Below, piece by piece: positions 1 through 59,494 of a DNA stretch of 59,494 nucleotides. This stretch comes from an uncultured bacterium. GTDB lineage: Bacteria > Fidelibacterota > Marinisomatia > Marinisomatales > UBA1611. A model generated the notes under the pieces. It made no database searches. It had not been told where the DNA came from and saw only the letters and a list, made by a program, of their open reading frames with translations. The stretch lies in contig CAZEER010000002.1 in NCBI GenBank assembly GCA_964511215.1, positions 1-59,494 of the forward strand, in the 5' to 3' direction. Position 1 is the stretch's first letter. Every line of letters begins with the position of its first letter. Position numbers and translations under genes: made by a program.

Positions 1-819
1 ACAAAATTATTTTTTTTAAAAGAAAAACCAGATTATGTATTTGTGGCTGCTGCAAGAGTAGGCGGAATTTTGGCCAATAATACTTTTAAGGGTCAGTTCT
101 TGTATGAAAATTTGGTAATCCAAAATAATATTATTCATTATGCCCATAAAGTTGGTGTGAAGAAATTGCTTTTTCTTGGTTCAGCATGTATATACCCAAA
201 GCTTGCCAAGCAACCTATAAAAGAGCAAGCATTACTTACAGGTGAGTTGGAACCAACAAATGAACCTTATGCGATAGCAAAAATTGCTGGTATTAAGTTA
301 TGCCAAAGTTATTTTGAGGAATATAATGAAAATTTTATCTCAGTTATGCCAAATAATTTATATGGTGAAAATGACAACTTTGATCTTAAAACATCTCATG
401 TAGTTCCGGCTTTGATTCGGAAGATGCATAGTGCAAAAAAAAATGCAAAAAAAGATGTGGAAATCTGGGGCAGTGGTGATCCATTAAGAGAATTTTTACA
501 TGTTGATGATTTAGCAGATGCAGTTGTGTTTTTGATGATTAATCTTGAAGCAAAAGAATTATACAAAATGGATATTGCGCATGTCAACATTGGCTCTGGA
601 AATGAATTAAGTATAAGGCAATTAGCAATTTTAATTAGCAAAATAGTTGGGTTTAAGGGCAATTTAATTTTTAATAATAATATGCTAGATGGTACAATGA
701 GAAAGGTCCTTGATACATCTGTTTTAAATAGTTTAGGATGGAAGCCTAAGATTGGTTTAAATGACGGTTTAAATAGCGTATATAGTTGGTATAAAAAATA
801 TTATTGCGAAAAAATATAG
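1..819 (+). CDS. fcl: GDP-L-fucose synthase (GDP-4-keto-6-deoxymannose 3,5-epimerase/4-reductase), 5'-truncated by the window edge
   Basis: Frame 1 is open from base 1 (TKLFFLKEKPDYVFVAAARVGGI...), so the GTG at 43 is not the real start. AARVGGI, LGSACIYPK, YAIAKIAG (YxxxK) and the NLYGENDNF order are collinear with Fcl/WcaG. Confidence 0.9.
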   Translation, partial: TKLFFLKEKPDYVFVAAARVGGILANNTFKGQFLYENLVIQNNIIHYAHKVGVKKLLFLGSACIYPKLAKQPIKEQALLTGELEPTNEPYAIAKIAGIKLCQSYFEEYNENFISVMPNNLYGENDNFDLKTSHVVPALIRKMHSAKKNAKKDVEIWGSGDPLREFLHVDDLADAVVFLMINLEAKELYKMDIAHVNIGSGNELSIRQLAILISKIVGFKGNLIFNNNMLDGTMRKVLDTSVLNSLGWKPKIGLNDGLNSVYSWYKKYYCEKI

Positions 820-820
820 T

Positions 821-840
821 GGTAGTTATTATGGTAGTTA
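821..840 (+). promoter_or_regulatory. direct-repeat pair GGTAGTTA-N4-GGTAGTTA (ops-like / operator-like motif)
   Basis: Exact octamers at 821-828 and 833-840, starting 2 nt after the fcl stop. Confidence 0.5.
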
Positions 841-917
841 AATATAAGTTAAATAATAACAGTAAATAATAGATAATATGAATTTTAATAAAAAATATAA
901 AAATTTTATATAATAAT

Positions 918-925
918 GGTAGTTA
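918..925 (+). promoter_or_regulatory. single GGTAGTTA motif copy upstream of galE
   Basis: Exact octamer 25 nt before the galE TTG. Confidence 0.4.
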
Positions 926-949
926 ATTAATCTTTATGGAATATATAAA

Positions 950-1930
950 TTGAATTTACTTATTACGGGTGGTGCGGGTTATATTGGATCGCACGTTGTT
1001 TTGGCTGCTCTTGACCAAGGATGTCATGTAACTGTTTTTGATAATTTATCTACAGGTGTTGAACAAAATATTAATAATAAAACTCGTTTTGTATTTGGAT
1101 CGATTTCTTCGAAAAATGAACTATTAAAATTATTTAAAAATAATAAATATGATGCGGTTATTCATCTCGCAGGGAGTAAAGCGGCAGGTGATTCCATGCT
1201 AAATCCTTTAAAGTATGCTGAAGATAATATAATGCATGGGCTTAATCTTATAAATGCTTGTGTAGAGCATGGTATTAAAATTTTCATTTTTTCTTCTTCC
1301 GCAGCAGTCTACGGTAAACCACAATACATTCCAATTGATGAAACTCATCCATTAAAGCCATATAATTATTACGGTTATACTAAACTTGTTATTGAAGAAA
1401 ACCTCAAATGGTTCAGTATGCTAAAAAAAATTCAATTTGCATCATTAAGATATTTTAATGCTGCAGGATATGATATAAATAATAGGATTAATGGTATTGA
1501 AATAAATCCACAAAATCTTATACCAATAGTTATGGAAACTGCAATTGGGAAACGAAAAAAAGTAAAAATATATGGGAATGATTATAAAACTCTAGATGGA
1601 ACTGGGGTACGCGATTATGTACATGTAAATGATCTAGCAAAGGCTCATTTGAACGCAATAGATTATATTCTTAAAAATGAAAAAGATCTCACTATTAATT
1701 TAGGTACAGAAACTGGATATTCAGTTTTAGAAATAATAAATAAAACTATGCATAAAAGTAATAAAATTATAGGATATGATTTTAAAAATAGACGAGTTGG
1801 AGACTCAGATGTACTTATATCAAAATCATCCTTAGCAAAAGAATTAATTAATTGGGAGGCAACATACTCTGACTTAGATACTATAATTAGTTCTACGTGG
1901 CAGGTATATAAGAAAAAATTATGTTTATAA
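950..1930 (+). CDS. galE: UDP-glucose 4-epimerase
   Basis: TTG start with no in-frame ATG upstream. Rossmann LITGGAGYIGSH, YGYTKLVIE (YxxxK) and DGTGVRDYVHVNDLA; 326 aa collinear with GalE. Confidence 0.85.
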   Translation: MNLLITGGAGYIGSHVVLAALDQGCHVTVFDNLSTGVEQNINNKTRFVFGSISSKNELLKLFKNNKYDAVIHLAGSKAAGDSMLNPLKYAEDNIMHGLNLINACVEHGIKIFIFSSSAAVYGKPQYIPIDETHPLKPYNYYGYTKLVIEENLKWFSMLKKIQFASLRYFNAAGYDINNRINGIEINPQNLIPIVMETAIGKRKKVKIYGNDYKTLDGTGVRDYVHVNDLAKAHLNAIDYILKNEKDLTINLGTETGYSVLEIINKTMHKSNKIIGYDFKNRRVGDSDVLISKSSLAKELINWEATYSDLDTIISSTWQVYKKKLCL

Positions 1931-1995
1931 ATATGTTATCTTGAAATAAAGATAATAAATAGGATATTATTTTAAATGCTAAAGAAAATTCAATT

Positions 1996-3294
1996 ATGAA
2001 AAAAAATAAATATGAAATAAAAATAGCTATAATTGGACTTGGATATGTAGGCTTACCCCTTGCAGTGGAGTTCTGTAAAAAATTCTCTGTTGTTGGTTTT
2101 GATTTAAATGAAAAACGAATTGATGAGCTTAATAATAATTATGATAGGACTAATGAAGTCGAAGAAAATGTACTTATTAAATCAAAAAGTCTTATTATTT
2201 CATCAGAAGTTGAATCTATCATTGATGCTAATGTTTATATCGTCACAGTTCCTACACCAATAGATGCTAATAAAAAACCAAATCTCAATCCATTAAAATT
2301 GGCATCGAAAACAGTAGGTGGTGTCCTAGCTGTAAATGACATTGTAATCTATGAATCTACAGTATTTCCTAATTGTACTGAGGAAATATGTGTTCCAATT
2401 TTAGTGAAATATTCCAAATTGAAATATAATGAAGAATTTTTTTGTGGATATAGTCCTGAAAGAATTAACCCTGGAGATAAAGAGCACACTCTTACCAAAA
2501 TAAAAAAAATTACTTCAGGTTCAGATAAAAAAACGGCTCAATTTGTGGATGAGCTTTATGATTGCATAATCGAAGCGGGTACTCTTAAAGTTTCTTCTAT
2601 TGCTGTTGCTGAGGCAGCAAAGGTAATTGAGAACACCCAAAGAGATGTAAATATTGCTCTTGTTAATGAACTAGCTCTTATTTTTAATAAAATGGACTTA
2701 GACTCGAAAGAAATTTTTGATGCTGCATCAACAAAATGGAATTTTATTCCCTTTCGCCCAGGATTAGTTGGAGGACATTGCATTGGTGTAGATCCATATT
2801 ATCTAACCTATAAGGCTAATGATGTTGGGTACGATCCTAAAATTATTTTGGCTGGAAGAAGAATTAATGATGCAATGGGTAATTTTATTGCTGATAGTAC
2901 TATTCAAGAATTAGTAAAGCAAGGGATCCATCCCAAGGGTGCAAAAGTTGCAATATTTGGCATTTCATTTAAAGAAAACTGCCCCGATTTTCGTAATACT
3001 AAAGTTTTATCTATTATTGATCAGTTGAGATATTATAAGTGTAAAATAGTAATATCTGATCATCGGGTTGACTCTATGACTGTTAAAGAAAAACTAGGTT
3101 TGGACCTATGTAGATTAACTGAAGTTAAAAATCAAAATGCTATTATTGTTGCAGTAAGCCACAAAGAATATTATAATTTTAAACAAAATGATTGGAAAAG
3201 AATGCTGCAATCTGGGGGTGTTATAATCGATGTAAAATCAATCTATGACAAAGATACATTTGCTAATAAAAATATTAGATATTGGAGATTATAG
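1996..3294 (+). CDS. UDP-N-acetyl-hexosamine / nucleotide-sugar 6-dehydrogenase (TviB/WbpO/Cap5O type)
   Basis: KIAIIGLGYVGLPLAVEF NAD fold, GYSPERINPGD, catalytic Cys region GLVGGHCIGVDPYYL; 432 aa. Confidence 0.8.
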   Translation: MKKNKYEIKIAIIGLGYVGLPLAVEFCKKFSVVGFDLNEKRIDELNNNYDRTNEVEENVLIKSKSLIISSEVESIIDANVYIVTVPTPIDANKKPNLNPLKLASKTVGGVLAVNDIVIYESTVFPNCTEEICVPILVKYSKLKYNEEFFCGYSPERINPGDKEHTLTKIKKITSGSDKKTAQFVDELYDCIIEAGTLKVSSIAVAEAAKVIENTQRDVNIALVNELALIFNKMDLDSKEIFDAASTKWNFIPFRPGLVGGHCIGVDPYYLTYKANDVGYDPKIILAGRRINDAMGNFIADSTIQELVKQGIHPKGAKVAIFGISFKENCPDFRNTKVLSIIDQLRYYKCKIVISDHRVDSMTVKEKLGLDLCRLTEVKNQNAIIVAVSHKEYYNFKQNDWKRMLQSGGVIIDVKSIYDKDTFANKNIRYWRL

Positions 3295-3302
3295 AAAATT
3301 TA

Positions 3303-4256
3303 ATGGAAAAGATTCTTATAACAGGCAGCGCTGGTTTTATAGGGATGCATTTATGTAAATATTTATTGAATGATGGATATGATGTTTTAGGTATTGATAA
3401 TATTAATAATTATTATAACAGTATATTGAAAAAGAATAGGCTTAAAGTTTTACGAGGTTATGATAACTTTGAGTTTATTAAAGCAGATATATCAGATCTT
3501 AGAAATTTGGAATCTATATTTAATACATATGAGCCGAATAAAGTTGTTAACCTTGCAGCGCAGGCAGGTGTTAGATATAGCTTGAAAAATCCTCACGCAT
3601 ATATTCAATCTAATATAGTTGGTTTTATGAATATTGCCGAATGTTGTAGAAAATATGCAGTAAATGGATTGATTTATGCTTCAAGTTCATCTGTGTATGG
3701 ATTAAATGATGACATCCCTTTTAAAGTTATTGATAGAGTAGATAAGCCAATTTCAATTTATGCGGTTTCAAAAAAAACAAATGAACATATAGCCCATGCT
3801 TATAACCACCTTTACGATTTAAGATCAACAGGGTTGAGATTTTTTTCAGTTTATGGCCCATGGGGAAGACCAGATATGGCTATTTATATATTTACTGATA
3901 AAATTCAAAAAGGTCAAACAATAAACGTATTCAATCATGGGAATATGTACCGTGATTTCACTTACATTGATGATATAATACAAGGTACCGTAGCTAGTAT
4001 AGAGAATAATTATAAATACGAATTATTCAATTTAGGAAATAATAGATGTGAAAATATCATGGAATTAATTGAATTGATTGAAGAAAATTTAAAAATCAAA
4101 GCAAAAATTAAGTTTATGGATATACAGCCTGGTGATGTAGAAAAAACTTTTGCTGATATAAAGTATTCTAAAGATATGTTAGGGTATGAGCCTCATACTT
4201 CAATACATGAAGGTATTCCAAAGTTTATTGATTGGTATAAATCCTATATTATATAG
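3303..4256 (+). CDS. NAD-dependent epimerase, UDP-glucuronate/UDP-HexNAcA 4-epimerase-like (TviC/Cap1J type)
   Basis: The ORF opens at TTG 3282, but ATG 3303 gives MEKILITGSAGFIGMH. YAVSKKTNE (YxxxK) and RFFSVYGPWGRPDMA. Functional partner of the preceding dehydrogenase. Confidence 0.8.
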   Translation: MEKILITGSAGFIGMHLCKYLLNDGYDVLGIDNINNYYNSILKKNRLKVLRGYDNFEFIKADISDLRNLESIFNTYEPNKVVNLAAQAGVRYSLKNPHAYIQSNIVGFMNIAECCRKYAVNGLIYASSSSVYGLNDDIPFKVIDRVDKPISIYAVSKKTNEHIAHAYNHLYDLRSTGLRFFSVYGPWGRPDMAIYIFTDKIQKGQTINVFNHGNMYRDFTYIDDIIQGTVASIENNYKYELFNLGNNRCENIMELIELIEENLKIKAKIKFMDIQPGDVEKTFADIKYSKDMLGYEPHTSIHEGIPKFIDWYKSYII

Positions 4257-4314
4257 ATATTGATTTTATTTAAAACAATTTAATTAAATAGTTTAAATTA
4301 TCCATTTAACTTAA

Positions 4315-4333
4315 GGTAGTTGTTTGGTAGTTA
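4315..4333 (+). promoter_or_regulatory. direct-repeat pair GGTAGTTG-N3-GGTAGTTA
   Basis: Copies at 4315-4322 and 4326-4333 in the 349-bp spacer before the export genes. Confidence 0.5.
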
Positions 4334-4503
4334 ATTCATGATACGCCTATAATAACTTGAAATATTTTATATAATTTTCAATGTATTACTGTTAATAAAA
4401 TTAACTTTTTAATTAAAACCCACTATATAATTCATATGTTGGCAATTAAGATATTATGTAAATTAAAGTAAATTATTTATCAGCAGATATCTTAATTTCA
4501 TAT

Positions 4504-4523
4504 GGTAGTTATAAAGGTAGTTG
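4504..4523 (+). promoter_or_regulatory. direct-repeat pair GGTAGTTA-N4-GGTAGTTG
   Basis: Copies at 4504-4511 and 4516-4523, about 85 nt before the ATG at 4606. Confidence 0.5.
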
Positions 4524-4605
4524 AAATATATTTCTTTAAAGTTATATTTAGATATTCAATGCATAGTATTTTTTCATTCAAAAAGGAAACTATTAAAAGG
4601 TATAT

Positions 4606-5418
4606 ATGAGTAGTATTTATCAAAAAGGTAGAGACGGATATTATTATTATCAGACTTATGTGCTGAATAAAGAAACAGGAAAGAAGAATAAAAAAGTTTT
4701 CCACTCTCTTGGGACTAGAGATTTATCTGAAGCTAAAATAAAACAGGATATTTTAGATAAGAAGTATGAGAAAAAACTAATTCAGGGTAAACGAAAATAT
4801 TTTATAGCCTTTTACAGTAAACTAAGATTTATTTTTGTAGTTGTAGTTACTATATGTATAACAATTATTATTTTAACTCTATTTGATGCTAAAGAGCAGG
4901 GTAATTCCTCTTTTAGTAATAATAATGCTCATATTGAAAAAAATAAAAATAAAAATGTAATTGATGTCAAGCAGGATAGTAAAATAGAAAAATTATTATT
5001 ACCTGAGAAAAAGGTTAATTCTGCAATAAATACAATCATAGCTAAGAAAACAGAGGTTGAAGTTTCTAAAGTAATTAATAAATCACAGCCTAGTATACCA
5101 GAATATTCAATTGCAAGGATTCAACCTTTATCTGATTTGTTTAAACAAGGTAAAATTTTTATAAATGTAAAAAAAGATACAGATGAAAAAAGTTTAGAAT
5201 TATTATGCGAGAAAGTTGCCTCTGATTATTCTGAGTTTGCAAATATAATTATTTGTTTATACGCTGATAATAATGTAGGGAAGGAAATGGCTAGTGGGAA
5301 AGTAAGTAAAATTAATAGCAATGAGCAGAGAGAGGCCTGGCTTGCTATGTACACATATAATCCTGTAGAAGGTAGCTACTTTGATGGAAAACCAGGAAGA
5401 TATCTAGGGAGTTATTAA
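4606..5418 (+). CDS. hypothetical single-pass membrane protein with an integrase-Arm-like N-terminal domain
   Basis: N-terminus IYQKGRDGYYYYQTYVLNKETGKKNKKVFHSLGTRDLSEAKIKQ resembles Arm-type DNA-binding domains of tyrosine integrases. One hydrophobic helix (FIFVVVVTICITIIILTLF) is followed by about 170 aa with no family I recognise. Directly abuts the wza-like start. Confidence 0.5.
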   Translation: MSSIYQKGRDGYYYYQTYVLNKETGKKNKKVFHSLGTRDLSEAKIKQDILDKKYEKKLIQGKRKYFIAFYSKLRFIFVVVVTICITIIILTLFDAKEQGNSSFSNNNAHIEKNKNKNVIDVKQDSKIEKLLLPEKKVNSAINTIIAKKTEVEVSKVINKSQPSIPEYSIARIQPLSDLFKQGKIFINVKKDTDEKSLELLCEKVASDYSEFANIIICLYADNNVGKEMASGKVSKINSNEQREAWLAMYTYNPVEGSYFDGKPGRYLGSY

Positions 5419-8400
5419 ATGAAAAATACATTTTTGATATTTCTTTTAATATTGCAATTTTTATTTTCTCAGACAACGCAACAAATAAAGCGCGCCAAAG
5501 AAATGATGAAAAAAACAGGCATTTCAGAATCAGAGGCACGTACTATGGCCAAATCTCAGGGGTATACTGATAAACAGATTAATGATGCAGTAAAAAAGGC
5601 TAAAGGAAAGAAAGAGGAATCGTATAGCTTAGATAAAACTCAGGAAACTAGAAAAGCTGGAGTCCCTGATCTTGGGAAATCTAATAACTCTGTCGATGAA
5701 AATCCTTTGGAACTTCAAGGGAATGTAATTGAAGATTTAGAAAATGAATTGTCTGCCGATGTGGAGTCCATGGATGTGGATTTCATTGATGAGGATATCA
5801 AGGTAGCAACAGAAGATCAAGATAAAAGAGTGAATCTACAATATTTTGGTTATGCAATATTTCAAAGAGATCCAGCATTATTTCAGGCTACCTCTGTTGG
5901 AGCTGTTGATCCAGAGTATGTTATCGGTCCCGGTGATGAGATTATTTTAATGTTATGGGGTGAGACTCAATTCAGGCAAGTGCTTAGTGTAAATCGAGAA
6001 GGATTTATATTTATTCCTGAAATTGGTCAAGTGTTTGTGAATGGTCTTAACCTTAATTTATTAGAGTCAAAACTGTTTCGAGTATTATCTCAATCTTATT
6101 CAAGCCTAAGTCCACAAGGTAGAAAAGCAACAACATTTCTTGATGTAAGTTTAGGTAATCTTCGCCCTCTGCGTATCCAAGTTATTGGTGAAGTCGCTCA
6201 GCCAGGAGCGTATACAATAAGTCCATCAGCTACACTTTTTTCTGCTCTGTATTATTTTAATGGCCCCACAGTCATGGGTTCATTGCGAGATATTCGATTA
6301 ATAAGAAATGGTAAAGAAATTGCGACTATAGATTTTTATGATTACTTACTTACTGGTAAAAAGCCTAATGATCAAAAATTGCAATTAGGAGATGTTATTT
6401 TCATACCAAAACGAATGAAAACAGTATCGATTGAAGGAGAGGTTAATAGGCCGGGGATTTATGAATTAAAACCTGGAGAAACATTAAAAACAATGTTATC
6501 TATTGGTGGAGACTTAAAGGTTACCGCATATTTAGATCGCGCCCAAATTGACAGAATTGTACCATTTGACAAAAGATTAGAGACAGGGATGGATCGGATG
6601 TATATTGATGTAAACCTAGCTGAATTTTTAGAAGGTGACCAACCATTTGATCTTCTTGATGGTGATAAGATTCAAATTTTTTCAGTTTTGGATGTTCGAC
6701 AAAATGTTGTTGATATCAAAGGCGCTGTTACGCGACCAGGGACATATGATTTAGGAGATTCATTAAGACTTGGTGAATTAATAAATAAGGCTGACGGATT
6801 GCTGGGAGATGCTTATCTTGATAGAATAGATTTAATAAGGACTCTACCAGATTTTAATGAGGAACTAATTAAGTTAAATCTTGATATGGTATTATCTGGA
6901 AATTTAGAGCAAGATATAAAATTGCAAAGTATGGATCAGGTACGAGTGTACAGTATGTCGGAGATGGTCGCAAAAACGTTTGTATCTATTGAAGGTCATG
7001 TAAAAAAACCAGGGGCTTATCCCTTAAAACAAAATATGACTTTATATGATCTAATTTTTAGTGCTGGTGGATATTTGGATGAGGAATTCAAAAAAGATGC
7101 TTATTTAAATAGAGCTGATCTTGTGCGAAAAAGAGATGATAGAAAGAAAACAATCATTCCTTTTAACCTTGGATTAGTTTTAGATAAAGAGGACCTCGCA
7201 TCAACGCTTTTGCAATCAGGAGATTATATAAAAATCTATAGTTTAGAAGAAATTAGAGGTGGCAATGGTACAGTATCAATTAGAGGGCATGTCAAATTCC
7301 CTGGAACATATGAGCTTTATGAAGATAATATGCGTATTAGTGACCTATTATTTAAAGTTGGAGGATTTAATGATGAAAAATTCAAGGCTCTTGTTTTTTT
7401 GGATCGGGCTGACCTGATACGTTTTGATTCAAATTACATTAATAAAAGAGTCATACCTTTTAGCCTTGGGAATATTTTGTCGGACTATGAAGATGAGCAA
7501 AATTTCAGGTTAAATGCAGAGGATGAGATTGTAATTTATTCAAATAAAATTTTTAATGACATTGCAACTGTTAATATTGCTGGTGCGATAAATAATCCTG
7601 GACTTTACGATCTGAAAAATGGGATGACAATTATTGATCTAATCTTAGAGTCTGGAGGTATTCAAAAGGGAGTTTATAAATATTCCATAGAAATTGCGAG
7701 ACTTAACCCGGAAAATGTAAATGATGAAAGCTATGCAAAAACTATTATGCTAGGGATGTATAGTGATTTTACTATTGGTAATATTGACTATGATATATCA
7801 GAAGAATCAGGTAAAGTAAATATTAATCGTCAAAATGATTTTCTACTGGAAGCCTATGATCATGTTACAATCCATGCCGATCCAGAATATCTTTTACAGC
7901 GTAAAGTGTCTATTTCGGGCGCAGTATATTTTCCTGGGGAATATATAATAACGAATTCATCAGAAACTATTTCAGATATTATTAGTAGAGCAGGAAATTT
8001 AAGGCCTAACGCATATCCAATAGCTTCAACTTTTACTCGTCTCGGTCAGATGATTCAGGTTGATTTAGAGGAAATTATTAAGAAACCCTATTCGAAATTA
8101 GATGTGCCTGTTATTGATGGGGATGAAATTTTTGTAGCTGTGCATCCAACAATAATGCAAGTGGTGGGAGAAGTAAGCTCACCAGGGTTTTATAAATTTT
8201 CACCTGGGGGTCGAGTAAATGATTATATTAATCAAGCTGGCGGTTTTTCTCAAGATGCAGAAAAAGGGAACATCTGGATTCGATATCCGTCAGGCGAATC
8301 CAAGAGATACAATAGATTTTTTGGGAATCCAAAAGTTTTAGATGGATCAATAATTACTGTTGGTCGAAAAAAAGAGGAAGAGCCATTTGATAAAACTGAA

Positions 8401-8475
8401 TTTGCTAAAGAAATATCTTCTATTTTGGCAGATTTTGCACAAGTTTTTATATTATTTGTCGCAGTACAACAATGA
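5419..8475 (+). CDS. polysaccharide export outer-membrane protein, giant Wza-like with eight SLBB-type repeats
   Basis: Signal peptide MKNTFLIFLLILQFLFSQ. Poly_export-like YVIGPGDEIILMLWGE. Eight repeats of V.I.G.V..PG.Y.(L) ... GG (e.g. VSIEGEVNRPGIYELK, VSIEGHVKKPGAYPLK). Hydrophobic C-terminal helix FAQVFILFVAV. Confidence 0.85.
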   Translation: MKNTFLIFLLILQFLFSQTTQQIKRAKEMMKKTGISESEARTMAKSQGYTDKQINDAVKKAKGKKEESYSLDKTQETRKAGVPDLGKSNNSVDENPLELQGNVIEDLENELSADVESMDVDFIDEDIKVATEDQDKRVNLQYFGYAIFQRDPALFQATSVGAVDPEYVIGPGDEIILMLWGETQFRQVLSVNREGFIFIPEIGQVFVNGLNLNLLESKLFRVLSQSYSSLSPQGRKATTFLDVSLGNLRPLRIQVIGEVAQPGAYTISPSATLFSALYYFNGPTVMGSLRDIRLIRNGKEIATIDFYDYLLTGKKPNDQKLQLGDVIFIPKRMKTVSIEGEVNRPGIYELKPGETLKTMLSIGGDLKVTAYLDRAQIDRIVPFDKRLETGMDRMYIDVNLAEFLEGDQPFDLLDGDKIQIFSVLDVRQNVVDIKGAVTRPGTYDLGDSLRLGELINKADGLLGDAYLDRIDLIRTLPDFNEELIKLNLDMVLSGNLEQDIKLQSMDQVRVYSMSEMVAKTFVSIEGHVKKPGAYPLKQNMTLYDLIFSAGGYLDEEFKKDAYLNRADLVRKRDDRKKTIIPFNLGLVLDKEDLASTLLQSGDYIKIYSLEEIRGGNGTVSIRGHVKFPGTYELYEDNMRISDLLFKVGGFNDEKFKALVFLDRADLIRFDSNYINKRVIPFSLGNILSDYEDEQNFRLNAEDEIVIYSNKIFNDIATVNIAGAINNPGLYDLKNGMTIIDLILESGGIQKGVYKYSIEIARLNPENVNDESYAKTIMLGMYSDFTIGNIDYDISEESGKVNINRQNDFLLEAYDHVTIHADPEYLLQRKVSISGAVYFPGEYIITNSSETISDIISRAGNLRPNAYPIASTFTRLGQMIQVDLEEIIKKPYSKLDVPVIDGDEIFVAVHPTIMQVVGEVSSPGFYKFSPGGRVNDYINQAGGFSQDAEKGNIWIRYPSGESKRYNRFFGNPKVLDGSIITVGRKKEEEPFDKTEFAKEISSILADFAQVFILFVAVQQ

Positions 8476-8633
8476 AAATATTAAACAAAAATCTGACCAT
8501 GTTATTTCAAGGAAAGAATAAAAATTACTATTTATTTTAGATTGAAAAGAAAATAAATGAATATTTGTGAATATTATATCTTGTTAATGTTTTGCAAAAA
8601 GAGTAAAATTTTTACTCAAAACGTGTTGTTATA

Positions 8634-9179
8634 ATGCTTAATAGTCTCATTACTTCAAAAACTCGCTTAAAACTTCTGATGAAATTCTTTATAAACTCTG
8701 GAACTACATCTTATCTTCGCGAACTTGCAACTGAGTTTGGTGAGTCAACCAACAGTATTCGTTTAGAATTGAATCGTTTAACAGCAGCAAAGTTGCTTTC
8801 ATCGGAAAATGCTGGTAGGACTGTACAATATCAGGCAAATAAAAAACACAGTTTGTTTAATGAAATTAATAGTCTAGTAAAAAAATATATAGGGATAGAT
8901 AAAATTATTGATAAACTAGTAAAAAGAATTGGCTTTGTTGACGCAGCTTATTTAATTGGAGATTATTCTCGTGGTATAGATTCTGGTTTGATTGATTTAG
9001 TATTGGTGGGAGAAATAAATATAAATGTACTTCATGAGATATCTGATAGAAGAGGTGCAGAAATCAAACGCAAAATTCGTTATTTAGTTTTAACAAATAA
9101 GGAACTATTGGAACTGTGGTCTCAACTAGGTATGGATCAAGCATTATTAATTTGGGGAAACCCAATAAAAAACACGTAA
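8634..9179 (+). CDS. winged-helix (ArsR-like) transcriptional regulator with a degenerate nucleotidyltransferase-like C-terminal domain
   Basis: LITSKTRLKLLMKFFIN...SYLRELATEFGESTNSIRLELNRL is the wHTH pattern common next to polysaccharide loci in Bacteroidota-like genomes. C-terminus YLIGDYSRGIDSGLIDLVLVGE looks like a minimal NTase fold lacking a clear DxD. Confidence 0.7.
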   Translation: MLNSLITSKTRLKLLMKFFINSGTTSYLRELATEFGESTNSIRLELNRLTAAKLLSSENAGRTVQYQANKKHSLFNEINSLVKKYIGIDKIIDKLVKRIGFVDAAYLIGDYSRGIDSGLIDLVLVGEININVLHEISDRRGAEIKRKIRYLVLTNKELLELWSQLGMDQALLIWGNPIKNT

Positions 9180-9198
9180 ATATAATTAGTGTTTTTTT
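9167..9198 (+). terminator. possible weak intrinsic terminator overlapping the regulator stop codon
   Basis: AAAAAACAC (9167-9175) pairs perfectly with GTGTTTTTT (9189-9197) across a 13-nt loop and is followed by a T-run. The stem is almost all A-U, so stability is low. Confidence 0.3.
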
Positions 9199-9340
9199 GT
9201 TTTTTACGGGTTAGCAATGGGACTTACAAGGCGGAGCTACATCCTTGATTCAACTACTAATAGATTTATGTTGCAACTTTCTTTCTTTCTTCTATTATTA
9301 CTTCTAGTAAATAGTAACATTGTCTAAATAAATTCAAAAA

Positions 9341-10363
9341 ATGCAAACAAAAAAGGATAATAAGGATATAAAATTATTTGAGGGTAATCTTCAAGAAGTC
9401 TTTTTAATCCTTGTGCAGCAAGTTAGAATAGTTATTCTTACTCCCACAATTTTATGTACAGTGGTTATAATATATGCGTTATTTTTTACAGAACGTTATT
9501 ACACGTCAACTGCTAAAATCATGTCATCAAAGAATAACAAAAATAATTCTGGAGCTATGGGTATAGCGGCACAGTTTGGTATCAATCTTCCTCTTGGTCA
9601 ATCTAATGAAATATGGGTTTACCCAGAAATATTAAAGAGTCGAACTATGGCTCGTACTATTCTGAATAGAAATTTTGATACTAAAAAATTTGGTTCTCAA
9701 AAATCATTAATGCAGATTAAGACTTATGGGAAAAATGATCGCCCGACTGATATGACTATTAAGGAAAGTTTGGCTGTTGATAAATTCATAAAATCAATAG
9801 ATATTAAGGAGGACAGGACGACAGGAATTTTTTCTCTTTCCACAAGCTCATTTGAGCCAGAATTAGCTGCAAATATAATTACAGCTTTAATTCAGGAATT
9901 AGATACTCATCAAAAAGAGCACAATAAGGCTATAGCGAGTAAAACCAGACATTTTATCGATGACCGAATTATTACTGTTGAAAAAGATCTAAGAAATGCT
10001 GAAGAAAGTCTTAGAGATTTTACAATTAGTAATCGACGTATAGAAAACTCACCTTTATTATTACTAGAGCAGGAACGCTTATCAAGGGAAGTCACAGTTC
10101 TTACAGGCGTATTTACAATGTTAAAACAACAATTGGAGACTGCGAAAATTGAAGAGGTTAAAGAATCAAATTATGTTATTATAATTGACCCTCCTGAAAT
10201 TCCAGTTATAGCTAGTGGTCCGAATAGGAGAAAAATGGTAATATTTTCGGGTTTTTTAGGCCTTGGTCTTGGAGTTTTGATTGCTTTATTAGTTAATGTA
10301 TTTCAAGAGCATCAAAAAAGAATCAAAAGTATTTTTGATCTGACCGTAAAAAATTTATTTTAA
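9341..10363 (+). CDS. Wzz-like chain-length determinant (polysaccharide co-polymerase), no kinase domain
   Basis: N-terminal TM (VILTPTILCTVVIIYALFF), central coiled-coil-like region, proline motif DPPEIPVIASGPNRRK and a C-terminal TM (VIFSGFLGLGLGVLIALLV). Confidence 0.75.
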   Translation: MQTKKDNKDIKLFEGNLQEVFLILVQQVRIVILTPTILCTVVIIYALFFTERYYTSTAKIMSSKNNKNNSGAMGIAAQFGINLPLGQSNEIWVYPEILKSRTMARTILNRNFDTKKFGSQKSLMQIKTYGKNDRPTDMTIKESLAVDKFIKSIDIKEDRTTGIFSLSTSSFEPELAANIITALIQELDTHQKEHNKAIASKTRHFIDDRIITVEKDLRNAEESLRDFTISNRRIENSPLLLLEQERLSREVTVLTGVFTMLKQQLETAKIEEVKESNYVIIIDPPEIPVIASGPNRRKMVIFSGFLGLGLGVLIALLVNVFQEHQKRIKSIFDLTVKNLF

Positions 10364-10458
10364 ATAAATAAAAAATCTACCAGGAGTGATCTATAAATAA
10401 AAAAGTAATAGTTAGTGGTGGTGCTGGTTTTATTGGCAGCCACTTAGTAGATGCACTA

Positions 10459-11379
10459 GTGCAAAAAGAGTTTGAAGTAATTGTTTTAGATAATTTAAGC
10501 ACTGGTCGCCTACAAAATATTAATCACCTTATTAATGATTTACAGTTTGTTCATTGTGATATTTCTAAAAATGGAGATTGGGAAAAGTTATTTAAGGGTG
10601 TAGATAAGGTTTTCCATTTAGCTTCCTTAGCTGATATTGTTCCATCTATTGAAAATCCCAAGGATTATTATGAATCCAATGTTAATGGTACTTTTAATAT
10701 ACTAGAAGCATGTAGAAATTATAAAATAAATAAGTTGGTTTATTCAGCCTCCTCATCATGTTATGGTATCCCTGATGATTACCCAACTAAAGAATCTGCT
10801 CCAATTCGACCGCAATATCCTTATGCCCTAACAAAATACCTTGGAGAACAGCTTGTTATGCATTGGAATCAAGTTTATAAGCTTCCTGCCGTGTCCCTTA
10901 GGTTTTTCAATGTATACGGTCCTCGTTCTAGGACATCGGGAACATACGGAGCTGTATTTGGAGTATTTCTAGCTCAGAAATTAGCTAGGAAGCCTTATAC
11001 GGTGGTTGGTGATGGTAGGCAAACTAGAGATTTTACTTTTGTATCAGATATTGTTGATGCAATCATTGTTTCTTCTGAAAGTTTTATAAGTGGAGAAATT
11101 ATAAATATTGGCTCTGATAATACGTATAGTGTTAATCGTTTAGTTGAATTGTTGGGTGGTGATGTAGTTTATATCCCCAAAAGACCTGGTGAACCTGATT
11201 GTACTTGGGCGAATATTTCTAAGGCAAAGAAATTATTAGATTGGTATCCAAAAATAACCTTGGAAGAAGGAGTGAAAATTTTAAAAGAAAATATTGAATA
11301 TTGGAATGAGGCTCCCCTTTGGGATAAAAATTCCATTGAGCAAGCAACTAAAAAATGGTTTGAATATCTAGGAAAATGA
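10459..11379 (+). CDS. NAD-dependent sugar epimerase/dehydratase (extended SDR); real start probably upstream at a non-canonical codon
   Basis: YALTKYLGE (YxxxK), RFFNVYGPR. The NAD motif VSGGAGFIGSH is encoded in frame upstream (10411-10443) of the first canonical start (GTG 10459). In-frame stop at 10387-10389. AGGAG at 10382-10386 is followed by ATA at 10393. Confidence 0.8.
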   Translation: MQKEFEVIVLDNLSTGRLQNINHLINDLQFVHCDISKNGDWEKLFKGVDKVFHLASLADIVPSIENPKDYYESNVNGTFNILEACRNYKINKLVYSASSSCYGIPDDYPTKESAPIRPQYPYALTKYLGEQLVMHWNQVYKLPAVSLRFFNVYGPRSRTSGTYGAVFGVFLAQKLARKPYTVVGDGRQTRDFTFVSDIVDAIIVSSESFISGEIINIGSDNTYSVNRLVELLGGDVVYIPKRPGEPDCTWANISKAKKLLDWYPKITLEEGVKILKENIEYWNEAPLWDKNSIEQATKKWFEYLGK

Positions 11380-12896
11380 ATTCGAAAATAAAAACCATTA
11401 AAGAAATTCAGCAGATTGTAAAATGCCTAAAATTAGAAGCAAAAAAAGTTGTTCATTGTCATGGTGTTTTTGATTTATTACATATTGGGCATATTAAACA
11501 TTTTGAAGAAGCTAAATCAATCGGTGATGTTCTAGTTGTTACAGTGACACCTGATGAATTTGTTAATAAAGGTCCAAATCGCCCTGCTTTTACAACTTCA
11601 CTACGATTGCAGGCCCTAGCTTCACTAGAATCAATAGACTATGTTGTAGCTAATCAATTTCCAACTGCTGTCCAGACAATAAAACTACTACAACCTTCTA
11701 TTTATTGTAAGGGAAAGGATTATAAAAATCACAAAAATGATTTAACGGGCGAAATAGATAATGAAGCAAAAGCTATAGATGATGTAGGTGGTTTAATTTA
11801 TTATACAGATGATATAATGTTTAGTTCAAGTAACTTGCTGAACAAATATGGTGAAGTATTTGATGATTCCCAAAAGTCATTTATTGGTAATATAATTAAT
11901 AAGCAAAGCCTAGATTTTATTACAGATAAGTTAGATGAAATTCAGAACTTAAAAGTATTAGTGATTGGAGAAACGATCATTGATCAGTACGTATTTTGTG
12001 AAGCTTTAGGAAAATCCGGAAAAGAGCCAGTATTAGTTTTAAGAGATCTAAAAATGGAACAATACTCAGGTGGTGCAGCTGCTATCGCCCGTCACTTATC
12101 TGGTTTTTGTAAGGATGTAACTATTTTAAGTGTGCTAGGTGAAAAAAAAGAGTTTGAAGAATTTGTTCGTTTAAGTTTTCCGGATAATGTAAAATCATAT
12201 TTTATTTATAAAAAGAATTCTCCGACCATAATAAAAAAACGCTATGTAGATAGTATATCAAATAGTAAAACTTTAGGTATTTACACTTTAGATGATTCTA
12301 AAATGAATGAAGAAGACCAGAAAAAATTAACTGGTTATTTTTCTGATTGTGTTAAAAATCATGATTTGATTATTATTTCTGATTATGGGCATGGTTTTAT
12401 TTCACCTGATTTTGCTAAGGCGATTTCGAATCAATCAGTTTTCACAACTTTGAATGCACAGGTAAATGCTGCGAATATTGGATATCATACCATGAATAAT
12501 TATTTTGGGATGGATTGTGTAATTATTAATGAAACAGAATTACGACATGAATTACGTGATCGTGAAAACGAACTAGAAGTCCTTATGGTAGAGTTGTCTG
12601 AGAAACTTAAAGCTAAAAATTTAGTTGTAACTCGGGGTAGCTCGGGAGCAAAGCTTTATGAAGCTAATAATTCACATTTTTATTGCCCTGCTTTTGCTAG
12701 TAAAATAGTAGACAAAATTGGTGCAGGAGATGCTATGTTGGCCTTGTTATCTTGTTCGCTCAAAGTAGGCTTAGATCCAAACCTTTCTTTATTTATTGGC
12801 TCTTTAGCTGCAGGGCAGTCTGTTGAAACTATAGGCAATAGTGTACCTGTTAATAAGACTAAACTATTAAAAACATTAGCTCATACAATGAAATGA
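11376..12896 (+). CDS. bifunctional sugar-phosphate nucleotidyltransferase / pfkB sugar kinase (HldE/RfaE-like, reversed domain order)
   Basis: N-terminus HCHGVFDLLHIGHIKHFEEAK (HxGH cytidylyltransferase fold). C-terminal half VLVIGETIIDQY...DKIGAGDAML (pfkB kinase signatures). ATGA overlap with the upstream gene. Confidence 0.8.
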   Translation: MNSKIKTIKEIQQIVKCLKLEAKKVVHCHGVFDLLHIGHIKHFEEAKSIGDVLVVTVTPDEFVNKGPNRPAFTTSLRLQALASLESIDYVVANQFPTAVQTIKLLQPSIYCKGKDYKNHKNDLTGEIDNEAKAIDDVGGLIYYTDDIMFSSSNLLNKYGEVFDDSQKSFIGNIINKQSLDFITDKLDEIQNLKVLVIGETIIDQYVFCEALGKSGKEPVLVLRDLKMEQYSGGAAAIARHLSGFCKDVTILSVLGEKKEFEEFVRLSFPDNVKSYFIYKKNSPTIIKKRYVDSISNSKTLGIYTLDDSKMNEEDQKKLTGYFSDCVKNHDLIIISDYGHGFISPDFAKAISNQSVFTTLNAQVNAANIGYHTMNNYFGMDCVIINETELRHELRDRENELEVLMVELSEKLKAKNLVVTRGSSGAKLYEANNSHFYCPAFASKIVDKIGAGDAMLALLSCSLKVGLDPNLSLFIGSLAAGQSVETIGNSVPVNKTKLLKTLAHTMK

Positions 12897-13459
12897 AAAA
12901 CAAAGATTTCTTAAAAAAATATTTTACTGATTTCTCTGAATTAGTTAAACCTCAAGATGATATAATTGAAAAATTACAAGATGTTGTATCCTTATTGAAA
13001 AAAACTAAAATAAAAAATAAAAAAACTCTTATTTTTGGTAATGGTGGCAGCGCCGCTATATCTAGTCATTTTAGTGTAGACTTAACAAAAAATGCTAAAC
13101 TAAGATGTGTTAATTTTAATGAGGCTGACCTTATTACTTGTTTTTCAAATGACTATGGGTATGAGCATTGGGTTGAAAAGGCCGTAGAGTTTTATGGTGA
13201 TCAAGGTGACTTGTTGATTGTCATTTCTTCAAGTGGTAGTTCACAAAATATGCTTAATGGTATAAAAGCTGCCCGTAAAAATAAATTTGAATCCATTATT
13301 ACACTCTCAGGGTTTGAAAGTAATAACCCACTGCGCAATAGTGGTGATATTAATCTTTGGATTGATAGTAAAGCCTATAATTTTGTAGAAAATATTCATC
13401 AATTATGGCTTTTAGCTGTAGTTGATTTGGTAATAGGCTCACGTGAATATTCAGCATAA
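12893..13459 (+). CDS. gmhA: SIS-domain sugar-phosphate isomerase, phosphoheptose isomerase-like
   Basis: LIFGNGGSAAISSHFSVDL and ISSSGSSQN match GmhA-type SIS motifs. 188 aa; ATGA overlap. Confidence 0.75.
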   Translation: MKNKDFLKKYFTDFSELVKPQDDIIEKLQDVVSLLKKTKIKNKKTLIFGNGGSAAISSHFSVDLTKNAKLRCVNFNEADLITCFSNDYGYEHWVEKAVEFYGDQGDLLIVISSSGSSQNMLNGIKAARKNKFESIITLSGFESNNPLRNSGDINLWIDSKAYNFVENIHQLWLLAVVDLVIGSREYSA

Positions 13460-13469
13460 AATATAAATT

Positions 13470-14450
13470 ATGAAAAAAATTTTTATTACTGGGGGTGCTG
13501 GCTATGTTGGTGCAGTTTTGGTGCCAAAACTTCTTGAAAATGGGTATATTGTATCTGTTCTTGATCTAATGATTTATGGCGATAAAGTTTTACAACCTCA
13601 CCCTAACTTAGACATTATAAAAGGGGACATACGAGACCAGAAATTATTGATGAAAGTCATTCCTGATAACGAAATTTTAATCCATTTAGCATGTATATCT
13701 AATGACCCGAGTTTTGAATTAAATCCCAGATTAGGTAAATCAATTAATTTAGATGCTTTTAGGCCTCTTATTGAAATTTCAAAAAACTGTGGTGTCAAAA
13801 GGTTTATCTATGCTTCATCTTCTAGTGTTTATGGTGTTAAAAGTGTTCCAAATGTAACTGAGGATATGCTTTTAGAACCCTTAACAGATTATTCTAGATT
13901 TAAAGCTGATTGTGAAAAGATTTTAAATGAATATCAATCTGAAAACTTTACTGCTGTCACAATAAGACCGGCAACTGTTTGTGGCTATTCCCCCAGGCAG
14001 AGACTGGATGTTGTTGTTAATATTTTAACTAATTTAGCATTTCATAAAAGAAAAATTTCTGTTTTTGGCGGTGATCAACTCAGACCCAATATTCATATCG
14101 ATGATATGGTTGAAGCCTATGTGAAATTAATAGAGGCCCCTATGCATAAAATTGCAGGGAAAGTATTTAATGCAGGTTTTGAAAATCAAACGGTAAAAAC
14201 ATTAGCAAGAACTGTTCAATCAGTTGTAGGCAATGATGTGAAATTAGTTACCACGCAAACAGAAGATAATAGATCATATCATATTTCATCAGAAAAGATA
14301 AAAGATGAATTAGGATTTGTTGCAACACGTAGTATAAAAGATGCTGTGAAGGATTTATGCAATGCTTTTGAAAAAGGTTTGTTGCCTAATTCGCTACATG
14401 ATGAAATTTATTTTAATATAAAGCGTATGCAAAACATTTCACTCTCCTAA
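13470..14450 (+). CDS. NAD-dependent epimerase/dehydratase family protein (extended SDR)
   Basis: IFITGGAGYVGAVL, ASSSSVYG, YSRFKADCE (YxxxK). Confidence 0.8.
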   Translation: MKKIFITGGAGYVGAVLVPKLLENGYIVSVLDLMIYGDKVLQPHPNLDIIKGDIRDQKLLMKVIPDNEILIHLACISNDPSFELNPRLGKSINLDAFRPLIEISKNCGVKRFIYASSSSVYGVKSVPNVTEDMLLEPLTDYSRFKADCEKILNEYQSENFTAVTIRPATVCGYSPRQRLDVVVNILTNLAFHKRKISVFGGDQLRPNIHIDDMVEAYVKLIEAPMHKIAGKVFNAGFENQTVKTLARTVQSVVGNDVKLVTTQTEDNRSYHISSEKIKDELGFVATRSIKDAVKDLCNAFEKGLLPNSLHDEIYFNIKRMQNISLS

Positions 14451-14452
14451 AA

Positions 14453-16093
14453 ATGAGAATCGGTATTGATTTTGATAATACAATCGTTCGCTATGATAAA
14501 TTATTTAGAGCGATTGCAATAAAAAAAAAAATAATTAGTGATGATTGGAAGGGACAATCCAAAAAGAGTATTAGAAATTATTTGCGTCAAAAAGAAGATG
14601 GTGAAAAGATTTGGATGAAATTACAAGGACAAGTTTATGGTAGATATATGCATCTTGCAGAGTTAATGCCTGGAGTTAGTAATTTCTTATTTGTTTGTAA
14701 CCATCGTGGTTATAAAGTCTTTATTGTTAGTCATAAAACCGAATTTGGTCATTATGACTCTGATAGGGTTTCACTGCGAGTTGAAGCCGTTAAATGGATG
14801 CAGAAAAAAGGTTTTTTTAAAAATTCTCATTTTGGCTTGAATGAGGATAACATATATTTTGCTAGCACGAGGGAAAAGAAAGTAAGCATTATATCAGAAT
14901 TAGATTGTGAATGGTTTGTAGATGACTTGCCCGAAGTTTTTAATGAATCTCATTTTCCAAAATCAACAAAAAAAATTCTTTTTGGATGTTATGAATCGAG
15001 CAATATAGATAATGGTATTATTTTGAATAACTGGAGTGATATTTCCTATAGCATATTAGGTCACTATTCTAATGATGATGTTGCACTGATGGCCAAAAAT
15101 ATATCTAATTTTTCATTGAAAAATATTGAAAAAATATCAGGACGCGGGAATAGTATGGTTTATAAAATATTGGATGAAAAAAACAATAATTTTGTTCTTA
15201 AAATTTATCCTGATTTGATTGTTGATAGTAGATTAAGATTGGAGGTCGAGTTTTCTACTCTTGAATTATTGCACAAACATGGCTTTGCGGATGTCCCTAA
15301 ACCAGTTAATAAAAATGATGAACTAAATATAGGTCTTTATGAATGGTGTAAAGGTGACGAAATTAAAAACCCGGATAAAATGGATATTGATCATGCAATT
15401 CAATTTGTTAAAAGATTATATGATCTTTCAAAAAAATTAATAAATAAAAATGGATTTTATCCTGCGTCTGAAGCCTGCCTTTCAATGGAAGAGGTAGTCT
15501 TTCAGATAGAAAACCGATTGAATAATTTAAAAAAATATGCGTCAGAATATAATGAGATGATTGATTTTCTTGACCATACCCTAATCCCGATTTGGGAAAG
15601 AGTAAAAAATTATAGTTTTTCTTTATGGCCAAAAGAATCAATCACAAATAATTTAGCTGTTGATAAACAGATTTTAAGTCCATCAGACTTTGGATTCCAT
15701 AATTGCTTAAAGTCGAAAAACGGGTCCTTAATATTTTTAGATTTTGATTATTTTGGATGGGATGATCCAGTCAAATTAGTTGCTGATTTTATATGGCATC
15801 CAGGGATGAATTTAGAACCTGAAAGAAAGAAACAATGGAGATCAGAACTGATTTATTTCTTTTCGAAAGATAAATCATTTGAAAATAGACTTCTCGCGGC
15901 CATGCCAATTTATGGGATTCGTTGGGTTTTAATTATATTAAATGAATATTTACCAAGTCTAGCAAAAAAACGCAGAGATGCAATTGGGAAAAAGAATTAT
16001 AATTTCAAAAATTCCCAAAAAATTCAACTAGAGAAAGCACGAAAATATATTAATCAGGTAGAATCGATTTTGCCTCAATTTGTAAAAAGTTAA
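14453..16093 (+). CDS. fusion protein: HAD-like phosphatase domain + APH/choline-kinase-like phosphotransferase domain
   Basis: N-terminus MRIGIDFDNTIV (DxDxT HAD motif I). C-terminal half SPSDFGFHNCL...FLDFDYFGWDDP (HxDxxxxN-like and DxD of the eukaryotic-like kinase/APH fold). Confidence 0.65.
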   Translation: MRIGIDFDNTIVRYDKLFRAIAIKKKIISDDWKGQSKKSIRNYLRQKEDGEKIWMKLQGQVYGRYMHLAELMPGVSNFLFVCNHRGYKVFIVSHKTEFGHYDSDRVSLRVEAVKWMQKKGFFKNSHFGLNEDNIYFASTREKKVSIISELDCEWFVDDLPEVFNESHFPKSTKKILFGCYESSNIDNGIILNNWSDISYSILGHYSNDDVALMAKNISNFSLKNIEKISGRGNSMVYKILDEKNNNFVLKIYPDLIVDSRLRLEVEFSTLELLHKHGFADVPKPVNKNDELNIGLYEWCKGDEIKNPDKMDIDHAIQFVKRLYDLSKKLINKNGFYPASEACLSMEEVVFQIENRLNNLKKYASEYNEMIDFLDHTLIPIWERVKNYSFSLWPKESITNNLAVDKQILSPSDFGFHNCLKSKNGSLIFLDFDYFGWDDPVKLVADFIWHPGMNLEPERKKQWRSELIYFFSKDKSFENRLLAAMPIYGIRWVLIILNEYLPSLAKKRRDAIGKKNYNFKNSQKIQLEKARKYINQVESILPQFVKS

Positions 16094-16858
16094 ATGTTGG
16101 ACGATTGTAACGAAAAACTACTTATTGAAAGAGCTCTAAAGTTGAGGCAAAAAACGTTTCAAGCTTTTGTTGATCATGGAGAAGCCCACCTTGGGGGTAG
16201 CTTTTCTATGATTGAATTATTGATTTCACTTTATGATGTAATTCTTGAGAAAAATGATAAATTCATTTTAAGTAAAGCGCATGCCTCATTCCCTTTATGC
16301 TTATTGTTGAGGGAAAAAGGATTTAATCCAGAACTTACAACACACTTGGAGCTTGATCAGAAAAATGGGGTTCATTGTACAACAGGGAGCTTGGGTCATG
16401 GGCTTCCTATTGCTACAGGTATGGCTTATGCGAGAAAGCAATTAAAGATTAAAGGAAAAATTTATGTTATGATCAGTGATGGTGAGTGTCAAGAAGGTAC
16501 TACCTGGGAGTCATTGCTTATTGCTGCTAAGCATAAATTGGATAATTTGGTGCTTTTGATTGATTATAATAAAATTCAGGCGTTAACTACCCTGGAAGAA
16601 GGTTTGCCTTTGGACAATCTGAGTCAAAAAATTGAAGCATTTAATTGGGAATGTCGAGAAATAATGGATGGGCACTCTTTTGAAGAAATTATACCCACGA
16701 TGTCTTTAGATAATAAAAGACAGAAACCCTGTGCAATTATTGCTCATACAGTTAAAGGAAAGGGCATTAAATCATTTGAAAATGATCCAGCATGGCATGC
16801 AAGAAAGATTAAAGGTACTGAATTAGAAATTGGTAAAAAAGAACTAGGAATAATTTGA
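16094..16858 (+). CDS. transketolase, N-terminal (ThDP pyrophosphate-binding) subunit
   Basis: HLGGSFSMIELLISLY, GSLGHGLPIATGMA, SDGECQEGTTWES. Confidence 0.85.
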   Translation: MLDDCNEKLLIERALKLRQKTFQAFVDHGEAHLGGSFSMIELLISLYDVILEKNDKFILSKAHASFPLCLLLREKGFNPELTTHLELDQKNGVHCTTGSLGHGLPIATGMAYARKQLKIKGKIYVMISDGECQEGTTWESLLIAAKHKLDNLVLLIDYNKIQALTTLEEGLPLDNLSQKIEAFNWECREIMDGHSFEEIIPTMSLDNKRQKPCAIIAHTVKGKGIKSFENDPAWHARKIKGTELEIGKKELGII

Positions 16859-17367
16859 GAAGAACATTCGGTAAAATTATATCTCAATTAGCACATGATG
16901 ATGAAAAAATTTTTGTTATAGTTGGGGATATTGGTTTCAGAGTTTTTGATGATTTTAGAGAAAAATATCCTGAGAGATTTATTAACATGGGTATTTGCGA
17001 ACAAAGTATCATTAGTGTATCAGCGGGTATGGCGTTAGAGGGTTTAAAACCCTGGGTGTATACTATAACACCATTTTTAATTGAACGTCCTTTTGAGCAA
17101 ATAAAATTAGATATTGATCAACAAAAAGTTAATGTAAAATTAATAGGATTTGCAGATTATCCCACACTTGGACCAACACATTCAGAATTAGATGGGAAAA
17201 GATTAATGAGTCTATGTCAAAATATTACGTCTTTTTACCCCGGAGATGGGGTGGAGACTGAATCAATGGTTATGGAGGCCTATAATAAAGATGGCCCAGC
17301 CTTTATCAGTTTGAAAAGTGATCCGAATCTTAGCAAGCATATAACAAGTAACAATAAAATTTTTTAA
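16855..17367 (+). CDS. transketolase pyrimidine-binding subunit, short form lacking the usual C-terminal domain
   Basis: RFINMGICEQSIISVSAGMALEG..PFEQIKLDI. Only 170 aa versus roughly 300 aa for typical split-transketolase C subunits. TTGA overlap with the N subunit. Confidence 0.75.
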   Translation: MRRTFGKIISQLAHDDEKIFVIVGDIGFRVFDDFREKYPERFINMGICEQSIISVSAGMALEGLKPWVYTITPFLIERPFEQIKLDIDQQKVNVKLIGFADYPTLGPTHSELDGKRLMSLCQNITSFYPGDGVETESMVMEAYNKDGPAFISLKSDPNLSKHITSNNKIF

Positions 17368-17404
17368 AAATAATTTATTTAATTACAATATTTTAAGGAA
17401 CAAT

Positions 17405-18070
17405 ATGGGAAAATTAGTTAATTATGTTACAGAACTCCATAAAGCCACATCTAGAAAATATATTGATCGTATGATAGATGATAAGGTAACGTGCATGCTG
17501 AAAGCTAAAGAGTACGAAAAAGATTATTGGGATGGAGATCGACGTTATGGTTATGGTGGATATCGGTACTTACCTGGTCGCTGGAAACCGGTAGCCGAAA
17601 AACTTATTGAAAATTATGGATTAACAAATAATTCTAGTGTTTTAGATGTTGGATGTGGTAAGGCTTACCTCCTTTATGAAATTAAGTTGCTATTGCCAAA
17701 TATAAGAGTATCTGGTTTCGATATATCGGACCATGGTATATCTTGCGCGAAAGAAGAGGTAATAGATTCATTATTCATTCATAAGGCTCAAGAGCAATTT
17801 CCTTTTGATGATAATGAATTTGATTTAGTGATATCACTTGGATGTTTTCATAATTTGCAGATTTTTGAATTAGAGGTAGCTTTGAAAGAAACTGAAAGGG
17901 TTGGGAGGCAAGGTTATGTTATGTTGGAAAGCTATAGGAATGAGCAAGAACAATTTAATCTCCAATGCTGGGCATTAACTTGTGAATCATTCTTTGATCA
18001 TAAAGAGTGGCCTTGGATTTATAAGCATTTTGGTTATAGTGGTGACTATGAATTTATATATTTTGAATAA
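17405..18070 (+). CDS. class I SAM-dependent methyltransferase
   Basis: VLDVGCGKAYLLYE (motif I) and FDLVISLGCFHN. Confidence 0.8.
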   Translation: MGKLVNYVTELHKATSRKYIDRMIDDKVTCMLKAKEYEKDYWDGDRRYGYGGYRYLPGRWKPVAEKLIENYGLTNNSSVLDVGCGKAYLLYEIKLLLPNIRVSGFDISDHGISCAKEEVIDSLFIHKAQEQFPFDDNEFDLVISLGCFHNLQIFELEVALKETERVGRQGYVMLESYRNEQEQFNLQCWALTCESFFDHKEWPWIYKHFGYSGDYEFIYFE

Positions 18071-18084
18071 TTTTTAGATTGAAA

Positions 18085-19116
18085 ATGAAAGCTGCAATTT
18101 TAAATAAGTCAAAAAAACCACTTGTTCTGGCTGAAATAAATACTCCTGATGAATTAGGATTTGGTCAGGTTTTAGTTGACGTACATTATAGTGGAATTTG
18201 TGGTGCGCAGATTAATGAAATCGATGCTGTTAAAGGAGATGATAAATTTTTACCACATTTATTAGGTCATGAGGGATCTGGTATAGTTTCTGCAGTAGGT
18301 CCGGGTGTTAAGACTGTAAAAAAGAATGATCATGTAGTTTTGCATTGGAGACATAGTTCTGGTATTCAGTCTGAGCCTCCAAAATATGATTGGAATGGGA
18401 AAATAGTTAATGCTGGCTGGGTTACTACATTTAATGAGCAGGCCATTATATCAGAAAATAGGTTAACTGTAATTCCTGATGATTTTGATATGCGAATAGC
18501 GCCACTATTTGGATGTGCAGTTACTACAGCATTTGGTGTAATTAATAATGATGCAAAATTAAAAGTGGGCCAGTCTGTGCTGATTTTTGGCATTGGAGGA
18601 GTAGGACTTAATATTGTACAGGCTTCTTCAATGGTGTCCTCTTATCCAATTATTGGTGTTGATCTATTGGTAGAAAAGCTTGAAATTGGAATGCAATATG
18701 GCCTGACCCATGCTATTGATGGTAAAAATAATGATATTTTAAATAAGGTTAGGAATATTGTTGGTGAAAAAGGCGCTGATGTGGTGATAGATACTACGGG
18801 AAATACTAAAGTAATAGAATTGGCATATCACCTTACTCATCCAGATGGAAAAACAATTTTGGTAGGTGTACCAAAGATAGGAGAAAATATATCAATTTAC
18901 TCTTTGCCATTACATTTTAATAAGGTTTTAACAGGGTCTCACGGAGGGAATGCGGTTCCTGATATAGAGATTCCTCGGTATATTCGACTTATAAATGCAG
19001 AAAAAATGACTCTCGATGGCATAATCACACATGAATTTCAGCTTTGGGATATTAATGATGCATTAGAGCTTTTTAGAAGTGGGGAGGCGGGTAGAATAAT
19101 TATTCGAATGAATTAA
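18085..19116 (+). CDS. zinc-dependent alcohol dehydrogenase family (MDR) oxidoreductase
   Basis: GHEGSGIVSAVGPGV, IFGIGGVGLNIVQ. The ORF opens at TTG 18079; ATG 18085 is the more likely start. Confidence 0.85.
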   Translation: MKAAILNKSKKPLVLAEINTPDELGFGQVLVDVHYSGICGAQINEIDAVKGDDKFLPHLLGHEGSGIVSAVGPGVKTVKKNDHVVLHWRHSSGIQSEPPKYDWNGKIVNAGWVTTFNEQAIISENRLTVIPDDFDMRIAPLFGCAVTTAFGVINNDAKLKVGQSVLIFGIGGVGLNIVQASSMVSSYPIIGVDLLVEKLEIGMQYGLTHAIDGKNNDILNKVRNIVGEKGADVVIDTTGNTKVIELAYHLTHPDGKTILVGVPKIGENISIYSLPLHFNKVLTGSHGGNAVPDIEIPRYIRLINAEKMTLDGIITHEFQLWDINDALELFRSGEAGRIIIRMN

Positions 19117-19172
19117 TTAATGATGACTAGTCCATATAAATTAATAATATATAATAAAATGAGAAAATAATT

Positions 19173-20300
19173 ATGCATGTACCATTTTTTGATTTAAAAG
19201 TAAGGGATCCTCAGATTAAAGAGGAATTATTAGAAGCAGTCGAGAGAGTGCTTAATCATGGCCGAATTCTTTTTGGTCCCGAAGTAGATGAATTTGAACA
19301 GAGAGTCGCTCTAGCAGCAGGTACAAAATACTGTTTGGGTAGTGCTTCGGGAAGTAGTGCGTTATATCTTGCTTTAAAATGTTTAGACATTGGTCCAGGA
19401 GATGAAGTCATAACAACACCTCTAACATGGATCATCACAGGAAATGCCATAGCAGAATGTGGCGCTATACCAGTGTTTGTTGATATTCGAGATGATTTCA
19501 ATATTGATCCAGATTGTATAAGATCAGCAATAACAGAAAAAACTAAAGCTATCATACCGGTTCATTTTACCGGACTCATGTGTGAGATGGATAAGATATC
19601 AGAAATAGCATCTGATAATAATCTTTATATAATTGAAGATGCTGCTCAAGCATATGGAGCTGAATATAAATCACAAAAAGCTGGCTCTTTTTCTTCAGTT
19701 GGTATTTTTAGTATGAATTCTATGAAAGTACTTGGAGGTTATGGTGAAACGGGCGCTGCAGTAACTAATGATGAGAGGTGTTATGAAAAATTAAAAATTT
19801 TAAGATATACAGGTACAAAATCTGATCCGAAAAAAATTATAACTAATGAAGCAATTTATGTATCACTGAATCATAAAATTGATACCATCCAAGCAGCAAT
19901 GCTTCTAGTTATGATGAAGTACCTTCCCGGTAGAATGGAAAGGCGAACTGAAATAGCAAAAAGATATAATGATGCACTTGGAGACTTTGTTATTTGCCCA
20001 AAATTAAAAAGTAATAATATTCACGCTTTGTATACATATGCGATTCAAGCAGAAAAAAGAGATTCGTTAATGGAATATTTGCACAAAAATAAAATAGAAA
20101 CAAAAATTTATCATAAACCTCTAGTGTCAGATGCTCCTGTTTTTAGGCAATATGTCAGAAATGACACACCTAATGCAATAAAGGTTTTAAATAGGTTTCT
20201 GAGTTTGCCAGCTCATGAAAAATTGAGTGATGACCAAGTTGATTATGTCATTGAAAAAGTAAAAAAATTTTATAGCAAAAAATCTAAAATAGGATACTAA
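19173..20300 (+). CDS. DegT/DnrJ/EryC1/StrS-family PLP-dependent sugar aminotransferase
   Basis: GPEVDEFEQ, SGSSALYLAL, IIEDAAQAYGA, FSMNSMKVL (PLP lysine region). Confidence 0.85.
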   Translation: MHVPFFDLKVRDPQIKEELLEAVERVLNHGRILFGPEVDEFEQRVALAAGTKYCLGSASGSSALYLALKCLDIGPGDEVITTPLTWIITGNAIAECGAIPVFVDIRDDFNIDPDCIRSAITEKTKAIIPVHFTGLMCEMDKISEIASDNNLYIIEDAAQAYGAEYKSQKAGSFSSVGIFSMNSMKVLGGYGETGAAVTNDERCYEKLKILRYTGTKSDPKKIITNEAIYVSLNHKIDTIQAAMLLVMMKYLPGRMERRTEIAKRYNDALGDFVICPKLKSNNIHALYTYAIQAEKRDSLMEYLHKNKIETKIYHKPLVSDAPVFRQYVRNDTPNAIKVLNRFLSLPAHEKLSDDQVDYVIEKVKKFYSKKSKIGY

Positions 20301-20301
20301 A

Positions 20302-21546
20302 ATGAAAAACTTTAATTATCAAGAAACATGTAAATTATGTAAAACGGATACAATTGAGAAAGTATTAGATCTTGTTGCGTTACCTGTTGGTGATAGGTAT
20401 GTTCCAGAAAAAGATAAAATGAAAGTTACGGATACCTACCCTTTAGATATAATGATGTGTGGTAATTGTGGTCACTACCAAAACAATGGATATGTAAATC
20501 CTGATTTAATTTATGGTCATTACCTATCAAGACCTGCTACAACAAATCCAGTTTTGTCTGATATATATAAAGAATATGTGAATGATTTATTAACGTTATA
20601 TGTTAAAAGCAAAGACCCTTTTGCTGTTGAAGCAGGAAGCAATGATGGCGCATTTATTGGTTATTTGCAAGAACGTGATGTTAGGGTATTGGGTGTGGAG
20701 CCATCTCCTAATTTATCAAAACAAGCGAATGATTTTGAAATTCCAACTATTCAAGATTATTTTAGCTTGAGATGTGCAAAACAAATTAAAAAAGACTATG
20801 GAGAAGTTGATATTTTTGTAGCAAATCATACTTTTTCGAATATCATAGACTTGGATGATTTTGTTGGTGGGGTAAAACATTTATTATCGCAAAATGGTGT
20901 TTTTTCAATGCAGACACACTACCATCTTGATGTGATCGAAAAAAATCTAATTGAAAATTTCACCCATGAACATCTTTCAGGGTTTTATGTAAAGCCGTTG
21001 GTTACTTTCTTTAAAAGCTATGGATTAGAATTGTTTCATGTTCAAAGAGTTCCAGCCAAAGAGGGTTCGATTCGCTGTTTTATCCAAAATGAAGGTGGTC
21101 CCAATGTAGTGAATTCTTCAGTTCAAGAAATCCTATCATATGAAAAGTCGATTGGAATGAATAAGAAAAATCGTCATGATTCAATTGCTCATTTCATTGA
21201 TAGCATAAAGATACAACTTCATAACCTATTGGATGATAAAATTAAATCTGGAAAAACTGTAGCTGCATTTGGGACATCAACAGGAGCAACAACCTTTTCC
21301 TTCAATTATGATTTAGGAAAAATAATTTCTTTTTTTGTGGATGATGATCCCTATAGGCATAATCTAGTTAGTCCAGGGTTCCATATCCCCGTTTTACCAT
21401 CAAAAGCTATTTATGATAGGAAGCCAGATTATGTTATTATTCTTGCACCTCTTTATGCAGAAATAATTATGAAGAAAAATATGGAATATTTAAAACAAGG
21501 TGGGACATTTATAAAAATTTGGCCAGAATTTGAAGTTGTCACTTAA
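20302..21546 (+). CDS. NDP-sugar C-methyltransferase-like protein (Zn-ribbon + SAM MTase + C-terminal domain; TylCIII/EryBIII architecture)
   Basis: CKLCKTD...CGNCGH zinc ribbon, AVEAGSNDGAFIGYL SAM motif and about 130 aa of C-terminal domain. Confidence 0.75.
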   Translation: MKNFNYQETCKLCKTDTIEKVLDLVALPVGDRYVPEKDKMKVTDTYPLDIMMCGNCGHYQNNGYVNPDLIYGHYLSRPATTNPVLSDIYKEYVNDLLTLYVKSKDPFAVEAGSNDGAFIGYLQERDVRVLGVEPSPNLSKQANDFEIPTIQDYFSLRCAKQIKKDYGEVDIFVANHTFSNIIDLDDFVGGVKHLLSQNGVFSMQTHYHLDVIEKNLIENFTHEHLSGFYVKPLVTFFKSYGLELFHVQRVPAKEGSIRCFIQNEGGPNVVNSSVQEILSYEKSIGMNKKNRHDSIAHFIDSIKIQLHNLLDDKIKSGKTVAAFGTSTGATTFSFNYDLGKIISFFVDDDPYRHNLVSPGFHIPVLPSKAIYDRKPDYVIILAPLYAEIIMKKNMEYLKQGGTFIKIWPEFEVVT

Positions 21547-21570
21547 AATTTTATTTGAAGATAGTTGTAA

Positions 21571-22212
21571 TTGGATAATAAAAGTAAAAAAAAGATAGCA
21601 AAACAATACGACGAGCTAGTCAAGAAGTATGGCGATAATATTGATGCTTTGCATACTAATAATGCTAGATATAATAAGGAGCATCAAGATATTAAATTCC
21701 AATTTGTTTATGATCAACTTGGAAATTATGATAGTTTACTTGATGTGGGTTGTGGTCTTGGACATTTAGCTGATTTTTGCAAGGATAGAGGGTGGCATGG
21801 CAAATATACAGGTATAGATTTAAGTGGAGAAATGGTAGATATTGTTAAAAAGAAACTTAAAACAGATAAAATATTAAAATTAGACATTCTCGAAGAAAAA
21901 TATGAAGACAAGCACGATGTTGTTGCATCAATATCAACATTGCAAGAAAAGCCACCTTTTGAAGAATCTTATAGTTATTTACAAAATATGATTGCTAAAA
22001 TGTTTCAAATAGCTAAAAAATGTGTAGTATTAGATATATTTTCAAATAAGTTTTCTGATTATCTAAATCCTAATAATCTTTATGTAAATCCATCAGTTTT
22101 TTTGAATGATCTTTATAAACTTACAAATCGATTAATAATCCTGAACCATTATAATCCATACCAGCTAACTGTTATTCTATACAAAAAACAATTAAATGGA
22201 TGGTCAATTTAA
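21571..22212 (+). CDS. class I SAM-dependent methyltransferase
   Basis: TTG start; LLDVGCGLGHLADF motif I. Confidence 0.7.
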   Translation: MDNKSKKKIAKQYDELVKKYGDNIDALHTNNARYNKEHQDIKFQFVYDQLGNYDSLLDVGCGLGHLADFCKDRGWHGKYTGIDLSGEMVDIVKKKLKTDKILKLDILEEKYEDKHDVVASISTLQEKPPFEESYSYLQNMIAKMFQIAKKCVVLDIFSNKFSDYLNPNNLYVNPSVFLNDLYKLTNRLIILNHYNPYQLTVILYKKQLNGWSI

Positions 22213-22227
22213 GGAGTTGATAAAATT

Positions 22228-22725
22228 ATGCCTGAAATAATAAAAAATAATGAAGATTTACTTTTTATTAATGATGAACTTGTTGATAAAATTAAAATGG
22301 AATCACAAAAATCAGATAGAAACATCGCGAGGTTATTAATGCATAAAAGCCATGATGATTTAGTCCAAGAAATGTTAATTGCGATGTGTAAAGATAGTTG
22401 TATAATCCCAAATAGATGTGAAGGTAAATCAGAATCTTTGCAAATTATTGAAGGCAGATTATTAATAGTTATATTTGATGAATGTGGGGTTCCTATCAAA
22501 AAAGTTGAGATGAGCCAATTTGGGTCAGGTAAAGTATCTCTCTACAGGATGTCATCAACACCTTGGCATACAATGATTCCTCTTTCAAATAGCGTTGTTG
22601 TTCATGAGGTCATAGAGGGTCCGTTTTCCAACGTATCTGATCCAATTCCTGACTGGATTCCAAATGATCATGGGAAATTAGCATCATTTATACGCGATTT
22701 AAAAATAAATGCGATTGAACCTTAA
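22228..22725 (+). CDS. WbuC-type cupin-fold protein (metal-site histidines replaced)
   Basis: AGGAG SD upstream. Aligns with the 23939 paralog (EMLI, ES..IIEG, HT.I, VHE..EGPF), but the HxH position reads NRC. Confidence 0.65.
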   Translation: MPEIIKNNEDLLFINDELVDKIKMESQKSDRNIARLLMHKSHDDLVQEMLIAMCKDSCIIPNRCEGKSESLQIIEGRLLIVIFDECGVPIKKVEMSQFGSGKVSLYRMSSTPWHTMIPLSNSVVVHEVIEGPFSNVSDPIPDWIPNDHGKLASFIRDLKINAIEP

Positions 22726-23929
22726 AAATAAATGCCGGATTTGTAGAAATGATAATCTACAAGTGCTTATTAATGCTGGTTCGCAACCATTATGCAATCG
22801 GTATAAAATTGATTTAATCAGTAATGATTATAAAAATGAATTAGTAATTGTACAATGTCGCACCTGCGCATTGATACAGTTGCTGAATACGGTACCTGAT
22901 GATGAAATTATTCCTAAAGTTACTTGGTTAAAGTATAATGAGCCTGAAGATCATCTAAGTAACTTAGCAGACATTTTATCAAAATTAGATTTTTCAACAC
23001 ATTCGCCATCAGCCCTTGGAATCACATATAAAGATGATTCGCTTTTGTACCGTTTAAGTAAAAAAGGAATATCAAAAACCTTCAGAATAGACCCTCTTAT
23101 AGATTTAGGTATTCACCAAGAAGGTATTGCAGGAGAAACAATAATTCCCAAAATAACAAAAAATGCGATTCAACGCTTGATTAGTAAAAATGGTAAAGTA
23201 GATTTAATTATTGCACGCCACATCTTTGAACATACAACAAATACTCAGGAATTTTTGAAGGTGATATCGCGAATACTTAAACCTGATGGTTACATTGTTT
23301 TTGAAGTACCAGATTGCATAGTACAGCTTCATAATTTTGATTATACCATGCTTTGGGAAGAACACACAATTTATTTTACTTCTGAAACGTTAAGAAATTC
23401 ATTTCATTATACATCTTTTGATCTAGTGAGTTTAGAAGAGTATGAATACTCCATAGAAAATGCATTGGTTGCAATTATTCAAAAAAAAGATAATAAGTTA
23501 ATTCGCAAAAGTTATGACAATGGTTTAGAGAAAAATCTAAAAATTGGCTACCTATATGCTGAAAAATTCTTATTTTATAAAAATCTTCTAAAAGATGTAT
23601 TACGAAATTATAAAATGAATGATGAGAAGATTGCTGTATTTGGAGCAGGGCACTTATCAATTATGTTTATTAATTTAATGGAGGTAGCATCATATATTGA
23701 ATTTATAGTAGATGATGATATCAATAAACAGAAGGTTTATATGCCTGGGTCAGGGCTAGCTATAAAGGGTTCAAAATCTTTAATTACGCATAGTATAAAC
23801 TTATGCTTATTAAGTCTGAGTCCAGATAGTGAGCGAAAAGTTTTGAAAAATAATAAAAACTTTTTGATTAAAGGTGGGTTATTTAAATCAATATTCCCAA
23901 ATAGAAAAAATTCGATTTTTAGTGCCTAG
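22709..23929 (+). CDS. C-methyltransferase-like protein, paralog 2 (Zn-ribbon present, SAM motif I degenerate)
   Basis: CRICRND...CRTCALIQ zinc ribbon. The motif-I position reads ALGITYKDDSLL. DLIIARHIFEHT and IVFEVPD are retained. Confidence 0.6.
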   Translation: MRLNLKNKCRICRNDNLQVLINAGSQPLCNRYKIDLISNDYKNELVIVQCRTCALIQLLNTVPDDEIIPKVTWLKYNEPEDHLSNLADILSKLDFSTHSPSALGITYKDDSLLYRLSKKGISKTFRIDPLIDLGIHQEGIAGETIIPKITKNAIQRLISKNGKVDLIIARHIFEHTTNTQEFLKVISRILKPDGYIVFEVPDCIVQLHNFDYTMLWEEHTIYFTSETLRNSFHYTSFDLVSLEEYEYSIENALVAIIQKKDNKLIRKSYDNGLEKNLKIGYLYAEKFLFYKNLLKDVLRNYKMNDEKIAVFGAGHLSIMFINLMEVASYIEFIVDDDINKQKVYMPGSGLAIKGSKSLITHSINLCLLSLSPDSERKVLKNNKNFLIKGGLFKSIFPNRKNSIFSA

Positions 23930-23938
23930 GTTCTTAAT

Positions 23939-24469
23939 ATGGAATATGATAAGATAAATAACGAAGTTTTATATTCAACAAATGATATTACAAAAATAAA
24001 TATTTCAGATATTGAAGTATTGAAAGAGAGGGCAAGTCTCAACCGGCGCAGAAGAATAAGATTATGTGTGCATAAATCAATCAATGACAACATTCATGAA
24101 ATGCTTATAGTACATGAAAAAAGTTGCTATGTCAGGCCACACAAACACCTTAACAAAGTAGAGTCATTCCATATTATTGAAGGTAGTGCGAATATAATTT
24201 TATTCAATGATGTTGGAGTAATTAGTCAAGTAATTGAAATGGGTGACTTCAGTACTGGTAAAAACTTTTTTTATCGTTTACCTCCTTCTCATTATCATAC
24301 TATAATAATTAAGAGTGATGTTTTAGTCTTCCATGAAACTACAAACGGGCCTTTTCGTCCTGATGAAACTATTTGGGCAGACTGGGCGCCCGATGAATCT
24401 GATGATAAAAAGATTTTACAATACATTAAAAAATTAAATGAAAAAATTAAACAAGAATATACTACTTAA
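23939..24469 (+). CDS. WbuC-family cupin-fold metalloprotein
   Basis: Cupin motif 1 intact: PHKHLNKVESFHIIEG (HxH-x4-E-x6-G). HYHTIII and HETTNGPF. Confidence 0.7.
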   Translation: MEYDKINNEVLYSTNDITKINISDIEVLKERASLNRRRRIRLCVHKSINDNIHEMLIVHEKSCYVRPHKHLNKVESFHIIEGSANIILFNDVGVISQVIEMGDFSTGKNFFYRLPPSHYHTIIIKSDVLVFHETTNGPFRPDETIWADWAPDESDDKKILQYIKKLNEKIKQEYTT

Positions 24470-25007
24470 CGAAAGCGAAACGCTTTCAATCCCAAATAAA
24501 ATAAAATCTGAAGGTATTGTTTATGAGGATGGATACAAAAAAATAGAAAAAATTACTGCTAAATTTGACGATTTTAATAAAGAATATTTTGTGTCAGATT
24601 TTGGTGAAAAATCTGCGTTACTTGCATCTTGTAATGACCATATTTTGCTTACGAGGCAATATAGGTTATTAATAAATGACTTATCTTATGAGATTCCGGG
24701 AGGAAAAGTAAATAATGATGAAGTAGCAGAGGAGGCTGCCATTAGAGAGTGTTATGAAGAAACTGGTTTATTATTCAATAACTTGGAACCTTTGATTACT
24801 TATGACCCAGATTTGGAATATACTAAAAATCGGACACATGTGTTTTTTGTCAATGATTCAAGAAATATATATAATAGAAATTCGAAAAAGTACGAATGGT
24901 TACCCTATAAAAAATGCATAGAGATGATAAATAAGCGAGTAATAATGGATAGTCTTTCTATAATTGCAATTTTAGCATTTAGTTTAAAAGCAAAGATAAA
25001 AACATAA
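24438..25007 (+). CDS. NUDIX hydrolase
   Basis: Nudix box GGKVNNDEVAEEAAIRECYEETGL (Gx5Ex7REUxEExGU). Confidence 0.8.
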   Translation: MKKLNKNILLNESETLSIPNKIKSEGIVYEDGYKKIEKITAKFDDFNKEYFVSDFGEKSALLASCNDHILLTRQYRLLINDLSYEIPGGKVNNDEVAEEAAIRECYEETGLLFNNLEPLITYDPDLEYTKNRTHVFFVNDSRNIYNRNSKKYEWLPYKKCIEMINKRVIMDSLSIIAILAFSLKAKIKT

Positions 25008-25016
25008 TTTAATCAT

Positions 25017-26102
25017 ATGTCAAAAAATAAAATATATTGGTGGAGAACACAATTCACTGAGCAAGAAATAAATAAAATAGGCGAATCTATAAGGAATGAG
25101 TCAGTTAGTATGGGTAAGGTTACGGAGGAATTTGAATTACAACTCGCGGGAAAATTGAATTTACCTTATGTTGTTTGTGTTACTAGTGGGTCAACTGCAC
25201 TATTAATGGCATTAATGGCTTTGGGCATTAAACAAGGAGATGAAATAATTATTCCAAATCGCACTTGGGTTGCTACAGCACATGCGCCATTAATGTTAGG
25301 GGCAAAACCTGTTTTAGTTGATGTTTTACCAGATCGTCCAATAATTGATACAAAAAATATAGAAAGAAAAATTAATCAAAAGACTAAAGCTATAATGCCA
25401 GTACAGCTAAATGGAAGGGCAGTGGAAATGGATGTAATATGGGAATTAGCGGGGAAATACAACCTTTCAGTTATTGAGGATTCAGCTCAAGGACTTTTTT
25501 CAAAATACAAAGGTATTTATAATGGAACAAATTCAGATGCGGGATGTTTTTCTTTTTCTATCGCTAAATTAATTCCGACAGGCCAAGGTGGATTTATTGG
25601 TACAAAAGACAAGTCCATTTATAAAAATTTAAAGTTAATGAGGACACATGGGGTAGATGATGTAAATGCTGGGACACCATATACAATGATGGGTTTTAAT
25701 TTTAGATATACAGACCTACAAGCTTCAATTGGTTTAATTCAATTAAAAAAAATCAATCAAAGAATTACAAATTTGATAGAAATACATGAAAAATATCGAT
25801 CTGGGTTTGAAAATAATTCAAAAATTGAATTCATGAATGTAGATGTAGAAAATGGTGAAATCCCATTGTATTCAGAAATATTGATTGATGAAAGGGAAAA
25901 GGTGATTGATTTTTTAAAATCAAAAAATATTGAGACTCGGCCATTTTATCCTGATTTAGATACAGCGAGTCATCTCAAAAGTGAAGAACCATTCCCTAAT
26001 TCTCGACTTTTTGGAAGTAATGGTTTAGTGCTTCCATCTGGTCCAGATCAATCATTAGATGATATTGATAGGGTGATATCTGTCATAAATAATTATATTT
26101 AA
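25017..26102 (+). CDS. DegT/DnrJ/EryC1/StrS-family PLP-dependent sugar aminotransferase
   Basis: SGSTALLMALMAL, VIEDSAQGL, FSFSIAKLI (PLP lysine). Confidence 0.85.
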   Translation: MSKNKIYWWRTQFTEQEINKIGESIRNESVSMGKVTEEFELQLAGKLNLPYVVCVTSGSTALLMALMALGIKQGDEIIIPNRTWVATAHAPLMLGAKPVLVDVLPDRPIIDTKNIERKINQKTKAIMPVQLNGRAVEMDVIWELAGKYNLSVIEDSAQGLFSKYKGIYNGTNSDAGCFSFSIAKLIPTGQGGFIGTKDKSIYKNLKLMRTHGVDDVNAGTPYTMMGFNFRYTDLQASIGLIQLKKINQRITNLIEIHEKYRSGFENNSKIEFMNVDVENGEIPLYSEILIDEREKVIDFLKSKNIETRPFYPDLDTASHLKSEEPFPNSRLFGSNGLVLPSGPDQSLDDIDRVISVINNYI

Positions 26103-26110
26103 ACAAAGCA

Positions 26111-27049
26111 ATGAACTTTTTGATACTGGGGACATCTGAATTTGATATTTATTGTGCCAACGCTATTTTAGCTTCAAAAAATGAAATCTGTATAATGGTT
26201 TCGATGCCTAAAAAATTACGACCTGAAAATTCTTACAATATAGAATTATTTTCTGCAAAAAATAATATTCCATACATTGAAATAGAAGATATAAACTCTA
26301 AAAGTTCAATAAGACTTCTCAAATCATATAATGTCGATTATATTGTTGGTTCATGGCCTAAAATTATAAGGAAAGAAGCTCTTGAAATTCCAAATAAATT
26401 CATTATTGGGACTCATCCGACTGATTTACCTTTCAATAGAGGAAGGCATCCGTTACATTGGTTAATAGCTTTGGGGATATCTAAAACAAAACTATCATTT
26501 TTCAAGATAGATGAAGGTGTGGACACGGGTGAGGTATTGTTGCAACTCCCGTTTAGAATTGAAAAAAATGAAAGCATCAGGGAGCTAAATTATAAAATGA
26601 ACCAAGTAGCTTATGTTGGTATGTTAGAGCTATGTGGTCTACTAGAATCAAATGTTCAAGCAAAAAAACAAAATCATAAACAATCAAATTATTGGAGAAA
26701 ACGAACTCCACATGATGTCACACTTGACTTAAGAATGAGCGCAGATTTAATTAAACGTTTAGTTAAATCTTTTTCGCTTCCTTACTCATGTGCCAATTTA
26801 ATTTTTAGAAATGAAGTTATTAAGATTACTGATATAAATATTCTCGTTTCTGTTTTGGATGATGAGGAACTACGACGAATTGAACCAGGTAGAATAATTA
26901 AAGCTGGGGGAAATAAAATTACTGTAAAAGTTGATGATCAATTAGTTGAATTAATTTCACTTTTACCGTTATCTAAACAGCTATTAGAATCAAAATATAT
27001 ACATCCCCCTACTACTTATTTTCAAAAATACAAATTAGGAATAAATTAA
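26111..27049 (+). CDS. formyltransferase-family protein (sugar N-formyl/acyl-transferase-like)
   Basis: IIGTHPTDLPFNRGRHP aligns with the N-x-H-x-SLLP-xx-RG motif of Fmt/PurN/ArnA. VDTGEVLLQ (Asp loop). C-terminal beta-barrel-like extension. Confidence 0.65.
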   Translation: MNFLILGTSEFDIYCANAILASKNEICIMVSMPKKLRPENSYNIELFSAKNNIPYIEIEDINSKSSIRLLKSYNVDYIVGSWPKIIRKEALEIPNKFIIGTHPTDLPFNRGRHPLHWLIALGISKTKLSFFKIDEGVDTGEVLLQLPFRIEKNESIRELNYKMNQVAYVGMLELCGLLESNVQAKKQNHKQSNYWRKRTPHDVTLDLRMSADLIKRLVKSFSLPYSCANLIFRNEVIKITDINILVSVLDDEELRRIEPGRIIKAGGNKITVKVDDQLVELISLLPLSKQLLESKYIHPPTTYFQKYKLGIN

Positions 27050-27079
27050 TTTTCTAACTGATTTTTATAATTAGTATCA

Positions 27080-28333
27080 ATGAAAAGAATAATTTCGTTT
27101 TTTAAAAAATCCCCTATTGTAGTAGTAGCTTTTTTCGGTGTTTTAATGATAAGAATTTTGAAACCATTTTATATTATCCGTTTTGGTGTAATTGATATTG
27201 GAAGAATAGGTGGATCTTATTCTGGGAATATGTATTTAAGTGCAAAAGCACAAGGTAAATATAAAAGTAATTTTTTAGATTTTTTTTATTTTATAAAACA
27301 TACAAACCATTCTAATACTCAATGGGAGCGTATGTGGCATAGGGTTCTTCCTGTTTTTCCATTTACGACATTGGCTATATATTTAGAAAGAGTAAATAAA
27401 ATCTTTCCAGGATTTCAAATACATAAGATTCCTGAAATTGATATAGTACCTACTTTAGATGAATATCGCAAAAATATTAAAGATGATCTTTCTAAATTGT
27501 ATAATGATAAAATTGATTCAATAATTAAAACTAAAAAACCTAATTTGTATTTTACTCCTGAAGAAGAAAGTTATGCTGAAAAAGAGATGTTGAAATTTGG
27601 ACTATCTGCAGATGATAGTTTTATATGTTTTCATGCAAGGGATTCATCTTATTTAAAACAAGTTGTGGGAAGCTATAATTTTTCTTATCACGACTTTAGA
27701 GATTCAAATATAGATAACTATATTCAAGCTGTCGAAGGAATGATAAATAGAGGCTATCGTGCTTTTCGAATGGGCGCGATTGCTGAAAAACCTTTAAAGG
27801 AGAAAAATATAAAGTTAATTGATTATGCTTTTAATAAGAACAAATCTGACTTTTTGGATATATATCTAATATCAAAAAGCAAGTTTTTTATTTGTTCTGA
27901 TACTGGTTTATCATTTCCTGCTGAAGTTTTTAAAGTGCCAATAGTCTTTGTGAACTGGGCAGTAATTCTAAGATTACCCGTTTATGCACATAATTGTTTG
28001 ATAATTTTTAAGAAATTTTTTTCTAGAACTAAAAAAAGATTCCTAAGTTTTTCAGAAATGATGGATTTAGATCTTTTTACTGGGAAAGCAAATGAAGAAT
28101 TGTCCAACCAGAATTTAGAAGTAATTGAAAATACTCCGGATGAAATATTTTCTCTAGCAGTAGAAATGGATGAACGTTTAAGCGGGAAATGGACTGTGAA
28201 AGAGGATGATAAAATATTGCAAGAAAAATTTTGGAGTATATTTGGTCCTGGACAAATATTAAATACAGATATAAGAGTAGGGACTAAGTTTTTAAGGGAT
28301 AATAGATTTCTGCTTGAGAGTATTAAGGATTAA
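27080..28333 (+). CDS. hypothetical protein, possible GT-B-like transferase (resembles the TIGR04372-type family as I remember it)
   Basis: N-terminus LMIRILKPFYIIRFGVIDIGRIGG and central FICFHARDSSYL...DFRDSNIDNY. Assignment from memory only. Confidence 0.4.
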   Translation: MKRIISFFKKSPIVVVAFFGVLMIRILKPFYIIRFGVIDIGRIGGSYSGNMYLSAKAQGKYKSNFLDFFYFIKHTNHSNTQWERMWHRVLPVFPFTTLAIYLERVNKIFPGFQIHKIPEIDIVPTLDEYRKNIKDDLSKLYNDKIDSIIKTKKPNLYFTPEEESYAEKEMLKFGLSADDSFICFHARDSSYLKQVVGSYNFSYHDFRDSNIDNYIQAVEGMINRGYRAFRMGAIAEKPLKEKNIKLIDYAFNKNKSDFLDIYLISKSKFFICSDTGLSFPAEVFKVPIVFVNWAVILRLPVYAHNCLIIFKKFFSRTKKRFLSFSEMMDLDLFTGKANEELSNQNLEVIENTPDEIFSLAVEMDERLSGKWTVKEDDKILQEKFWSIFGPGQILNTDIRVGTKFLRDNRFLLESIKD

Positions 28334-30096
28334 TGAGAGCTTTAATATTTTTCAAATATATTATTAGAGAATTCCCAAATCTTTTGGTAGCGAGCTCTTT
28401 GATATTAATTCTGACAGGGATTATAGAAACTATAGCTCTCTTTTTTATTGCGCCAATTGTTGATCTTTTAATTTCCTCAGAATTGAATGAATCTAGTGTT
28501 ATAAGTCAAAAAATTATTTCCTTCCTGAGCTCAATCGGTCTTCCAAGTACAATTTGGGTTGTTTTTAGTGTTTATATACTTCTAAATATTATTAAGAGTG
28601 TATTTCAAATTTGTTCAAATTTTTTTATTCTAAAATTAAAATATGCATTATGTAAAGATATTACCTTAGGGGCATATGATGATTTTTTTAGCGGAGGCTG
28701 GAAATTTTTCAGAACAAATAAACAAGGTCATCTATTAAATACATTTCTTCGTGAAACGGCCATTGTTGGTGATGGTTTTGCTGGTATGGCCCGATTTGCA
28801 GCATCAGCATTTCAATTAATAATTTTCGTAATTGTGCCTTTTTATGTCTCTTGGGAAGTAATGTCTCTAAGCATATTATCTGCGATATTAATTGCTATTC
28901 CTTTATTACTTATTGGAAAAATTAGCCATTCACTCGGTGAAAAGAATACCTCAACCTCAAACGATTTAAGTCATTTTATTCAGGAATATTTTTCAGCAGC
29001 TAAATCTGTAATAGGATTTGCAAAACAAAAATCGAGTTTAAAAGGGTTAGAATCCGTTTATGATAAGCATATAGATGCAACACTCAAATCACAAACATTT
29101 ACTTCTGCAATTACTATTAGCTATAGTTCTTTAGGTTTACTGGGAATAATGGTTACTTTGTTATCAGCTCAATGGTTCTCCTTACCAATCGCAGAAACTT
29201 CAATTTTGGTTGTTGCTTTAATAAAAATAGTACCAATCATAGGATTTATTACAGGTGAAAAAAATTTGATGGATAATTCGTTCCCTAGTTATGAACAAAT
29301 TATGCGTCTAAGAGATGAAGCAAAAAAGGTTAGTTTTATTAATGGCGTAAAAAAATTTAGCGAGCTAAAAGATTCGATAATAATAAAGGATTTATCCTTT
29401 CATTATAATAATGATGAGAAAGTATTGAAAAATATTAATATAAAAATATCAAAAGGTGAAATGATAGCTCTAGTGGGAAAATCGGGATCAGGTAAAACAA
29501 CATTGGTTGATATACTAATGGGATTTAATGAACCATATAGTGGGGAAATAGTAATAGATGGCATTTCTATGAATGAATATTCTCAAAATTCAATCCGAAG
29601 AAAGATAGGATATGTTCCTCAAGATAGTACCTTATTTAATATGTCAGTTTTTGATAATCTAACTTGGGCCAAAAATGATGCGACACTTAAAGAAATTCAA
29701 AGAGCTTGTAAGTTAGCTCACGCAGATGAGTTTATAAATAATCTCCCAGATAAATACTTTACCTTAGTAGGTGATAGAGGAGTTAGGTTGTCAGGGGGGC
29801 AGTTACAGAGACTTGCATTAGCTAAAGCAATTATAAAAAAACCAGATATATTAATATTGGATGAAGCGACAAGCTCTCTTGATAGTGAGTCAGAAAAGAA
29901 AATTCAAAATGCAATAGAAAATATTTCAAAAGAATCAACATTAATTGTCATTGCCCACAGACTATCTACAATCATTAATGCAACTAATATTTATGTATTG
30001 AAGAAGGGGATGATAGATGAATACGGTAATTATGGGCAATTAAAAAGTAATAAAAGTACTTTTTATAATATGCTGGAAGCTCAGAAGTTTAGGTAG
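28333..30096 (+). CDS. ABC exporter, fused permease/ATPase (MsbA/PglK type)
   Basis: Six predicted TM helices. Walker A GKSGSGKTT, signature LSGGQLQR, Walker B ILILDEATS. Confidence 0.85.
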   Translation: MRALIFFKYIIREFPNLLVASSLILILTGIIETIALFFIAPIVDLLISSELNESSVISQKIISFLSSIGLPSTIWVVFSVYILLNIIKSVFQICSNFFILKLKYALCKDITLGAYDDFFSGGWKFFRTNKQGHLLNTFLRETAIVGDGFAGMARFAASAFQLIIFVIVPFYVSWEVMSLSILSAILIAIPLLLIGKISHSLGEKNTSTSNDLSHFIQEYFSAAKSVIGFAKQKSSLKGLESVYDKHIDATLKSQTFTSAITISYSSLGLLGIMVTLLSAQWFSLPIAETSILVVALIKIVPIIGFITGEKNLMDNSFPSYEQIMRLRDEAKKVSFINGVKKFSELKDSIIIKDLSFHYNNDEKVLKNINIKISKGEMIALVGKSGSGKTTLVDILMGFNEPYSGEIVIDGISMNEYSQNSIRRKIGYVPQDSTLFNMSVFDNLTWAKNDATLKEIQRACKLAHADEFINNLPDKYFTLVGDRGVRLSGGQLQRLALAKAIIKKPDILILDEATSSLDSESEKKIQNAIENISKESTLIVIAHRLSTIINATNIYVLKKGMIDEYGNYGQLKSNKSTFYNMLEAQKFR

Positions 30097-30205
30097 TCGG
30101 ATAAAAAAATTTCACATTATAGATTAAAAAATCAACTATTTTATAAAATGATTTCAATTTTTAAAGAGAATAGGTAAGAGATTGATTCTCAAATATATTT
30201 TTAGC

Positions 30206-30625
30206 ATGAAAACTTATATCTTTTTCTTCAGCCTTTTTTTTATTTCATGTGATGATTTACAATATTACGAAAAAATATATGGCATTTGGCATGGAAACTT
30301 TAATGATGAATCTCTTGAATTTAGATTCAAAAAAAACAATACTTGTGTATTGAAATTTTCAGATTTAAATACTGGTAAAGTCAAGATATTTAAAGGAAAC
30401 TTCGAGATTCAATCTTCTAAGAACCCTGTCCCGTTATCAATCAGGAACATTAATAACTTAGATCATCCCTTATATACTATTATTGAGTTTGAAGAAATTA
30501 ATATAATTAAATTAGCAATTTTTTCACCACGATGGAGATTGCGGCCTATTTCATTTGAAAGTGATAATCTTATGAGGCTGGAACGCGCTAATCTTAATTT
30601 AAGCCATTATGAAAAAATTAGGTAA
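30206..30625 (+). CDS. hypothetical lipoprotein
   Basis: MKTYIFFFSLFFISC lipobox-like signal. The ORF opens at TTG 30182; ATG 30206 is more plausible. Confidence 0.5.
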   Translation: MKTYIFFFSLFFISCDDLQYYEKIYGIWHGNFNDESLEFRFKKNNTCVLKFSDLNTGKVKIFKGNFEIQSSKNPVPLSIRNINNLDHPLYTIIEFEEINIIKLAIFSPRWRLRPISFESDNLMRLERANLNLSHYEKIR

Positions 30626-30652
30626 TCATTTAAAGAAAAAAGGAGAAAAGGA

Positions 30653-31333
30653 GTGTTTCAACCATTCGATAAATTTTTAGAAATCTCATCAATAAATATA
30701 CCTATATTAGAATTTGTTACTAATTTGCTAGCTTCTGCAATGCTATCGTTGATATTAAAAAATGTATATGTTCGATATGGAAAATGTTTATCAAACCGAA
30801 AGGCATTTGGTAATAATTTTATAATTATAACATTGACAACCATGTTAATTATTACTGTTGTGAAATCGTCTTTAGCATTATCATTAGGGCTTGTAGGTGC
30901 TTTATCAATAATAAGGTTTAGAGTTGCAATAAAAGAGCCAGAAGAACTTGCATATTTATTTTTAACTATTGCTATTGGTTTAGGTTTTGGTGCTGATCAA
31001 GGAGCTATTACAACCGTTGCATTTATAATTATTTGTTTGATTTTAGTTATTATTAGTAAAATGACTTATGTTGAGGATATAGAAAAAAATATTAGCTTAA
31101 CAATTTCTTCGGATAATCCAAAAAATGTTAATATCAAAAAAATTAAAGAAGTCTTAAGTACCCATTGCTCAGAAATAGATCTTAGACGCATAGATGAGAC
31201 AGAAGAAATTATAGAGGCATCTTTTTTAGTTGGGTTTAATGATCTCAACAGTCTAAATGAAGCCAAAATTAAATTACAAAAATTAGACAAGTCTTTAAAA
31301 CTTACTTTTTTGGATACAAATGGGCTTATATAA
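30653..31333 (+). CDS. DUF4956-family integral membrane protein
   Basis: GTG start after AAGGAG. SLGLVGALSIIRFRVAIKEPEELAYLF is the hallmark DUF4956 stretch; 4-5 TM helices. Confidence 0.7.
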   Translation: MFQPFDKFLEISSINIPILEFVTNLLASAMLSLILKNVYVRYGKCLSNRKAFGNNFIIITLTTMLIITVVKSSLALSLGLVGALSIIRFRVAIKEPEELAYLFLTIAIGLGFGADQGAITTVAFIIICLILVIISKMTYVEDIEKNISLTISSDNPKNVNIKKIKEVLSTHCSEIDLRRIDETEEIIEASFLVGFNDLNSLNEAKIKLQKLDKSLKLTFLDTNGLI

Positions 31334-34012
31334 ATGATAATTAAACATTCAGATAAAAACCACCTATTTGTTGATTGGTTTAGTTTTGTTTTTTCTAAAA
31401 ATAAACATAACAAAAAACGTGTAAAAGTTTATGTATTACTAATTTTTAGTGCTCTGATGTGTTTTTTTTTAGGGATAGCAATTGCCAAGGCAGGGCTTAT
31501 TGGAAAGTTGATAATTCCCAAAACAAATCATTTGATGGCTTACAGCAAGAATTATGTAAGTGGGCTTTTTTCAAAATCTGAAAATATAATGATTAATATA
31601 AAATTTGAGGACCTTCAAAAACTTCGAAAAAAAAGATATACAGCGATAAATAACCAAAAGTTAGTAACTGAAGCTGATGATTATGTACCTGGAGTTATTG
31701 ATTACAATAATCAAAGTGTAAATGCAAAACTTCGTTTGAAAGGAGATAATCTTGATCATCTGGAGGGAGAAAAATGGTCATTTAGAATCAAAATTCAAGG
31801 AGATCAAACAGTTTTTGGCATGAAAATTTTTTCAATTCATCATCCAAAAACTCGAAATTTTATACATGAATGGATTTTTCATCAATCACTAAAGTTAGAA
31901 GAGCTAATTGGTCTGCGATACAAATTTATTAATGTATCCTTAAATGGTAAAAACTTAGGAGTATATGCTTTAGAAGAGCATTTTGAAAAACGGTTAATTG
32001 AAAATAATAAACATAGAGAGGGGCCAATTATTCGATTTAATGAAAATTTATATTGGGATGAAAAAATTCAACAGGAAATTCCTTTTAATGATGGTCAAGG
32101 TGTAAAAACAAAAAACAGTGTAAGACGTAATGGTGTAGGTGAATATTTATCGAGTGAGATAACTACTTTTCAAGCAAAGCGTTGGCTTTCAGATTCCACG
32201 ATAGTTTTACATAATAAAGCTGTTCATTTATTAGAAGATTTTAGGCAAGGAAAATTAAAAACTAGTGATGTTTTTGACACCAAAAAATTGGCAAAATTCT
32301 TGGCTCTTACGGATGTAATGGGCGCGCATCATGCTGCTTATTGGCAAGGCCAAAGGTTCTACTATAACCCAATAATTTCAAGGCTCGAACCGATAGGCTT
32401 TGATGGAGATAGTGGCACTCCTATAAACTCATTGTGTGTAAACCTTGATATGCGAGAAATACAAATAGGTTCCAATGCAAAACTTGAATCAGAGAAAGAG
32501 CTTCCATATTTTAATTTTTTTGAAATGCTATTCAGCGATATTGCTTTCTATAATGAATATGTTAAATCGTTAGAAAAGTTTTCCCAATCAAAATTTTTGA
32601 ATAATCTTTTTCATCAAATTGATAAAGAATTAAAAAATAATTTGAATATTATTCATGGCGAGTTCCCAAATTTTTTGTTTTCAAGTTCAACATATTATAG
32701 GAATCAAGAATACATCAAGACAGTATTAAAGCCAGTCAAAGGTATCCATGCATATTGCAAAAATGGAAAAAACAACAATATAAAATTAGAGATAGGCAAT
32801 ATTCATATTTTGCCTATTCAAATTTTTAATATTTCATATAAGGATTCGCTCAATTTTTCTATAGAAGGACAGATTCTACAGGCAAAACACCCTTCAAAAC
32901 CTGTAAGTTTTAGTACTATTAGCCTTGAGTTTCCTTTAGGACCTAATTTTAAAAATAATATTGCTTCTAATTTAAAAGTTCATTACAGGGTACTTGGATC
33001 AAATTATGATATGGTGGAATTTGTTTATCCATGGGAGCAATCAAATAATGGAATAGCCCAAAATGATATAATGCGACAAAAGCCTAACGTTAATGAATTT
33101 GAATTTCTAAAAATAGATAATGAGCATAAAAAAATATTTTTTAAGAGTGGCAATTGGGTTATAAAGAAAAATTTAATTGTTCCACCAAATTATGAGCTAA
33201 TTGCTAACGATGGTGTTGGACTTAATTTGTTAGGTTTTACTAAAATAATTTCCTATTCGCCTCTATATTTTTCTGGTTCTGAAGATCGCCCAATCATAAT
33301 TAATTCTACAGATTCAAAAGGACAGGGTATTTTTGTCCTTGAAACCGGTAAAGTATCGATGCTGGAAAATGTTGTCTTTAGCAATTTGTCTGCACCATCA
33401 CACAATGGGTGGGAATTAACTGGATCTGTAACATTCTATGAATCCCCATTTCAAATGTATAATTGTAAATTTAAGGATAGTAGGTCAGAAGATGCTTTAA
33501 ATGCAGTCCGCTCTGAATTTAAAATTGATGGGTGTTCATTTGAAGGTTCTTACTCTGATGCATTTGATGCTGATTTTTCTAAAGGAGAGGTGAGAAATAC
33601 TATTTTTAAAAATTCAAAAAATGATGCCTTAGATGTCTCGGGTAGCGTCTTAGATATTTATGATATATTTGTATATGATTCGGGGGATAAGGGAGTGAGC
33701 ATAGGAGAGAATAGCAGCGTAGAGGCTAGCTTAATATTTATCAATGGAGCTCAGATTGGTATCGCAAGCAAAGATCAATCAAGTTTAATTTGCAATAATA
33801 TTGAGATTTCTAATTCAAAAGTTGGTTTAGCCTTATATCAAAAAAAGCCTGAATTTGGACCCTCTTCAATTAAAATGACACAATTATCAATGGAAAATGT
33901 TGGCATGCCATATTTTGTTGAGTCTCAATCAGAATTAATTTTGAATGGGCAGGTAATTGATTCTCATAAGCAAAATTTTAAAAAATTTATTTTATCCTTA
34001 CAAAATATTTAA
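31334..34012 (+). CDS. CotH-family (atypical kinase fold) protein with an N-terminal membrane anchor and C-terminal parallel beta-helix repeats
   Basis: TM VYVLLIFSALMCFFLGIAIA. CotH-like core AKLRLKGDNLDHLEGEKWSFRIKI...VSLNGKNLGVYALEEHF. C-terminal 250 aa show repeated N/D-x-x-F/I-x-N/D-S turns typical of pectin-lyase-fold beta-helices. Confidence 0.7.
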   Translation: MIIKHSDKNHLFVDWFSFVFSKNKHNKKRVKVYVLLIFSALMCFFLGIAIAKAGLIGKLIIPKTNHLMAYSKNYVSGLFSKSENIMINIKFEDLQKLRKKRYTAINNQKLVTEADDYVPGVIDYNNQSVNAKLRLKGDNLDHLEGEKWSFRIKIQGDQTVFGMKIFSIHHPKTRNFIHEWIFHQSLKLEELIGLRYKFINVSLNGKNLGVYALEEHFEKRLIENNKHREGPIIRFNENLYWDEKIQQEIPFNDGQGVKTKNSVRRNGVGEYLSSEITTFQAKRWLSDSTIVLHNKAVHLLEDFRQGKLKTSDVFDTKKLAKFLALTDVMGAHHAAYWQGQRFYYNPIISRLEPIGFDGDSGTPINSLCVNLDMREIQIGSNAKLESEKELPYFNFFEMLFSDIAFYNEYVKSLEKFSQSKFLNNLFHQIDKELKNNLNIIHGEFPNFLFSSSTYYRNQEYIKTVLKPVKGIHAYCKNGKNNNIKLEIGNIHILPIQIFNISYKDSLNFSIEGQILQAKHPSKPVSFSTISLEFPLGPNFKNNIASNLKVHYRVLGSNYDMVEFVYPWEQSNNGIAQNDIMRQKPNVNEFEFLKIDNEHKKIFFKSGNWVIKKNLIVPPNYELIANDGVGLNLLGFTKIISYSPLYFSGSEDRPIIINSTDSKGQGIFVLETGKVSMLENVVFSNLSAPSHNGWELTGSVTFYESPFQMYNCKFKDSRSEDALNAVRSEFKIDGCSFEGSYSDAFDADFSKGEVRNTIFKNSKNDALDVSGSVLDIYDIFVYDSGDKGVSIGENSSVEASLIFINGAQIGIASKDQSSLICNNIEISNSKVGLALYQKKPEFGPSSIKMTQLSMENVGMPYFVESQSELILNGQVIDSHKQNFKKFILSLQNI

Positions 34013-34036
34013 AATAGATATCATAAAATTTTAAAT

Positions 34037-34720
34037 ATGAGCATTAAAGATTACAGATATGAGAGGAAGTTTTTAGTTACACACTTAACAGAGAATGAAA
34101 TAGAATCCATTATAAAAGGTCACATCGCACTTTTTTCAGAAATCTATAGTTCGAGGTATATCAATAATATTTATTTTGATTCTATTAATTTGCAAAATTA
34201 TTTTGATTCTGTAGATGGTATAAGTGATCGTACAAAAATACGTATAAGGTGGTATGGAAAATTATTTGGTGTAATTTCCAACCCTATTCTTGAATTTAAA
34301 GTTAAAGCAGGTCAACTAAATAAAAAGAGCTCATTTATTTTAAAGTCATTTAGACTTGATTGTGATTTTAAAATCTCATCTATTTTTGAAACAATAGACT
34401 CATCTGACATGCCTAAAAATATTAAACAAAAGATAAAATTATATCAGCCAGTGCTTTTAAACCGCTATCGCCGTAAATATTTCCAATCTTTTGATAAAAA
34501 TTATAGAATAACAATTGATAAAAATTTATCTTATTATAAAATAAATAAACATACAAATAATTTCTTAAACAAATCGGTAGATCATTTAAGTAAAATTGTT
34601 GAATTAAAATATCATTCAAGCAAAGATTCTTACGCGGAAGCTATAGTAAGCAGTTTACCATTTAGATTGAATAAAAATTCAAAATATGTTAATGGACTTG
34701 AATCAAAAACTTTTTTTTGA
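34037..34720 (+). CDS. VTC-domain (polyphosphate-polymerase-like, CYTH/triphosphate-tunnel fold) protein
   Basis: N-terminal YERKFLV (ExK tunnel motif). Alternating charged strands KIRIRWY, LEFKVK, RITIDKN, VELKYH. Confidence 0.7.
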   Translation: MSIKDYRYERKFLVTHLTENEIESIIKGHIALFSEIYSSRYINNIYFDSINLQNYFDSVDGISDRTKIRIRWYGKLFGVISNPILEFKVKAGQLNKKSSFILKSFRLDCDFKISSIFETIDSSDMPKNIKQKIKLYQPVLLNRYRRKYFQSFDKNYRITIDKNLSYYKINKHTNNFLNKSVDHLSKIVELKYHSSKDSYAEAIVSSLPFRLNKNSKYVNGLESKTFF

Positions 34721-34764
34721 ATCAGAAAAAATATTTAATAAAGTAAAAATTTTAGGAGTTATAA

Positions 34765-35751
34765 ATGCTAGATAATAAAACTATACTTGTAACAGGTGGG
34801 ACAGGCTCATTTGGGAAGAGGTTTATTAAAAACACTTTCCTAAATTATAAACCGAAAGAAGTTATTGTTTACAGTCGTGATGAGCTTAAGCAATTTGAGA
34901 TGCGTGATTTATTCCCAACTGAGAACTTTCCAATCAAATATTTTATAGGTGATGTCAGGGATAAAGAGAGGATATATCGGATAGCAAATGGAGTTGATTG
35001 TATAATTCATGCAGCAGCCTTAAAGCAAGTACCAACTGCTGAATCTAATCCATTTGAAACTGTCAAAACTAATATTAATGGTGCACAAAATGTTATAGAG
35101 GCCGCCTTGGAAAATAATGTAAAACGTGTTGTTGCGCTTTCAACTGATAAGGCATGTAGTCCTATAAACTTATATGGTGCAACTAAATTGGCATCAGATA
35201 AAATGTTTGCTGCCGCAAATCATTGGCAAGGTAGCCATAAAACTATATTTTCTGTTGTGAGATATGGTAATGTGGTTGGTAGCCGAGGTAGTGTTATTCC
35301 GTTTTTTTTGAAAAAGAAAAGCGAAGGAGTTATACCTATAACTGATAAGCGTATGACTCGATTCTGGATCACACTAGATCAAGGAGTGCAGTTTGTTTTT
35401 GATTCCTTACAAAGAATGCAAGGTGGTGAACTTTTTGTCCCAAAAATCCCCAGTATGAACATAATGGACCTTGTAGAGGCTATTGCTCCAGAGGCTGAGA
35501 TTGAAATTATTGGTATACGACCTGGAGAAAAACTCCATGAATTAATGATATCTTCTGATGACGCTGTCAATACAGTTGAATATGAAAATTATTTTGTTAT
35601 TCAACCATCTCATCCGTGGTGGGATAATTTAGATTATATCAAGATTAGTGGTGGTAAACCAGTAAATGATGGGTATAGTTATTCAAGTGGCACTAATTCA
35701 GAATGGCTCACAATTCCTGAGATAAAACAAATGATTAAAAATGAGTTATGA
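34765..35751 (+). CDS. pseB: UDP-N-acetylglucosamine 4,6-dehydratase (inverting)
   Basis: AGGAG SD. ILVTGGTGSFGK, YSRDELKQ, YGATKLASDK; 328 aa collinear with PseB/FlaA1. Confidence 0.85.
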   Translation: MLDNKTILVTGGTGSFGKRFIKNTFLNYKPKEVIVYSRDELKQFEMRDLFPTENFPIKYFIGDVRDKERIYRIANGVDCIIHAAALKQVPTAESNPFETVKTNINGAQNVIEAALENNVKRVVALSTDKACSPINLYGATKLASDKMFAAANHWQGSHKTIFSVVRYGNVVGSRGSVIPFFLKKKSEGVIPITDKRMTRFWITLDQGVQFVFDSLQRMQGGELFVPKIPSMNIMDLVEAIAPEAEIEIIGIRPGEKLHELMISSDDAVNTVEYENYFVIQPSHPWWDNLDYIKISGGKPVNDGYSYSSGTNSEWLTIPEIKQMIKNEL

Positions 35752-36923
35752 AAAAAATAATTCCATATGGGTTACATAAGTTAGATAGAGATGATATTGA
35801 TTCGGTGATAGAGATCTTGGCAAGTGGTGGTAGCATTACTCAAGGACAGGAGGTTGAGAAATTTGGGAGAGCTATAGCTGATTATTCTGGTGCAAAATAT
35901 GGTGTAGCAGTTTCTAATGGCACCGCAGCCTTACATCTTTCAGTAGCCGCACTAGATATTGGTGAGGGTGATGAAATTTTAACAACACCAATTACATTTT
36001 GTGCAACAGCTAATGCTGCTTTATATCAGGGTGCAGATGTGAAATTTGTTGATGTAGATCAGAATACAATAAATTTGGATATTAGTTTAATTGAGGAGAA
36101 GATAACTGAAAAAACAAAAGCAATTATGCCTGTAGATTTTCGCGGACACCCGGCAAACCTGCCTGAAATTAAAAACCTTGCTGATAAATATAATATTGCA
36201 GTAATAGAAGATGGTTCACATTCTATAGGCTCAAACTATATTGACAATGGGAAAGAGCATAGTTGTGGAGATGGTGTTCATGCAGATCTTTGTACATTCA
36301 GCTTTCATCCTGTAAAACATATAACTACTGGTGAAGGTGGTGCCATTGTAACAAATAACAAAGATCTATTTAATAAAATTAATCTATTACGGAAACATGG
36401 TATAGATCGAAGAAATGAAATGTTTAACCAAGCCGATAGAGTTGGGCCTTGGATTTATGAAATGGAGTATCTGGGGTTTAATTATAGAATAACAGATTTT
36501 CAAGCTGCTTTAGGCATAAGTCAACTAAAAAAAATTGATGAAAATAAAACACGTCGTCGAAATATTGTTGAATTTTATAATGAAAAGTTGCTAAGTATTG
36601 ATGAACTGATTTTGCCTTTTGAAGATGAGAATGTTGATAGTAATTTTCATTTATACGTTCTTCAAGTAAAGAATAATCCTCGGTTTGACAGGTATGACCT
36701 TTTTGAAAAACTTCAAAATCTTCACTATGCACCTATGGTTCATTATATTCCAGTCCATTTATTAAAATACTACAAAAAACGCTATGGTACGAAGAGGGGT
36801 GATTTTCCTAATGCAGAAGAATTCTATGATCGTGCGATTTCAATTCCGTTATATCCCTCCTTAACTGATTCGGAAGTTGAGCAGGTAGTATCTGATATAG
36901 TAAATATTGTTAAATCATATTAA
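35748..36923 (+). CDS. pseC: UDP-4-amino-4,6-dideoxy-N-acetyl-beta-L-altrosamine transaminase
   Basis: IPYGLHKLDRDDIDSV, SNGTAALHL, FSFHPVKHITTGEGG. ATGA overlap with pseB. Confidence 0.8.
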   Translation: MKKIIPYGLHKLDRDDIDSVIEILASGGSITQGQEVEKFGRAIADYSGAKYGVAVSNGTAALHLSVAALDIGEGDEILTTPITFCATANAALYQGADVKFVDVDQNTINLDISLIEEKITEKTKAIMPVDFRGHPANLPEIKNLADKYNIAVIEDGSHSIGSNYIDNGKEHSCGDGVHADLCTFSFHPVKHITTGEGGAIVTNNKDLFNKINLLRKHGIDRRNEMFNQADRVGPWIYEMEYLGFNYRITDFQAALGISQLKKIDENKTRRRNIVEFYNEKLLSIDELILPFEDENVDSNFHLYVLQVKNNPRFDRYDLFEKLQNLHYAPMVHYIPVHLLKYYKKRYGTKRGDFPNAEEFYDRAISIPLYPSLTDSEVEQVVSDIVNIVKSY

Positions 36924-37797
36924 AATAAAAGTTACTATTCCAAAAAAACTGGTTCTGGGGACAGCTCAGTTTGGGAATGATTATGGAATCACTAATATTA
37001 ATGGGAAGCCCAATAAAAGTGAAGTTTTTAAAATAATTACAAGTGCATGGGAAAAAGGTGTACGGAAATTTGATACTGCGTCCTCTTATGGATCAGAATC
37101 CTTTATTGGTGAATTTATTGTTGCGAATGGTCTAGAAAATAATCAGCTAGATGTTTTAACAAAAATCCCCAGTATAAGTGATAAAAATGATTATAGGACA
37201 ATAATAAAAAAAAACATAGAAGATTCCTTAAAATATCTTAAGTGCAATATAGATGTATTATTTTTTCATAGTCCTAAAGATTCAAAGTTATTGTTGCACG
37301 ACCCTATATTTTTTGAAACATTATTGAATGAATATCCTATAACTAGTTTTGGTTCTTCGGTTTATGACCCAAGTCAGATACAAATGCTTTCGGATTGTAA
37401 ATTTGACTTAGCATTCCAATTTCCTTTTAATGTTTTGGATAGAAGATTTGAAGATATTAACATGTTTGAAGGGAAAAGATATGCCAGGTCGATTTTTCTT
37501 CAAGGTCTTCTCTTACCATCGAATCCTTTACGTGTTAGTGCCCCAAAAGAACTAATAAAGTTAAAAAAAGATTATGATCTTTTTTTGAAGAAACACAACT
37601 TTAATGCGATGAGTATTGCAATCCATTTTGTTATGAATAATACTTGTAATGACTATTTTTTAGTTGGTGTAGAATCAGTAACCCAGCTCGAGGAAATATT
37701 TAATTGTGAAATGCAAGAAATGAATTATGATAATAAGGTAAAATCCTTTATTTCTGAGATTGATAAAATTTGGCTTGATCCAAGAAAATGGTGCTAA
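36907..37797 (+). CDS. aldo/keto reductase family oxidoreductase
   Basis: LVLGTAQFGNDYG, FDTASSYG. Start uncertain (TTG 36907). Confidence 0.7.
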   Translation: MLNHIKIKVTIPKKLVLGTAQFGNDYGITNINGKPNKSEVFKIITSAWEKGVRKFDTASSYGSESFIGEFIVANGLENNQLDVLTKIPSISDKNDYRTIIKKNIEDSLKYLKCNIDVLFFHSPKDSKLLLHDPIFFETLLNEYPITSFGSSVYDPSQIQMLSDCKFDLAFQFPFNVLDRRFEDINMFEGKRYARSIFLQGLLLPSNPLRVSAPKELIKLKKDYDLFLKKHNFNAMSIAIHFVMNNTCNDYFLVGVESVTQLEEIFNCEMQEMNYDNKVKSFISEIDKIWLDPRKWC

Positions 37798-38381
37798 ATA
37801 ATAAAATTTCATTTGAAGTACATGATTTGGAATGTGAATTTAGAGCGTTGACTAAGGATGATATTTGCAAAGATTATATAAATGGTTTGAAGGAAGAAGA
37901 AGGAGGAGGATATATCCAGAATATTCCCTCTGGATTGAGTGTTGAGACTCAGAAAAAATATATTAAATCCATACTTTTAAGTAAGCATAATGCTATTAAT
38001 GGTATTTTCGTGGATGGGAAACTAGTGGGTACAGCTGGGATCCAAACTGATACTAATTTTAACAAAGTTATTGATAAGCCTTTAGTCTCAATTGCAACAA
38101 TCGGAATCTTAATTTTCAATAGTGAATATCGTGGACTAGGATTAGGAAGTATACTTGTTTGGGCATCAATAATCTTGGCAGATAATTGTATAGGAGTTCA
38201 GTGGTTTGGAGCAGCAATGGATAAGTGCAATTTAAAATCTTTAAGATCCTTTTTATCATGTGGTTTTAGAAAAATTCATGAAAGAGGTAATCACGTAAGA
38301 GTGTTGCTAGAATTTCAGGAATTAATTAAGCCCTGTTCTATAAAAAATATAACAATCAATGGTGAAAAATTAAATGAATAG
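37788..38381 (+). CDS. GNAT-family N-acetyltransferase
   Basis: Motif A YRGLGLGSILV. Confidence 0.65.
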   Translation: MVLNNKISFEVHDLECEFRALTKDDICKDYINGLKEEEGGGYIQNIPSGLSVETQKKYIKSILLSKHNAINGIFVDGKLVGTAGIQTDTNFNKVIDKPLVSIATIGILIFNSEYRGLGLGSILVWASIILADNCIGVQWFGAAMDKCNLKSLRSFLSCGFRKIHERGNHVRVLLEFQELIKPCSIKNITINGEKLNE

Positions 38382-38434
38382 CGGAAAATATATTTGTCAA
38401 GAGTAACCAACCAGATTATCAAAAAATTAATCTT

Positions 38435-40459
38435 ATGACTTTAGCTATTATTCAAGCCCGAGTTGGTTCCAGTCGTTTATGGGGAAAAGTATTAAAAAAA
38501 ATTGATGGTATTTCATTAATTGAGTTACTATTAAAACGCTTATCACAATCAGAAAAAGTTGATAAAATTATTGTGGCTACCAGCATAAATGTTGAAAATG
38601 ATTTATTATCAAAACTAGTAAAAGATCTAGGCTTTGATGTTTTTAGAGGTAGTGAGGAGGATGTCCTTGATAGATATTTTAATGCTGCAAAATTATTCAA
38701 TCCTTCAGCAATCATAAGAATAACGGGAGATTGCCCATTAATCGATCATTCAATAGTTGATTCAATGATTGAATGTTATTATGAAAATAAAGTTGATTAC
38801 TTAAGTAATATTGATCCTCCAACATACCCAGATGGTTTGGATATAGAAATATTTTCGTTTAAAGCTCTGAAAGTTGCATTTAATAATGCAACAAAACCAT
38901 ATGAAAGAGAACATGTAACCCCTTATATTCGAAAAAGTAAATCTCTAAAATTGTTGAACTTTTTTTATGAATCAGATCATTCACAAAAGAGGTGGACTGT
39001 TGATGATATGGACGACTTTGAGGTTGTGGAAAAAATTTTTAAACATTTTAATTATAATTATAATGTTTCTTGGACAGATGTATTACAACTTAGTACAACT
39101 AACCCTGAATATTTTTTTAAAAATAAATACTCACTTAGAAATCAAGGTTCAAAAATGAGTAAAGGAGAAAAGCTATATAAAAGGGCAAAAAAGATTATAC
39201 CTGGAGGCACAAGTTTATTGTCTAAGCGTCCTGAAATGTTTCTTCCTGATTTTTGGCCGACTTATTTTAGTAAAGCTAAGGGTGTTAATGTGTGGGATTT
39301 AGATTCTAAGAAATATATTGATATGTCTATAATGGGTATTGGTACTAACATTCTTGGGTATGGACATCTGGGTGTGGACAATGCAGTAAGGGAAGTAATA
39401 AATAAGGGTAACATGTCAACATTAAATTGTCCAGAAGAGGTCGAATTAGCAGAACGTTTAATTGCATTACACCCCTGGGCTGATATGGTGAGGTTCGCAC
39501 GTACAGGAGGAGAGGCTAATGCAATGGCTATTAGGATTGCTAGAGCAGCGTCAGGGAAAGACAAAGTTGCGGTATGTGGGTACCATGGATGGCATGACTG
39601 GTACCTAGCAGCAAACCTCAATGAAGATAATAACTTGGATGGACATTTGATTCCAGGGTTAATACCAAATGGTGTTCCTAAAGCCTTACAAGGTTCAGTA
39701 GTCCCATTTGAATATAATAACTTTAATAACTTAGAGGAAATTACGAATACAAATGATATTGGAATCATTAAAATGGAAGTGTCACGAACTATTGGTCCTG
39801 AGGCCGGCTTTTTGGAATCTGTTCGTAAACTAGCTGATGAAAAGAATATTATATTGATTTTTGACGAATGCACATCAGGTTTTAGAGAAACATTTGGTGG
39901 ATTACATAAAAAATTTAATGTAAATCCAGATATCATGATGTTGGGTAAAACGCTTGGTAATGGCTATGCAATTACTACTGTTTTAGGGAGAGAGGAAATA
40001 ATGAAGTACGCCCAAGATACCTTTATTAGTAGCACCTTTTGGACAGAGCGAATTGGTCCAGTAGCAGCACTACAGTCTCTTAAAGAAATGGAAAAAGAGA
40101 AATCTTGGGAAAAAATTACAAAAACTGGTGAGGTAATTGTTAAAAAATGGAAAGTACTTGCAAATAAATACCAACTCCCAATAACCATCACTGGTTTACC
40201 AGCTTTATCCTCTTTTACCTTCCCATTGAAAAATTGGCTTAAATATAAAACTTTTATAACCCAAGAAATGTTGAATAAAGGCTATTTAGCATCAAATAGT
40301 ATATATACCTCAATTGAGCATAAAAATGATATTATTGTTGAATATTTTAGTAACTTGGATCCTGTTTTTGGAATGATTGCGGATTGTGAAAATGGTCGAG
40401 ATATTGATGAATTATTAAAAGGGCCAATATGCCATGAGGGCTTTAAGAGGTTAAATTGA
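38435..40459 (+). CDS. fusion: SpsF/PseF-like cytidylyltransferase domain (aa 1-240) + class-III aminotransferase, glutamate-1-semialdehyde aminomutase-like (aa 241-674)
   Basis: LAIIQARVGSSRLWGKVL and ITGDCPLID (CTP_transf_3 type). Then IPGGTSLLSKRP, TGGEANAMAIRIARA, DECTSGFR, MLGKTLGNG (PLP lysine). An in-frame ATG at 39155 marks the junction, with no stop between the domains. Confidence 0.75.
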   Translation: MTLAIIQARVGSSRLWGKVLKKIDGISLIELLLKRLSQSEKVDKIIVATSINVENDLLSKLVKDLGFDVFRGSEEDVLDRYFNAAKLFNPSAIIRITGDCPLIDHSIVDSMIECYYENKVDYLSNIDPPTYPDGLDIEIFSFKALKVAFNNATKPYEREHVTPYIRKSKSLKLLNFFYESDHSQKRWTVDDMDDFEVVEKIFKHFNYNYNVSWTDVLQLSTTNPEYFFKNKYSLRNQGSKMSKGEKLYKRAKKIIPGGTSLLSKRPEMFLPDFWPTYFSKAKGVNVWDLDSKKYIDMSIMGIGTNILGYGHLGVDNAVREVINKGNMSTLNCPEEVELAERLIALHPWADMVRFARTGGEANAMAIRIARAASGKDKVAVCGYHGWHDWYLAANLNEDNNLDGHLIPGLIPNGVPKALQGSVVPFEYNNFNNLEEITNTNDIGIIKMEVSRTIGPEAGFLESVRKLADEKNIILIFDECTSGFRETFGGLHKKFNVNPDIMMLGKTLGNGYAITTVLGREEIMKYAQDTFISSTFWTERIGPVAALQSLKEMEKEKSWEKITKTGEVIVKKWKVLANKYQLPITITGLPALSSFTFPLKNWLKYKTFITQEMLNKGYLASNSIYTSIEHKNDIIVEYFSNLDPVFGMIADCENGRDIDELLKGPICHEGFKRLN

Positions 40460-40662
40460 AAAAAAGAAAAAATAAAGATTTGCAATATTATCTAGATATT
40501 ATTGATCAAATTGAAAAGGTGAGGACAAAAAATAATGTCAATTGGATGGATCTACTCCGACTCGCATTTATTCATGCTCCAGATGAAGCAAAATTATTAA
40601 TGAAGAAAATTGATCATGACGATAATCAGATTTCGAGATTAGTAAAAAAGCTTTCAGAATAA
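40456..40662 (+). CDS. hypothetical small protein (68 aa)
   Basis: TTGA overlap with the upstream gene and a tight fit between neighbours. No family recognised. Confidence 0.4.
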   Translation: MKKRKNKDLQYYLDIIDQIEKVRTKNNVNWMDLLRLAFIHAPDEAKLLMKKIDHDDNQISRLVKKLSE

Positions 40663-40675
40663 TTTTATAGAATTA

Positions 40676-41167
40676 ATGATTAAGACTGATAATTCTTTTA
40701 AGCTCAGAAATGTATATAACTCAGATAAAAATCAATTATTTGAGTGGGCGAATGATATTGAAACAAGAAAGTGGTCTTTCCATTCTGAGGCTATTACGGT
40801 ATTAGAACATAAAAAATGGTTTAATAGTAAATATATTGATAAAAATGTGATATTATGGATATTTGAATACGAAAACACTTCTTCAGGGTTAGTGAGGTTA
40901 GAAAAATACAATGGGAAAGTTATTCTTCACTATCAAATAGCTCCAGAAATGAGAGGGAAAAAATTGGCGAGTGTTATGCTAGGGGAAGCATTAAAAAAAT
41001 TAAAAAAATGCTGGTTGGAAAATGAAGTGTATGCATTTACATATCCTGAGAATTTAGCATCAATTAAATCTTTGAAAAAAGCTGGCTTCAATCTCTTTAG
41101 TGATGATGGAGGCAAACATTGTTATCTTTATAGATGGAGTAACAAGATTAAAATAGAACAAAAATGA
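40676..41167 (+). CDS. pseH: GNAT N-acetyltransferase, PseH-like
   Basis: LFEWANDIETRKWSF...EHKKWF N-terminal pattern and MRGKKLASVML motif A. Position directly before pseI. Confidence 0.6.
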   Translation: MIKTDNSFKLRNVYNSDKNQLFEWANDIETRKWSFHSEAITVLEHKKWFNSKYIDKNVILWIFEYENTSSGLVRLEKYNGKVILHYQIAPEMRGKKLASVMLGEALKKLKKCWLENEVYAFTYPENLASIKSLKKAGFNLFSDDGGKHCYLYRWSNKIKIEQK

Positions 41168-42210
41168 TACACATTGGTAATCAAAAAATAGGTCTAGATC
41201 AGAAACCTTTTGTGATAGCGGAAATGTCAGGGAATCATAATCAATCATTGGAAAAAGCTTTGAAAATTACCGAGGCAATAGCTAGGTGTGGAGCAGATGC
41301 AATCAAACTTCAAACTTATACTGCAGATACATTGACGCTTGATATAAAAGAGAATGAATTTCTAATAAAAGATGAAAAAAGTATTTGGAAAGGAAAGGCG
41401 CTATATGATTTATATAAGGGTGCCTACACACCGTGGGATTGGCATGAGCCTATTATGCATAAAGCAAATGATCTTGGTCTAATGTGTTTTAGTACTCCAT
41501 TTGATGAAACAGCAGTAGATTTTCTTGAGGATTTAAACGTTCCGGCCTACAAAATTTCATCTTTTGAAAATATACATTTACCCTTAATTAAAAAAGTTGT
41601 TTCAACAGGAAAACCTATTATTATATCAACTGGTATGGCTAGTCTTTCTGATATTGAAGAAATAACAAATATTTTAAAATATGGTTCAATTGATAACTTT
41701 GTATTATTGAAATGTTCAAGTACATATCCTGCTGCCACTAAAGACAGCAATGTAATTACTATACCCTATATGCGAAAACTATTTTCATGTGAGGTTGGTT
41801 TATCAGATCATACTTTAGGTCTTGGTGCTTCTATAGCTGCTATAGCTCATGGTGCGACTGTAATTGAAAAACACTTTACCTTATCAAGAGATGATGGAGG
41901 TGTAGATGCTGCTTTTTCAATGGAGCCTGAAGAAATGAAACAATTAATTACTGAATTAAATCGTGCTTGGGAGTCTCTTGGTGATGTTAATTTTGGTCCA
42001 ACAGAAAATGAAAAAAACTCACTGCAGTTTCGACGATCCTTGTACATTTCAGAGGATATAAAAAATGGTGAACTACTAAATGAAAAAAACCTAAGAATAA
42101 TTAGGCCGGGTTTAGGTCTCCATCCAAAGTTTTTTGATATTATTTTGGGTATGAAGGTAAACCGTGATGTGAAGAAAGGAACCCCAGTTAGTTGGGATTT
42201 AATCAGGTAA
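41164..42210 (+). CDS. pseI: pseudaminic acid synthase (NeuB family with C-terminal SAF domain)
   Basis: PFVIAEMSGNHNQSLEKA, IKLQTYTADTLT, YKISSFE, GLSDHTLG, IEKHFTLSR. ATGA overlap. Confidence 0.85.
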   Translation: MIHIGNQKIGLDQKPFVIAEMSGNHNQSLEKALKITEAIARCGADAIKLQTYTADTLTLDIKENEFLIKDEKSIWKGKALYDLYKGAYTPWDWHEPIMHKANDLGLMCFSTPFDETAVDFLEDLNVPAYKISSFENIHLPLIKKVVSTGKPIIISTGMASLSDIEEITNILKYGSIDNFVLLKCSSTYPAATKDSNVITIPYMRKLFSCEVGLSDHTLGLGASIAAIAHGATVIEKHFTLSRDDGGVDAAFSMEPEEMKQLITELNRAWESLGDVNFGPTENEKNSLQFRRSLYISEDIKNGELLNEKNLRIIRPGLGLHPKFFDIILGMKVNRDVKKGTPVSWDLIR

Positions 42211-42263
42211 TATAATATAAATACATTTATAACTTTATTTAATGGATTCAGATTACTATAGAT

Positions 42264-43505
42264 ATGAAACCAAAATTATCGGCTAAAGCAAACAAGTTCA
42301 AAAGATCAATTTCACCGGTAAGACAAATAATGAGCTATGCAGATCCTAACTATGTGAAAAGTATCGGAATAAATCCAGATCATTTAATTTCATTTGCTGG
42401 TGGCTGGGTAAACCATAAAGGTCCAAAAGAGTTACAAAGAGCTTATGAAGAAATTACTGTAAATAGTGAATTATTTCATCAATCTGGTGGTTATCCTCCT
42501 ACACTAGGAAATCTTGAGTTCAAAAAAGCTGTTATTGATTTCGAAAAATGCATATATGGCATGGATGATCTTGATGAAAATCAAATTGCTGTTGGGTTAG
42601 GATCTACACAACTGGCTATGGATTTATTAGAAGTTATTCTTAATCCTGGTGACAAGATTCTATTACTAGATCCATCATACTGTAATTACCCCACTCAAGT
42701 CATTACCGGTATTTTAGATGCAAGCATTTTACGTTTTCCTGTGTTAGATAATAGTACTTGGGAATATTTACCAGATACCATAATAAATCAATTCCATGAA
42801 TTTATACTAGAAAACAGACCAAAAATGATATTGTTAATATCGCCAGATAATCCTACTTCAAAAGTATTATCTAATAAATTTGTTACTGCTGCACTAGAAG
42901 CTGCAATTGAAATTGGTAGTTTTCTTGTTATTGATTTTGCTTATAAGGAAATTGTTTTTGATGAAGCATATCCTAAATACTACTCGTGGGGACCAAATGA
43001 TAATTTTATTTCCTTAAGATCTAACTCTAAGTGGTGTCGTGGGTTAGGTCGTCGATTGGGGTGGGTGGAAGCACCTGATTATGTGGTTGAATCAATGGAA
43101 TCTATTCAGAATTCTACAATATTGTGCCCAGACATGTTGCACCAGATGGCAATGACCAGCTATATCAAAACAGCTATAAACAATAATACATTGCTGACCT
43201 ATATCAAGGATATTAATAAACAGTATCAAACTGCCGCTAGACAAACTGTAGCGTCTATTAACAAAAACCTTGGTTTGCCTATATTAGAACCAGAAGGTGG
43301 TTTGTATACATGTATGAAAGTTAGTTGTGATGGCGGGAAGTTTGTTGATGATATGTTGAAAAATACTGGAGTATTATTTATACCTGGCTGGGGTTTTGGT
43401 AGATCAGTTAAGAATGCAGTAAGGATTTCATATGGCCCCCTAGTTAATGACATTGAAAAAATCAGTGTTGGTTTTAAAAGAGTTGCAGACTATTTAAACA
43501 AATGA
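42264..43505 (+). CDS. class I/II (aspartate-aminotransferase fold) PLP-dependent aminotransferase
   Basis: LDPSYCNYP, SPDNPTS, LRSNSKWCRGLGRRLGW (SxSK PLP-lysine motif). Confidence 0.8.
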   Translation: MKPKLSAKANKFKRSISPVRQIMSYADPNYVKSIGINPDHLISFAGGWVNHKGPKELQRAYEEITVNSELFHQSGGYPPTLGNLEFKKAVIDFEKCIYGMDDLDENQIAVGLGSTQLAMDLLEVILNPGDKILLLDPSYCNYPTQVITGILDASILRFPVLDNSTWEYLPDTIINQFHEFILENRPKMILLISPDNPTSKVLSNKFVTAALEAAIEIGSFLVIDFAYKEIVFDEAYPKYYSWGPNDNFISLRSNSKWCRGLGRRLGWVEAPDYVVESMESIQNSTILCPDMLHQMAMTSYIKTAINNNTLLTYIKDINKQYQTAARQTVASINKNLGLPILEPEGGLYTCMKVSCDGGKFVDDMLKNTGVLFIPGWGFGRSVKNAVRISYGPLVNDIEKISVGFKRVADYLNK

Positions 43506-44434
43506 GAAAAGTGTTAATAACTCGTCGGTTACCAAATATAGCAGAAAATATTCTTTCTAATAGCTTCGAGGTTAATCAAATAAAAGAGAATAAGCCGTTG
43601 AATCGTGAAAAATTAATCAGTGCAGTGCAAAAATATGATGCAATTTTGAGTACAGTGACCGAAAAATTTGATAGAACTGTATTATCAAAGAGTAAAAGAC
43701 TAAAGGTTATTTCAAATTATGCAGTTGGTCTAGATAACATTGACCGTGGCTTTGCTCAATCATTAGGTATAACAACATATAATACTCCAGATTCAGTAAC
43801 GAATAGTACTGCTGATCATACTTTGGCTTTATTATTATCATTGATTAGAATGATTCCTGCTGCGATGAAGTATGTGAAAAATGATAAATGGGAAATGTGG
43901 GATCCTGAAATATTTTTAGGAGAAGAATTAACAGGTAAGACATTAGGGATAATTGGTTTTGGTAAAATTGGACAGGCTGTAGCGCGCAGGGCTATAGGGT
44001 TCGGGTTAAAAATAGTTTACAATAATCATTCAATAAAAAATGTAGATCCTGCAATTCAACCATTTGTTAAGTCTTTAAAATTTAATGAAGTACTGCAAAG
44101 TGCAGATTATCTATCCTTGCACTTGCCTTTAACACATAAGACAAAAGAAATAATAAATAAGACAACGATTATGAAAATGAAAAAAAAGCCGATACTCATT
44201 AATATGGCTAGAGGAGACATTGTTAAAACAGATGATTTAGTTGAAGCTTTGAAATCCGGAAAAATTAGAGGCGCTGGACTTGATGTAACTTCTCCGGAAC
44301 CGCTTTCTGGTGATAATCCATTATGTCATCTAAACAATTGCATTGTAGTTCCCCACATAGGGACAGCTACTCAAGAATGCCGTAATAATATGGCGCGGTT
44401 AGCTGCTCAGAATATAATTAACCACTTTTATTAA
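43502..44434 (+). CDS. D-isomer-specific 2-hydroxyacid dehydrogenase (glyoxylate/hydroxypyruvate reductase-like)
   Basis: GKTLGIIGFGKIGQAVARRA, NMARGDIV, LDVTSPEP, PHIGTAT. ATGA overlap. Confidence 0.85.
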   Translation: MRKVLITRRLPNIAENILSNSFEVNQIKENKPLNREKLISAVQKYDAILSTVTEKFDRTVLSKSKRLKVISNYAVGLDNIDRGFAQSLGITTYNTPDSVTNSTADHTLALLLSLIRMIPAAMKYVKNDKWEMWDPEIFLGEELTGKTLGIIGFGKIGQAVARRAIGFGLKIVYNNHSIKNVDPAIQPFVKSLKFNEVLQSADYLSLHLPLTHKTKEIINKTTIMKMKKKPILINMARGDIVKTDDLVEALKSGKIRGAGLDVTSPEPLSGDNPLCHLNNCIVVPHIGTATQECRNNMARLAAQNIINHFY

Positions 44435-44444
44435 GATTAGCATT

Positions 44445-44702
44445 ATGAATGATGAACAGATTATTAAAAAATTGTCTGATATTTTTATTGATACTTTAGA
44501 TGTTACAAAATTTGAATTGAGTATAACAATGGATGAAATCCCTGAATGGGACTCATTGAAACATCTTCAGTTACTTTCATCCATTGAAGAGACTTTTGGA
44601 ATTGAAATACAATTTGAAGATGCATTAGAAATGATTTCAGTGAAATCAATAATGAGTAAAATAAAAAAGTATGTTGCGAAAGGTAAAAGTAATGATTTAT
44701 AA
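44445..44702 (+). CDS. acyl carrier protein
   Basis: 85 aa; phosphopantetheine site context EWDSLKHLQLL. Confidence 0.75.
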   Translation: MNDEQIIKKLSDIFIDTLDVTKFELSITMDEIPEWDSLKHLQLLSSIEETFGIEIQFEDALEMISVKSIMSKIKKYVAKGKSNDL

Positions 44703-46299
44703 AAATTTTTTGCTACCGCATCAGTTGATTAAGAATGATATTAATATACTTTACAAAAATATAGGAGAACTTTATGCTACAAAAGCAAATGAAACGCCAG
44801 ATAAAATATTTCTTATATGCCCAGGAAAACAAAAGGATACATTTTCATATAATAGTTTTAAGAATAAATATCTATTAGTTGCAAAGTATTTAACTCAGTT
44901 AGGGTTAACTAAAGGAAATCGATTCAATCTTATTTTCTCCAATTCACCTGAATTTTTATTATTTTATTTTGCTGGTTTGACCCTTGGTATTACGGTAGTT
45001 CCAATTAATCCAGATATTGCCCCTGAAGAAATGAAATATGTTATTGAGAATAGTCAATCAAAAGCTGTATTCTATCAATCAGAGTTGCATTTTAAAATAG
45101 AACAAATAATGAATAGTATTTCATCTAACGTTATCGTAAAAGCCATGCAACATATACCTGATTTTGAACCTTTAAAATTAAGTGATTTAGATGTTAAGAA
45201 ATTATCTATCCCAGAAATAGAATTAATAGATGAAGCTGTTATTATTTATACATCAGGCACTTCAGGTAATCCTAAAGGTGTGGTTTTATCACATTTAAAC
45301 CTGTTAGCTGATGCAAAAGCGATCTCAGAGTGGTTTCAATTCTCTACGGAGACTCGCACTTTATGCATCCTACCACTTTTTCATAATAATGGGCAAATAA
45401 CAACTTTTCTGGCGCCCCTTTATGCAGGTGGATCAACTGTAATTGTCAAAGGCAAAGCCAGCTTGATATCTTTCTGGGGTTTAGTTGAAAAATATAAAGC
45501 TTCTTGGACAAGTGTAATGGCATCGATCCTTTCTATTTTATTAAGCCTTCCAATAAAGAGAAAAGATAAAACACTTCAAGGTATTCTTTGTGGAGGACAA
45601 AAATTAACAAAAACAGCACAAGAAAAATTCGAAAGTAGGTTTGGAGTACCAATTTTTGAAGGTTATGGGCTTACTGAAACAACATCATTTTCATGCATAA
45701 ATAACTATCCTGAAAAAAAAAGGAAAATTGGTTCGATTGGAAAACCATTGCCAATAAATGAAATGAATATATTAGATAAAAATGGGAAAGAATTAGGGCC
45801 GAATATTGAAGGAGAAATATGCATACGTGGTTACAATGTAGCTTGTGAATACCTTGGTTTAATTGAGAAGAATAAGGAATCCTTTTCTAATGGTTGGTTT
45901 CACAGTGGTGATTATGGCAGGAAAGATGAGGATGGTTATTTTTATTTTCACGGAAGGAAAGATTCTCTAATTATTAAAGGAGGTGAAAATATATATCCCG
46001 CTGAATTGGAGAATGTTATATATAAACATCCCGCTGTTGCCGAGTGTGCAGTAATAGGAGTACCGGATCAATTATTAGGTGAGGATATCTGTGCTTTTGT
46101 TAAGTTTAATGAGAATACACGCGTTTCTAAACAAGAATTAAAAGATTTTTGTAAAGATAAAATAGCTGCTTATAAGCAGGCAAAAAGTATTATTATTATT
46201 GATGAATTAACAGATTTAGATGAAATACCAAAAGGTCCAACTAAAAAAATTCTTTACAGAAAACTTCAAAAATATTATACCAATAAGACTGAAATATAA
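44692..46299 (+). CDS. AMP-dependent acyl-CoA/acyl-ACP synthetase (adenylate-forming ligase)
   Basis: IIYTSGTSGNPKGVVLSH, GYGLTET, GWFHSGDYG, PKGPTKKILYR. The ORF opens at 44671; ATG 44692 (MIYKNF) overlaps the ACP stop by 11 nt and seems more likely. Confidence 0.85.
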   Translation: MIYKNFLLPHQLIKNDINILYKNIGELYATKANETPDKIFLICPGKQKDTFSYNSFKNKYLLVAKYLTQLGLTKGNRFNLIFSNSPEFLLFYFAGLTLGITVVPINPDIAPEEMKYVIENSQSKAVFYQSELHFKIEQIMNSISSNVIVKAMQHIPDFEPLKLSDLDVKKLSIPEIELIDEAVIIYTSGTSGNPKGVVLSHLNLLADAKAISEWFQFSTETRTLCILPLFHNNGQITTFLAPLYAGGSTVIVKGKASLISFWGLVEKYKASWTSVMASILSILLSLPIKRKDKTLQGILCGGQKLTKTAQEKFESRFGVPIFEGYGLTETTSFSCINNYPEKKRKIGSIGKPLPINEMNILDKNGKELGPNIEGEICIRGYNVACEYLGLIEKNKESFSNGWFHSGDYGRKDEDGYFYFHGRKDSLIIKGGENIYPAELENVIYKHPAVAECAVIGVPDQLLGEDICAFVKFNENTRVSKQELKDFCKDKIAAYKQAKSIIIIDELTDLDEIPKGPTKKILYRKLQKYYTNKTEI

Positions 46300-46334
46300 T
46301 TGTCTGAACGAAAAAATATTAAACTAAAAAATAA

Positions 46335-47144
46335 ATGCTGGATGTGAAGAAATCGATTGAAGAAGTATTAAAAAAAATAGGTATAGAAGAAGGTGATATT
46401 GTTCTTATACATTCAGATTCTACGGCAATTAAGAAAATTACTGGTTTACAGTGGGCAAGAGTATTGAATTTAATTAATGATTGTTTTATAAATATGATAG
46501 GGGAGAGTGGAACACTTATAGTACCAACATTTAATTGGGATTTCTGTAAGGGCAAGACTTATTCTCACAAAACAACTCCATCTCAAGTAGGGATGTTTTC
46601 CAATTATGTGCTTTTTAATAAAAATTCCATACGTTCTTTGCATCCAATATATTCATTTGCTGGTATTGGGCCGGCAGCAAAAGATATTTTTTCAAATATT
46701 TCAAAGTCATCTTATGGGAAAAATTCTGTTTTTCATAAACTTCATCAAAAGAATGCGAAAATCATTTCATTTTGTATTGATCCCAATATTATGGGTAGGG
46801 GTTATACAACCACCTTTATACATTATGTTGAGCAAATGAAATCGATTGATTATCGGTTCATAAAGCATTTTAGTGGCACGGTTAATCTGGGTGATATAGA
46901 ATATGATGACATTTTTGATTTATATGTTCGTTTTAAAGATGATCCTGTGGAACTTGACGGGAAGAAGATTCTCCACCAATTGCTAAATACCAGAAAATTA
47001 AAAAGAGAATTTATTGATGATATATATCCCGTAAGTCAGATTAGCTGTAATGACTTATATGATGAGATAATGAAAATGCTTTATGAAGCTCCATATTCAT
47101 TACTTCAAAATCCACCTAAAAAATCTCAAAGGAGTGTGAACTGA
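46335..47144 (+). CDS. AAC(3)-fold (aminoglycoside 3-N-acetyltransferase family) N-acyltransferase
   Basis: GDIVLIHSDSTAI...GESGTLIVPTFNWDF pattern of the Antibiotic_NAT fold; 269 aa. Confidence 0.65.
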   Translation: MLDVKKSIEEVLKKIGIEEGDIVLIHSDSTAIKKITGLQWARVLNLINDCFINMIGESGTLIVPTFNWDFCKGKTYSHKTTPSQVGMFSNYVLFNKNSIRSLHPIYSFAGIGPAAKDIFSNISKSSYGKNSVFHKLHQKNAKIISFCIDPNIMGRGYTTTFIHYVEQMKSIDYRFIKHFSGTVNLGDIEYDDIFDLYVRFKDDPVELDGKKILHQLLNTRKLKREFIDDIYPVSQISCNDLYDEIMKMLYEAPYSLLQNPPKKSQRSVN

Positions 47145-47146
47145 TT

Positions 47147-48319
47147 ATGAATCTAATTTTGGAAGAATGTCGGGTATGTAAAGGCCAAAAAACCTACAAG
47201 CATTCCCTGACATCCTCTCTTCCCGTTTATATATGGCCATTGCCACAAGCTAAGGAGAATCTATTTCTTGATGCTGGTCTGTTCATCTGTGATGATTGTA
47301 GCCATGTTCAGTTGCAGTCGCTAGATGATACCTTGATTAATTCCTTCTATGAAGATGAATATTTCGTTCTTGAAGATAATGTCCTAGATCTAGATAGAGT
47401 CGACTTGCTTATTTCGGTATTCGGAAAAGAAATGTTGGAAGGCGCTAAATTTCTTGATATAGGTGGGGGCAACAATCCCTTTGCCGAACCACTGAGTGTC
47501 CGAGGGGTTAGCTCTGAAAGCTGGGTTGTGGATATTAATCCCAAACCCTCTGCTGCCGAAAAAGCGACCCAAATTGTTACCGGGCGGTTCGAGGATGTGC
47601 CCTTACCAAATGGATATTTCAATTTTGTTACCTCTTTTTTATCTATGGAGCATTTCAATTATCCTCCAGCGGTGGTTGCACGGATGGCGGAGGTTTTGCA
47701 GCCCGGTGGTCTAGCGGTGATCGAAGTGCCCAATCTTACAGGATTGATAGACTTAATTCCGCATTATCTGGTCTTCCACCAGCATGTCAGCATTTTTTCT
47801 ATCGGCGCACTTGACAGTCTATTCAGTCTTCACGGGTTTCGGCGTCAGACTATTCTTCGGGAAGACCATTCGATCATGGTGGCCTATGAAAATGTACACG
47901 CTCCCAGAAAACTATGTGTTCCTACCATTGACCCAAAAGCAGAACTAGACAGGTTTCGTTCTCGCATGCGACAAATTGACGAGGATCTCAAGAAATTGAA
48001 CTTTACCTCAAAATTGGGTGGTCTTGGTCTTTATAGTGCCGGTGGCAGTAGCAGCTTGTTTCTCGCTAATTTTCCTTGGCTGAGGGAATATCTGTCATTG
48101 GTATTCGATAGGGATGAGCGTAAGCAGGGTCGAATAGTCCCTGGAACAGATTTGGTTATTCTACCTCCGGAAAAAATAAAATCATCTGGTATAGATAAAC
48201 TCCTGTTTATTGATTCTGCCATTTACGATAATGTGGCTCCGGGCTTATCCATTGATTGCGTCAATCTTTCCCCTTATCTAGTAGCTTCCGTTGATCATAG
48301 AAAGGGAAACTCACATTAA
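47147..48319 (+). CDS. C-methyltransferase-like protein, paralog 3 (Zn-ribbon + SAM MTase), higher-GC gene
   Basis: CRVCKGQ...CDDCSHVQ; FLDIGGGNNPF; LAVIEVPN. About 45% GC versus under 30% for its neighbours. Confidence 0.65.
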   Translation: MNLILEECRVCKGQKTYKHSLTSSLPVYIWPLPQAKENLFLDAGLFICDDCSHVQLQSLDDTLINSFYEDEYFVLEDNVLDLDRVDLLISVFGKEMLEGAKFLDIGGGNNPFAEPLSVRGVSSESWVVDINPKPSAAEKATQIVTGRFEDVPLPNGYFNFVTSFLSMEHFNYPPAVVARMAEVLQPGGLAVIEVPNLTGLIDLIPHYLVFHQHVSIFSIGALDSLFSLHGFRRQTILREDHSIMVAYENVHAPRKLCVPTIDPKAELDRFRSRMRQIDEDLKKLNFTSKLGGLGLYSAGGSSSLFLANFPWLREYLSLVFDRDERKQGRIVPGTDLVILPPEKIKSSGIDKLLFIDSAIYDNVAPGLSIDCVNLSPYLVASVDHRKGNSH

Positions 48320-48456
48320 TTAGAATGATATAACATGATCAGATTTTTAAGTGAATCCATTTTAGCTATGAATAAATGTGTTATAATTAATTCAGATGAA
48401 ATGTTACATGAAAGATTAATACAGGAAATAAACATAATTTTATAAAGGAGAATATC

Positions 48457-49122
48457 ATGACAAAGGAATATTTGTATAATCGTTTTGAACTTACTGAAGA
48501 ATATAAAAATGACATTATAGAAATGCTTCGTTATAATACCAATGTAGAAATTGGTGGTCATAGGATCTTTGATGGCCAGAGAACGCACCTGATGCAAAGT
48601 CCATGGGAACTTGCTGATTTTATTTTTGAATTGAAAAAGCATGAAATAAATACAGGACATAAATTAAGTTCATTCTTAGAAGTTGGATTTTCATCAGGCA
48701 TAAACAATTCGGTACTAAATAAGTTTTTTAATTTTAAGCATATAGTTGGTTTAGATTATTTTGCATCATCAATTAATGCAGATTGTCTTCTCGGGAATAT
48801 GATTTATAAAAACCTTACTTTAATCTGTGGTAATACTCAATCAAGTTATGTAATAGATTTAGCAAATAAGCTTGGTCCTTACGATTTAATATTTATTGAT
48901 GCTGAACACACGTACGAAGGTATTAAAGCGGATTTCAACAATTATTTACCAATGCTATCGGATAATGGAGTAATAGGATTTCATGATGTAGAATGTCCTG
49001 ATTGGCCAGGAATAAATAAATTTTGGAATGAGCTCGAAAGCACCAATAAATACAATATGAAAAAATTTGTAAAAAAGGGGTTTCTATTACAATACGGTAT
49101 AGGAATGCTAACGGAAAAATGA
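48457..49122 (+). CDS. class I SAM-dependent methyltransferase (Methyltransf_24/CmcI-like)
   Basis: AAGGAG SD. LEVGFSSG, DLIFIDAEHTYEGIKADF, NGVIGFHD. Confidence 0.7.
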   Translation: MTKEYLYNRFELTEEYKNDIIEMLRYNTNVEIGGHRIFDGQRTHLMQSPWELADFIFELKKHEINTGHKLSSFLEVGFSSGINNSVLNKFFNFKHIVGLDYFASSINADCLLGNMIYKNLTLICGNTQSSYVIDLANKLGPYDLIFIDAEHTYEGIKADFNNYLPMLSDNGVIGFHDVECPDWPGINKFWNELESTNKYNMKKFVKKGFLLQYGIGMLTEK

Positions 49123-49340
49123 TTTATGCATAGCCAACTAGGTAAACATCATATTTGAATTAAAATAATTTCTAAAGAAATACTTTCTCTAGGAGAAAAT
49201 ATTGCAAAAAATTTCATACTGAAACCAATTACGAGGAACCAATTACTATAAAACAGTCTAATTTCAATGATATAGGAAAGACGCTTCATTCATGGGCCCA
49301 AGATTTATTCCCCATCTGCAGGAGCATCACTGGCCCCGGG

Positions 49341-50561
49341 GTGAGGGAGACCTTAAAATATATTCAAGATATATTACCAGAATTAAAAATATATTCTGTT
49401 TCTTCTGGAGCTCAAGCTTTTGACTGGACTGTCCCGAATGAGTGGATTATTCATGATGCTTTCATTGCAGATGAGTCCGGTAAAAGAATCGTCGATTATC
49501 AGAAACATAATCTGCACATTTTGGGTTACTCTGAACCGGTGGACAAGTGGCTAACATTGGATAAACTTGACTCACATTTGTTTTCACTTCCGGATCAGCC
49601 CAATGGGATTCCTTATGTAACATCCTATTATGAAAGACGATGGGGGTTTTGCTTGACCCACAATCAACGAAAAACTCTACAACCTGGAAACTACCATGTT
49701 GTGATAAATTCAGATTTGAAACCCGGGATAATGAATTACGGGGAGTTGATACTTCCTGGAGATTCAGTTAAGGAAGTCTTTCTTTCAACCTACATCTGCC
49801 ATCCATCCATGGCCAACAATGAACTTTCCGGGCCTGTTGTAACCACAGCATTGGCGCGGTGGTTATCATCTTTAGAAAGGAGACGTTATACCTACCGAAT
49901 TGTCTTCATACCTGAAACGATTGGATCTATTGTCTACCTGAGCAGAAACCTTGATCATCTGAAACAGCATGTCATTGCCGGTTTCAATATTACCTGTATT
50001 GGAGACGATCGCTGTTATTCCTACCTACCATCGCGGGATGGCAACACGTTCTCAGATAGAGCTGCTTTGCATGTACTAATGCATATTGATCCAGAATTTA
50101 ATCGTTACACCTGGTTGGATCGGGGCAGTGACGAACGCCAGTACTGTGCACCGGGGATAGATCTTCCTATTGCTACAATCATGCGTAGTAAATACGGAGA
50201 GTACCCTGAATACCATACTTCTTTGGATGATTTGAGCCTGGTAACATCATCAGGACTGGAAGGAGGTTTTACAGCGCTGAAGAAAACACTCGAGATCATA
50301 GAGAAAAATGTCTGTCCAAAAACTACAGTATTGGGAGAACCACAGTTGGGTAAACGAGGACTTTACCCAAAGCTTAGCACCAAAACCTCTGGAGAACAAG
50401 TTCGCGCCATGATGAATCTGATTTCTTATTGTGATGGTCAGAATAGCCTTTTGGAAATTGCTGAATTGATCGAAGAACCTTTTTGGGAACTAGCCCCGAT
50501 AGTGGAAAAACTGGTTGATAATGGCCTTTTATCGGTTAATACAACCAAAGGAGAAAGTTGA
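49341..50561 (+). CDS. DUF2172/DUF4910 aminopeptidase-like (M28-fold) protein with a C-terminal winged helix; N-terminus extends upstream of any canonical start
   Basis: FDWTVPNEW, HNLHILGYSEP, CHPSMANNELSGP, and C-terminal GQNSLLEIAELIEEP wHTH. The conserved LFPICRSITGPG is encoded in frame at 49305-49340, before the GTG at 49341. In-frame stop at 49173. Confidence 0.65.
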   Translation: MRETLKYIQDILPELKIYSVSSGAQAFDWTVPNEWIIHDAFIADESGKRIVDYQKHNLHILGYSEPVDKWLTLDKLDSHLFSLPDQPNGIPYVTSYYERRWGFCLTHNQRKTLQPGNYHVVINSDLKPGIMNYGELILPGDSVKEVFLSTYICHPSMANNELSGPVVTTALARWLSSLERRRYTYRIVFIPETIGSIVYLSRNLDHLKQHVIAGFNITCIGDDRCYSYLPSRDGNTFSDRAALHVLMHIDPEFNRYTWLDRGSDERQYCAPGIDLPIATIMRSKYGEYPEYHTSLDDLSLVTSSGLEGGFTALKKTLEIIEKNVCPKTTVLGEPQLGKRGLYPKLSTKTSGEQVRAMMNLISYCDGQNSLLEIAELIEEPFWELAPIVEKLVDNGLLSVNTTKGES

Positions 50562-50715
50562 TACACAGATCCACTGTTACAAAAAAAGAGTCTCTGGTGT
50601 TCTACCGTTTGCATTACGAGAAGATGAAAAAGGGTGATATGTTGATTGCAAAGAACTTGTGCATTGTTCGTCAGGAGCCGCTATTATCACTCATAATTTT
50701 AGGATTACTACAGTT

Positions 50716-51615
50716 TTGAAAATCCTAATTACTGGTTCCAATGGAATGCTCGGAAGTACGCTATGCTATTATTATCATAATAAATATGATATTTTTGCAT
50801 TTCATAGGGATAATGTTTTTTATTCATTAGGAAAAGATTACAGTATTGATTTGACTAATTTTTCTAAAGTAGATCAATACCTTGATCAAATAGAACCGGA
50901 TGTAATTATTCACTGTGCAGGTCTAACAAACGTTGATAAATGTGAAATTAGTCCTAAAGTTTCTTTTGATGTTAATGTCAGAATTACTGAAAACATTGCA
51001 AGAAAATGTTCAAATAAGACACAATTTATTTACATATCAAGTGACCAAGTTTACGGAAACTGTAAAGATAATAAAGAGAAGAATACTAAAATCCAGCCAA
51101 TTAATCAGTATGGGAGATCGAAATTAGCTGGCGAAAAAATTGTTTCAGAGTTATGTGAAAAACATATAATAATTAGAACAAATATCTTTGGTTGGAACTT
51201 TAACCCCAATAAAACTAGCTCGGCAGAATGGATTTATAATTCTCTAAATAACAAGCAAGAGATTACTCTTTACTGTGATTATACTTTTTCTCCAATATAC
51301 ACTTTTAATCTAGCAGCAATAATAATAAAGCTCATAAAAATTAGATTCTATGGTATAATTAATATCGGTTCCCCAAAACCATGTTCAAAATATGAATTTG
51401 GTATTGTTCTTGCTAGGGAATTTGGATTAGATCAATCTTTAATAAAAAAAGGTTTTGTTTCTGAAAATTCTTTTGTTGCACAAAGACCCAAAAACCTTGA
51501 GCTTAACACTGAAAAGCTTTCAGCTTTAAAAATTAGATCTCCTAACTATAATCTTTCAATAAAACATTTTTCCGCAAATAGAAGCGACGGTAAAATTTTA
51601 AAACATGTTAAATAA
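50716..51615 (+). CDS. RmlD-like SDR (dTDP-4-dehydrorhamnose reductase family)
   Basis: TTG 50716 gives LKILITGSNGMLGS. IIHCAGLTNVDKCE, YISSDQVYG, YGRSKLAGE. The ORF opens at GTG 50659, but those 19 aa look non-native. Confidence 0.75.
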   Translation: MKILITGSNGMLGSTLCYYYHNKYDIFAFHRDNVFYSLGKDYSIDLTNFSKVDQYLDQIEPDVIIHCAGLTNVDKCEISPKVSFDVNVRITENIARKCSNKTQFIYISSDQVYGNCKDNKEKNTKIQPINQYGRSKLAGEKIVSELCEKHIIIRTNIFGWNFNPNKTSSAEWIYNSLNNKQEITLYCDYTFSPIYTFNLAAIIIKLIKIRFYGIINIGSPKPCSKYEFGIVLAREFGLDQSLIKKGFVSENSFVAQRPKNLELNTEKLSALKIRSPNYNLSIKHFSANRSDGKILKHVK

Positions 51616-53191
51616 GATTTATAAAAGAGAAAATTTTAAAAATAGGCTTGCTGTACTTCGTGGAGCTAAAATTTTAAAAAATGAGAACAATCCTTTTTAT
51701 GTTGTAGATAGCGTAAGTGCCCTTACTGATATTAATTTGAATATTGATGATAAAATTTTTTCTTCAAACCTAGTTGGATCACATCAATCAATAATTGAAG
51801 TACTACTTAGGCAAATTTTATTAAAAAATTATTCATTATACTGTAATAGAATTATGAGATCCATCGGGAATGGAAAGCCAGTAGTTATTCCAATACCTAA
51901 AGTTTGGCAAAATCATTTTTCTAGAAATGGTTTAGTTTTTAATAAAAATCTTTGTTTGGCATTTCTTTTTTTTATTTCGGTAAAAGATTTATTTAAAGGA
52001 TTGATTCAATCTATACTTTATATAACACCTTTTAATGATTTTGTGAGTATTAAATGCCCTTATGTGATGTTTTTTGATCAAGAAGAAAAAAATTTGCCAA
52101 TTGCAGGAATCAAGAGTAAAAATAATTTAGTTTCCTGGTATAGAAAATCAAAAATTAACAAACCTCATATTAAAAAGTTTTTAATACATGGAAAGTTTAA
52201 TAAAAATTATGTTCCTCCAAATGAATTAATCGTAACTCAGTTTATTTTTCCCAGATTAAGTAGTTTCTACAAATGTTTAGTGTTTTCCTACAAAAATATT
52301 ATTGCTTTTTTAACAGCGATTTTAGGGTTAATAAATGGTAATTGGTGGGCCGGGTTTCTTTATAAAGAGAGTATATTATTGAACTATCTGAGTACTGTAG
52401 AAAAAGATGAATTAGCTGAGGATTATTATTTTTCTAATTCTACGTGGTATTATAAACCTTTATGGACAAATGAGATTGAGAATAAAGGTATCTCAATCAT
52501 TATGTATAATTATTCAATAAATATGGCAAAATTTTGGAGATGGGATAAAGTAGAGCCAGATACATATGGATGTAATACAATGACTTGGAAAAACATAGTA
52601 ACCTGGGATGCCAAACAGAATGAATTCTTTAAAAAATATTGTCCCGAAGCTAAATATTATGTATTGGGTTCAATAGATTTTAAGAATTATGATGTTATTA
52701 AAATTGAAGAAAAAACAAAAAAACGCCTTGTGATTTTTGATGTAACACCATTTAGACCATTATTTTATACTTCTTTGGGGTATGCTATTCCACCATATTA
52801 TAGTGAAAAAATTAATTTAGACTTTTTATCAACATTATTATATGTTTTTGATGATAGTAAATGGGAGATTATTTTTAAGCAAAAGAAAAAATTAATTAGT
52901 CAATGGGTTTCCCCGGGTTTTATTATAAGACAAAAAAAATTAATATCTTCATCTGTTACTGAAGTTGATCAGAATATTTCTGCCAAAGCAATAATTGAAA
53001 ATGCTAATGCTGTAATTAGTATGCCTTTTACATCAACATCATATCAGGCGGCAGAGCTTAATATACCATCTGCTTACTTTGATGTGTCAGGAATGATTCA
53101 GATAAATAATTTTTATGGAATAACTACAATAAAAAATCAAAATGAATTGGTACAATGGAAAGATTGGTTAGATCTAAAGAATAATATTTGA
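51605..53191 (+). CDS. putative polysaccharide-biosynthesis transferase with a PFTS motif (LIC12162-like family as I remember it)
   Basis: The C-terminal region VISMPFTSTSYQAAELNIP contains the literal PFTS motif. 528 aa, GT-B-like C-terminal half. Confidence 0.5.
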   Translation: MLNKIYKRENFKNRLAVLRGAKILKNENNPFYVVDSVSALTDINLNIDDKIFSSNLVGSHQSIIEVLLRQILLKNYSLYCNRIMRSIGNGKPVVIPIPKVWQNHFSRNGLVFNKNLCLAFLFFISVKDLFKGLIQSILYITPFNDFVSIKCPYVMFFDQEEKNLPIAGIKSKNNLVSWYRKSKINKPHIKKFLIHGKFNKNYVPPNELIVTQFIFPRLSSFYKCLVFSYKNIIAFLTAILGLINGNWWAGFLYKESILLNYLSTVEKDELAEDYYFSNSTWYYKPLWTNEIENKGISIIMYNYSINMAKFWRWDKVEPDTYGCNTMTWKNIVTWDAKQNEFFKKYCPEAKYYVLGSIDFKNYDVIKIEEKTKKRLVIFDVTPFRPLFYTSLGYAIPPYYSEKINLDFLSTLLYVFDDSKWEIIFKQKKKLISQWVSPGFIIRQKKLISSSVTEVDQNISAKAIIENANAVISMPFTSTSYQAAELNIPSAYFDVSGMIQINNFYGITTIKNQNELVQWKDWLDLKNNI

Positions 53192-53403
53192 AATAAATAT
53201 TAATTGAATATTAACAAGACATTAATTAATAAATAAAAAATAACAGATTCATACTTAATTTTACAAAACAAACAATATAAATTATAACACCTAACTGTTG
53301 ATTAATGTTGAAAACATATGATTTATTCATTGAAAAAAATGAGAACTATCTAAACCAATAATTTCCATAATTTTTTAACTTTTTCTGAAATCGTAATTAA
53401 TAA

Positions 53404-55011
53404 ATGAAAGTAACTCTATTGGATTGTACACTACGTGATGGTGGCTATTATAATAAATGGGATTTTGATGAAAAGATAGTTAAACATTACCTGAAAGCTA
53501 TGAGTGCATCTTGTGTCGATTTTGTAGAATTAGGGTTTCGTTTCCAATCTAAGAATACCTTTTTCGGGCCCTATGCATACACTACTGATAATTTTATTAA
53601 TAGTTTAGAACTACCACCTGGGCCAAAATATGGTGTTATGATTAATGGTAAAGATTTTATTACCTCGGAGGATAAAAAAAACTCGTTAATCAATAGTAGT
53701 TTTCAAAAAAAGGAAAAATCGCCCATTTCCTTAATTAGAATAGCAATGAATTTTGATTCTGTTCTTACTTCAAGATCCATTGTAGAATGTCTCAAGGATA
53801 AGGGGTATTTAATTGGCTTAAATATGATGCAATCCCATGGTAAGATTCACGAAGAATATGTAAATGTAGCAAAGGCTCTATCATCATGGGATTCTATTGA
53901 TGTTTTATTTTTTGCCGATTCATTGGGTAATATGACCCCTAAGGATATCAAAAATATATGTTTATCAATCAGAGACGGTTGGGATGGTGAATTAGGTATT
54001 CACACTCATAATAATAAAACTTATGCTTTAATTAATTCAATCACTGCAATCGAAAATGGAGTAAGTTGGGTTGATGGGACTATAACAGGGATGGGTCGTG
54101 GTGCAGGTAATGCACCAACAGAGAGTTTGATTTTAGAAATGTCTAATTCAGGCTACCATAATGGTAATGTGAAAAAGATTCAATCAACTATAGAAGATTT
54201 CACAATATTGAAAAATAAATATAAGTGGGGTCCAAATCTCTATTATCATTATTCTGCTAATCATGAAATACATCCTTCATTTGTTCAAACTCTTCTTGAG
54301 GGTAGAAGATATGGTGCAAATCAGATTATGGGTGCACTAGCTTTCCTTGCAGATAAAGATTCATCTTCATTTAGTGCAAATGCATTGCGCAAAGCTATTT
54401 ATGGAAATCACTCACATTATAATGGTGATTGGGATGCAAGTGGATGGTTAAGTGGAGAAACTGTTCTTATAGTAGGGGCGGGTCCCTCAGTGAAAAAATA
54501 CAAAGATTACATTCTGCAATACATTGAAAAACAATCTCCGACTGTTTTTCATCTTAATATAAATCCTCATTTGCCAAGTACAAATGTAAAAGCATCAATT
54601 GTATGTAATGAAACTCGAATTTTGCTTGATGCATCGCGATACAAATATTTAAATCATCCAATCATTATGCCCAAAAAGAGAATAGGCATGTTAATACAAG
54701 ATGAGTTAAAAGAATTAGATATTCTCGATTATGGACTTATTCTAGAATCAGAAGCTTTCAAAATTAAATCAAATTTTTGTATACTGGGTTGGCCATTAGC
54801 TATAGCGTATGCATTATCAATTATCACTATTGGTGAGCCAAAAGCTATCCATCTAGTTGGTTTTGATGGTTATGATGCTGATGATCCTAGACAAAAACAA
54901 ATGAATGATATATTAAAAAAATATAAGAATACAAAAGAGAGTGTTCCGTTATTATCTTTAACACCCACAAATTATAGAATAAAACAAGGCTCTATATTTT
55001 CAGTAATATAA
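53404..55011 (+). CDS. HMGL-like (pyruvate carboxyltransferase/4-hydroxy-2-oxovalerate aldolase-type) domain fused to a C-terminal domain of unknown function (DUF115/Maf-like?)
   Basis: TLLDCTLRDGGY, GIHTHNN, GMGRGAGNAPTE (TIM-barrel aldolase). C-terminal 200 aa carry VLIVGAGPSVKKY and HLVGFDGYD. Confidence 0.7.
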   Translation: MKVTLLDCTLRDGGYYNKWDFDEKIVKHYLKAMSASCVDFVELGFRFQSKNTFFGPYAYTTDNFINSLELPPGPKYGVMINGKDFITSEDKKNSLINSSFQKKEKSPISLIRIAMNFDSVLTSRSIVECLKDKGYLIGLNMMQSHGKIHEEYVNVAKALSSWDSIDVLFFADSLGNMTPKDIKNICLSIRDGWDGELGIHTHNNKTYALINSITAIENGVSWVDGTITGMGRGAGNAPTESLILEMSNSGYHNGNVKKIQSTIEDFTILKNKYKWGPNLYYHYSANHEIHPSFVQTLLEGRRYGANQIMGALAFLADKDSSSFSANALRKAIYGNHSHYNGDWDASGWLSGETVLIVGAGPSVKKYKDYILQYIEKQSPTVFHLNINPHLPSTNVKASIVCNETRILLDASRYKYLNHPIIMPKKRIGMLIQDELKELDILDYGLILESEAFKIKSNFCILGWPLAIAYALSIITIGEPKAIHLVGFDGYDADDPRQKQMNDILKKYKNTKESVPLLSLTPTNYRIKQGSIFSVI

Positions 55012-55015
55012 TTCT

Positions 55016-55753
55016 ATGGATAAATATAAGGATCTAAAACATCTTTGTTTTGATAAAGATGGAGTTTTAATTGATGTCCATGCGTATTGGTCTCATACAA
55101 CTAAAATTAGAGCAGACTTTTTTAAAAATAAATTTCATTTAACAGATCTTCAAACTTCTAAATTGATTGAAGCCATGGGCATTAATACAACAACAGAAAA
55201 GATAAAAAGATCTGGACCGATAGGCTATAAGCCAAGAGAAAAAGTTATAGATTCTCTTAGAAAAAAATTAGAAGAATTTTTGATCAAAACAGATTATCCA
55301 GACATTGTAGAAGATTTTAAAAATATAGATGAATATCAGCAAAGAAAGGGCGATTTTAAGATATTACTTATAGAAGGAGTTAGAGAATTTCTAGAAAAAA
55401 ATAAAAACAAGTTTTCAATGAGTGTTTTTACATCAGATAGGAAAAAGAATGCTGAATTATCTCTAAAAAATTGTGATATCCTTAATTATTTTGATATTGT
55501 TTTAGGTGGAGATGATGTTCAATCATCTAAACCGAACCCCGAGGGTATTTTAATCGCATGCGATAAATTAGATTGTGATACTAGCCATACTGCATATTTA
55601 TCTGATACTTCGAGTGATTTACTTATGGCAAAGCAGGCTAATTTACCTGTCAAAATTGGTCTGCTTACTGGACTTGGTAATAAAAAACAGCTAAAGATGT
55701 ATGGGGATTTAATTTGTGATAATTTAACGGAGCTTAATAATTATTTTTTGTGA
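55016..55753 (+). CDS. HAD-superfamily hydrolase (subfamily IA, phosphatase-like)
   Basis: CFDKDGVLIDV (DxDG), FTSDRK, SSKPNPEG, LSDTSSDL. Confidence 0.8.
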   Translation: MDKYKDLKHLCFDKDGVLIDVHAYWSHTTKIRADFFKNKFHLTDLQTSKLIEAMGINTTTEKIKRSGPIGYKPREKVIDSLRKKLEEFLIKTDYPDIVEDFKNIDEYQQRKGDFKILLIEGVREFLEKNKNKFSMSVFTSDRKKNAELSLKNCDILNYFDIVLGGDDVQSSKPNPEGILIACDKLDCDTSHTAYLSDTSSDLLMAKQANLPVKIGLLTGLGNKKQLKMYGDLICDNLTELNNYFL

Positions 55754-56592
55754 TGGATTTATACAATGCAACAGTAGAAATACATAGAAATAACAAAATA
55801 TCAACTATCTTTAGAGTTTATCCAGATTTTCCGATTAGAAAGTTTATACCAGGTCAATATGGAAGCCTTGGATTAATAAATGATAAAGGAGATAGGTTAA
55901 TTAAAAGAGCGTATTCAATTTCTTCATCCATCATTGATTTATCTACTAATAAACTACAGGATCAGAGGAGAATAAAATATTTAGAGTTTTATATTAATCG
56001 TGTAAAAGAGCACAATAAAAGAGAACAGATTACACCTAAATTATTTAAATTGAAAACTGGAGATAGATTATTTTGTGGGGAAAAAATTATTGGCAATTAT
56101 ATTTACCAGGATCATAAAGAATGGAAAAATATTTTCTTGATTAGCACTCATACAGGCGAGTCTCCAAATAACTCAATTATAAACAAATTATTATTAGATG
56201 GTAAAGATATTAATATCTGTAATTTAAATGTTGGTAAAATTTTTTCATCTATTTATAGTGAGGAGCATAAATTTTTAGAAAAAAAAATAAATAATTATAA
56301 ATTCATACAATACGAGGATAATACTGAAAACTATTTAGAGTTAACTTGCTATATTGAAGGGTTTTTAAATAATGATACTTCGATAACTAAAGCAATTGGT
56401 TTTGAATTTAATAAAGAAAATACTTTGATTATGTTATGTGGGGATCCAAAAATGATTGGTGCCCCAATTAAGAAAGGGAATTGGGAATATGTATATCCGA
56501 GAAATGGCTTAATAAAACTATTGCAGAAGAGCTCTTTAGAATTAACAACAAGATTTAAATTAGGAAGTATAGTGTATGAATCATACTGGTAG
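55750..56592 (+). CDS. ferredoxin/flavodoxin-NADP+ reductase-like flavoprotein (Fpr type)
   Basis: RAYSISS FAD motif, MLCGDPKMI, C-terminal ...VYESYW (aromatic terminal residue as in Fpr). NADP-loop HTGESP is atypical. Confidence 0.65.
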   Translation: MMDLYNATVEIHRNNKISTIFRVYPDFPIRKFIPGQYGSLGLINDKGDRLIKRAYSISSSIIDLSTNKLQDQRRIKYLEFYINRVKEHNKREQITPKLFKLKTGDRLFCGEKIIGNYIYQDHKEWKNIFLISTHTGESPNNSIINKLLLDGKDINICNLNVGKIFSSIYSEEHKFLEKKINNYKFIQYEDNTENYLELTCYIEGFLNNDTSITKAIGFEFNKENTLIMLCGDPKMIGAPIKKGNWEYVYPRNGLIKLLQKSSLELTTRFKLGSIVYESYW

Positions 56593-57595
56593 TAATATGC
56601 AAGATAGGTTTGAACTACAAAAATCAATTATGGAGGATGGTAAGCTTTTTAAATTAATTTGTGGCGCTGGGAATGAGGATGCTGAAGAAGTTTATAAACT
56701 TTGTTTAGTCTATACATTGGCAGGGACTAATGCGATTGACATGTCTGCTAATGTTGAAGTAGTAAGATCTGCAGTGGAGGGGGTAAATGCTGCAGAAGAG
56801 CTTTTAGAAAAATATAATTTAAAAAACTACGTTCGTCCATATTTGACGGTTTCAATTGGGATGCCTGGAGATCACCATGTTAGAAAAGCTAAGATACTAA
56901 ATGATAAATGTACAGAGTGTGACGCGTGTATTCCTGTATGTCCAACGGATGCTATTCCAGATATTTTAAATATAATTGAAAGTAGGTGTATTGGTTGTGG
57001 TGCATGTGGAGTTGCATGTCAAGATGATGCAATTGGCTATAGTCATAAAGAAATAGAAATTGAATCTGTGCTTGAAGACTGTGTTAACTTAGGCGTAGAA
57101 AACATTGAATTGCATGCTTCTGTTATTGATGATAAACCAGTGTTAAATGAATGGAATATTGTAAATAAAATAAATCCTAATGGCTTTAATAGTGTTTGCA
57201 TTGATAGAGGTTATCTCTCTAATCATGCTCTCCAAGTTAGAATAAAGAATATGTTGGAAATCTGCGAAGATCGGATGATCGTTCAAGCAGATGGAATTCC
57301 TATGTCGGGTGGTTCAGATGATTTTAGAACTACACTTCAAGCCGTAGCATGTGCTGATATTGTTGATAAATTTTCCTTACCTGTGCATATACTTTTATCT
57401 GGAGGGACGAACAGTCAGAGTATCAAACTTTCACAAGCATGCAGTGTACCATTTGCAGGTGTCTCAATTGGAACATATGCTAGGCATTTAGTTTATCCAT
57501 TTATTAATAATGCTAATTTTCCTAATCAAGAAATTTTAGATAATGCTGTTGGTGCAGCAAAACAACTAGTTGATACTTGTCTAAATCCGTCATGA
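56576..57595 (+). CDS. 4Fe-4S dicluster protein, LdpA-like architecture
   Basis: LFKLICGAGNED...VYTLAGTNAIDMSAN, CTECDACIPVCP and CIGCGACGVACQ, then VQADGIPMSGG and LLSGGTN, collinear with cyanobacterial LdpA as I recall it. Alternative start at ATG 56597. Confidence 0.6.
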   Translation: MNHTGSNMQDRFELQKSIMEDGKLFKLICGAGNEDAEEVYKLCLVYTLAGTNAIDMSANVEVVRSAVEGVNAAEELLEKYNLKNYVRPYLTVSIGMPGDHHVRKAKILNDKCTECDACIPVCPTDAIPDILNIIESRCIGCGACGVACQDDAIGYSHKEIEIESVLEDCVNLGVENIELHASVIDDKPVLNEWNIVNKINPNGFNSVCIDRGYLSNHALQVRIKNMLEICEDRMIVQADGIPMSGGSDDFRTTLQAVACADIVDKFSLPVHILLSGGTNSQSIKLSQACSVPFAGVSIGTYARHLVYPFINNANFPNQEILDNAVGAAKQLVDTCLNPS

Positions 57596-58356
57596 ATAAG
57601 GGTTTAAGGCAGAAAATAAAAATGAATCAGCCTGTTATTGGGACATGGAATACTATGGACTCGGTACTGTCAACTGAAGTTTTAGCAAGTAGTGGAATTG
57701 ATTTTTTGATTATTGATTTTGAACATGGGCCATTTCAAATTGCCAATGTACACAATTTTATTAATGCATCCTTGCTATATAATTGCTCTCCTATTGTAAG
57801 AGTACCAAAAAACACTCAATGGATGTCGCTTCAAGCGCTTGATCAAGGAGCAAATGGAATCATGATGCCTGGAATAAAAAATAAGCGTAGTGCTAAAAAA
57901 TTTATTGATCAAATAAAATATGCACCCGTTGGAAAAAGAGGATATTCACCTTTCACAAAGTCTGGAGGATTCTCAAACGAAAATTTAAATTATAAAAATG
58001 AAGCAAATGAATTAACCACATCAATTATTATTATAGAAGATATGGATGGGTTAAATAATATTGATGAAATATTAGAAGTTGATGCCCTAGATGTAATTTA
58101 CTTTGGTGCTTATGATTTATCACAAGTTTTAGGCTTTCCTGGTGACGTTTACAATAACAGGTTGCTCGACTTACTTAAGCCTGCTATTGAAAAAGTAACA
58201 AAAATAGGGAAATTTGCTGGAGGTTTTGTACCTCAAAATAAAGATGAATTAATATTTGTAAAAGAGCTAGGTATCAATTTTATTACATATGGAGTAGATA
58301 CTAATATTTTACATAAATCATTAAAAGCAATTAATGATTGGTTTAAATTTAATTAA
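57592..58356 (+). CDS. HpcH/HpaI-family class II (pyruvate) aldolase
   Basis: IGTWNTMDS...GIDFLIIDFEHGP, RVP, GIMMPG, FGAYDLS. ATG 57592 forms an ATGA overlap with the upstream stop. The ORF also opens at TTG 57577. Confidence 0.8.
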   Translation: MNKGLRQKIKMNQPVIGTWNTMDSVLSTEVLASSGIDFLIIDFEHGPFQIANVHNFINASLLYNCSPIVRVPKNTQWMSLQALDQGANGIMMPGIKNKRSAKKFIDQIKYAPVGKRGYSPFTKSGGFSNENLNYKNEANELTTSIIIIEDMDGLNNIDEILEVDALDVIYFGAYDLSQVLGFPGDVYNNRLLDLLKPAIEKVTKIGKFAGGFVPQNKDELIFVKELGINFITYGVDTNILHKSLKAINDWFKFN

Positions 58357-58371
58357 TTTGAATAATTATTA

Positions 58372-59109
58372 TTGAAAGTAGTAGGTCTAATTCCTTCTAG
58401 GTTAAAATCATCGCGATTGCCAGGAAAACCACTTAAAAATATTTGTGGTCTACCAATGATTGTACATGTATATAAAAGATGTCTTTTATCAGAGCTATTA
58501 GATGACGTGTTTGTTGTAACTGATAGTAACCAAATTAAATCTGCTGTTGAGAGTTTTGATGGTGAAGTTATTATGTCATCAAAAGAGCATCAAACAGGGA
58601 CAGATAGGATTGCTGAGGCAGCAAAAAACATTTCAGCCGATATTATTGTTAATATACAAGGGGATGAAGCTTTAGTTGTCCCGAGTCATATTGATAAGGT
58701 AACAAAAGCATTAATTAACGATCCAAAGTTGAATATTGCGATACTTGTTAATACTTTTTATAAGAAAGATTCTCTTTCTGATATAAAAGTAGTATTAAAT
58801 AATAGATCAGAGGTTTTGTATCTATCACGTAGTGATATCCCAAATGATTATCATAATAAAAACCAAGAAATGTTAAAAGCATATCACATTGTTCCTTTCA
58901 GAAAAAAATTCCTCTTAGAGTATACTAAAATGCCAAAAAGTTTTTTAGAATTAATAGAAAATAATGAATATTTGAGAATACTTGAAAATGGATATAACAT
59001 TAAAGCAGTAAAAGTCAATAGTTCTGCCATTAGCGTAGATACGTATGATGATTTGGAAATTGTAAGAAAATTAATGATAGCAGATAAGTATTTCAATTTA
59101 TACTCATAA
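58372..59109 (+). CDS. kdsB: 3-deoxy-manno-octulosonate cytidylyltransferase-like (CMP-ulosonic acid synthetase)
   Basis: IPSRLKSSRLPGKPL..ICGLPMIVHVYKR, HQTGTDRIAEA, IVNIQGDEALV; collinear with KdsB. TTG start. Confidence 0.75.
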   Translation: MKVVGLIPSRLKSSRLPGKPLKNICGLPMIVHVYKRCLLSELLDDVFVVTDSNQIKSAVESFDGEVIMSSKEHQTGTDRIAEAAKNISADIIVNIQGDEALVVPSHIDKVTKALINDPKLNIAILVNTFYKKDSLSDIKVVLNNRSEVLYLSRSDIPNDYHNKNQEMLKAYHIVPFRKKFLLEYTKMPKSFLELIENNEYLRILENGYNIKAVKVNSSAISVDTYDDLEIVRKLMIADKYFNLYS

Positions 59110-59494
59110 AAAAATTAGTTATAGATTCGTTAAATGAAACCAATTGGAATGAAACAAATATATGTTCATTAGTAATTGAACTTGATACTAAAAAATATAT
59201 TGATACTATAAAATAGATAAGATAATTGATCATAATTATTGATATTATTCTGGTTTTAATGATGTTGAAATTGATCGTAATACATTCGAGAAATTTAATT
59301 AAAAGCTAACAGTCATACTTAATATGAAGGTATGAATAAGGATATCAGCTTATTCGCGTTATAATTCTATAATTTTACATATTCTAATTGTAAAAGGAAT
59401 TCAATCTCATGGCAGAAAGTAAATAAGATTATAGAATAACAATCTTTATTTGATATGGTTTTTTTCACATCGTTGACTAATAGAAAGAATTTTT

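What the first reader, a model, noticed from the sequence alone, without database searches (positions are those of the whole stretch)
53404..59109. KdsA-less CMP-ulosonic-acid module built from two pyruvate-aldolase-type enzymes
The last operon segment ends in a clear KdsB-like cytidylyltransferase. It has no KdsA/NeuB-type PEP-condensing synthase, no KdsD-like A5P isomerase and no KdsC-type phosphatase. Instead it carries an HMGL-like TIM-barrel aldolase domain fused to an unknown C-terminal domain, an HpcH/HpaI class II pyruvate aldolase, a HAD-IA phosphatase and a redox pair. HpcH/HpaI and HMGL-type enzymes catalyse reversible pyruvate + aldehyde condensations that give 4-hydroxy-2-keto acids, which is the 3-deoxy-2-ulosonic acid skeleton. 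This is consistent with a pyruvate-dependent (not PEP-dependent) route to a non-standard 3-deoxy-ulosonic acid that the KdsB homolog then CMP-activates. The pathway logic is inferred from gene content only.
Basis: inference. Interest (0 to 1): 0.7.

Follow-up and report, generated by a model that had tools for sequence, protein, structure and literature searches.

The report
Aldolase-based CMP-sugar-acid cassette in capsule locus
Six tightly packed genes in a capsule-building locus look like an uncharacterised way of making and CMP-activating a Kdo-like sugar acid, using a pyruvate aldolase where the textbook PEP-dependent synthase would be; the same core recurs in hundreds of bacteria, including Gram-positives and a plasmid.

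Summary
The order is: an HMGL-like (DRE-TIM) aldolase with an extra C-terminal domain, a HAD-IA phosphatase, an FNR-like reductase, an LdpA-like 2x[4Fe-4S] protein, an HpcH/HpaI aldolase and a KdsB-type cytidylyltransferase. All six lie on one strand with overlapping or near-abutting ends.

New findings:
- In 78 related loci from named genomes, 66 have a CTP_transf_3 cytidylyltransferase next to the aldolase, 52 have a HAD and 51 have both.
- Aldolase::cytidylyltransferase fusions (about 780 aa) and an aldolase::LdpA fusion (892 aa) exist.
- The core trio occurs in Gram-positive Bacillus, once beside a complete canonical kdsB-kdsA-kdsD-kdsC set, and on a Leisingera plasmid. The partner transferase is therefore not housekeeping in those genomes.
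- The "unknown" C-terminal domain is MptE-like, the fold family of Maf and WaaZ.
- HpcH, LdpA and FNR are accessories of one sub-variant.

I read this as a KdsA/NeuB-independent route: pyruvate aldolase, then phosphatase, then CMP activation. The product is unknown and no biochemistry supports it. One close relative of the transferase sits alone in a housekeeping context in Marinimicrobia, so a plain CMP-Kdo role is not excluded. I found no paper describing the cassette.

The parts
53404..55011 (+). Hub enzyme (535 aa). The N-terminal domain is a DRE-TIM metallo-aldolase (about residues 1-315). The C-terminal domain is an MptE-like nucleotide-binding domain (about residues 335-535, nt 54406-55008).
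   Evidence: N-terminal domain:
- PF00682 2.6e-25 and PDB 3dxi 3.6e-51.
- Foldseek top hits are 3dxi and the DmpG-type 4-hydroxy-2-oxovalerate aldolases.
- LDCTLRDGGYY, GxHxH and GMGRGxGN are invariant in 50 relatives and across all cassette variants.

C-terminal domain:
- The AF2 model has pLDDT 91.
- Foldseek top hits are SteA and M. jannaschii HPPK/MptE, probability 0.99-1.0.
- 11 of 16 relatives hit PF01973 weakly.
55016..55753 (+). HAD-IA phosphatase (245 aa)
   Evidence: PF13419 3.9e-25. TIGR01549 scores 44.8 against a cut-off of 23.3. The catalytic DxD motif is at residues 13-15. A HAD gene accompanies the aldolase in 52 of 78 loci.
55750..56592 (+). FNR-like flavoprotein reductase (279-280 aa), probable electron donor to the Fe-S protein
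   Evidence: NF008178 7e-14, below its cut-off. PDB ferredoxin-NADP reductases match at 1.7e-10. Homologs are present in L008 and L011 and absent from other variant-C cassettes.
56576..57595 (+). LdpA-like protein (339 aa) with 2x[4Fe-4S]; probable redox enzyme
   Evidence: PF12617 1.1e-13. NF045992 LdpA matches at 5.5e-46 over nearly the full length, below the equivalog cut-off. There are two CxxCxxCxxxC motifs, flanked by SGG/GxSIG-type barrel motifs. It is fused to the aldolase in an 892-aa protein. Relatives are 80% identical and lie on the same contigs as aldolase relatives.
57592..58356 (+). HpcH/HpaI class II pyruvate aldolase (254 aa from the ATG; the ORF opens at 57577)
   Evidence: PF03328 5.4e-26. 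TIGR02311 HpaI matches at 8e-44, below its cut-off. PDB YfaU and HpaI match at about 1e-31. The DFEH, IVRVP, IIED and GAYD motifs are present.
58372..59109 (+). KdsB/KpsU-type CTP:ulosonate cytidylyltransferase (245 aa)
   Evidence: PF02348 3.4e-47. TIGR00466 scores 158.3 vs 155.2 and NF009905 257.5 vs 255. PDB KpsU 1gq9 matches at 6e-49. R10, K19 and QGDE are conserved. It is 36-38% identical to the aldolase-adjacent and aldolase-fused transferases.
50659..53191 (+). Immediately upstream, possibly associated: an RmlD-like SDR (50659-51615) and a 'PFTS motif' polysaccharide protein (51605-53191)
   Evidence: PF04321 3e-48. TIGR04417 scores 142 against a cut-off of 100. An SDR accompanies the aldolase core in 20 of 78 loci. 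Association here rests on position only.

Best explanation
The six genes form an accessory cassette. It builds a non-standard 3-deoxy-2-ulosonic (Kdo-like) acid and activates it as a CMP-sugar for the capsule/EPS that the surrounding locus assembles.

Proposed steps:
1. The N-terminal DRE-TIM domain of the 535-aa protein holds pyruvate on a divalent metal (D12, H200, H202, R11). It adds the pyruvate enolate to an aldose, probably a phosphorylated one, giving a 4-hydroxy-2-oxo acid phosphate.
2. The HAD-IA phosphatase removes the phosphate. This pulls an otherwise reversible aldol reaction forward.
3. The KdsB-type enzyme joins the anomeric C2-OH to CMP.

This copies the logic of KdsA/KdsC/KdsB and of NANS/NANP/CMAS, with a non-homologous, pyruvate-dependent synthase.

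The aldolase's C-terminal MptE-like domain binds a nucleotide. It is either a CMP-sugar transferase or an end-product sensing site.

The HpcH aldolase and the LdpA-like Fe-S protein, with its FNR-like reductase, are accessories of one sub-variant. They most likely make or reductively tailor the aldehyde acceptor or the product.

Shown: gene content, conserved linkage, fusions, intact catalytic motifs, non-housekeeping settings.
Inferred: every substrate, the product, reaction direction and the roles of the accessories.
For: Linkage:
- Of 78 aldolase loci in named genomes, 66 have a CTP_transf_3 transferase within 5 kb (median 1.6 kb downstream). 52 have a HAD and 51 have both.
- The transferase partner comes from three lineages: 44 KdsB-like group A, 15 PseF/NeuA-like and 5 like ours. 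The aldolase motifs stay invariant. The constant is therefore 'aldolase product needs CMP activation'.

Fusions:
- 19 of the 120 best aldolase relatives carry a C-terminal PF02348 domain.
- An 892-aa aldolase::LdpA fusion sits in a HAD-HpcH-transferase cassette.

Same order elsewhere:
- The aldolase-LdpA-HAD-HpcH-transferase order recurs in Nitrosomonadales, Omnitrophota, Taenariivivens and abundant marine contigs.

Not housekeeping:
- Bacillus coreaensis carries the trio next to a separate kdsB-kdsA-kdsD-kdsC set.
- Rossellomorea carries the trio without a kds set in the stretch examined, about 7 kb upstream and 9 kb downstream of the aldolase.
- In Leisingera the trio is on a 140-kb plasmid.

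Enzyme features:
- Catalytic motifs are intact in all six proteins.
- The window's own nonulosonic-acid pathway already has its synthase and transferase.
- Stand-alone MptE-like proteins sit in the Bacillus (L013) and marine (L089) loci, and one of them resembles the Kdo transferase WaaZ.
Against: - There is no biochemical or genetic datum for any member.
- The aldolase has Tyr where DmpG/BphI have the catalytic His (from my memory of those enzymes), so its chemistry may differ.
- The transferase passes the KdsB equivalog cut-off. It is 64% identical to a Marinimicrobia protein that stands alone beside obg, icd, coaD and dnaJ. Kdo itself may be its substrate.
- Sequence motifs do not separate Kdo-specific from other transferases. 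The Bacillus copy adjacent to kdsA also lacks the proteobacterial motifs.
- HAD enzymes are promiscuous neighbours.
- The host genome cannot be checked for a second kdsB.
Confidence: 0.5

Rival explanations
1. The transferase is simply a capsule-type CMP-Kdo synthetase (KpsU-like, or even the only KdsB). It activates Kdo made by ordinary KdsD/KdsA/KdsC encoded elsewhere. The aldolases, phosphatase and redox pair make something unrelated, such as a side-chain acid or a different sugar.
For: - The best solved relative is E. coli KpsU at 6e-49.
- It passes TIGR00466.
- It is 64% identical to a Marinimicrobia transferase in a housekeeping neighbourhood.
- The window is a Wza/Wzz capsule locus of a Gram-negative organism.
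Against: - Aldolase-transferase adjacency holds in 66 of 78 loci, with three different transferase lineages.
- Aldolase::transferase fusions exist.
- The Bacillus locus has a separate transferase beside kdsA/D/C in addition to the aldolase-linked one.
- The trio is plasmid-borne in Leisingera.
- The same cassette occurs in a Nitrosomonadales genome, which by general knowledge has its own proteobacterial KdsB.
Confidence: 0.2
2. Both aldolases act in series on the carbon skeleton. HpcH makes a first 4-hydroxy-2-oxo acid, which the LdpA/FNR pair reduces or converts to a new aldehyde. The HMGL-like enzyme then adds a second pyruvate to give a longer ulosonic acid.
For: - HpcH has all catalytic motifs.
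- HpcH, LdpA and the transferase travel together, even in a locus without the HMGL-like aldolase.
- The order aldolase-LdpA-HAD-HpcH-transferase is conserved.
Against: - HpcH is absent from most aldolase loci (6 of 78).
- It is absent from L008, which keeps aldolase, HAD, FNR, LdpA and transferase.
- No decarboxylase or dehydratase is present to turn the first product into an aldehyde.
Confidence: 0.2
3. The HMGL-like enzyme adds pyruvate to a nucleotide-linked keto-sugar and so makes a C-branched sugar, as in shewanellose. Its MptE-like domain grips the nucleotide. The transferase and HAD serve another step.
For: - A nucleotide-binding-type domain is fused to the aldolase.
- The family is common in Shewanella, Idiomarina and other marine bacteria.
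- 4,6-dehydratase-type SDRs are frequent neighbours.
- The chemistry of shewanellose is from my memory, not from a tool.
Against: - It leaves the near-universal partnership and fusion with a CMP-ulosonate-type transferase unexplained.
- The trio occurs without nearby NDP-sugar dehydratases in several loci.
Confidence: 0.08
4. The HMGL-like domain is not an aldolase. It is instead a Claisen-type acyl-CoA condensing enzyme or an oxaloacetate decarboxylase, both of which use the same fold.
For: Weaker hits to homocitrate, isopropylmalate and citramalate synthases and to carboxyltransferases. The RDGGY motif matches neither aldolases nor synthases exactly.
Against: The best sequence and fold matches are 3dxi and the DmpG-type aldolases. 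There is no LeuA-dimer or biotin-carrier partner. A malate-type product has no anomeric hydroxyl for a KdsB-type enzyme.
Confidence: 0.05

Closest known systems
Kdo pathway KdsD-KdsA-KdsC-KdsB (and the capsule copy KpsF/KpsU)
   Same: Same logic: make a phosphorylated 3-deoxy-2-ulosonate, dephosphorylate it with a HAD enzyme, then CMP-activate it with a CTP_transf_3 enzyme. The last enzyme is a true homolog (KpsU 6e-49).
   Different: There is no KdsA (DAHP_synth_1), no SIS isomerase and no KdsC (HAD-IIIA). The proposed synthase is a DRE-TIM metallo-aldolase that would use pyruvate, not PEP. The HAD is subfamily IA. The product is unknown.
Sialic/nonulosonic acid routes: NeuB-NeuA, and animal NANS-NANP-CMAS
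   Same: Synthase, then HAD-IA phosphatase (NANP is subfamily IA, from my knowledge), then CMP-synthetase. In 15 of 78 related loci the aldolase's partner is a PseF/NeuA-like transferase.
   Different: The NeuB/NANS fold is absent from the cassette. The window's NeuB belongs to a separate upstream pathway that has its own transferase.
DmpG/BphI 4-hydroxy-2-oxovalerate aldolases, and PDB 3dxi (Bacteroides vulgatus BVU_2661 'putative aldolase')
   Same: Same fold, the DxTLRDG metal/enolate motif and the HxH metal ligands. 3dxi is a member of this very family (32% identity, TM-score normalised to the target 0.89).
   Different: There is no acetaldehyde dehydrogenase partner. Tyr replaces the catalytic His. 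There is an extra MptE-like domain. The setting is polysaccharide loci rather than aromatic catabolism.
HpaI / YfaU / GarL class II pyruvate aldolases
   Same: Full-length homology at about 1e-31 with conserved catalytic residues. These enzymes interconvert pyruvate plus an aldehyde with 2-keto-3-deoxy sugar acids.
   Different: It scores far below every equivalog cut-off and lies in a biosynthetic cassette. It is an optional part of the system.
MptE-like family (PF01973): archaeal HPPK, Maf flagellin nonulosonic-acid transferases, WaaZ Kdo transferase
   Same: The aldolase's C-terminal domain has this fold and the GxGPS and GxDGY motifs. Stand-alone members sit next to the cassette, and one of them hits WaaZ at 1e-9.
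   Different: The match is remote (best Pfam E-value 0.001). Neither Maf nor sialyltransferase structures appeared among the top 50 Foldseek matches listed. The activity is unknown.
LdpA, the cyanobacterial clock-input Fe-S protein
   Same: Near full-length homology (5.5e-46), with both [4Fe-4S] motifs and the LdpA_C domain.
   Different: It is below the equivalog cut-off, in non-cyanobacteria, inside sugar-biosynthesis cassettes, and sometimes fused to the aldolase. This points to an enzymatic rather than a sensory role.

Membership tests
KdsB / CMP-Kdo synthetase (TIGR00466 equivalog) | Whole-protein score above the curated cut-off | tested here: met
   158.3 vs 155.2, which is marginal. NF009905 scores 257.5 vs 255 and NF003952 243.4 vs 193.
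KdsB / CMP-Kdo synthetase (TIGR00466 equivalog) | Nucleotide and Mg-binding residues (R10, K19, QGDE, C-terminal VDT Asp) | tested here: met
   Alignment with KpsU and two other solved KdsBs.
KdsB / CMP-Kdo synthetase (TIGR00466 equivalog) | Substrate is Kdo | not testable with these tools
   The motifs 'H.GIYAYR' and 'LEQLR' of the three proteobacterial KdsB/KpsU sequences aligned are replaced. The same is true of the Bacillus copy beside kdsA, so these motifs do not decide specificity.
Canonical Kdo biosynthesis operon | KdsA (DAHP_synth_1) present | tested here: not met
   No PF00793 hit in the cassette or in the window ORFs of 100 aa or more that I scanned. The rest of the genome is not available.
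Canonical Kdo biosynthesis operon | KdsD (SIS+CBS isomerase) and KdsC (HAD-IIIA) present | tested here: not met
   The only SIS protein (12893-13459) is a short SIS_2 protein without CBS domains, next to an HldE-like gene, probably GmhA-like. The cassette's HAD is subfamily IA.
DRE-TIM metallolyase, aldolase branch (DmpG, TIGR03217) | Fold, DxTLRDG motif and HxH metal ligands | tested here: met
   D12, R11, H200 and H202 are invariant.
DRE-TIM metallolyase, aldolase branch (DmpG, TIGR03217) | Equivalog score and the catalytic His after RDGx | tested here: not met
   95.5 vs 286. The motif is RDGGY, with Tyr15 at the His position (the role of the His is from my knowledge of DmpG/BphI).
HpcH/HpaI class II aldolase (PF03328) | Pfam gathering score and catalytic Arg, Glu and Asp ligands | tested here: met
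   91.7 vs 25. R75, E154 and D180 equivalents are present. The specific equivalogs HpaI, GarL and YfaU are not met.
HAD superfamily, subfamily IA | TIGR01549 score and the DxD nucleophile motif | tested here: met
   44.8 vs 23.3. D13-K-D15.
Ferredoxin-NADP reductase (Fpr) | Curated score cut-offs | tested here: not met
   NF008178 scores 51.6 vs 390 and PF00175 18.6 vs 22. Homology to solved FNRs at 1.7e-10 supports the fold only.
LdpA (NF045992 equivalog) | Equivalog score | tested here: not met
   157.3 vs 450. The domain family PF12617 is met (51.6 vs 22.2), and two [4Fe-4S] motifs are present.
MptE-like (PF01973), for the aldolase C-terminal domain | Pfam gathering score | tested here: not met
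   15.9 vs 34.6 for the window protein. 11 of 16 relatives hit weakly, best at 0.001.
MptE-like (PF01973), for the aldolase C-terminal domain | Fold similarity to solved members | tested here: met
   Foldseek: SteA 3e-4 and M. jannaschii HPPK 3.4e-3, probability 0.99-1.0, TM 0.45-0.54. The profile against PDB sequences finds 8sd5 at 0.049.

The most novel reading that the evidence does not exclude
A third, non-homologous class of ulosonic-acid synthase exists beside the KdsA and NeuB types. It is a pyruvate-dependent DRE-TIM metallo-aldolase fused to a Maf/WaaZ-like nucleotide-binding domain. It works with a HAD phosphatase and interchangeable CMP-transferases, and is spread through marine and soil bacteria, Gram-positives and plasmids. 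In one variant, homologs of the cyanobacterial 'clock' protein LdpA act as Fe-S oxidoreductases that tailor the sugar. That would give the LdpA family its first enzymatic role.
Probability: 0.35. Interest if true: 0.8.

Novelty: new variant of a known kind. Interest (0 to 1): 0.65.

Why it matters
CMP-activated ulosonic acids (Kdo, sialic, pseudaminic and legionaminic acids) cap bacterial surfaces and control phage and immune recognition. To my knowledge, every described biosynthetic route uses a PEP-dependent KdsA- or NeuB-type synthase.

A widespread pyruvate-aldolase route would have several consequences:
- It would add an unrecognised sugar, or family of sugars, to surface glycans.
- It would explain thousands of genes now annotated only as 'aldolase catalytic domain-containing protein' and, probably wrongly, as 'CMP-Kdo synthetase'.
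- It would supply new biocatalysts for keto-deoxy sugars.
- It would give a testable function to non-cyanobacterial LdpA homologs.

It would also warn against using kdsB presence as a marker of LPS in genome surveys. Bacillus and a plasmid both carry such genes.

Tried and rejected
1. Promoter and terminator scans of 53100-59494 gave counts at or below shuffled expectation. They say nothing about operon limits.
2. I tried to infer the transferase's sugar from motifs. Ours and the aldolase-linked group differ from KpsU/KdsB at 'H.GIYAYR', 'LEQLR' and 'GVDT'. I dropped this argument because the Bacillus transferase sitting beside kdsA/kdsD/kdsC also lacks those motifs.
3. I expected the C-terminal domain to match CstII-type sialyltransferases or Maf, from motif memory. 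Neither the Foldseek top 50 nor the profile search recovered them. Only MptE/HPPK and SteA appeared. hhalign against stand-alone MptE-like neighbours gave 70% probability over the GxGPS motif only.
4. The upstream PFTS-motif protein shows no similarity to the LIC12162-family protein that holds the same position in Caldithrix.
5. I ran nine of the ten allowed literature searches. The term sets covered HMGL/DRE-TIM, HpcH, LdpA, cytidylyltransferase, Kdo aldolase, LIC12162 and RefSeq product names. None found a description of the cassette. The library lacks most subscription journals.
6. I read the SugarBase preprint for a link to its unexplained C10 CMP-ulosonic acids in Magnetospirillum. It is suggestive only.
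7. An aldolase tree does not sort by cassette variant. The extras appear to be swapped around a constant hub rather than co-evolving with it.
8. The host's taxon is unresolved. The closest named relatives are Caldithrix and Marinimicrobia.

Full report
**What is there**

The window is a 59.5-kb stretch of an 86-kb metagenome scaffold (ENA ERZ23498662, SUTE22-1 scaffold_233). It has about 30% G+C, and all but a few short overlapping ORFs lie on the + strand.

It is one very large surface-polysaccharide locus:
- a Wza-like exporter and a Wzz-like protein;
- many sugar dehydratases, aminotransferases and methyltransferases;
- a pseudaminic-type nonulosonic-acid set: PseB 34765-35751, PseC 35748-36923, GNATs, a cytidylyltransferase::aminotransferase fusion at 38435-40459, and NeuB at 41164-42210.

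The finding's segment, 53404-59109, holds six genes whose ends overlap by 4-19 nt or lie 4-15 nt apart:
- an HMGL-like aldolase of 535 aa;
- a HAD-IA phosphatase;
- an FNR-like reductase;
- an LdpA-like protein with two [4Fe-4S] motifs;
- an HpcH/HpaI aldolase;
- a KdsB-type cytidylyltransferase.

The transferase narrowly passes the KdsB equivalog cut-off (158.3 vs 155.2). Its best solved relative is the E. coli capsule enzyme KpsU (6e-49).

No KdsA, KdsD or KdsC is in the segment or in the window ORFs I scanned.
- a NeuB-type synthase does exist 12 kb upstream, with its own transferase;
- the gene string continues beyond the window, after a gap of about 490 nt, with radical SAM, AMP-ligase, aldehyde dehydrogenase and other genes;
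- the 'unknown' C-terminal domain can now be named.

**The aldolase**

Residues 1-313 match PDB 3dxi, an uncharacterised Bacteroides vulgatus 'putative aldolase', at 3.6e-51. They match DmpG-type 4-hydroxy-2-oxovalerate aldolases more weakly.

An AlphaFold model (pLDDT 89) gives the same ranking by fold. Fifty relatives keep LDCTLRDGGYY, an HxH pair at 200/202 and GMGRGAGN invariant.

These are the metal and enolate residues of the DRE-TIM family. A Tyr stands where, from my knowledge of DmpG/BphI, the aldolases have a catalytic His.

I modelled the C-terminal 200 residues alone (pLDDT 91). The only confident Foldseek matches are SteA and the Methanocaldococcus HPPK MptE. A profile of the domain finds the same HPPK in PDB sequences (E 0.049). 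Eleven of 16 relatives give weak hits to PF01973 MptE-like.

PF01973, to my knowledge, also contains the Maf flagellin nonulosonic-acid transferases. A stand-alone PF01973 protein from a related Bacillus locus hits the Kdo transferase WaaZ at 1e-9.

In an exhaustive search the domain occurs in about 400 representative clusters at E<=1e-10. Nearly always it is at positions 340-540 of 535-aa proteins.

**Comparative genomics**

The aldolase family is large. More than 7,800 proteins were scored in the first search, and 591 relatives were confirmed in a scan of species-representative genomes.

Among the 120 best hits, 19 are proteins of about 700-810 aa, most near 780, in which the aldolase is fused to a PF02348 cytidylyltransferase. 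The fused transferase is 36% identical to the window's KdsB homolog.

I called ORFs in the 80 retrieved genome loci and clustered them. Seventy-eight had a scorable aldolase. Of those, 66 have a CTP_transf_3 transferase within 5 kb (median 1.6 kb downstream), 52 have a HAD and 51 have both. An SDR is present in 20, and glycosyltransferases follow.

The transferase partner belongs to three lineages:
- 44 are a KdsB-like group that scores 268-294 bits on NF009905 in the four members scanned;
- 15 are PseF/NeuA-like;
- 5 are like the window's.

The aldolase's active-site motifs do not change, and its tree does not sort by cassette type. The constant feature is therefore the aldolase, and what it needs is CMP activation.

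**The window's variant**

The order aldolase-HAD-FNR-LdpA-HpcH-transferase, or aldolase-LdpA-HAD-HpcH-transferase, recurs in several places:
- a Nitrosomonadales MAG, two Omnitrophota and Taenariivivens;
- a very common marine contig family, where a 242-aa MptE-like gene follows;
- a contig with a B12-radical SAM insert;
- a contig where the aldolase and LdpA are one 892-aa protein.

FNR is optional. HpcH is missing in L008. One locus has HpcH-transferase and HpcH-LdpA pairs without the aldolase.

LdpA-like relatives are unusually conserved, at about 80% identity. Many lie on contigs whose lengths match those carrying the closest aldolase relatives.

The LdpA-like protein aligns with cyanobacterial LdpA over nearly its whole length (5.5e-46). 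It has SGG/GxSIG-type motifs that suggest to me a phosphate- or flavin-binding barrel around the ferredoxin insert. That reading is inference.

**Is the transferase housekeeping?**

Three settings say no for the family:
- Bacillus coreaensis and Bacillus sp. ISL-41 are Gram-positive. In B. coreaensis the trio lies a few kb from a separate kdsB-like gene followed by kdsA (DAHP_synth_1), kdsD (SIS+CBS) and kdsC, with three MptE-like genes in the same region. The ISL-41 locus has the same clustered gene order. The aldolase route is thus additional to, and different from, the canonical Kdo route in the same locus.
- Rossellomorea aquimaris has the trio with no kds genes in the stretch examined, about 7 kb upstream and 9 kb downstream of the aldolase.
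- In Leisingera sp. NJS204 the trio lies on a 140-kb plasmid in an EPS locus. It is annotated only as 'aldolase catalytic domain-containing protein', '3-deoxy-manno-octulosonate cytidylyltransferase' and 'HAD family hydrolase'.

One observation points the other way. A transferase 64% identical to the window's, from Candidatus Marinimicrobia, stands alone beside obg, icd, coaD and dnaJ. That is as close as the cassette-borne relatives (62-69%).

So this transferase lineage may include ordinary CMP-Kdo synthetases. The window's host, apparently a Gram-negative of the FCB group, cannot be checked for a second copy.

I tried to settle specificity from motifs and had to abandon it. The Bacillus copy beside kdsA is as divergent from the proteobacterial motifs as the aldolase-linked ones.

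**Most likely mechanism**

The cassette reproduces the logic of KdsA/KdsC/KdsB and of animal NANS/NANP/CMAS with a different first enzyme:
1. A metal-dependent pyruvate aldolase condenses pyruvate with a (probably phosphorylated) aldose.
2. A HAD phosphatase makes the step irreversible.
3. A CTP_transf_3 enzyme forms the CMP-sugar.

The MptE-like domain could be the transferase that uses the CMP-sugar, as stand-alone MptE-like/WaaZ-like neighbours suggest. It could instead be a nucleotide-sensing regulatory domain, like the C-terminal domains of isopropylmalate synthases.

HpcH and LdpA/FNR are accessories that probably provide or reductively tailor the acceptor or product. Every substrate and the product are inferred.

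I put 0.5 on this overall. I put about 0.8 on the narrower claim that aldolase, HAD and transferase act in one pathway that is not housekeeping Kdo synthesis in most carriers.

The main rival (0.2) is a KpsU-like CMP-Kdo supply gene that merely neighbours unrelated enzymes.

**Novelty and limits**

I found no paper describing the cassette in nine searches. RefSeq names are generic. NCBI's NF009905 'KdsB' model scores 268-294 bits on the four aldolase-linked transferases scanned, against 257.5 for the window's own.

The literature library omits most subscription journals, so prior work may exist.

The case rests wholly on synteny, fusions and motifs. I rate it a new variant of a known kind (CMP-ulosonate biosynthesis), of above-average interest.

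Noticed in passing
window 38435-40459 (also L090 10251-12281): A 674-aa fusion of a CTP_transf_3 cytidylyltransferase with a class III aminotransferase sits inside the PseB/PseC/GNAT/NeuB set. The same architecture (676 aa) recurs on a marine contig next to the aldolase cassette.
   Followed up: partly
window 56576-57595; the P0164 contig: Homologs of the cyanobacterial clock-input protein LdpA occur in non-cyanobacterial polysaccharide loci. They are about 80% conserved across metagenomes and are once fused to the aldolase (892 aa). This suggests the LdpA family has an enzymatic redox role.
   Followed up: partly
L013 4187-13095 (Bacillus coreaensis JBOCCY010000006.1): This Gram-positive locus carries an MptE-like gene, then kdsB-like, kdsA, kdsD and kdsC, then two more MptE-like genes (one resembling the Kdo transferase WaaZ), then the aldolase-transferase-HAD trio. 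It implies Kdo-containing polymers in a Bacillus.
   Followed up: partly
L033, L046, L052, L079, L094: B12-binding radical SAM genes lie directly beside the aldolase in SAR11, Magnetospirillum sp. UT-4 and a marine contig. A 2026 preprint (10.64898/2026.04.20.719630) reports unexplained C10 CMP-ulosonic acids in Magnetospirillum gryphiswaldense. A possible link was not tested.
   Followed up: no
window 30653-34720: DUF4956, a CotH-kinase-like protein of 892 aa and a VTC-domain protein sit together in the middle of the polysaccharide locus. Their function here is unknown.
   Followed up: no
window 11376-17367: An HldE-like kinase/nucleotidyltransferase, a short SIS isomerase, an SDR, a 546-aa APH-like kinase and a split transketolase (16094-16858 and 16855-17367) lie in a row. 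This suggests a separate heptose or higher-sugar branch.
   Followed up: no
window 42264-47144: An aminotransferase, a D-2-hydroxyacid dehydrogenase, a small carrier protein (44445-44702, weak PP-binding hit), an AMP-ligase and an N-acetyltransferase-like protein lie together. They are probably an acyl side-chain branch for the nonulosonic acid.
   Followed up: no
L086 8001-8750 (TARA scaffold, Candidatus Marinimicrobia): A transferase 64% identical to the window's stands alone next to obg, icd, coaD and dnaJ. The same lineage is therefore found both in housekeeping-like and in cassette contexts.
   Followed up: partly
L005 2348-4770; L089 1-505: Fe-dependent alcohol dehydrogenase genes lie in two related loci, next to a DegT aminotransferase in the Caldithrix locus (L005). 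From my memory this resembles the KdnB/KdnA pair that makes 8-amino-Kdo in Shewanella.
   Followed up: no
window 49341-50561 (also L063 7888): A DUF4910/DUF2172/HTH_47 protein of 406 aa lies inside the locus. A relative lies next to NeuB in a SAR11 genome. Its function is unknown.
   Followed up: no

What the first reader, a model, noticed from the sequence alone, without database searches (positions are those of the whole stretch)
55750..57595. Fpr-type reductase plus LdpA-like 4Fe-4S protein as a dedicated electron-transfer pair in a sugar pathway
A 280-aa FNR/Fpr-like flavoprotein (RAYSISS, C-terminal YESYW) overlaps the start of a 339-aa protein. That protein has two CxxCxxCxxxCP clusters and the flanking KLICGAGNED / ADGIPMSGG / LSGGTN blocks that I associate with cyanobacterial LdpA, a redox-sensing clock-input protein. 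LdpA-like proteins outside cyanobacteria are functionally unassigned. The pairing recalls the E1/E3 system of 3,6-dideoxyhexose synthesis, where an FNR-like reductase feeds electrons through Fe-S to a deoxygenation step. It therefore points to a reductive (deoxygenation or radical) step on the ulosonic or sugar intermediate. The NADP-loop of the reductase (HTGESP instead of GTGIAP-like) is also atypical.
Basis: partly seen in the sequence, partly recalled or inferred. Interest (0 to 1): 0.6.

Follow-up and report, generated by a model that had tools for sequence, protein, structure and literature searches.

The report
Reductase paired with LdpA-like Fe-S enzyme
Two overlapping genes in a surface-sugar gene cluster encode a small NADPH-type flavoprotein and an iron-sulfur barrel protein related to the cyanobacterial clock protein LdpA; together they probably carry out a redox step in an uncharacterised pathway to a CMP-activated sugar acid, which suggests that the LdpA family consists of enzymes and is not confined to cyanobacteria.

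Summary
A 279/280-aa Fpr-type flavoprotein gene ends 17 nt inside a 339-aa gene. That gene passes Pfam LdpA_C (51.6 bits, cut-off 22.2) and carries eight ferredoxin-type cysteines.

The LdpA-like protein is a fixed member of a cassette: DRE-TIM/Maf-like fusion, LdpA-like, HAD phosphatase, HpcH aldolase and KdsB-like cytidylyltransferase. Of 42 loci with long flanks, 31 carry all four partner genes, in bacteria and archaea. The reductase is an add-on. It occurs in one clade of the LdpA-like tree (SH-aLRT 99), always directly upstream, with the same 17-nt overlap in 9 of 10 cases, and once fused to the HAD gene.

The barrel is homologous to Ycf23/DUF561 (hhalign 95.7%) and has invariant polar residues at every strand end, so it looks like an enzyme rather than a simple carrier. 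Most of these residues persist in true clock LdpA (about 29% identity). Each of 60 cyanobacterial-phylum genomes holds one full-length family member, of one type or the other.

The chemistry is unknown; a reductive step on a phosphorylated precursor is my best guess. The E1/E3 comparison is an analogy only. The scan has met this cassette before in other genomes; no characterisation turned up in the papers searched.

The parts
53404..55011 (+). Cassette gene 1. DRE-TIM (DmpG/HMGL-like) metal-dependent 2-oxo-acid lyase domain (residues 1-~320), fused to a Maf/MptE-like nucleotide-binding domain (residues ~328-535).
   Evidence: Pfam HMGL-like, 89.8 bits. PDB 3dxi at E 3.6e-51. The model has pLDDT 91.9. 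VIA-align: 3dxi Z 37.5 over residues 3-315; Maf glycosyltransferase 5mu5 Z 14.2, rmsd 3.0, 183 residues aligned over 328-535. A weak MptE-like HMM hit, E 0.013. An HMGL-like homologue lies near the LdpA-like gene in most sampled loci.
55016..55753 (+). Cassette gene 2. HAD-IA family phosphatase.
   Evidence: Pfam HAD_2, 89.4 bits. Conserved next to the LdpA-like gene. Fused to the FNR-like protein in locus L004 as a 534-aa product.
55750..56592 (+). Fpr-type FNR-like flavoprotein, 280 aa from GTG 55750 or 279 aa from the likelier ATG 55753. FAD motif R53-x-Y55-S56. Nucleotide loop T135-G136-E137 in place of GTG..P. C-terminal E277-x-Y279-W280. No Fe-S motif.
   Evidence: NCBIfam PRK10926, 51.6 bits (cut-off 390). 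Pfam NAD_binding_1, 18.6 bits (cut-off 22). PDB FNRs 6rr3 and 1fdr, full length, E 1.7e-10 to 1.3e-7. Subfamily alignment A2. Found only in the one clade.
56576..56592 (+). 17-nt overlap between the end of the FNR-like gene (TAG 56590-56592) and the LdpA-like start (ATG 56576). This indicates translational coupling.
   Evidence: Sequence. The same 17-nt overlap occurs in 9 of the 10 contexts examined (window, L002, L004, L006, L009, L010, L011, the JGI contig and L109; not L008).
56576..57595 (+). LdpA-family Fe-S protein, 339 aa. A Ycf23/DUF561-like (beta/alpha)8 barrel with invariant residues at every strand end: K26, C29, D55, S93, D99, H101, R103, K104, E178, H180, C208, D210, R211, Q237, D239, S275-G-G-T-N279, G299-T300 and R303.
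   Evidence: PF12617, 51.6 bits. NF045992, 157 bits, below the 450 cut-off. Model pLDDT 83.5 with eight strands. Invariant columns. hhalign to DUF561: 95.7%, E 9e-9, 202 columns.
56885..57043 (+). Inserted 2x[4Fe-4S] ferredoxin domain (residues ~104-156), placed between strand 3 and helix 3 of the barrel. Cysteines C112, C115, C118, C122 and C138, C141, C144, C148.
   Evidence: Pfam Fer4, two stretches. PDB profile hits cover this part only. All eight cysteines are invariant in 80 family members and in 12 clock-type LdpA proteins. Clade-specific substitutions cluster at residues 143-163.
57577..58356 (+). Cassette gene 5. HpcH/HpaI class II pyruvate aldolase. The likely start is ATG 57592, overlapping the LdpA-like TGA stop as ATGA.
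   Evidence: Pfam HpcH_HpaI, 91.7 bits; TIGR02311, 149.9 bits, below its cut-off. Sequence. Conserved in the cassette.
58372..59109 (+). Cassette gene 6. KdsB-like cytidylyltransferase. It is the third CTP_transf_3 gene of this genome and is separate from the housekeeping kdsA/kdsB on contig C21.
   Evidence: Pfam CTP_transf_3, 161.5 bits; PRK13368, 257.5 bits (cut-off 255). Own-genome searches.

Best explanation
The two genes encode a two-component NAD(P)H-dependent oxidoreductase that serves a conserved cassette for a CMP-activated 3-deoxy-2-ulosonic-type acid.

The flavoprotein is Fpr-type, binds FAD and has no Fe-S centre of its own. It takes a hydride from NAD(P)H and feeds single electrons to the di-[4Fe-4S] ferredoxin domain. 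That domain is inserted into the Ycf23-like TIM barrel of the LdpA-family protein. The barrel is the catalytic part. Its strand ends carry an invariant polar set (K26, C29, D55, D99, H101, R103, K104, E178, H180, C208, D210, R211, Q237, D239, R303) and SGGTN/GT loops of the phosphate-binding type.

I propose that the barrel reduces a phosphorylated sugar or keto-acid precursor, either by reductive loss of a hydroxyl or by saturation of an enone. HAD then removes the phosphate. The HpcH aldolase adds pyruvate. The KdsB-like enzyme makes the CMP ester. Transferases then use it, perhaps including the Maf-like domain fused to the DRE-TIM protein.

The LdpA-like enzyme is the fixed part of the cassette. 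The reductase is a clade-specific private electron donor; elsewhere the cell's ferredoxin pool would presumably serve.

Shown here: gene identities, the pairing, cassette conservation, barrel homology and residue conservation.

Inferred: direction of electron flow, substrate, order of steps and reaction type.
For: Pairing:
- The FNR-like gene is present only in one clade of the LdpA-like tree: 8 loci plus the window, SH-aLRT 99, a single change on the tree. A profile search found it nowhere else in the 80 loci.
- It always lies directly upstream, with the same 17-nt overlap in 9 of 10 contexts.
- At least 30 FNR-subfamily clusters share their exact longest-contig length with LdpA-like clusters.
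- In locus L004 it is fused to the HAD gene.
- Complex prediction gave weak support. The score was 0.36 and the best of 3 controls 0.00. The mark was reached by 58 of 80 solved complexes and 2 of 110 mismatched pairs, but at 0.60 or under by only 7 of those 80 and by both mismatches. Runs agree in at least 83% of contacts and the partner's pLDDT is at least 89. My own alignments were used and ligands rode along, so these counts hold only roughly.

Flavoprotein:
- Full-length similarity to solved bacterial FNR/Fpr structures.
- Invariant RxYS, CGDP..IGAP and C-terminal E-x-Y-W motifs, and no invariant cysteine.

Enzyme rather than carrier:
- TIM barrel model with pLDDT 83.5.
- Invariant polar residues at all eight strand ends across bacteria and archaea.
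- Barrel homologous to DUF561/Ycf23.

Pathway context:
- 31 of 42 loci with at least 6 kb on both flanks carry the HMGL-like, HAD, HpcH and KdsB-like genes.
- The host genome has separate housekeeping kdsA and kdsB genes.
- The window is a polysaccharide locus that also holds NeuB, aminotransferases, methyltransferases and an RmlD-like gene.
Against: - No biochemical data exist for any cassette member.
- The barrel has no solved relative by sequence. Fold searches give only tied generic TIM-barrel hits at Z 14-16, so no reaction type can be read off.
- Neither gathering cut-off for the FNR-like protein is reached (Pfam 18.6 against 22; NCBIfam 51.6 against 390). Its nucleotide loop carries a Glu, so NAD(P)H use is assumed, not shown.
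- Most cassettes lack the reductase, so it is not essential to the chemistry.
- A radical SAM gene lies about 490 bp downstream of the kdsB-like gene. Radical SAM genes lie near 6 of the 10 reductase-clade contexts examined. The reductase could therefore serve them instead, or as well.
- The only experimentally studied family member, clock LdpA, is described as a redox sensor (PMC13421787).
Confidence: 0.55

Rival explanations
1. The pair is an electron-supply module. The Fpr-like protein plus the ferredoxin domain of the LdpA-like protein reduce the [4Fe-4S] clusters (and cobalamin) of radical SAM enzymes in the same locus. This would parallel Fpr with flavodoxin or ferredoxin in E. coli. On this reading the barrel is a scaffold rather than a catalyst.
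For: - B12-binding radical SAM genes lie within 10 kb in 5 distinct reductase-clade loci (L002, L004, L008, L010, L011). That compares with 20 of 76 loci without the reductase.
- In this genome a 349-aa radical SAM gene starts about 490 bp after the kdsB-like gene, just outside the window.
- An earlier scan note (e1-3306336) proposed this reading for another genome.
Against: - The LdpA-like gene is a core cassette member in many loci with no radical SAM gene nearby: 56 of 76 loci without the reductase.
- L006, L009, the JGI contig and L109 have the reductase but no radical SAM gene in the available flanks.
- The radical SAM types differ between loci, and the window's own type has no homologue in the other reductase-clade loci. 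This genome has no close homologue of the B12 type.
- A mere carrier would not need an invariant polar constellation at every barrel strand end.
Confidence: 0.15
2. The module has the same architecture but runs in the opposite direction. The LdpA-like barrel oxidises its substrate, for example an aldehyde or alcohol function of a sugar phosphate. Electrons leave through the two clusters to the flavoprotein and on to NAD(P)+.
For: - FNR-type enzymes are reversible (established knowledge of the family).
- Nothing in the sequence fixes the direction.
- Sugar-acid pathways commonly contain oxidation steps.
Against: - Fpr-type (bacterial subclass II) enzymes normally work from NADPH towards ferredoxin or flavodoxin (established knowledge).
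- Many cassette hosts are anaerobes rich in reduced ferredoxin and lack any reductase gene in the cassette. That fits electron input better than output.
Confidence: 0.15
3. The LdpA-like protein is a redox sensor or regulator, as is described for clock LdpA. It would tune the activity or stability of the pathway enzymes to the cell's redox state, and the flavoprotein would set its redox poise.
For: The only function reported for the family is redox sensing through [4Fe-4S] clusters (PMC6378743, PMC13421787).
Against: - It is conserved in operons of archaea and non-photosynthetic bacteria, among genes that encode only sugar-pathway enzymes.
- It is translationally coupled with enzyme genes.
- The pattern of invariant residues is catalytic-looking.
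Confidence: 0.07

Closest known systems
LdpA (light-dependent period A) of Synechococcus elongatus; NCBIfam NF045992; Pfam PF12617/PF25160
   Same: The architecture is the same over the full length: a barrel with an inserted eight-cysteine ferredoxin domain. Conserved in both types are K26, C29, D55, S93, D99, H101, R103, K104, E178, H180, W193, C208, D210, Q237, D239, the GGTN loop and R303. PF12617 is passed.
   Different: Identity is only about 29%. The window protein scores 157 bits against the equivalog cut-off of 450. The first cluster motif has different spacing. N33, E34, G95, M96, G98, H157, C169, E175, S206, R211, S215, R222, G246, Q255, K265 and S275 differ. The genomic context is a sugar-acid cassette, and it is unrelated to the clock.
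Ycf23 / DUF561 (PF04481), a cyanobacterial and plastid protein of unknown function
   Same: The barrels are homologous: hhalign 95.7%, E 9e-9 over 202 columns. Shared elements include K-[LV]-[IV]-x-G-x-x-N-x-D after strand 1, D55, E178 and Q237.
   Different: Ycf23 has no ferredoxin insert and lacks C29, H101, H180 and C208. Its function is also unknown, so it offers no mechanistic lead.
E. coli Fpr (flavodoxin/ferredoxin-NADP+ reductase, 1fdr) and Brucella FNR (6rr3)
   Same: Full-length alignment, the RxYS FAD motif, the CG(D/N)P motif and a C-terminal aromatic Tyr-Trp.
   Different: Similarity is weak (E 1e-7 to 1e-10) and falls below both curated cut-offs. The nucleotide loop reads TGE[SA] instead of GTG..P. 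The gene is dedicated to one partner gene and is not a housekeeping enzyme.
E3 (AscD) / E1 (AscC, DdhC) of CDP-3,6-dideoxyhexose synthesis
   Same: The logic is the same: an FNR-type flavoprotein passes NAD(P)H electrons through Fe-S to a sugar-tailoring enzyme.
   Different: E3 carries its own plant-type [2Fe-2S] domain, and E1 is a PMP-dependent DegT-fold enzyme acting on a CDP-sugar (established knowledge). Here the reductase has no cluster and the partner is a TIM barrel with two [4Fe-4S] clusters. The activated product is a CMP acid, not a CDP hexose.
CMP-Kdo pathway (KdsD, KdsA, KdsC, KdsB)
   Same: Both have a precursor-tailoring enzyme, a C3 addition that gives a 3-deoxy-2-ulosonate, a phosphatase and a KdsB-type cytidylyltransferase.
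   Different: There is no PEP-dependent KdsA/NeuB-type synthase in the cassette; pyruvate-type class II lyases (HpcH, DRE-TIM) take its place. An Fe-S redox enzyme is present, which has no counterpart in the Kdo pathway. The genome keeps separate kdsA and kdsB genes.
Dihydropyrimidine dehydrogenase and class 1B dihydroorotate dehydrogenase (PyrD/PyrK)
   Same: The design is the same: NAD(P)H, then an FNR-like flavoprotein, then Fe-S, then a TIM-barrel active site with a catalytic cysteine.
   Different: There is no sequence relation to the DHO_dh barrel (hhalign probability 0.4%). FMN binding has not been shown for the LdpA-like protein.

Membership tests
LdpA family in the broad sense (Pfam PF12617 LdpA_C) | LdpA_C domain scoring above Pfam's gathering cut-off | tested here: met
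   51.6 bits against 22.2, E 1.1e-13, residues 172-332; 54 bits when the C-terminal half is searched alone.
LdpA family in the broad sense | Two [4Fe-4S]-type cysteine motifs inserted in the barrel | tested here: met
   C112/115/118/122 and C138/141/144/148. Fer4 gives two stretches at 44.7 bits. PF25160 LdpA_Fe-S-bd scores 26.6 bits, just under its 27.6 cut-off.
Circadian clock protein LdpA (NCBIfam NF045992, equivalog) | Score at or above the curated equivalog cut-off of 450 bits | tested here: not met
   157.3 bits. True clock-type proteins score 484-630 bits and are about 29% identical to the window protein.
Circadian clock protein LdpA | Role in a Kai/CikA clock input pathway | not testable with these tools
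   The family occurs in archaea and many non-cyanobacterial bacteria. A clock role for the window protein cannot be tested here.
Fpr-type ferredoxin/flavodoxin-NADP+ reductase | FAD-binding RxYS motif and a C-terminal aromatic residue stacking on the flavin | tested here: met
   R53-A-Y55-S56 and E277-S-Y279-W280 are invariant in 8 subfamily members.
Fpr-type ferredoxin/flavodoxin-NADP+ reductase | Canonical GxGxxP NAD(P)H loop and family-level HMM cut-offs | tested here: not met
   The loop reads T135-G136-E137-[SA]. Pfam NAD_binding_1 scores 18.6 against 22. PRK10926 scores 51.6 against 390. It is a divergent member of the FNR superfamily and not an Fpr orthologue.
E3 (AscD)-type reductase of the E1/E3 system | A [2Fe-2S] ferredoxin domain fused to the FNR module | tested here: not met
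   The 280-aa protein has no extra domain and no invariant cysteine.
E1 (AscC/DdhC)-type dehydrase | PMP-dependent DegT/DnrJ/EryC1 fold | tested here: not met
   There is no such Pfam hit. The model is a TIM barrel with a ferredoxin insert.
Ycf23 / DUF561 | Homologous barrel | tested here: met
   hhalign probability 95.7%, E 9e-9, 202 columns. The single-sequence Pfam hit is weak only (E 0.0077 and 0.16), so this is a sister family and not a member.
Class II fructose-bisphosphate aldolase | Sequence or structure relation beyond the generic TIM fold | tested here: inconclusive
   It gives the best Foldseek hits (E 2e-7, TM about 0.5). It is tied with many other TIM barrels in VIA-align at Z 14-16. 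hhalign probability is 0.2%.
FMN-dependent DHODH/DPD-type barrel | Sequence relation to the DHO_dh family; FMN binding | tested here: inconclusive
   hhalign probability 0.4%. FMN barrels (OYE, Dus, dienoyl-CoA reductase) appear among the tied VIA-align hits. Cofactor binding cannot be tested here.

The most novel reading that the evidence does not exclude
The LdpA family is a family of Fe-S enzymes whose ancestral setting is a sugar-acid cassette shared by bacteria and archaea, and it is not a cyanobacteria-specific redox sensor. Picocyanobacteria and non-photosynthetic members of the phylum carry the general (cassette-like) type as their only family member. Other cyanobacteria carry the diverged clock type, and none of the sampled genomes carries both. 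Clock LdpA would then be a metabolic enzyme, or a recently retired one. Its effect on CikA and KaiA could run through a metabolite or through an enzyme-like redox cycle. Biochemistry on a cassette member could reveal how LdpA works.
Probability: 0.3. Interest if true: 0.8.

Novelty: new variant of a known kind. Interest (0 to 1): 0.6.

Why it matters
First, it defines a testable two-protein redox unit, a flavoprotein plus an Fe-S barrel. This unit sits inside a widespread and uncharacterised route to a CMP-activated acidic sugar in surface polysaccharides of bacteria and archaea. The route has no KdsA/NeuB-type synthase.

Second, it bears on a long-open question in circadian biology. Published surveys state that LdpA is confined to cyanobacteria (PMC5520375), and a 2026 review says its mechanism is unknown (PMC13421787). 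Here, close relatives with the same conserved barrel residues are operon-embedded enzymes in many phyla. The protein present in Prochlorococcus and related picocyanobacteria belongs to this general type. Working out the reaction of the cassette enzyme would give a concrete biochemical hypothesis for LdpA.

Tried and rejected
- A profile of the whole LdpA-like family against PDB sequences hit only the ferredoxin part. A profile of the barrel's C-terminal half hit nothing (best E 0.81).
- Foldseek and VIA-align on the model gave only tied generic TIM-barrel matches: class II aldolases, KDPG aldolase, NeuB, the MetH homocysteine domain, IspG and OYE, all at Z 14-16. No superfamily could be assigned.
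- hhalign against DHO_dh and class II FBA alignments built from relatives' genomes was negative.
- Pfam searches of the two barrel halves at E <= 10 added nothing beyond DUF561.
- A third [4Fe-4S] cluster on C29, C169 and C208 was considered and set aside. C169 lies in helix 162-171, which by TIM-barrel topology should be away from the strand ends (my inference; no coordinates were available). It is Val or Ile in clock-type LdpA.
- The idea that the pair serves B12-radical SAM enzymes does not fit this genome. The 59-kb window has no such gene, and the genome has only 23-26% identical generic radical SAM hits. A different radical SAM gene does lie just downstream, so this reading is kept as a rival.
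- tblastn of the LdpA-like protein against GenBank phages and PLSDB plasmids found nothing.
- The organism could not be named: cluster look-ups returned no names.
- The primary LdpA papers (PMC556408, PMC142860) are not held.
- Literature searches found no paper on the cassette.
Full report
**Observation.** The window has about 31% G+C and all its genes lie on the + strand. At 55750-56592 there is a 280-aa ORF. Its more likely start is ATG 55753, which overlaps the TGA of the upstream HAD gene and gives 279 aa. At 56576-57595 there is a 339-aa ORF whose ATG lies 17 nt before the TAG of the first gene. The downstream HpcH gene probably starts at ATG 57592, overlapping the LdpA-like TGA as ATGA. 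HAD, reductase, LdpA-like and aldolase genes are therefore translationally coupled. The one correction is that the second cluster motif ends in CQ rather than CP.

**Identity of the two proteins.**
- The 339-aa protein passes Pfam LdpA_C (51.6 bits against 22.2) and has two Fer4 stretches.
- Against NCBI's clock-LdpA equivalog model it aligns over its full length, but scores 157 bits against a cut-off of 450.
- The 280-aa protein is a divergent FNR. It scores 51.6 bits against the Fpr model PRK10926 (cut-off 390) and 18.6 bits against Pfam NAD_binding_1 (cut-off 22).
- It nevertheless aligns over its full length with solved bacterial FNRs 6rr3 and 1fdr at E 1e-10 to 1e-7.
- Eight subfamily members keep K-R-x-Y-S, CGDP..IGAP and the C-terminal E-x-Y-W.
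- All eight replace the usual GTG..P loop with T-G-E-[SA], and there is no invariant cysteine.
- The protein is therefore a flavoprotein without an Fe-S centre of its own.

**Context.** Homologues of the LdpA-like protein are numerous: 3241 at E <= 0.001. Three distant contexts (Elusimicrobia, an ENA contig, Omnitrophota) showed the same neighbours.

A scan of one genome per species gave 320 relatives, of which 80 loci were kept. They span Elusimicrobiota, Omnitrophota, Planctomycetota, Bdellovibrionota, Campylobacterota, Thermodesulfobacteriota, Chloroflexota, Actinomycetota, methanogens and other archaea, and Cyanobacteriota.

By tblastn and blastp with the window's proteins, most loci carry an HMGL-like gene, a HAD gene, an HpcH gene and a KdsB-like gene next to the LdpA-like gene. 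Among 42 loci with at least 6 kb on both sides:
- 31 carry all four partner genes.
- 5 carry none.

The usual order is HMGL-like, LdpA-like, HAD, HpcH, KdsB-like.

**The reductase is an add-on.**
- It is found in only 8 loci plus the window.
- A profile built from it finds nothing else in the 80 loci.
- On a maximum-likelihood tree of the LdpA-like proteins these rows form one clade (SH-aLRT 99, one change).
- The clade has its own gene order: HMGL-like, HAD, FNR-like, LdpA-like, HpcH, KdsB-like.

Seen from the reductase side, the subfamily comprises about 90 clusters above 330 bits. Scores then drop to about 225-260 bits, mostly ordinary planctomycete FNRs at about 32% identity. Two further members with long contigs both sit between the HAD and LdpA-like genes with the same 17-nt overlap. 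At least 30 members share their exact longest-contig length with LdpA-like clusters. In L004 the HAD and FNR-like parts are one 534-aa protein.

Complex prediction with two [4Fe-4S] clusters and FAD riding along gave weak support:
- The score was 0.36 and the best of 3 controls 0.00.
- The mark was reached by 58 of 80 solved complexes and 2 of 110 mismatched pairs.
- At 0.60 or under it was reached by only 7 of those 80 and by both mismatches.
- Runs agree in at least 83% of contacts, and the partner's pLDDT is at least 89.
- The counts hold only roughly, because my own alignments and ligands were used.

Residues that are fixed in the reductase clade but differ elsewhere cluster around the second cluster motif (143, 146, 149, 150, 160, 163). 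This could be a docking surface, but that is inference only.

**The barrel.** The AlphaFold model (pLDDT 83.5) is a (beta/alpha)8 barrel. The ferredoxin domain is inserted after strand 3 and is modelled with low confidence.

Thirty-four cassette proteins share 85 invariant columns. The same residues are invariant or nearly so in all 80 sampled family members. They sit at the C-terminal ends of all eight strands: K26, C29, D55, S93, D99, H101, E178, H180, C208, D210, Q237, D239, S275-GGTN and G299-T300. This is the usual position of a TIM-barrel active site, and the GG-T loops on strands 7 and 8 resemble standard phosphate-binding loops (established knowledge of the fold).

Fold searches give no specific superfamily, and PDB sequence searches find nothing for the barrel. 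Local hhalign gives these results:
- The barrel is homologous to Ycf23/DUF561: 95.7%, E 9e-9, 202 columns.
- It shows no sequence relation to DHO_dh (0.4%) or class II FBP aldolase (0.2%).

Ycf23 lacks the insert and lacks C29, H101, H180 and C208.

**Relation to clock LdpA.**
- In 61 genomes of the cyanobacterial phylum, 60 have exactly one full-length family member.
- 20 score above the clock equivalog cut-off (484-630 bits).
- About 40 score 100-177 bits.
- None of the genomes has both types.
- The proteins of Cyanobium, Synechococcus UW140, Prochlorococcus and Sericytochromatia are of the low-scoring general type and are the only family member in their genomes.
- Four picocyanobacterial genomes have no orthologue of the cassette's HMGL-like protein, so there the protein stands alone. 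Some Prochlorococcus single-cell genomes do carry it in a variant cassette.
- Clock-type proteins are about 29% identical to the window protein.
- They keep K26, C29, D55, S93, D99, H101, R103, K104, all eight cluster cysteines, E178, H180, W193, C208, D210, Q237, D239, GGTN and R303.
- They differ at N33, E34, G95, M96, G98, H157, C169, E175, S206, R211, S215, R222, G246, Q255, K265 and S275.

The literature states that LdpA is exclusive to cyanobacteria (PMC5520375) and that its mechanism is unknown (PMC13421787). The data here contradict the first statement at the family level.

**The rest of the cassette and the locus.**
- The HMGL-like protein is a fusion. Residues 3-315 match the DRE-TIM putative aldolase 3dxi (Z 37.5). 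Residues 328-535 match the Maf glycosyltransferase 5mu5 (Z 14.2, rmsd 3.0, 183 residues aligned).
- Maf proteins are thought to transfer CMP-activated nonulosonic acids (established knowledge). This domain may therefore bind the CMP product or a nucleotide.
- The genome has separate kdsA and kdsB genes on another contig and a NeuA-like domain in the window. The cassette's cytidylyltransferase is thus a third, specialised copy.
- The window also holds NeuB, GNAT, aminotransferase, 2-hydroxyacid dehydrogenase, acyl-AMP ligase, methyltransferase and RmlD-like genes.
- The contig continues beyond the window with a 349-aa radical SAM gene about 490 bp after the kdsB-like gene. An acyl-AMP ligase, an aldehyde dehydrogenase, a 2OG oxygenase, a deacetylase, a GT2 and an EpsG-like polymerase follow.
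- None of 40 relatives of the host (same genus to same order) has an LdpA-like gene at E <= 1e-20. The cassette therefore appears to be an accessory trait in this lineage.

**Mechanism.** The best-supported reading is a two-component oxidoreductase. NAD(P)H reduces FAD on the Fpr-like protein. Electrons pass to the two [4Fe-4S] clusters and on to the barrel active site. There a precursor is transformed, probably a phosphorylated one, given the phosphate-type loops and the adjacent HAD phosphatase. The HpcH aldolase then builds the 3-deoxy-2-ulosonate with pyruvate, and the KdsB-like enzyme activates it.

A low-potential Fe-S wire suggests a demanding reduction, either reductive dehydroxylation or enone saturation with C29 or C208 as proton donor. 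Nothing here fixes this. Where the reductase is absent, the cellular ferredoxin pool would be the donor.

Three rival readings remain:
- Electron supply to radical SAM enzymes. This has some co-occurrence support but fails to explain the core cassette membership or the barrel conservation.
- The same module running oxidatively.
- A sensor role like the one ascribed to clock LdpA.

**Comparison and novelty.** The E1/E3 system is a functional analogy only. No defining feature of E3 or E1 is met.

Earlier follow-ups of this scan reached the same general picture on other genomes: an uncharacterised cassette in which the LdpA family probably includes enzymes.
- the clade-restricted, overlap-coupled reductase;
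- the Ycf23 homology;
- the Maf-like domain;
- the one-type-per-genome pattern in the cyanobacterial phylum.

I found no paper characterising any cassette member.

Noticed in passing
window 53404-55011 (residues 328-535 of the product): The C-terminal third of the DRE-TIM 'aldolase' matches the Maf flagellin glycosyltransferase 5mu5 (Z 14.2, rmsd 3.0, 183 residues aligned) and weakly matches MptE-like (E 0.013). The protein may therefore be an aldolase-transferase or aldolase-kinase fusion and not a plain aldolase.
   Followed up: partly
L108:598-1647 (contig C2 59597-60646, just outside the window): A 349-aa radical SAM protein (CxxxCxxC at residues 16-23; PF04055, 53.8 bits; only weak NCBIfam hits) follows the kdsB-like gene after about 490 bp. 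It has no homologue in the other reductase-clade loci.
   Followed up: partly
L090-L101 and the genomes: In 61 genomes of the cyanobacterial phylum, the clock-type LdpA (over 450 bits) and the general LdpA-like type (100-177 bits) never co-occur. 60 of the 61 genomes have exactly one full-length family member.
   Followed up: partly
L110-L129: Ycf23/DUF561, found in 28 of 31 genomes of the cyanobacterial phylum, is the nearest sequence relative of the LdpA barrel. It lacks the ferredoxin insert and the Cys/His residues.
   Followed up: partly
L004:6413-8017: HAD phosphatase and FNR-like reductase are fused into one 534-aa protein in a metagenomic contig.
   Followed up: partly
L061:9980-15828 (Prochlorococcus single-cell genome): A variant cassette. 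The LdpA-like gene is followed by a 279-aa protein with no Pfam hit, a divergent KdsB-like gene and, on the other strand, two HpcH-like genes and a HAD gene. There is no HMGL-like gene.
   Followed up: partly
window 38435-42210: A separate nonulosonic-acid module lies in the same locus: a 674-aa fusion of a CTP_transf_3 (NeuA-like) domain with a class III aminotransferase, a GNAT, and NeuB with a SAF domain.
   Followed up: partly
window 1-59494 and L108: Nearly every ORF of at least 120 aa listed over about 76 kb of contig lies on the + strand, and GC skew is positive in every 2-kb window of the window. This is an unusually long co-directional polysaccharide region.
   Followed up: no
window 49341-50561: A 406-aa DUF4910/DUF2172/HTH_47 protein of unknown role sits among the sugar-tailoring genes. 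It has no NCBIfam match.
   Followed up: no
window 51605-53191 and L108:6032-7858: A PFTS-motif polysaccharide protein (TIGR04417, 142 bits) and a weak TIGR04326-like protein flank the cassette. LIC12162-family proteins (PF27859) appear next to the cassette in L004 and L109. All are candidate transferases for the CMP-acid.
   Followed up: no
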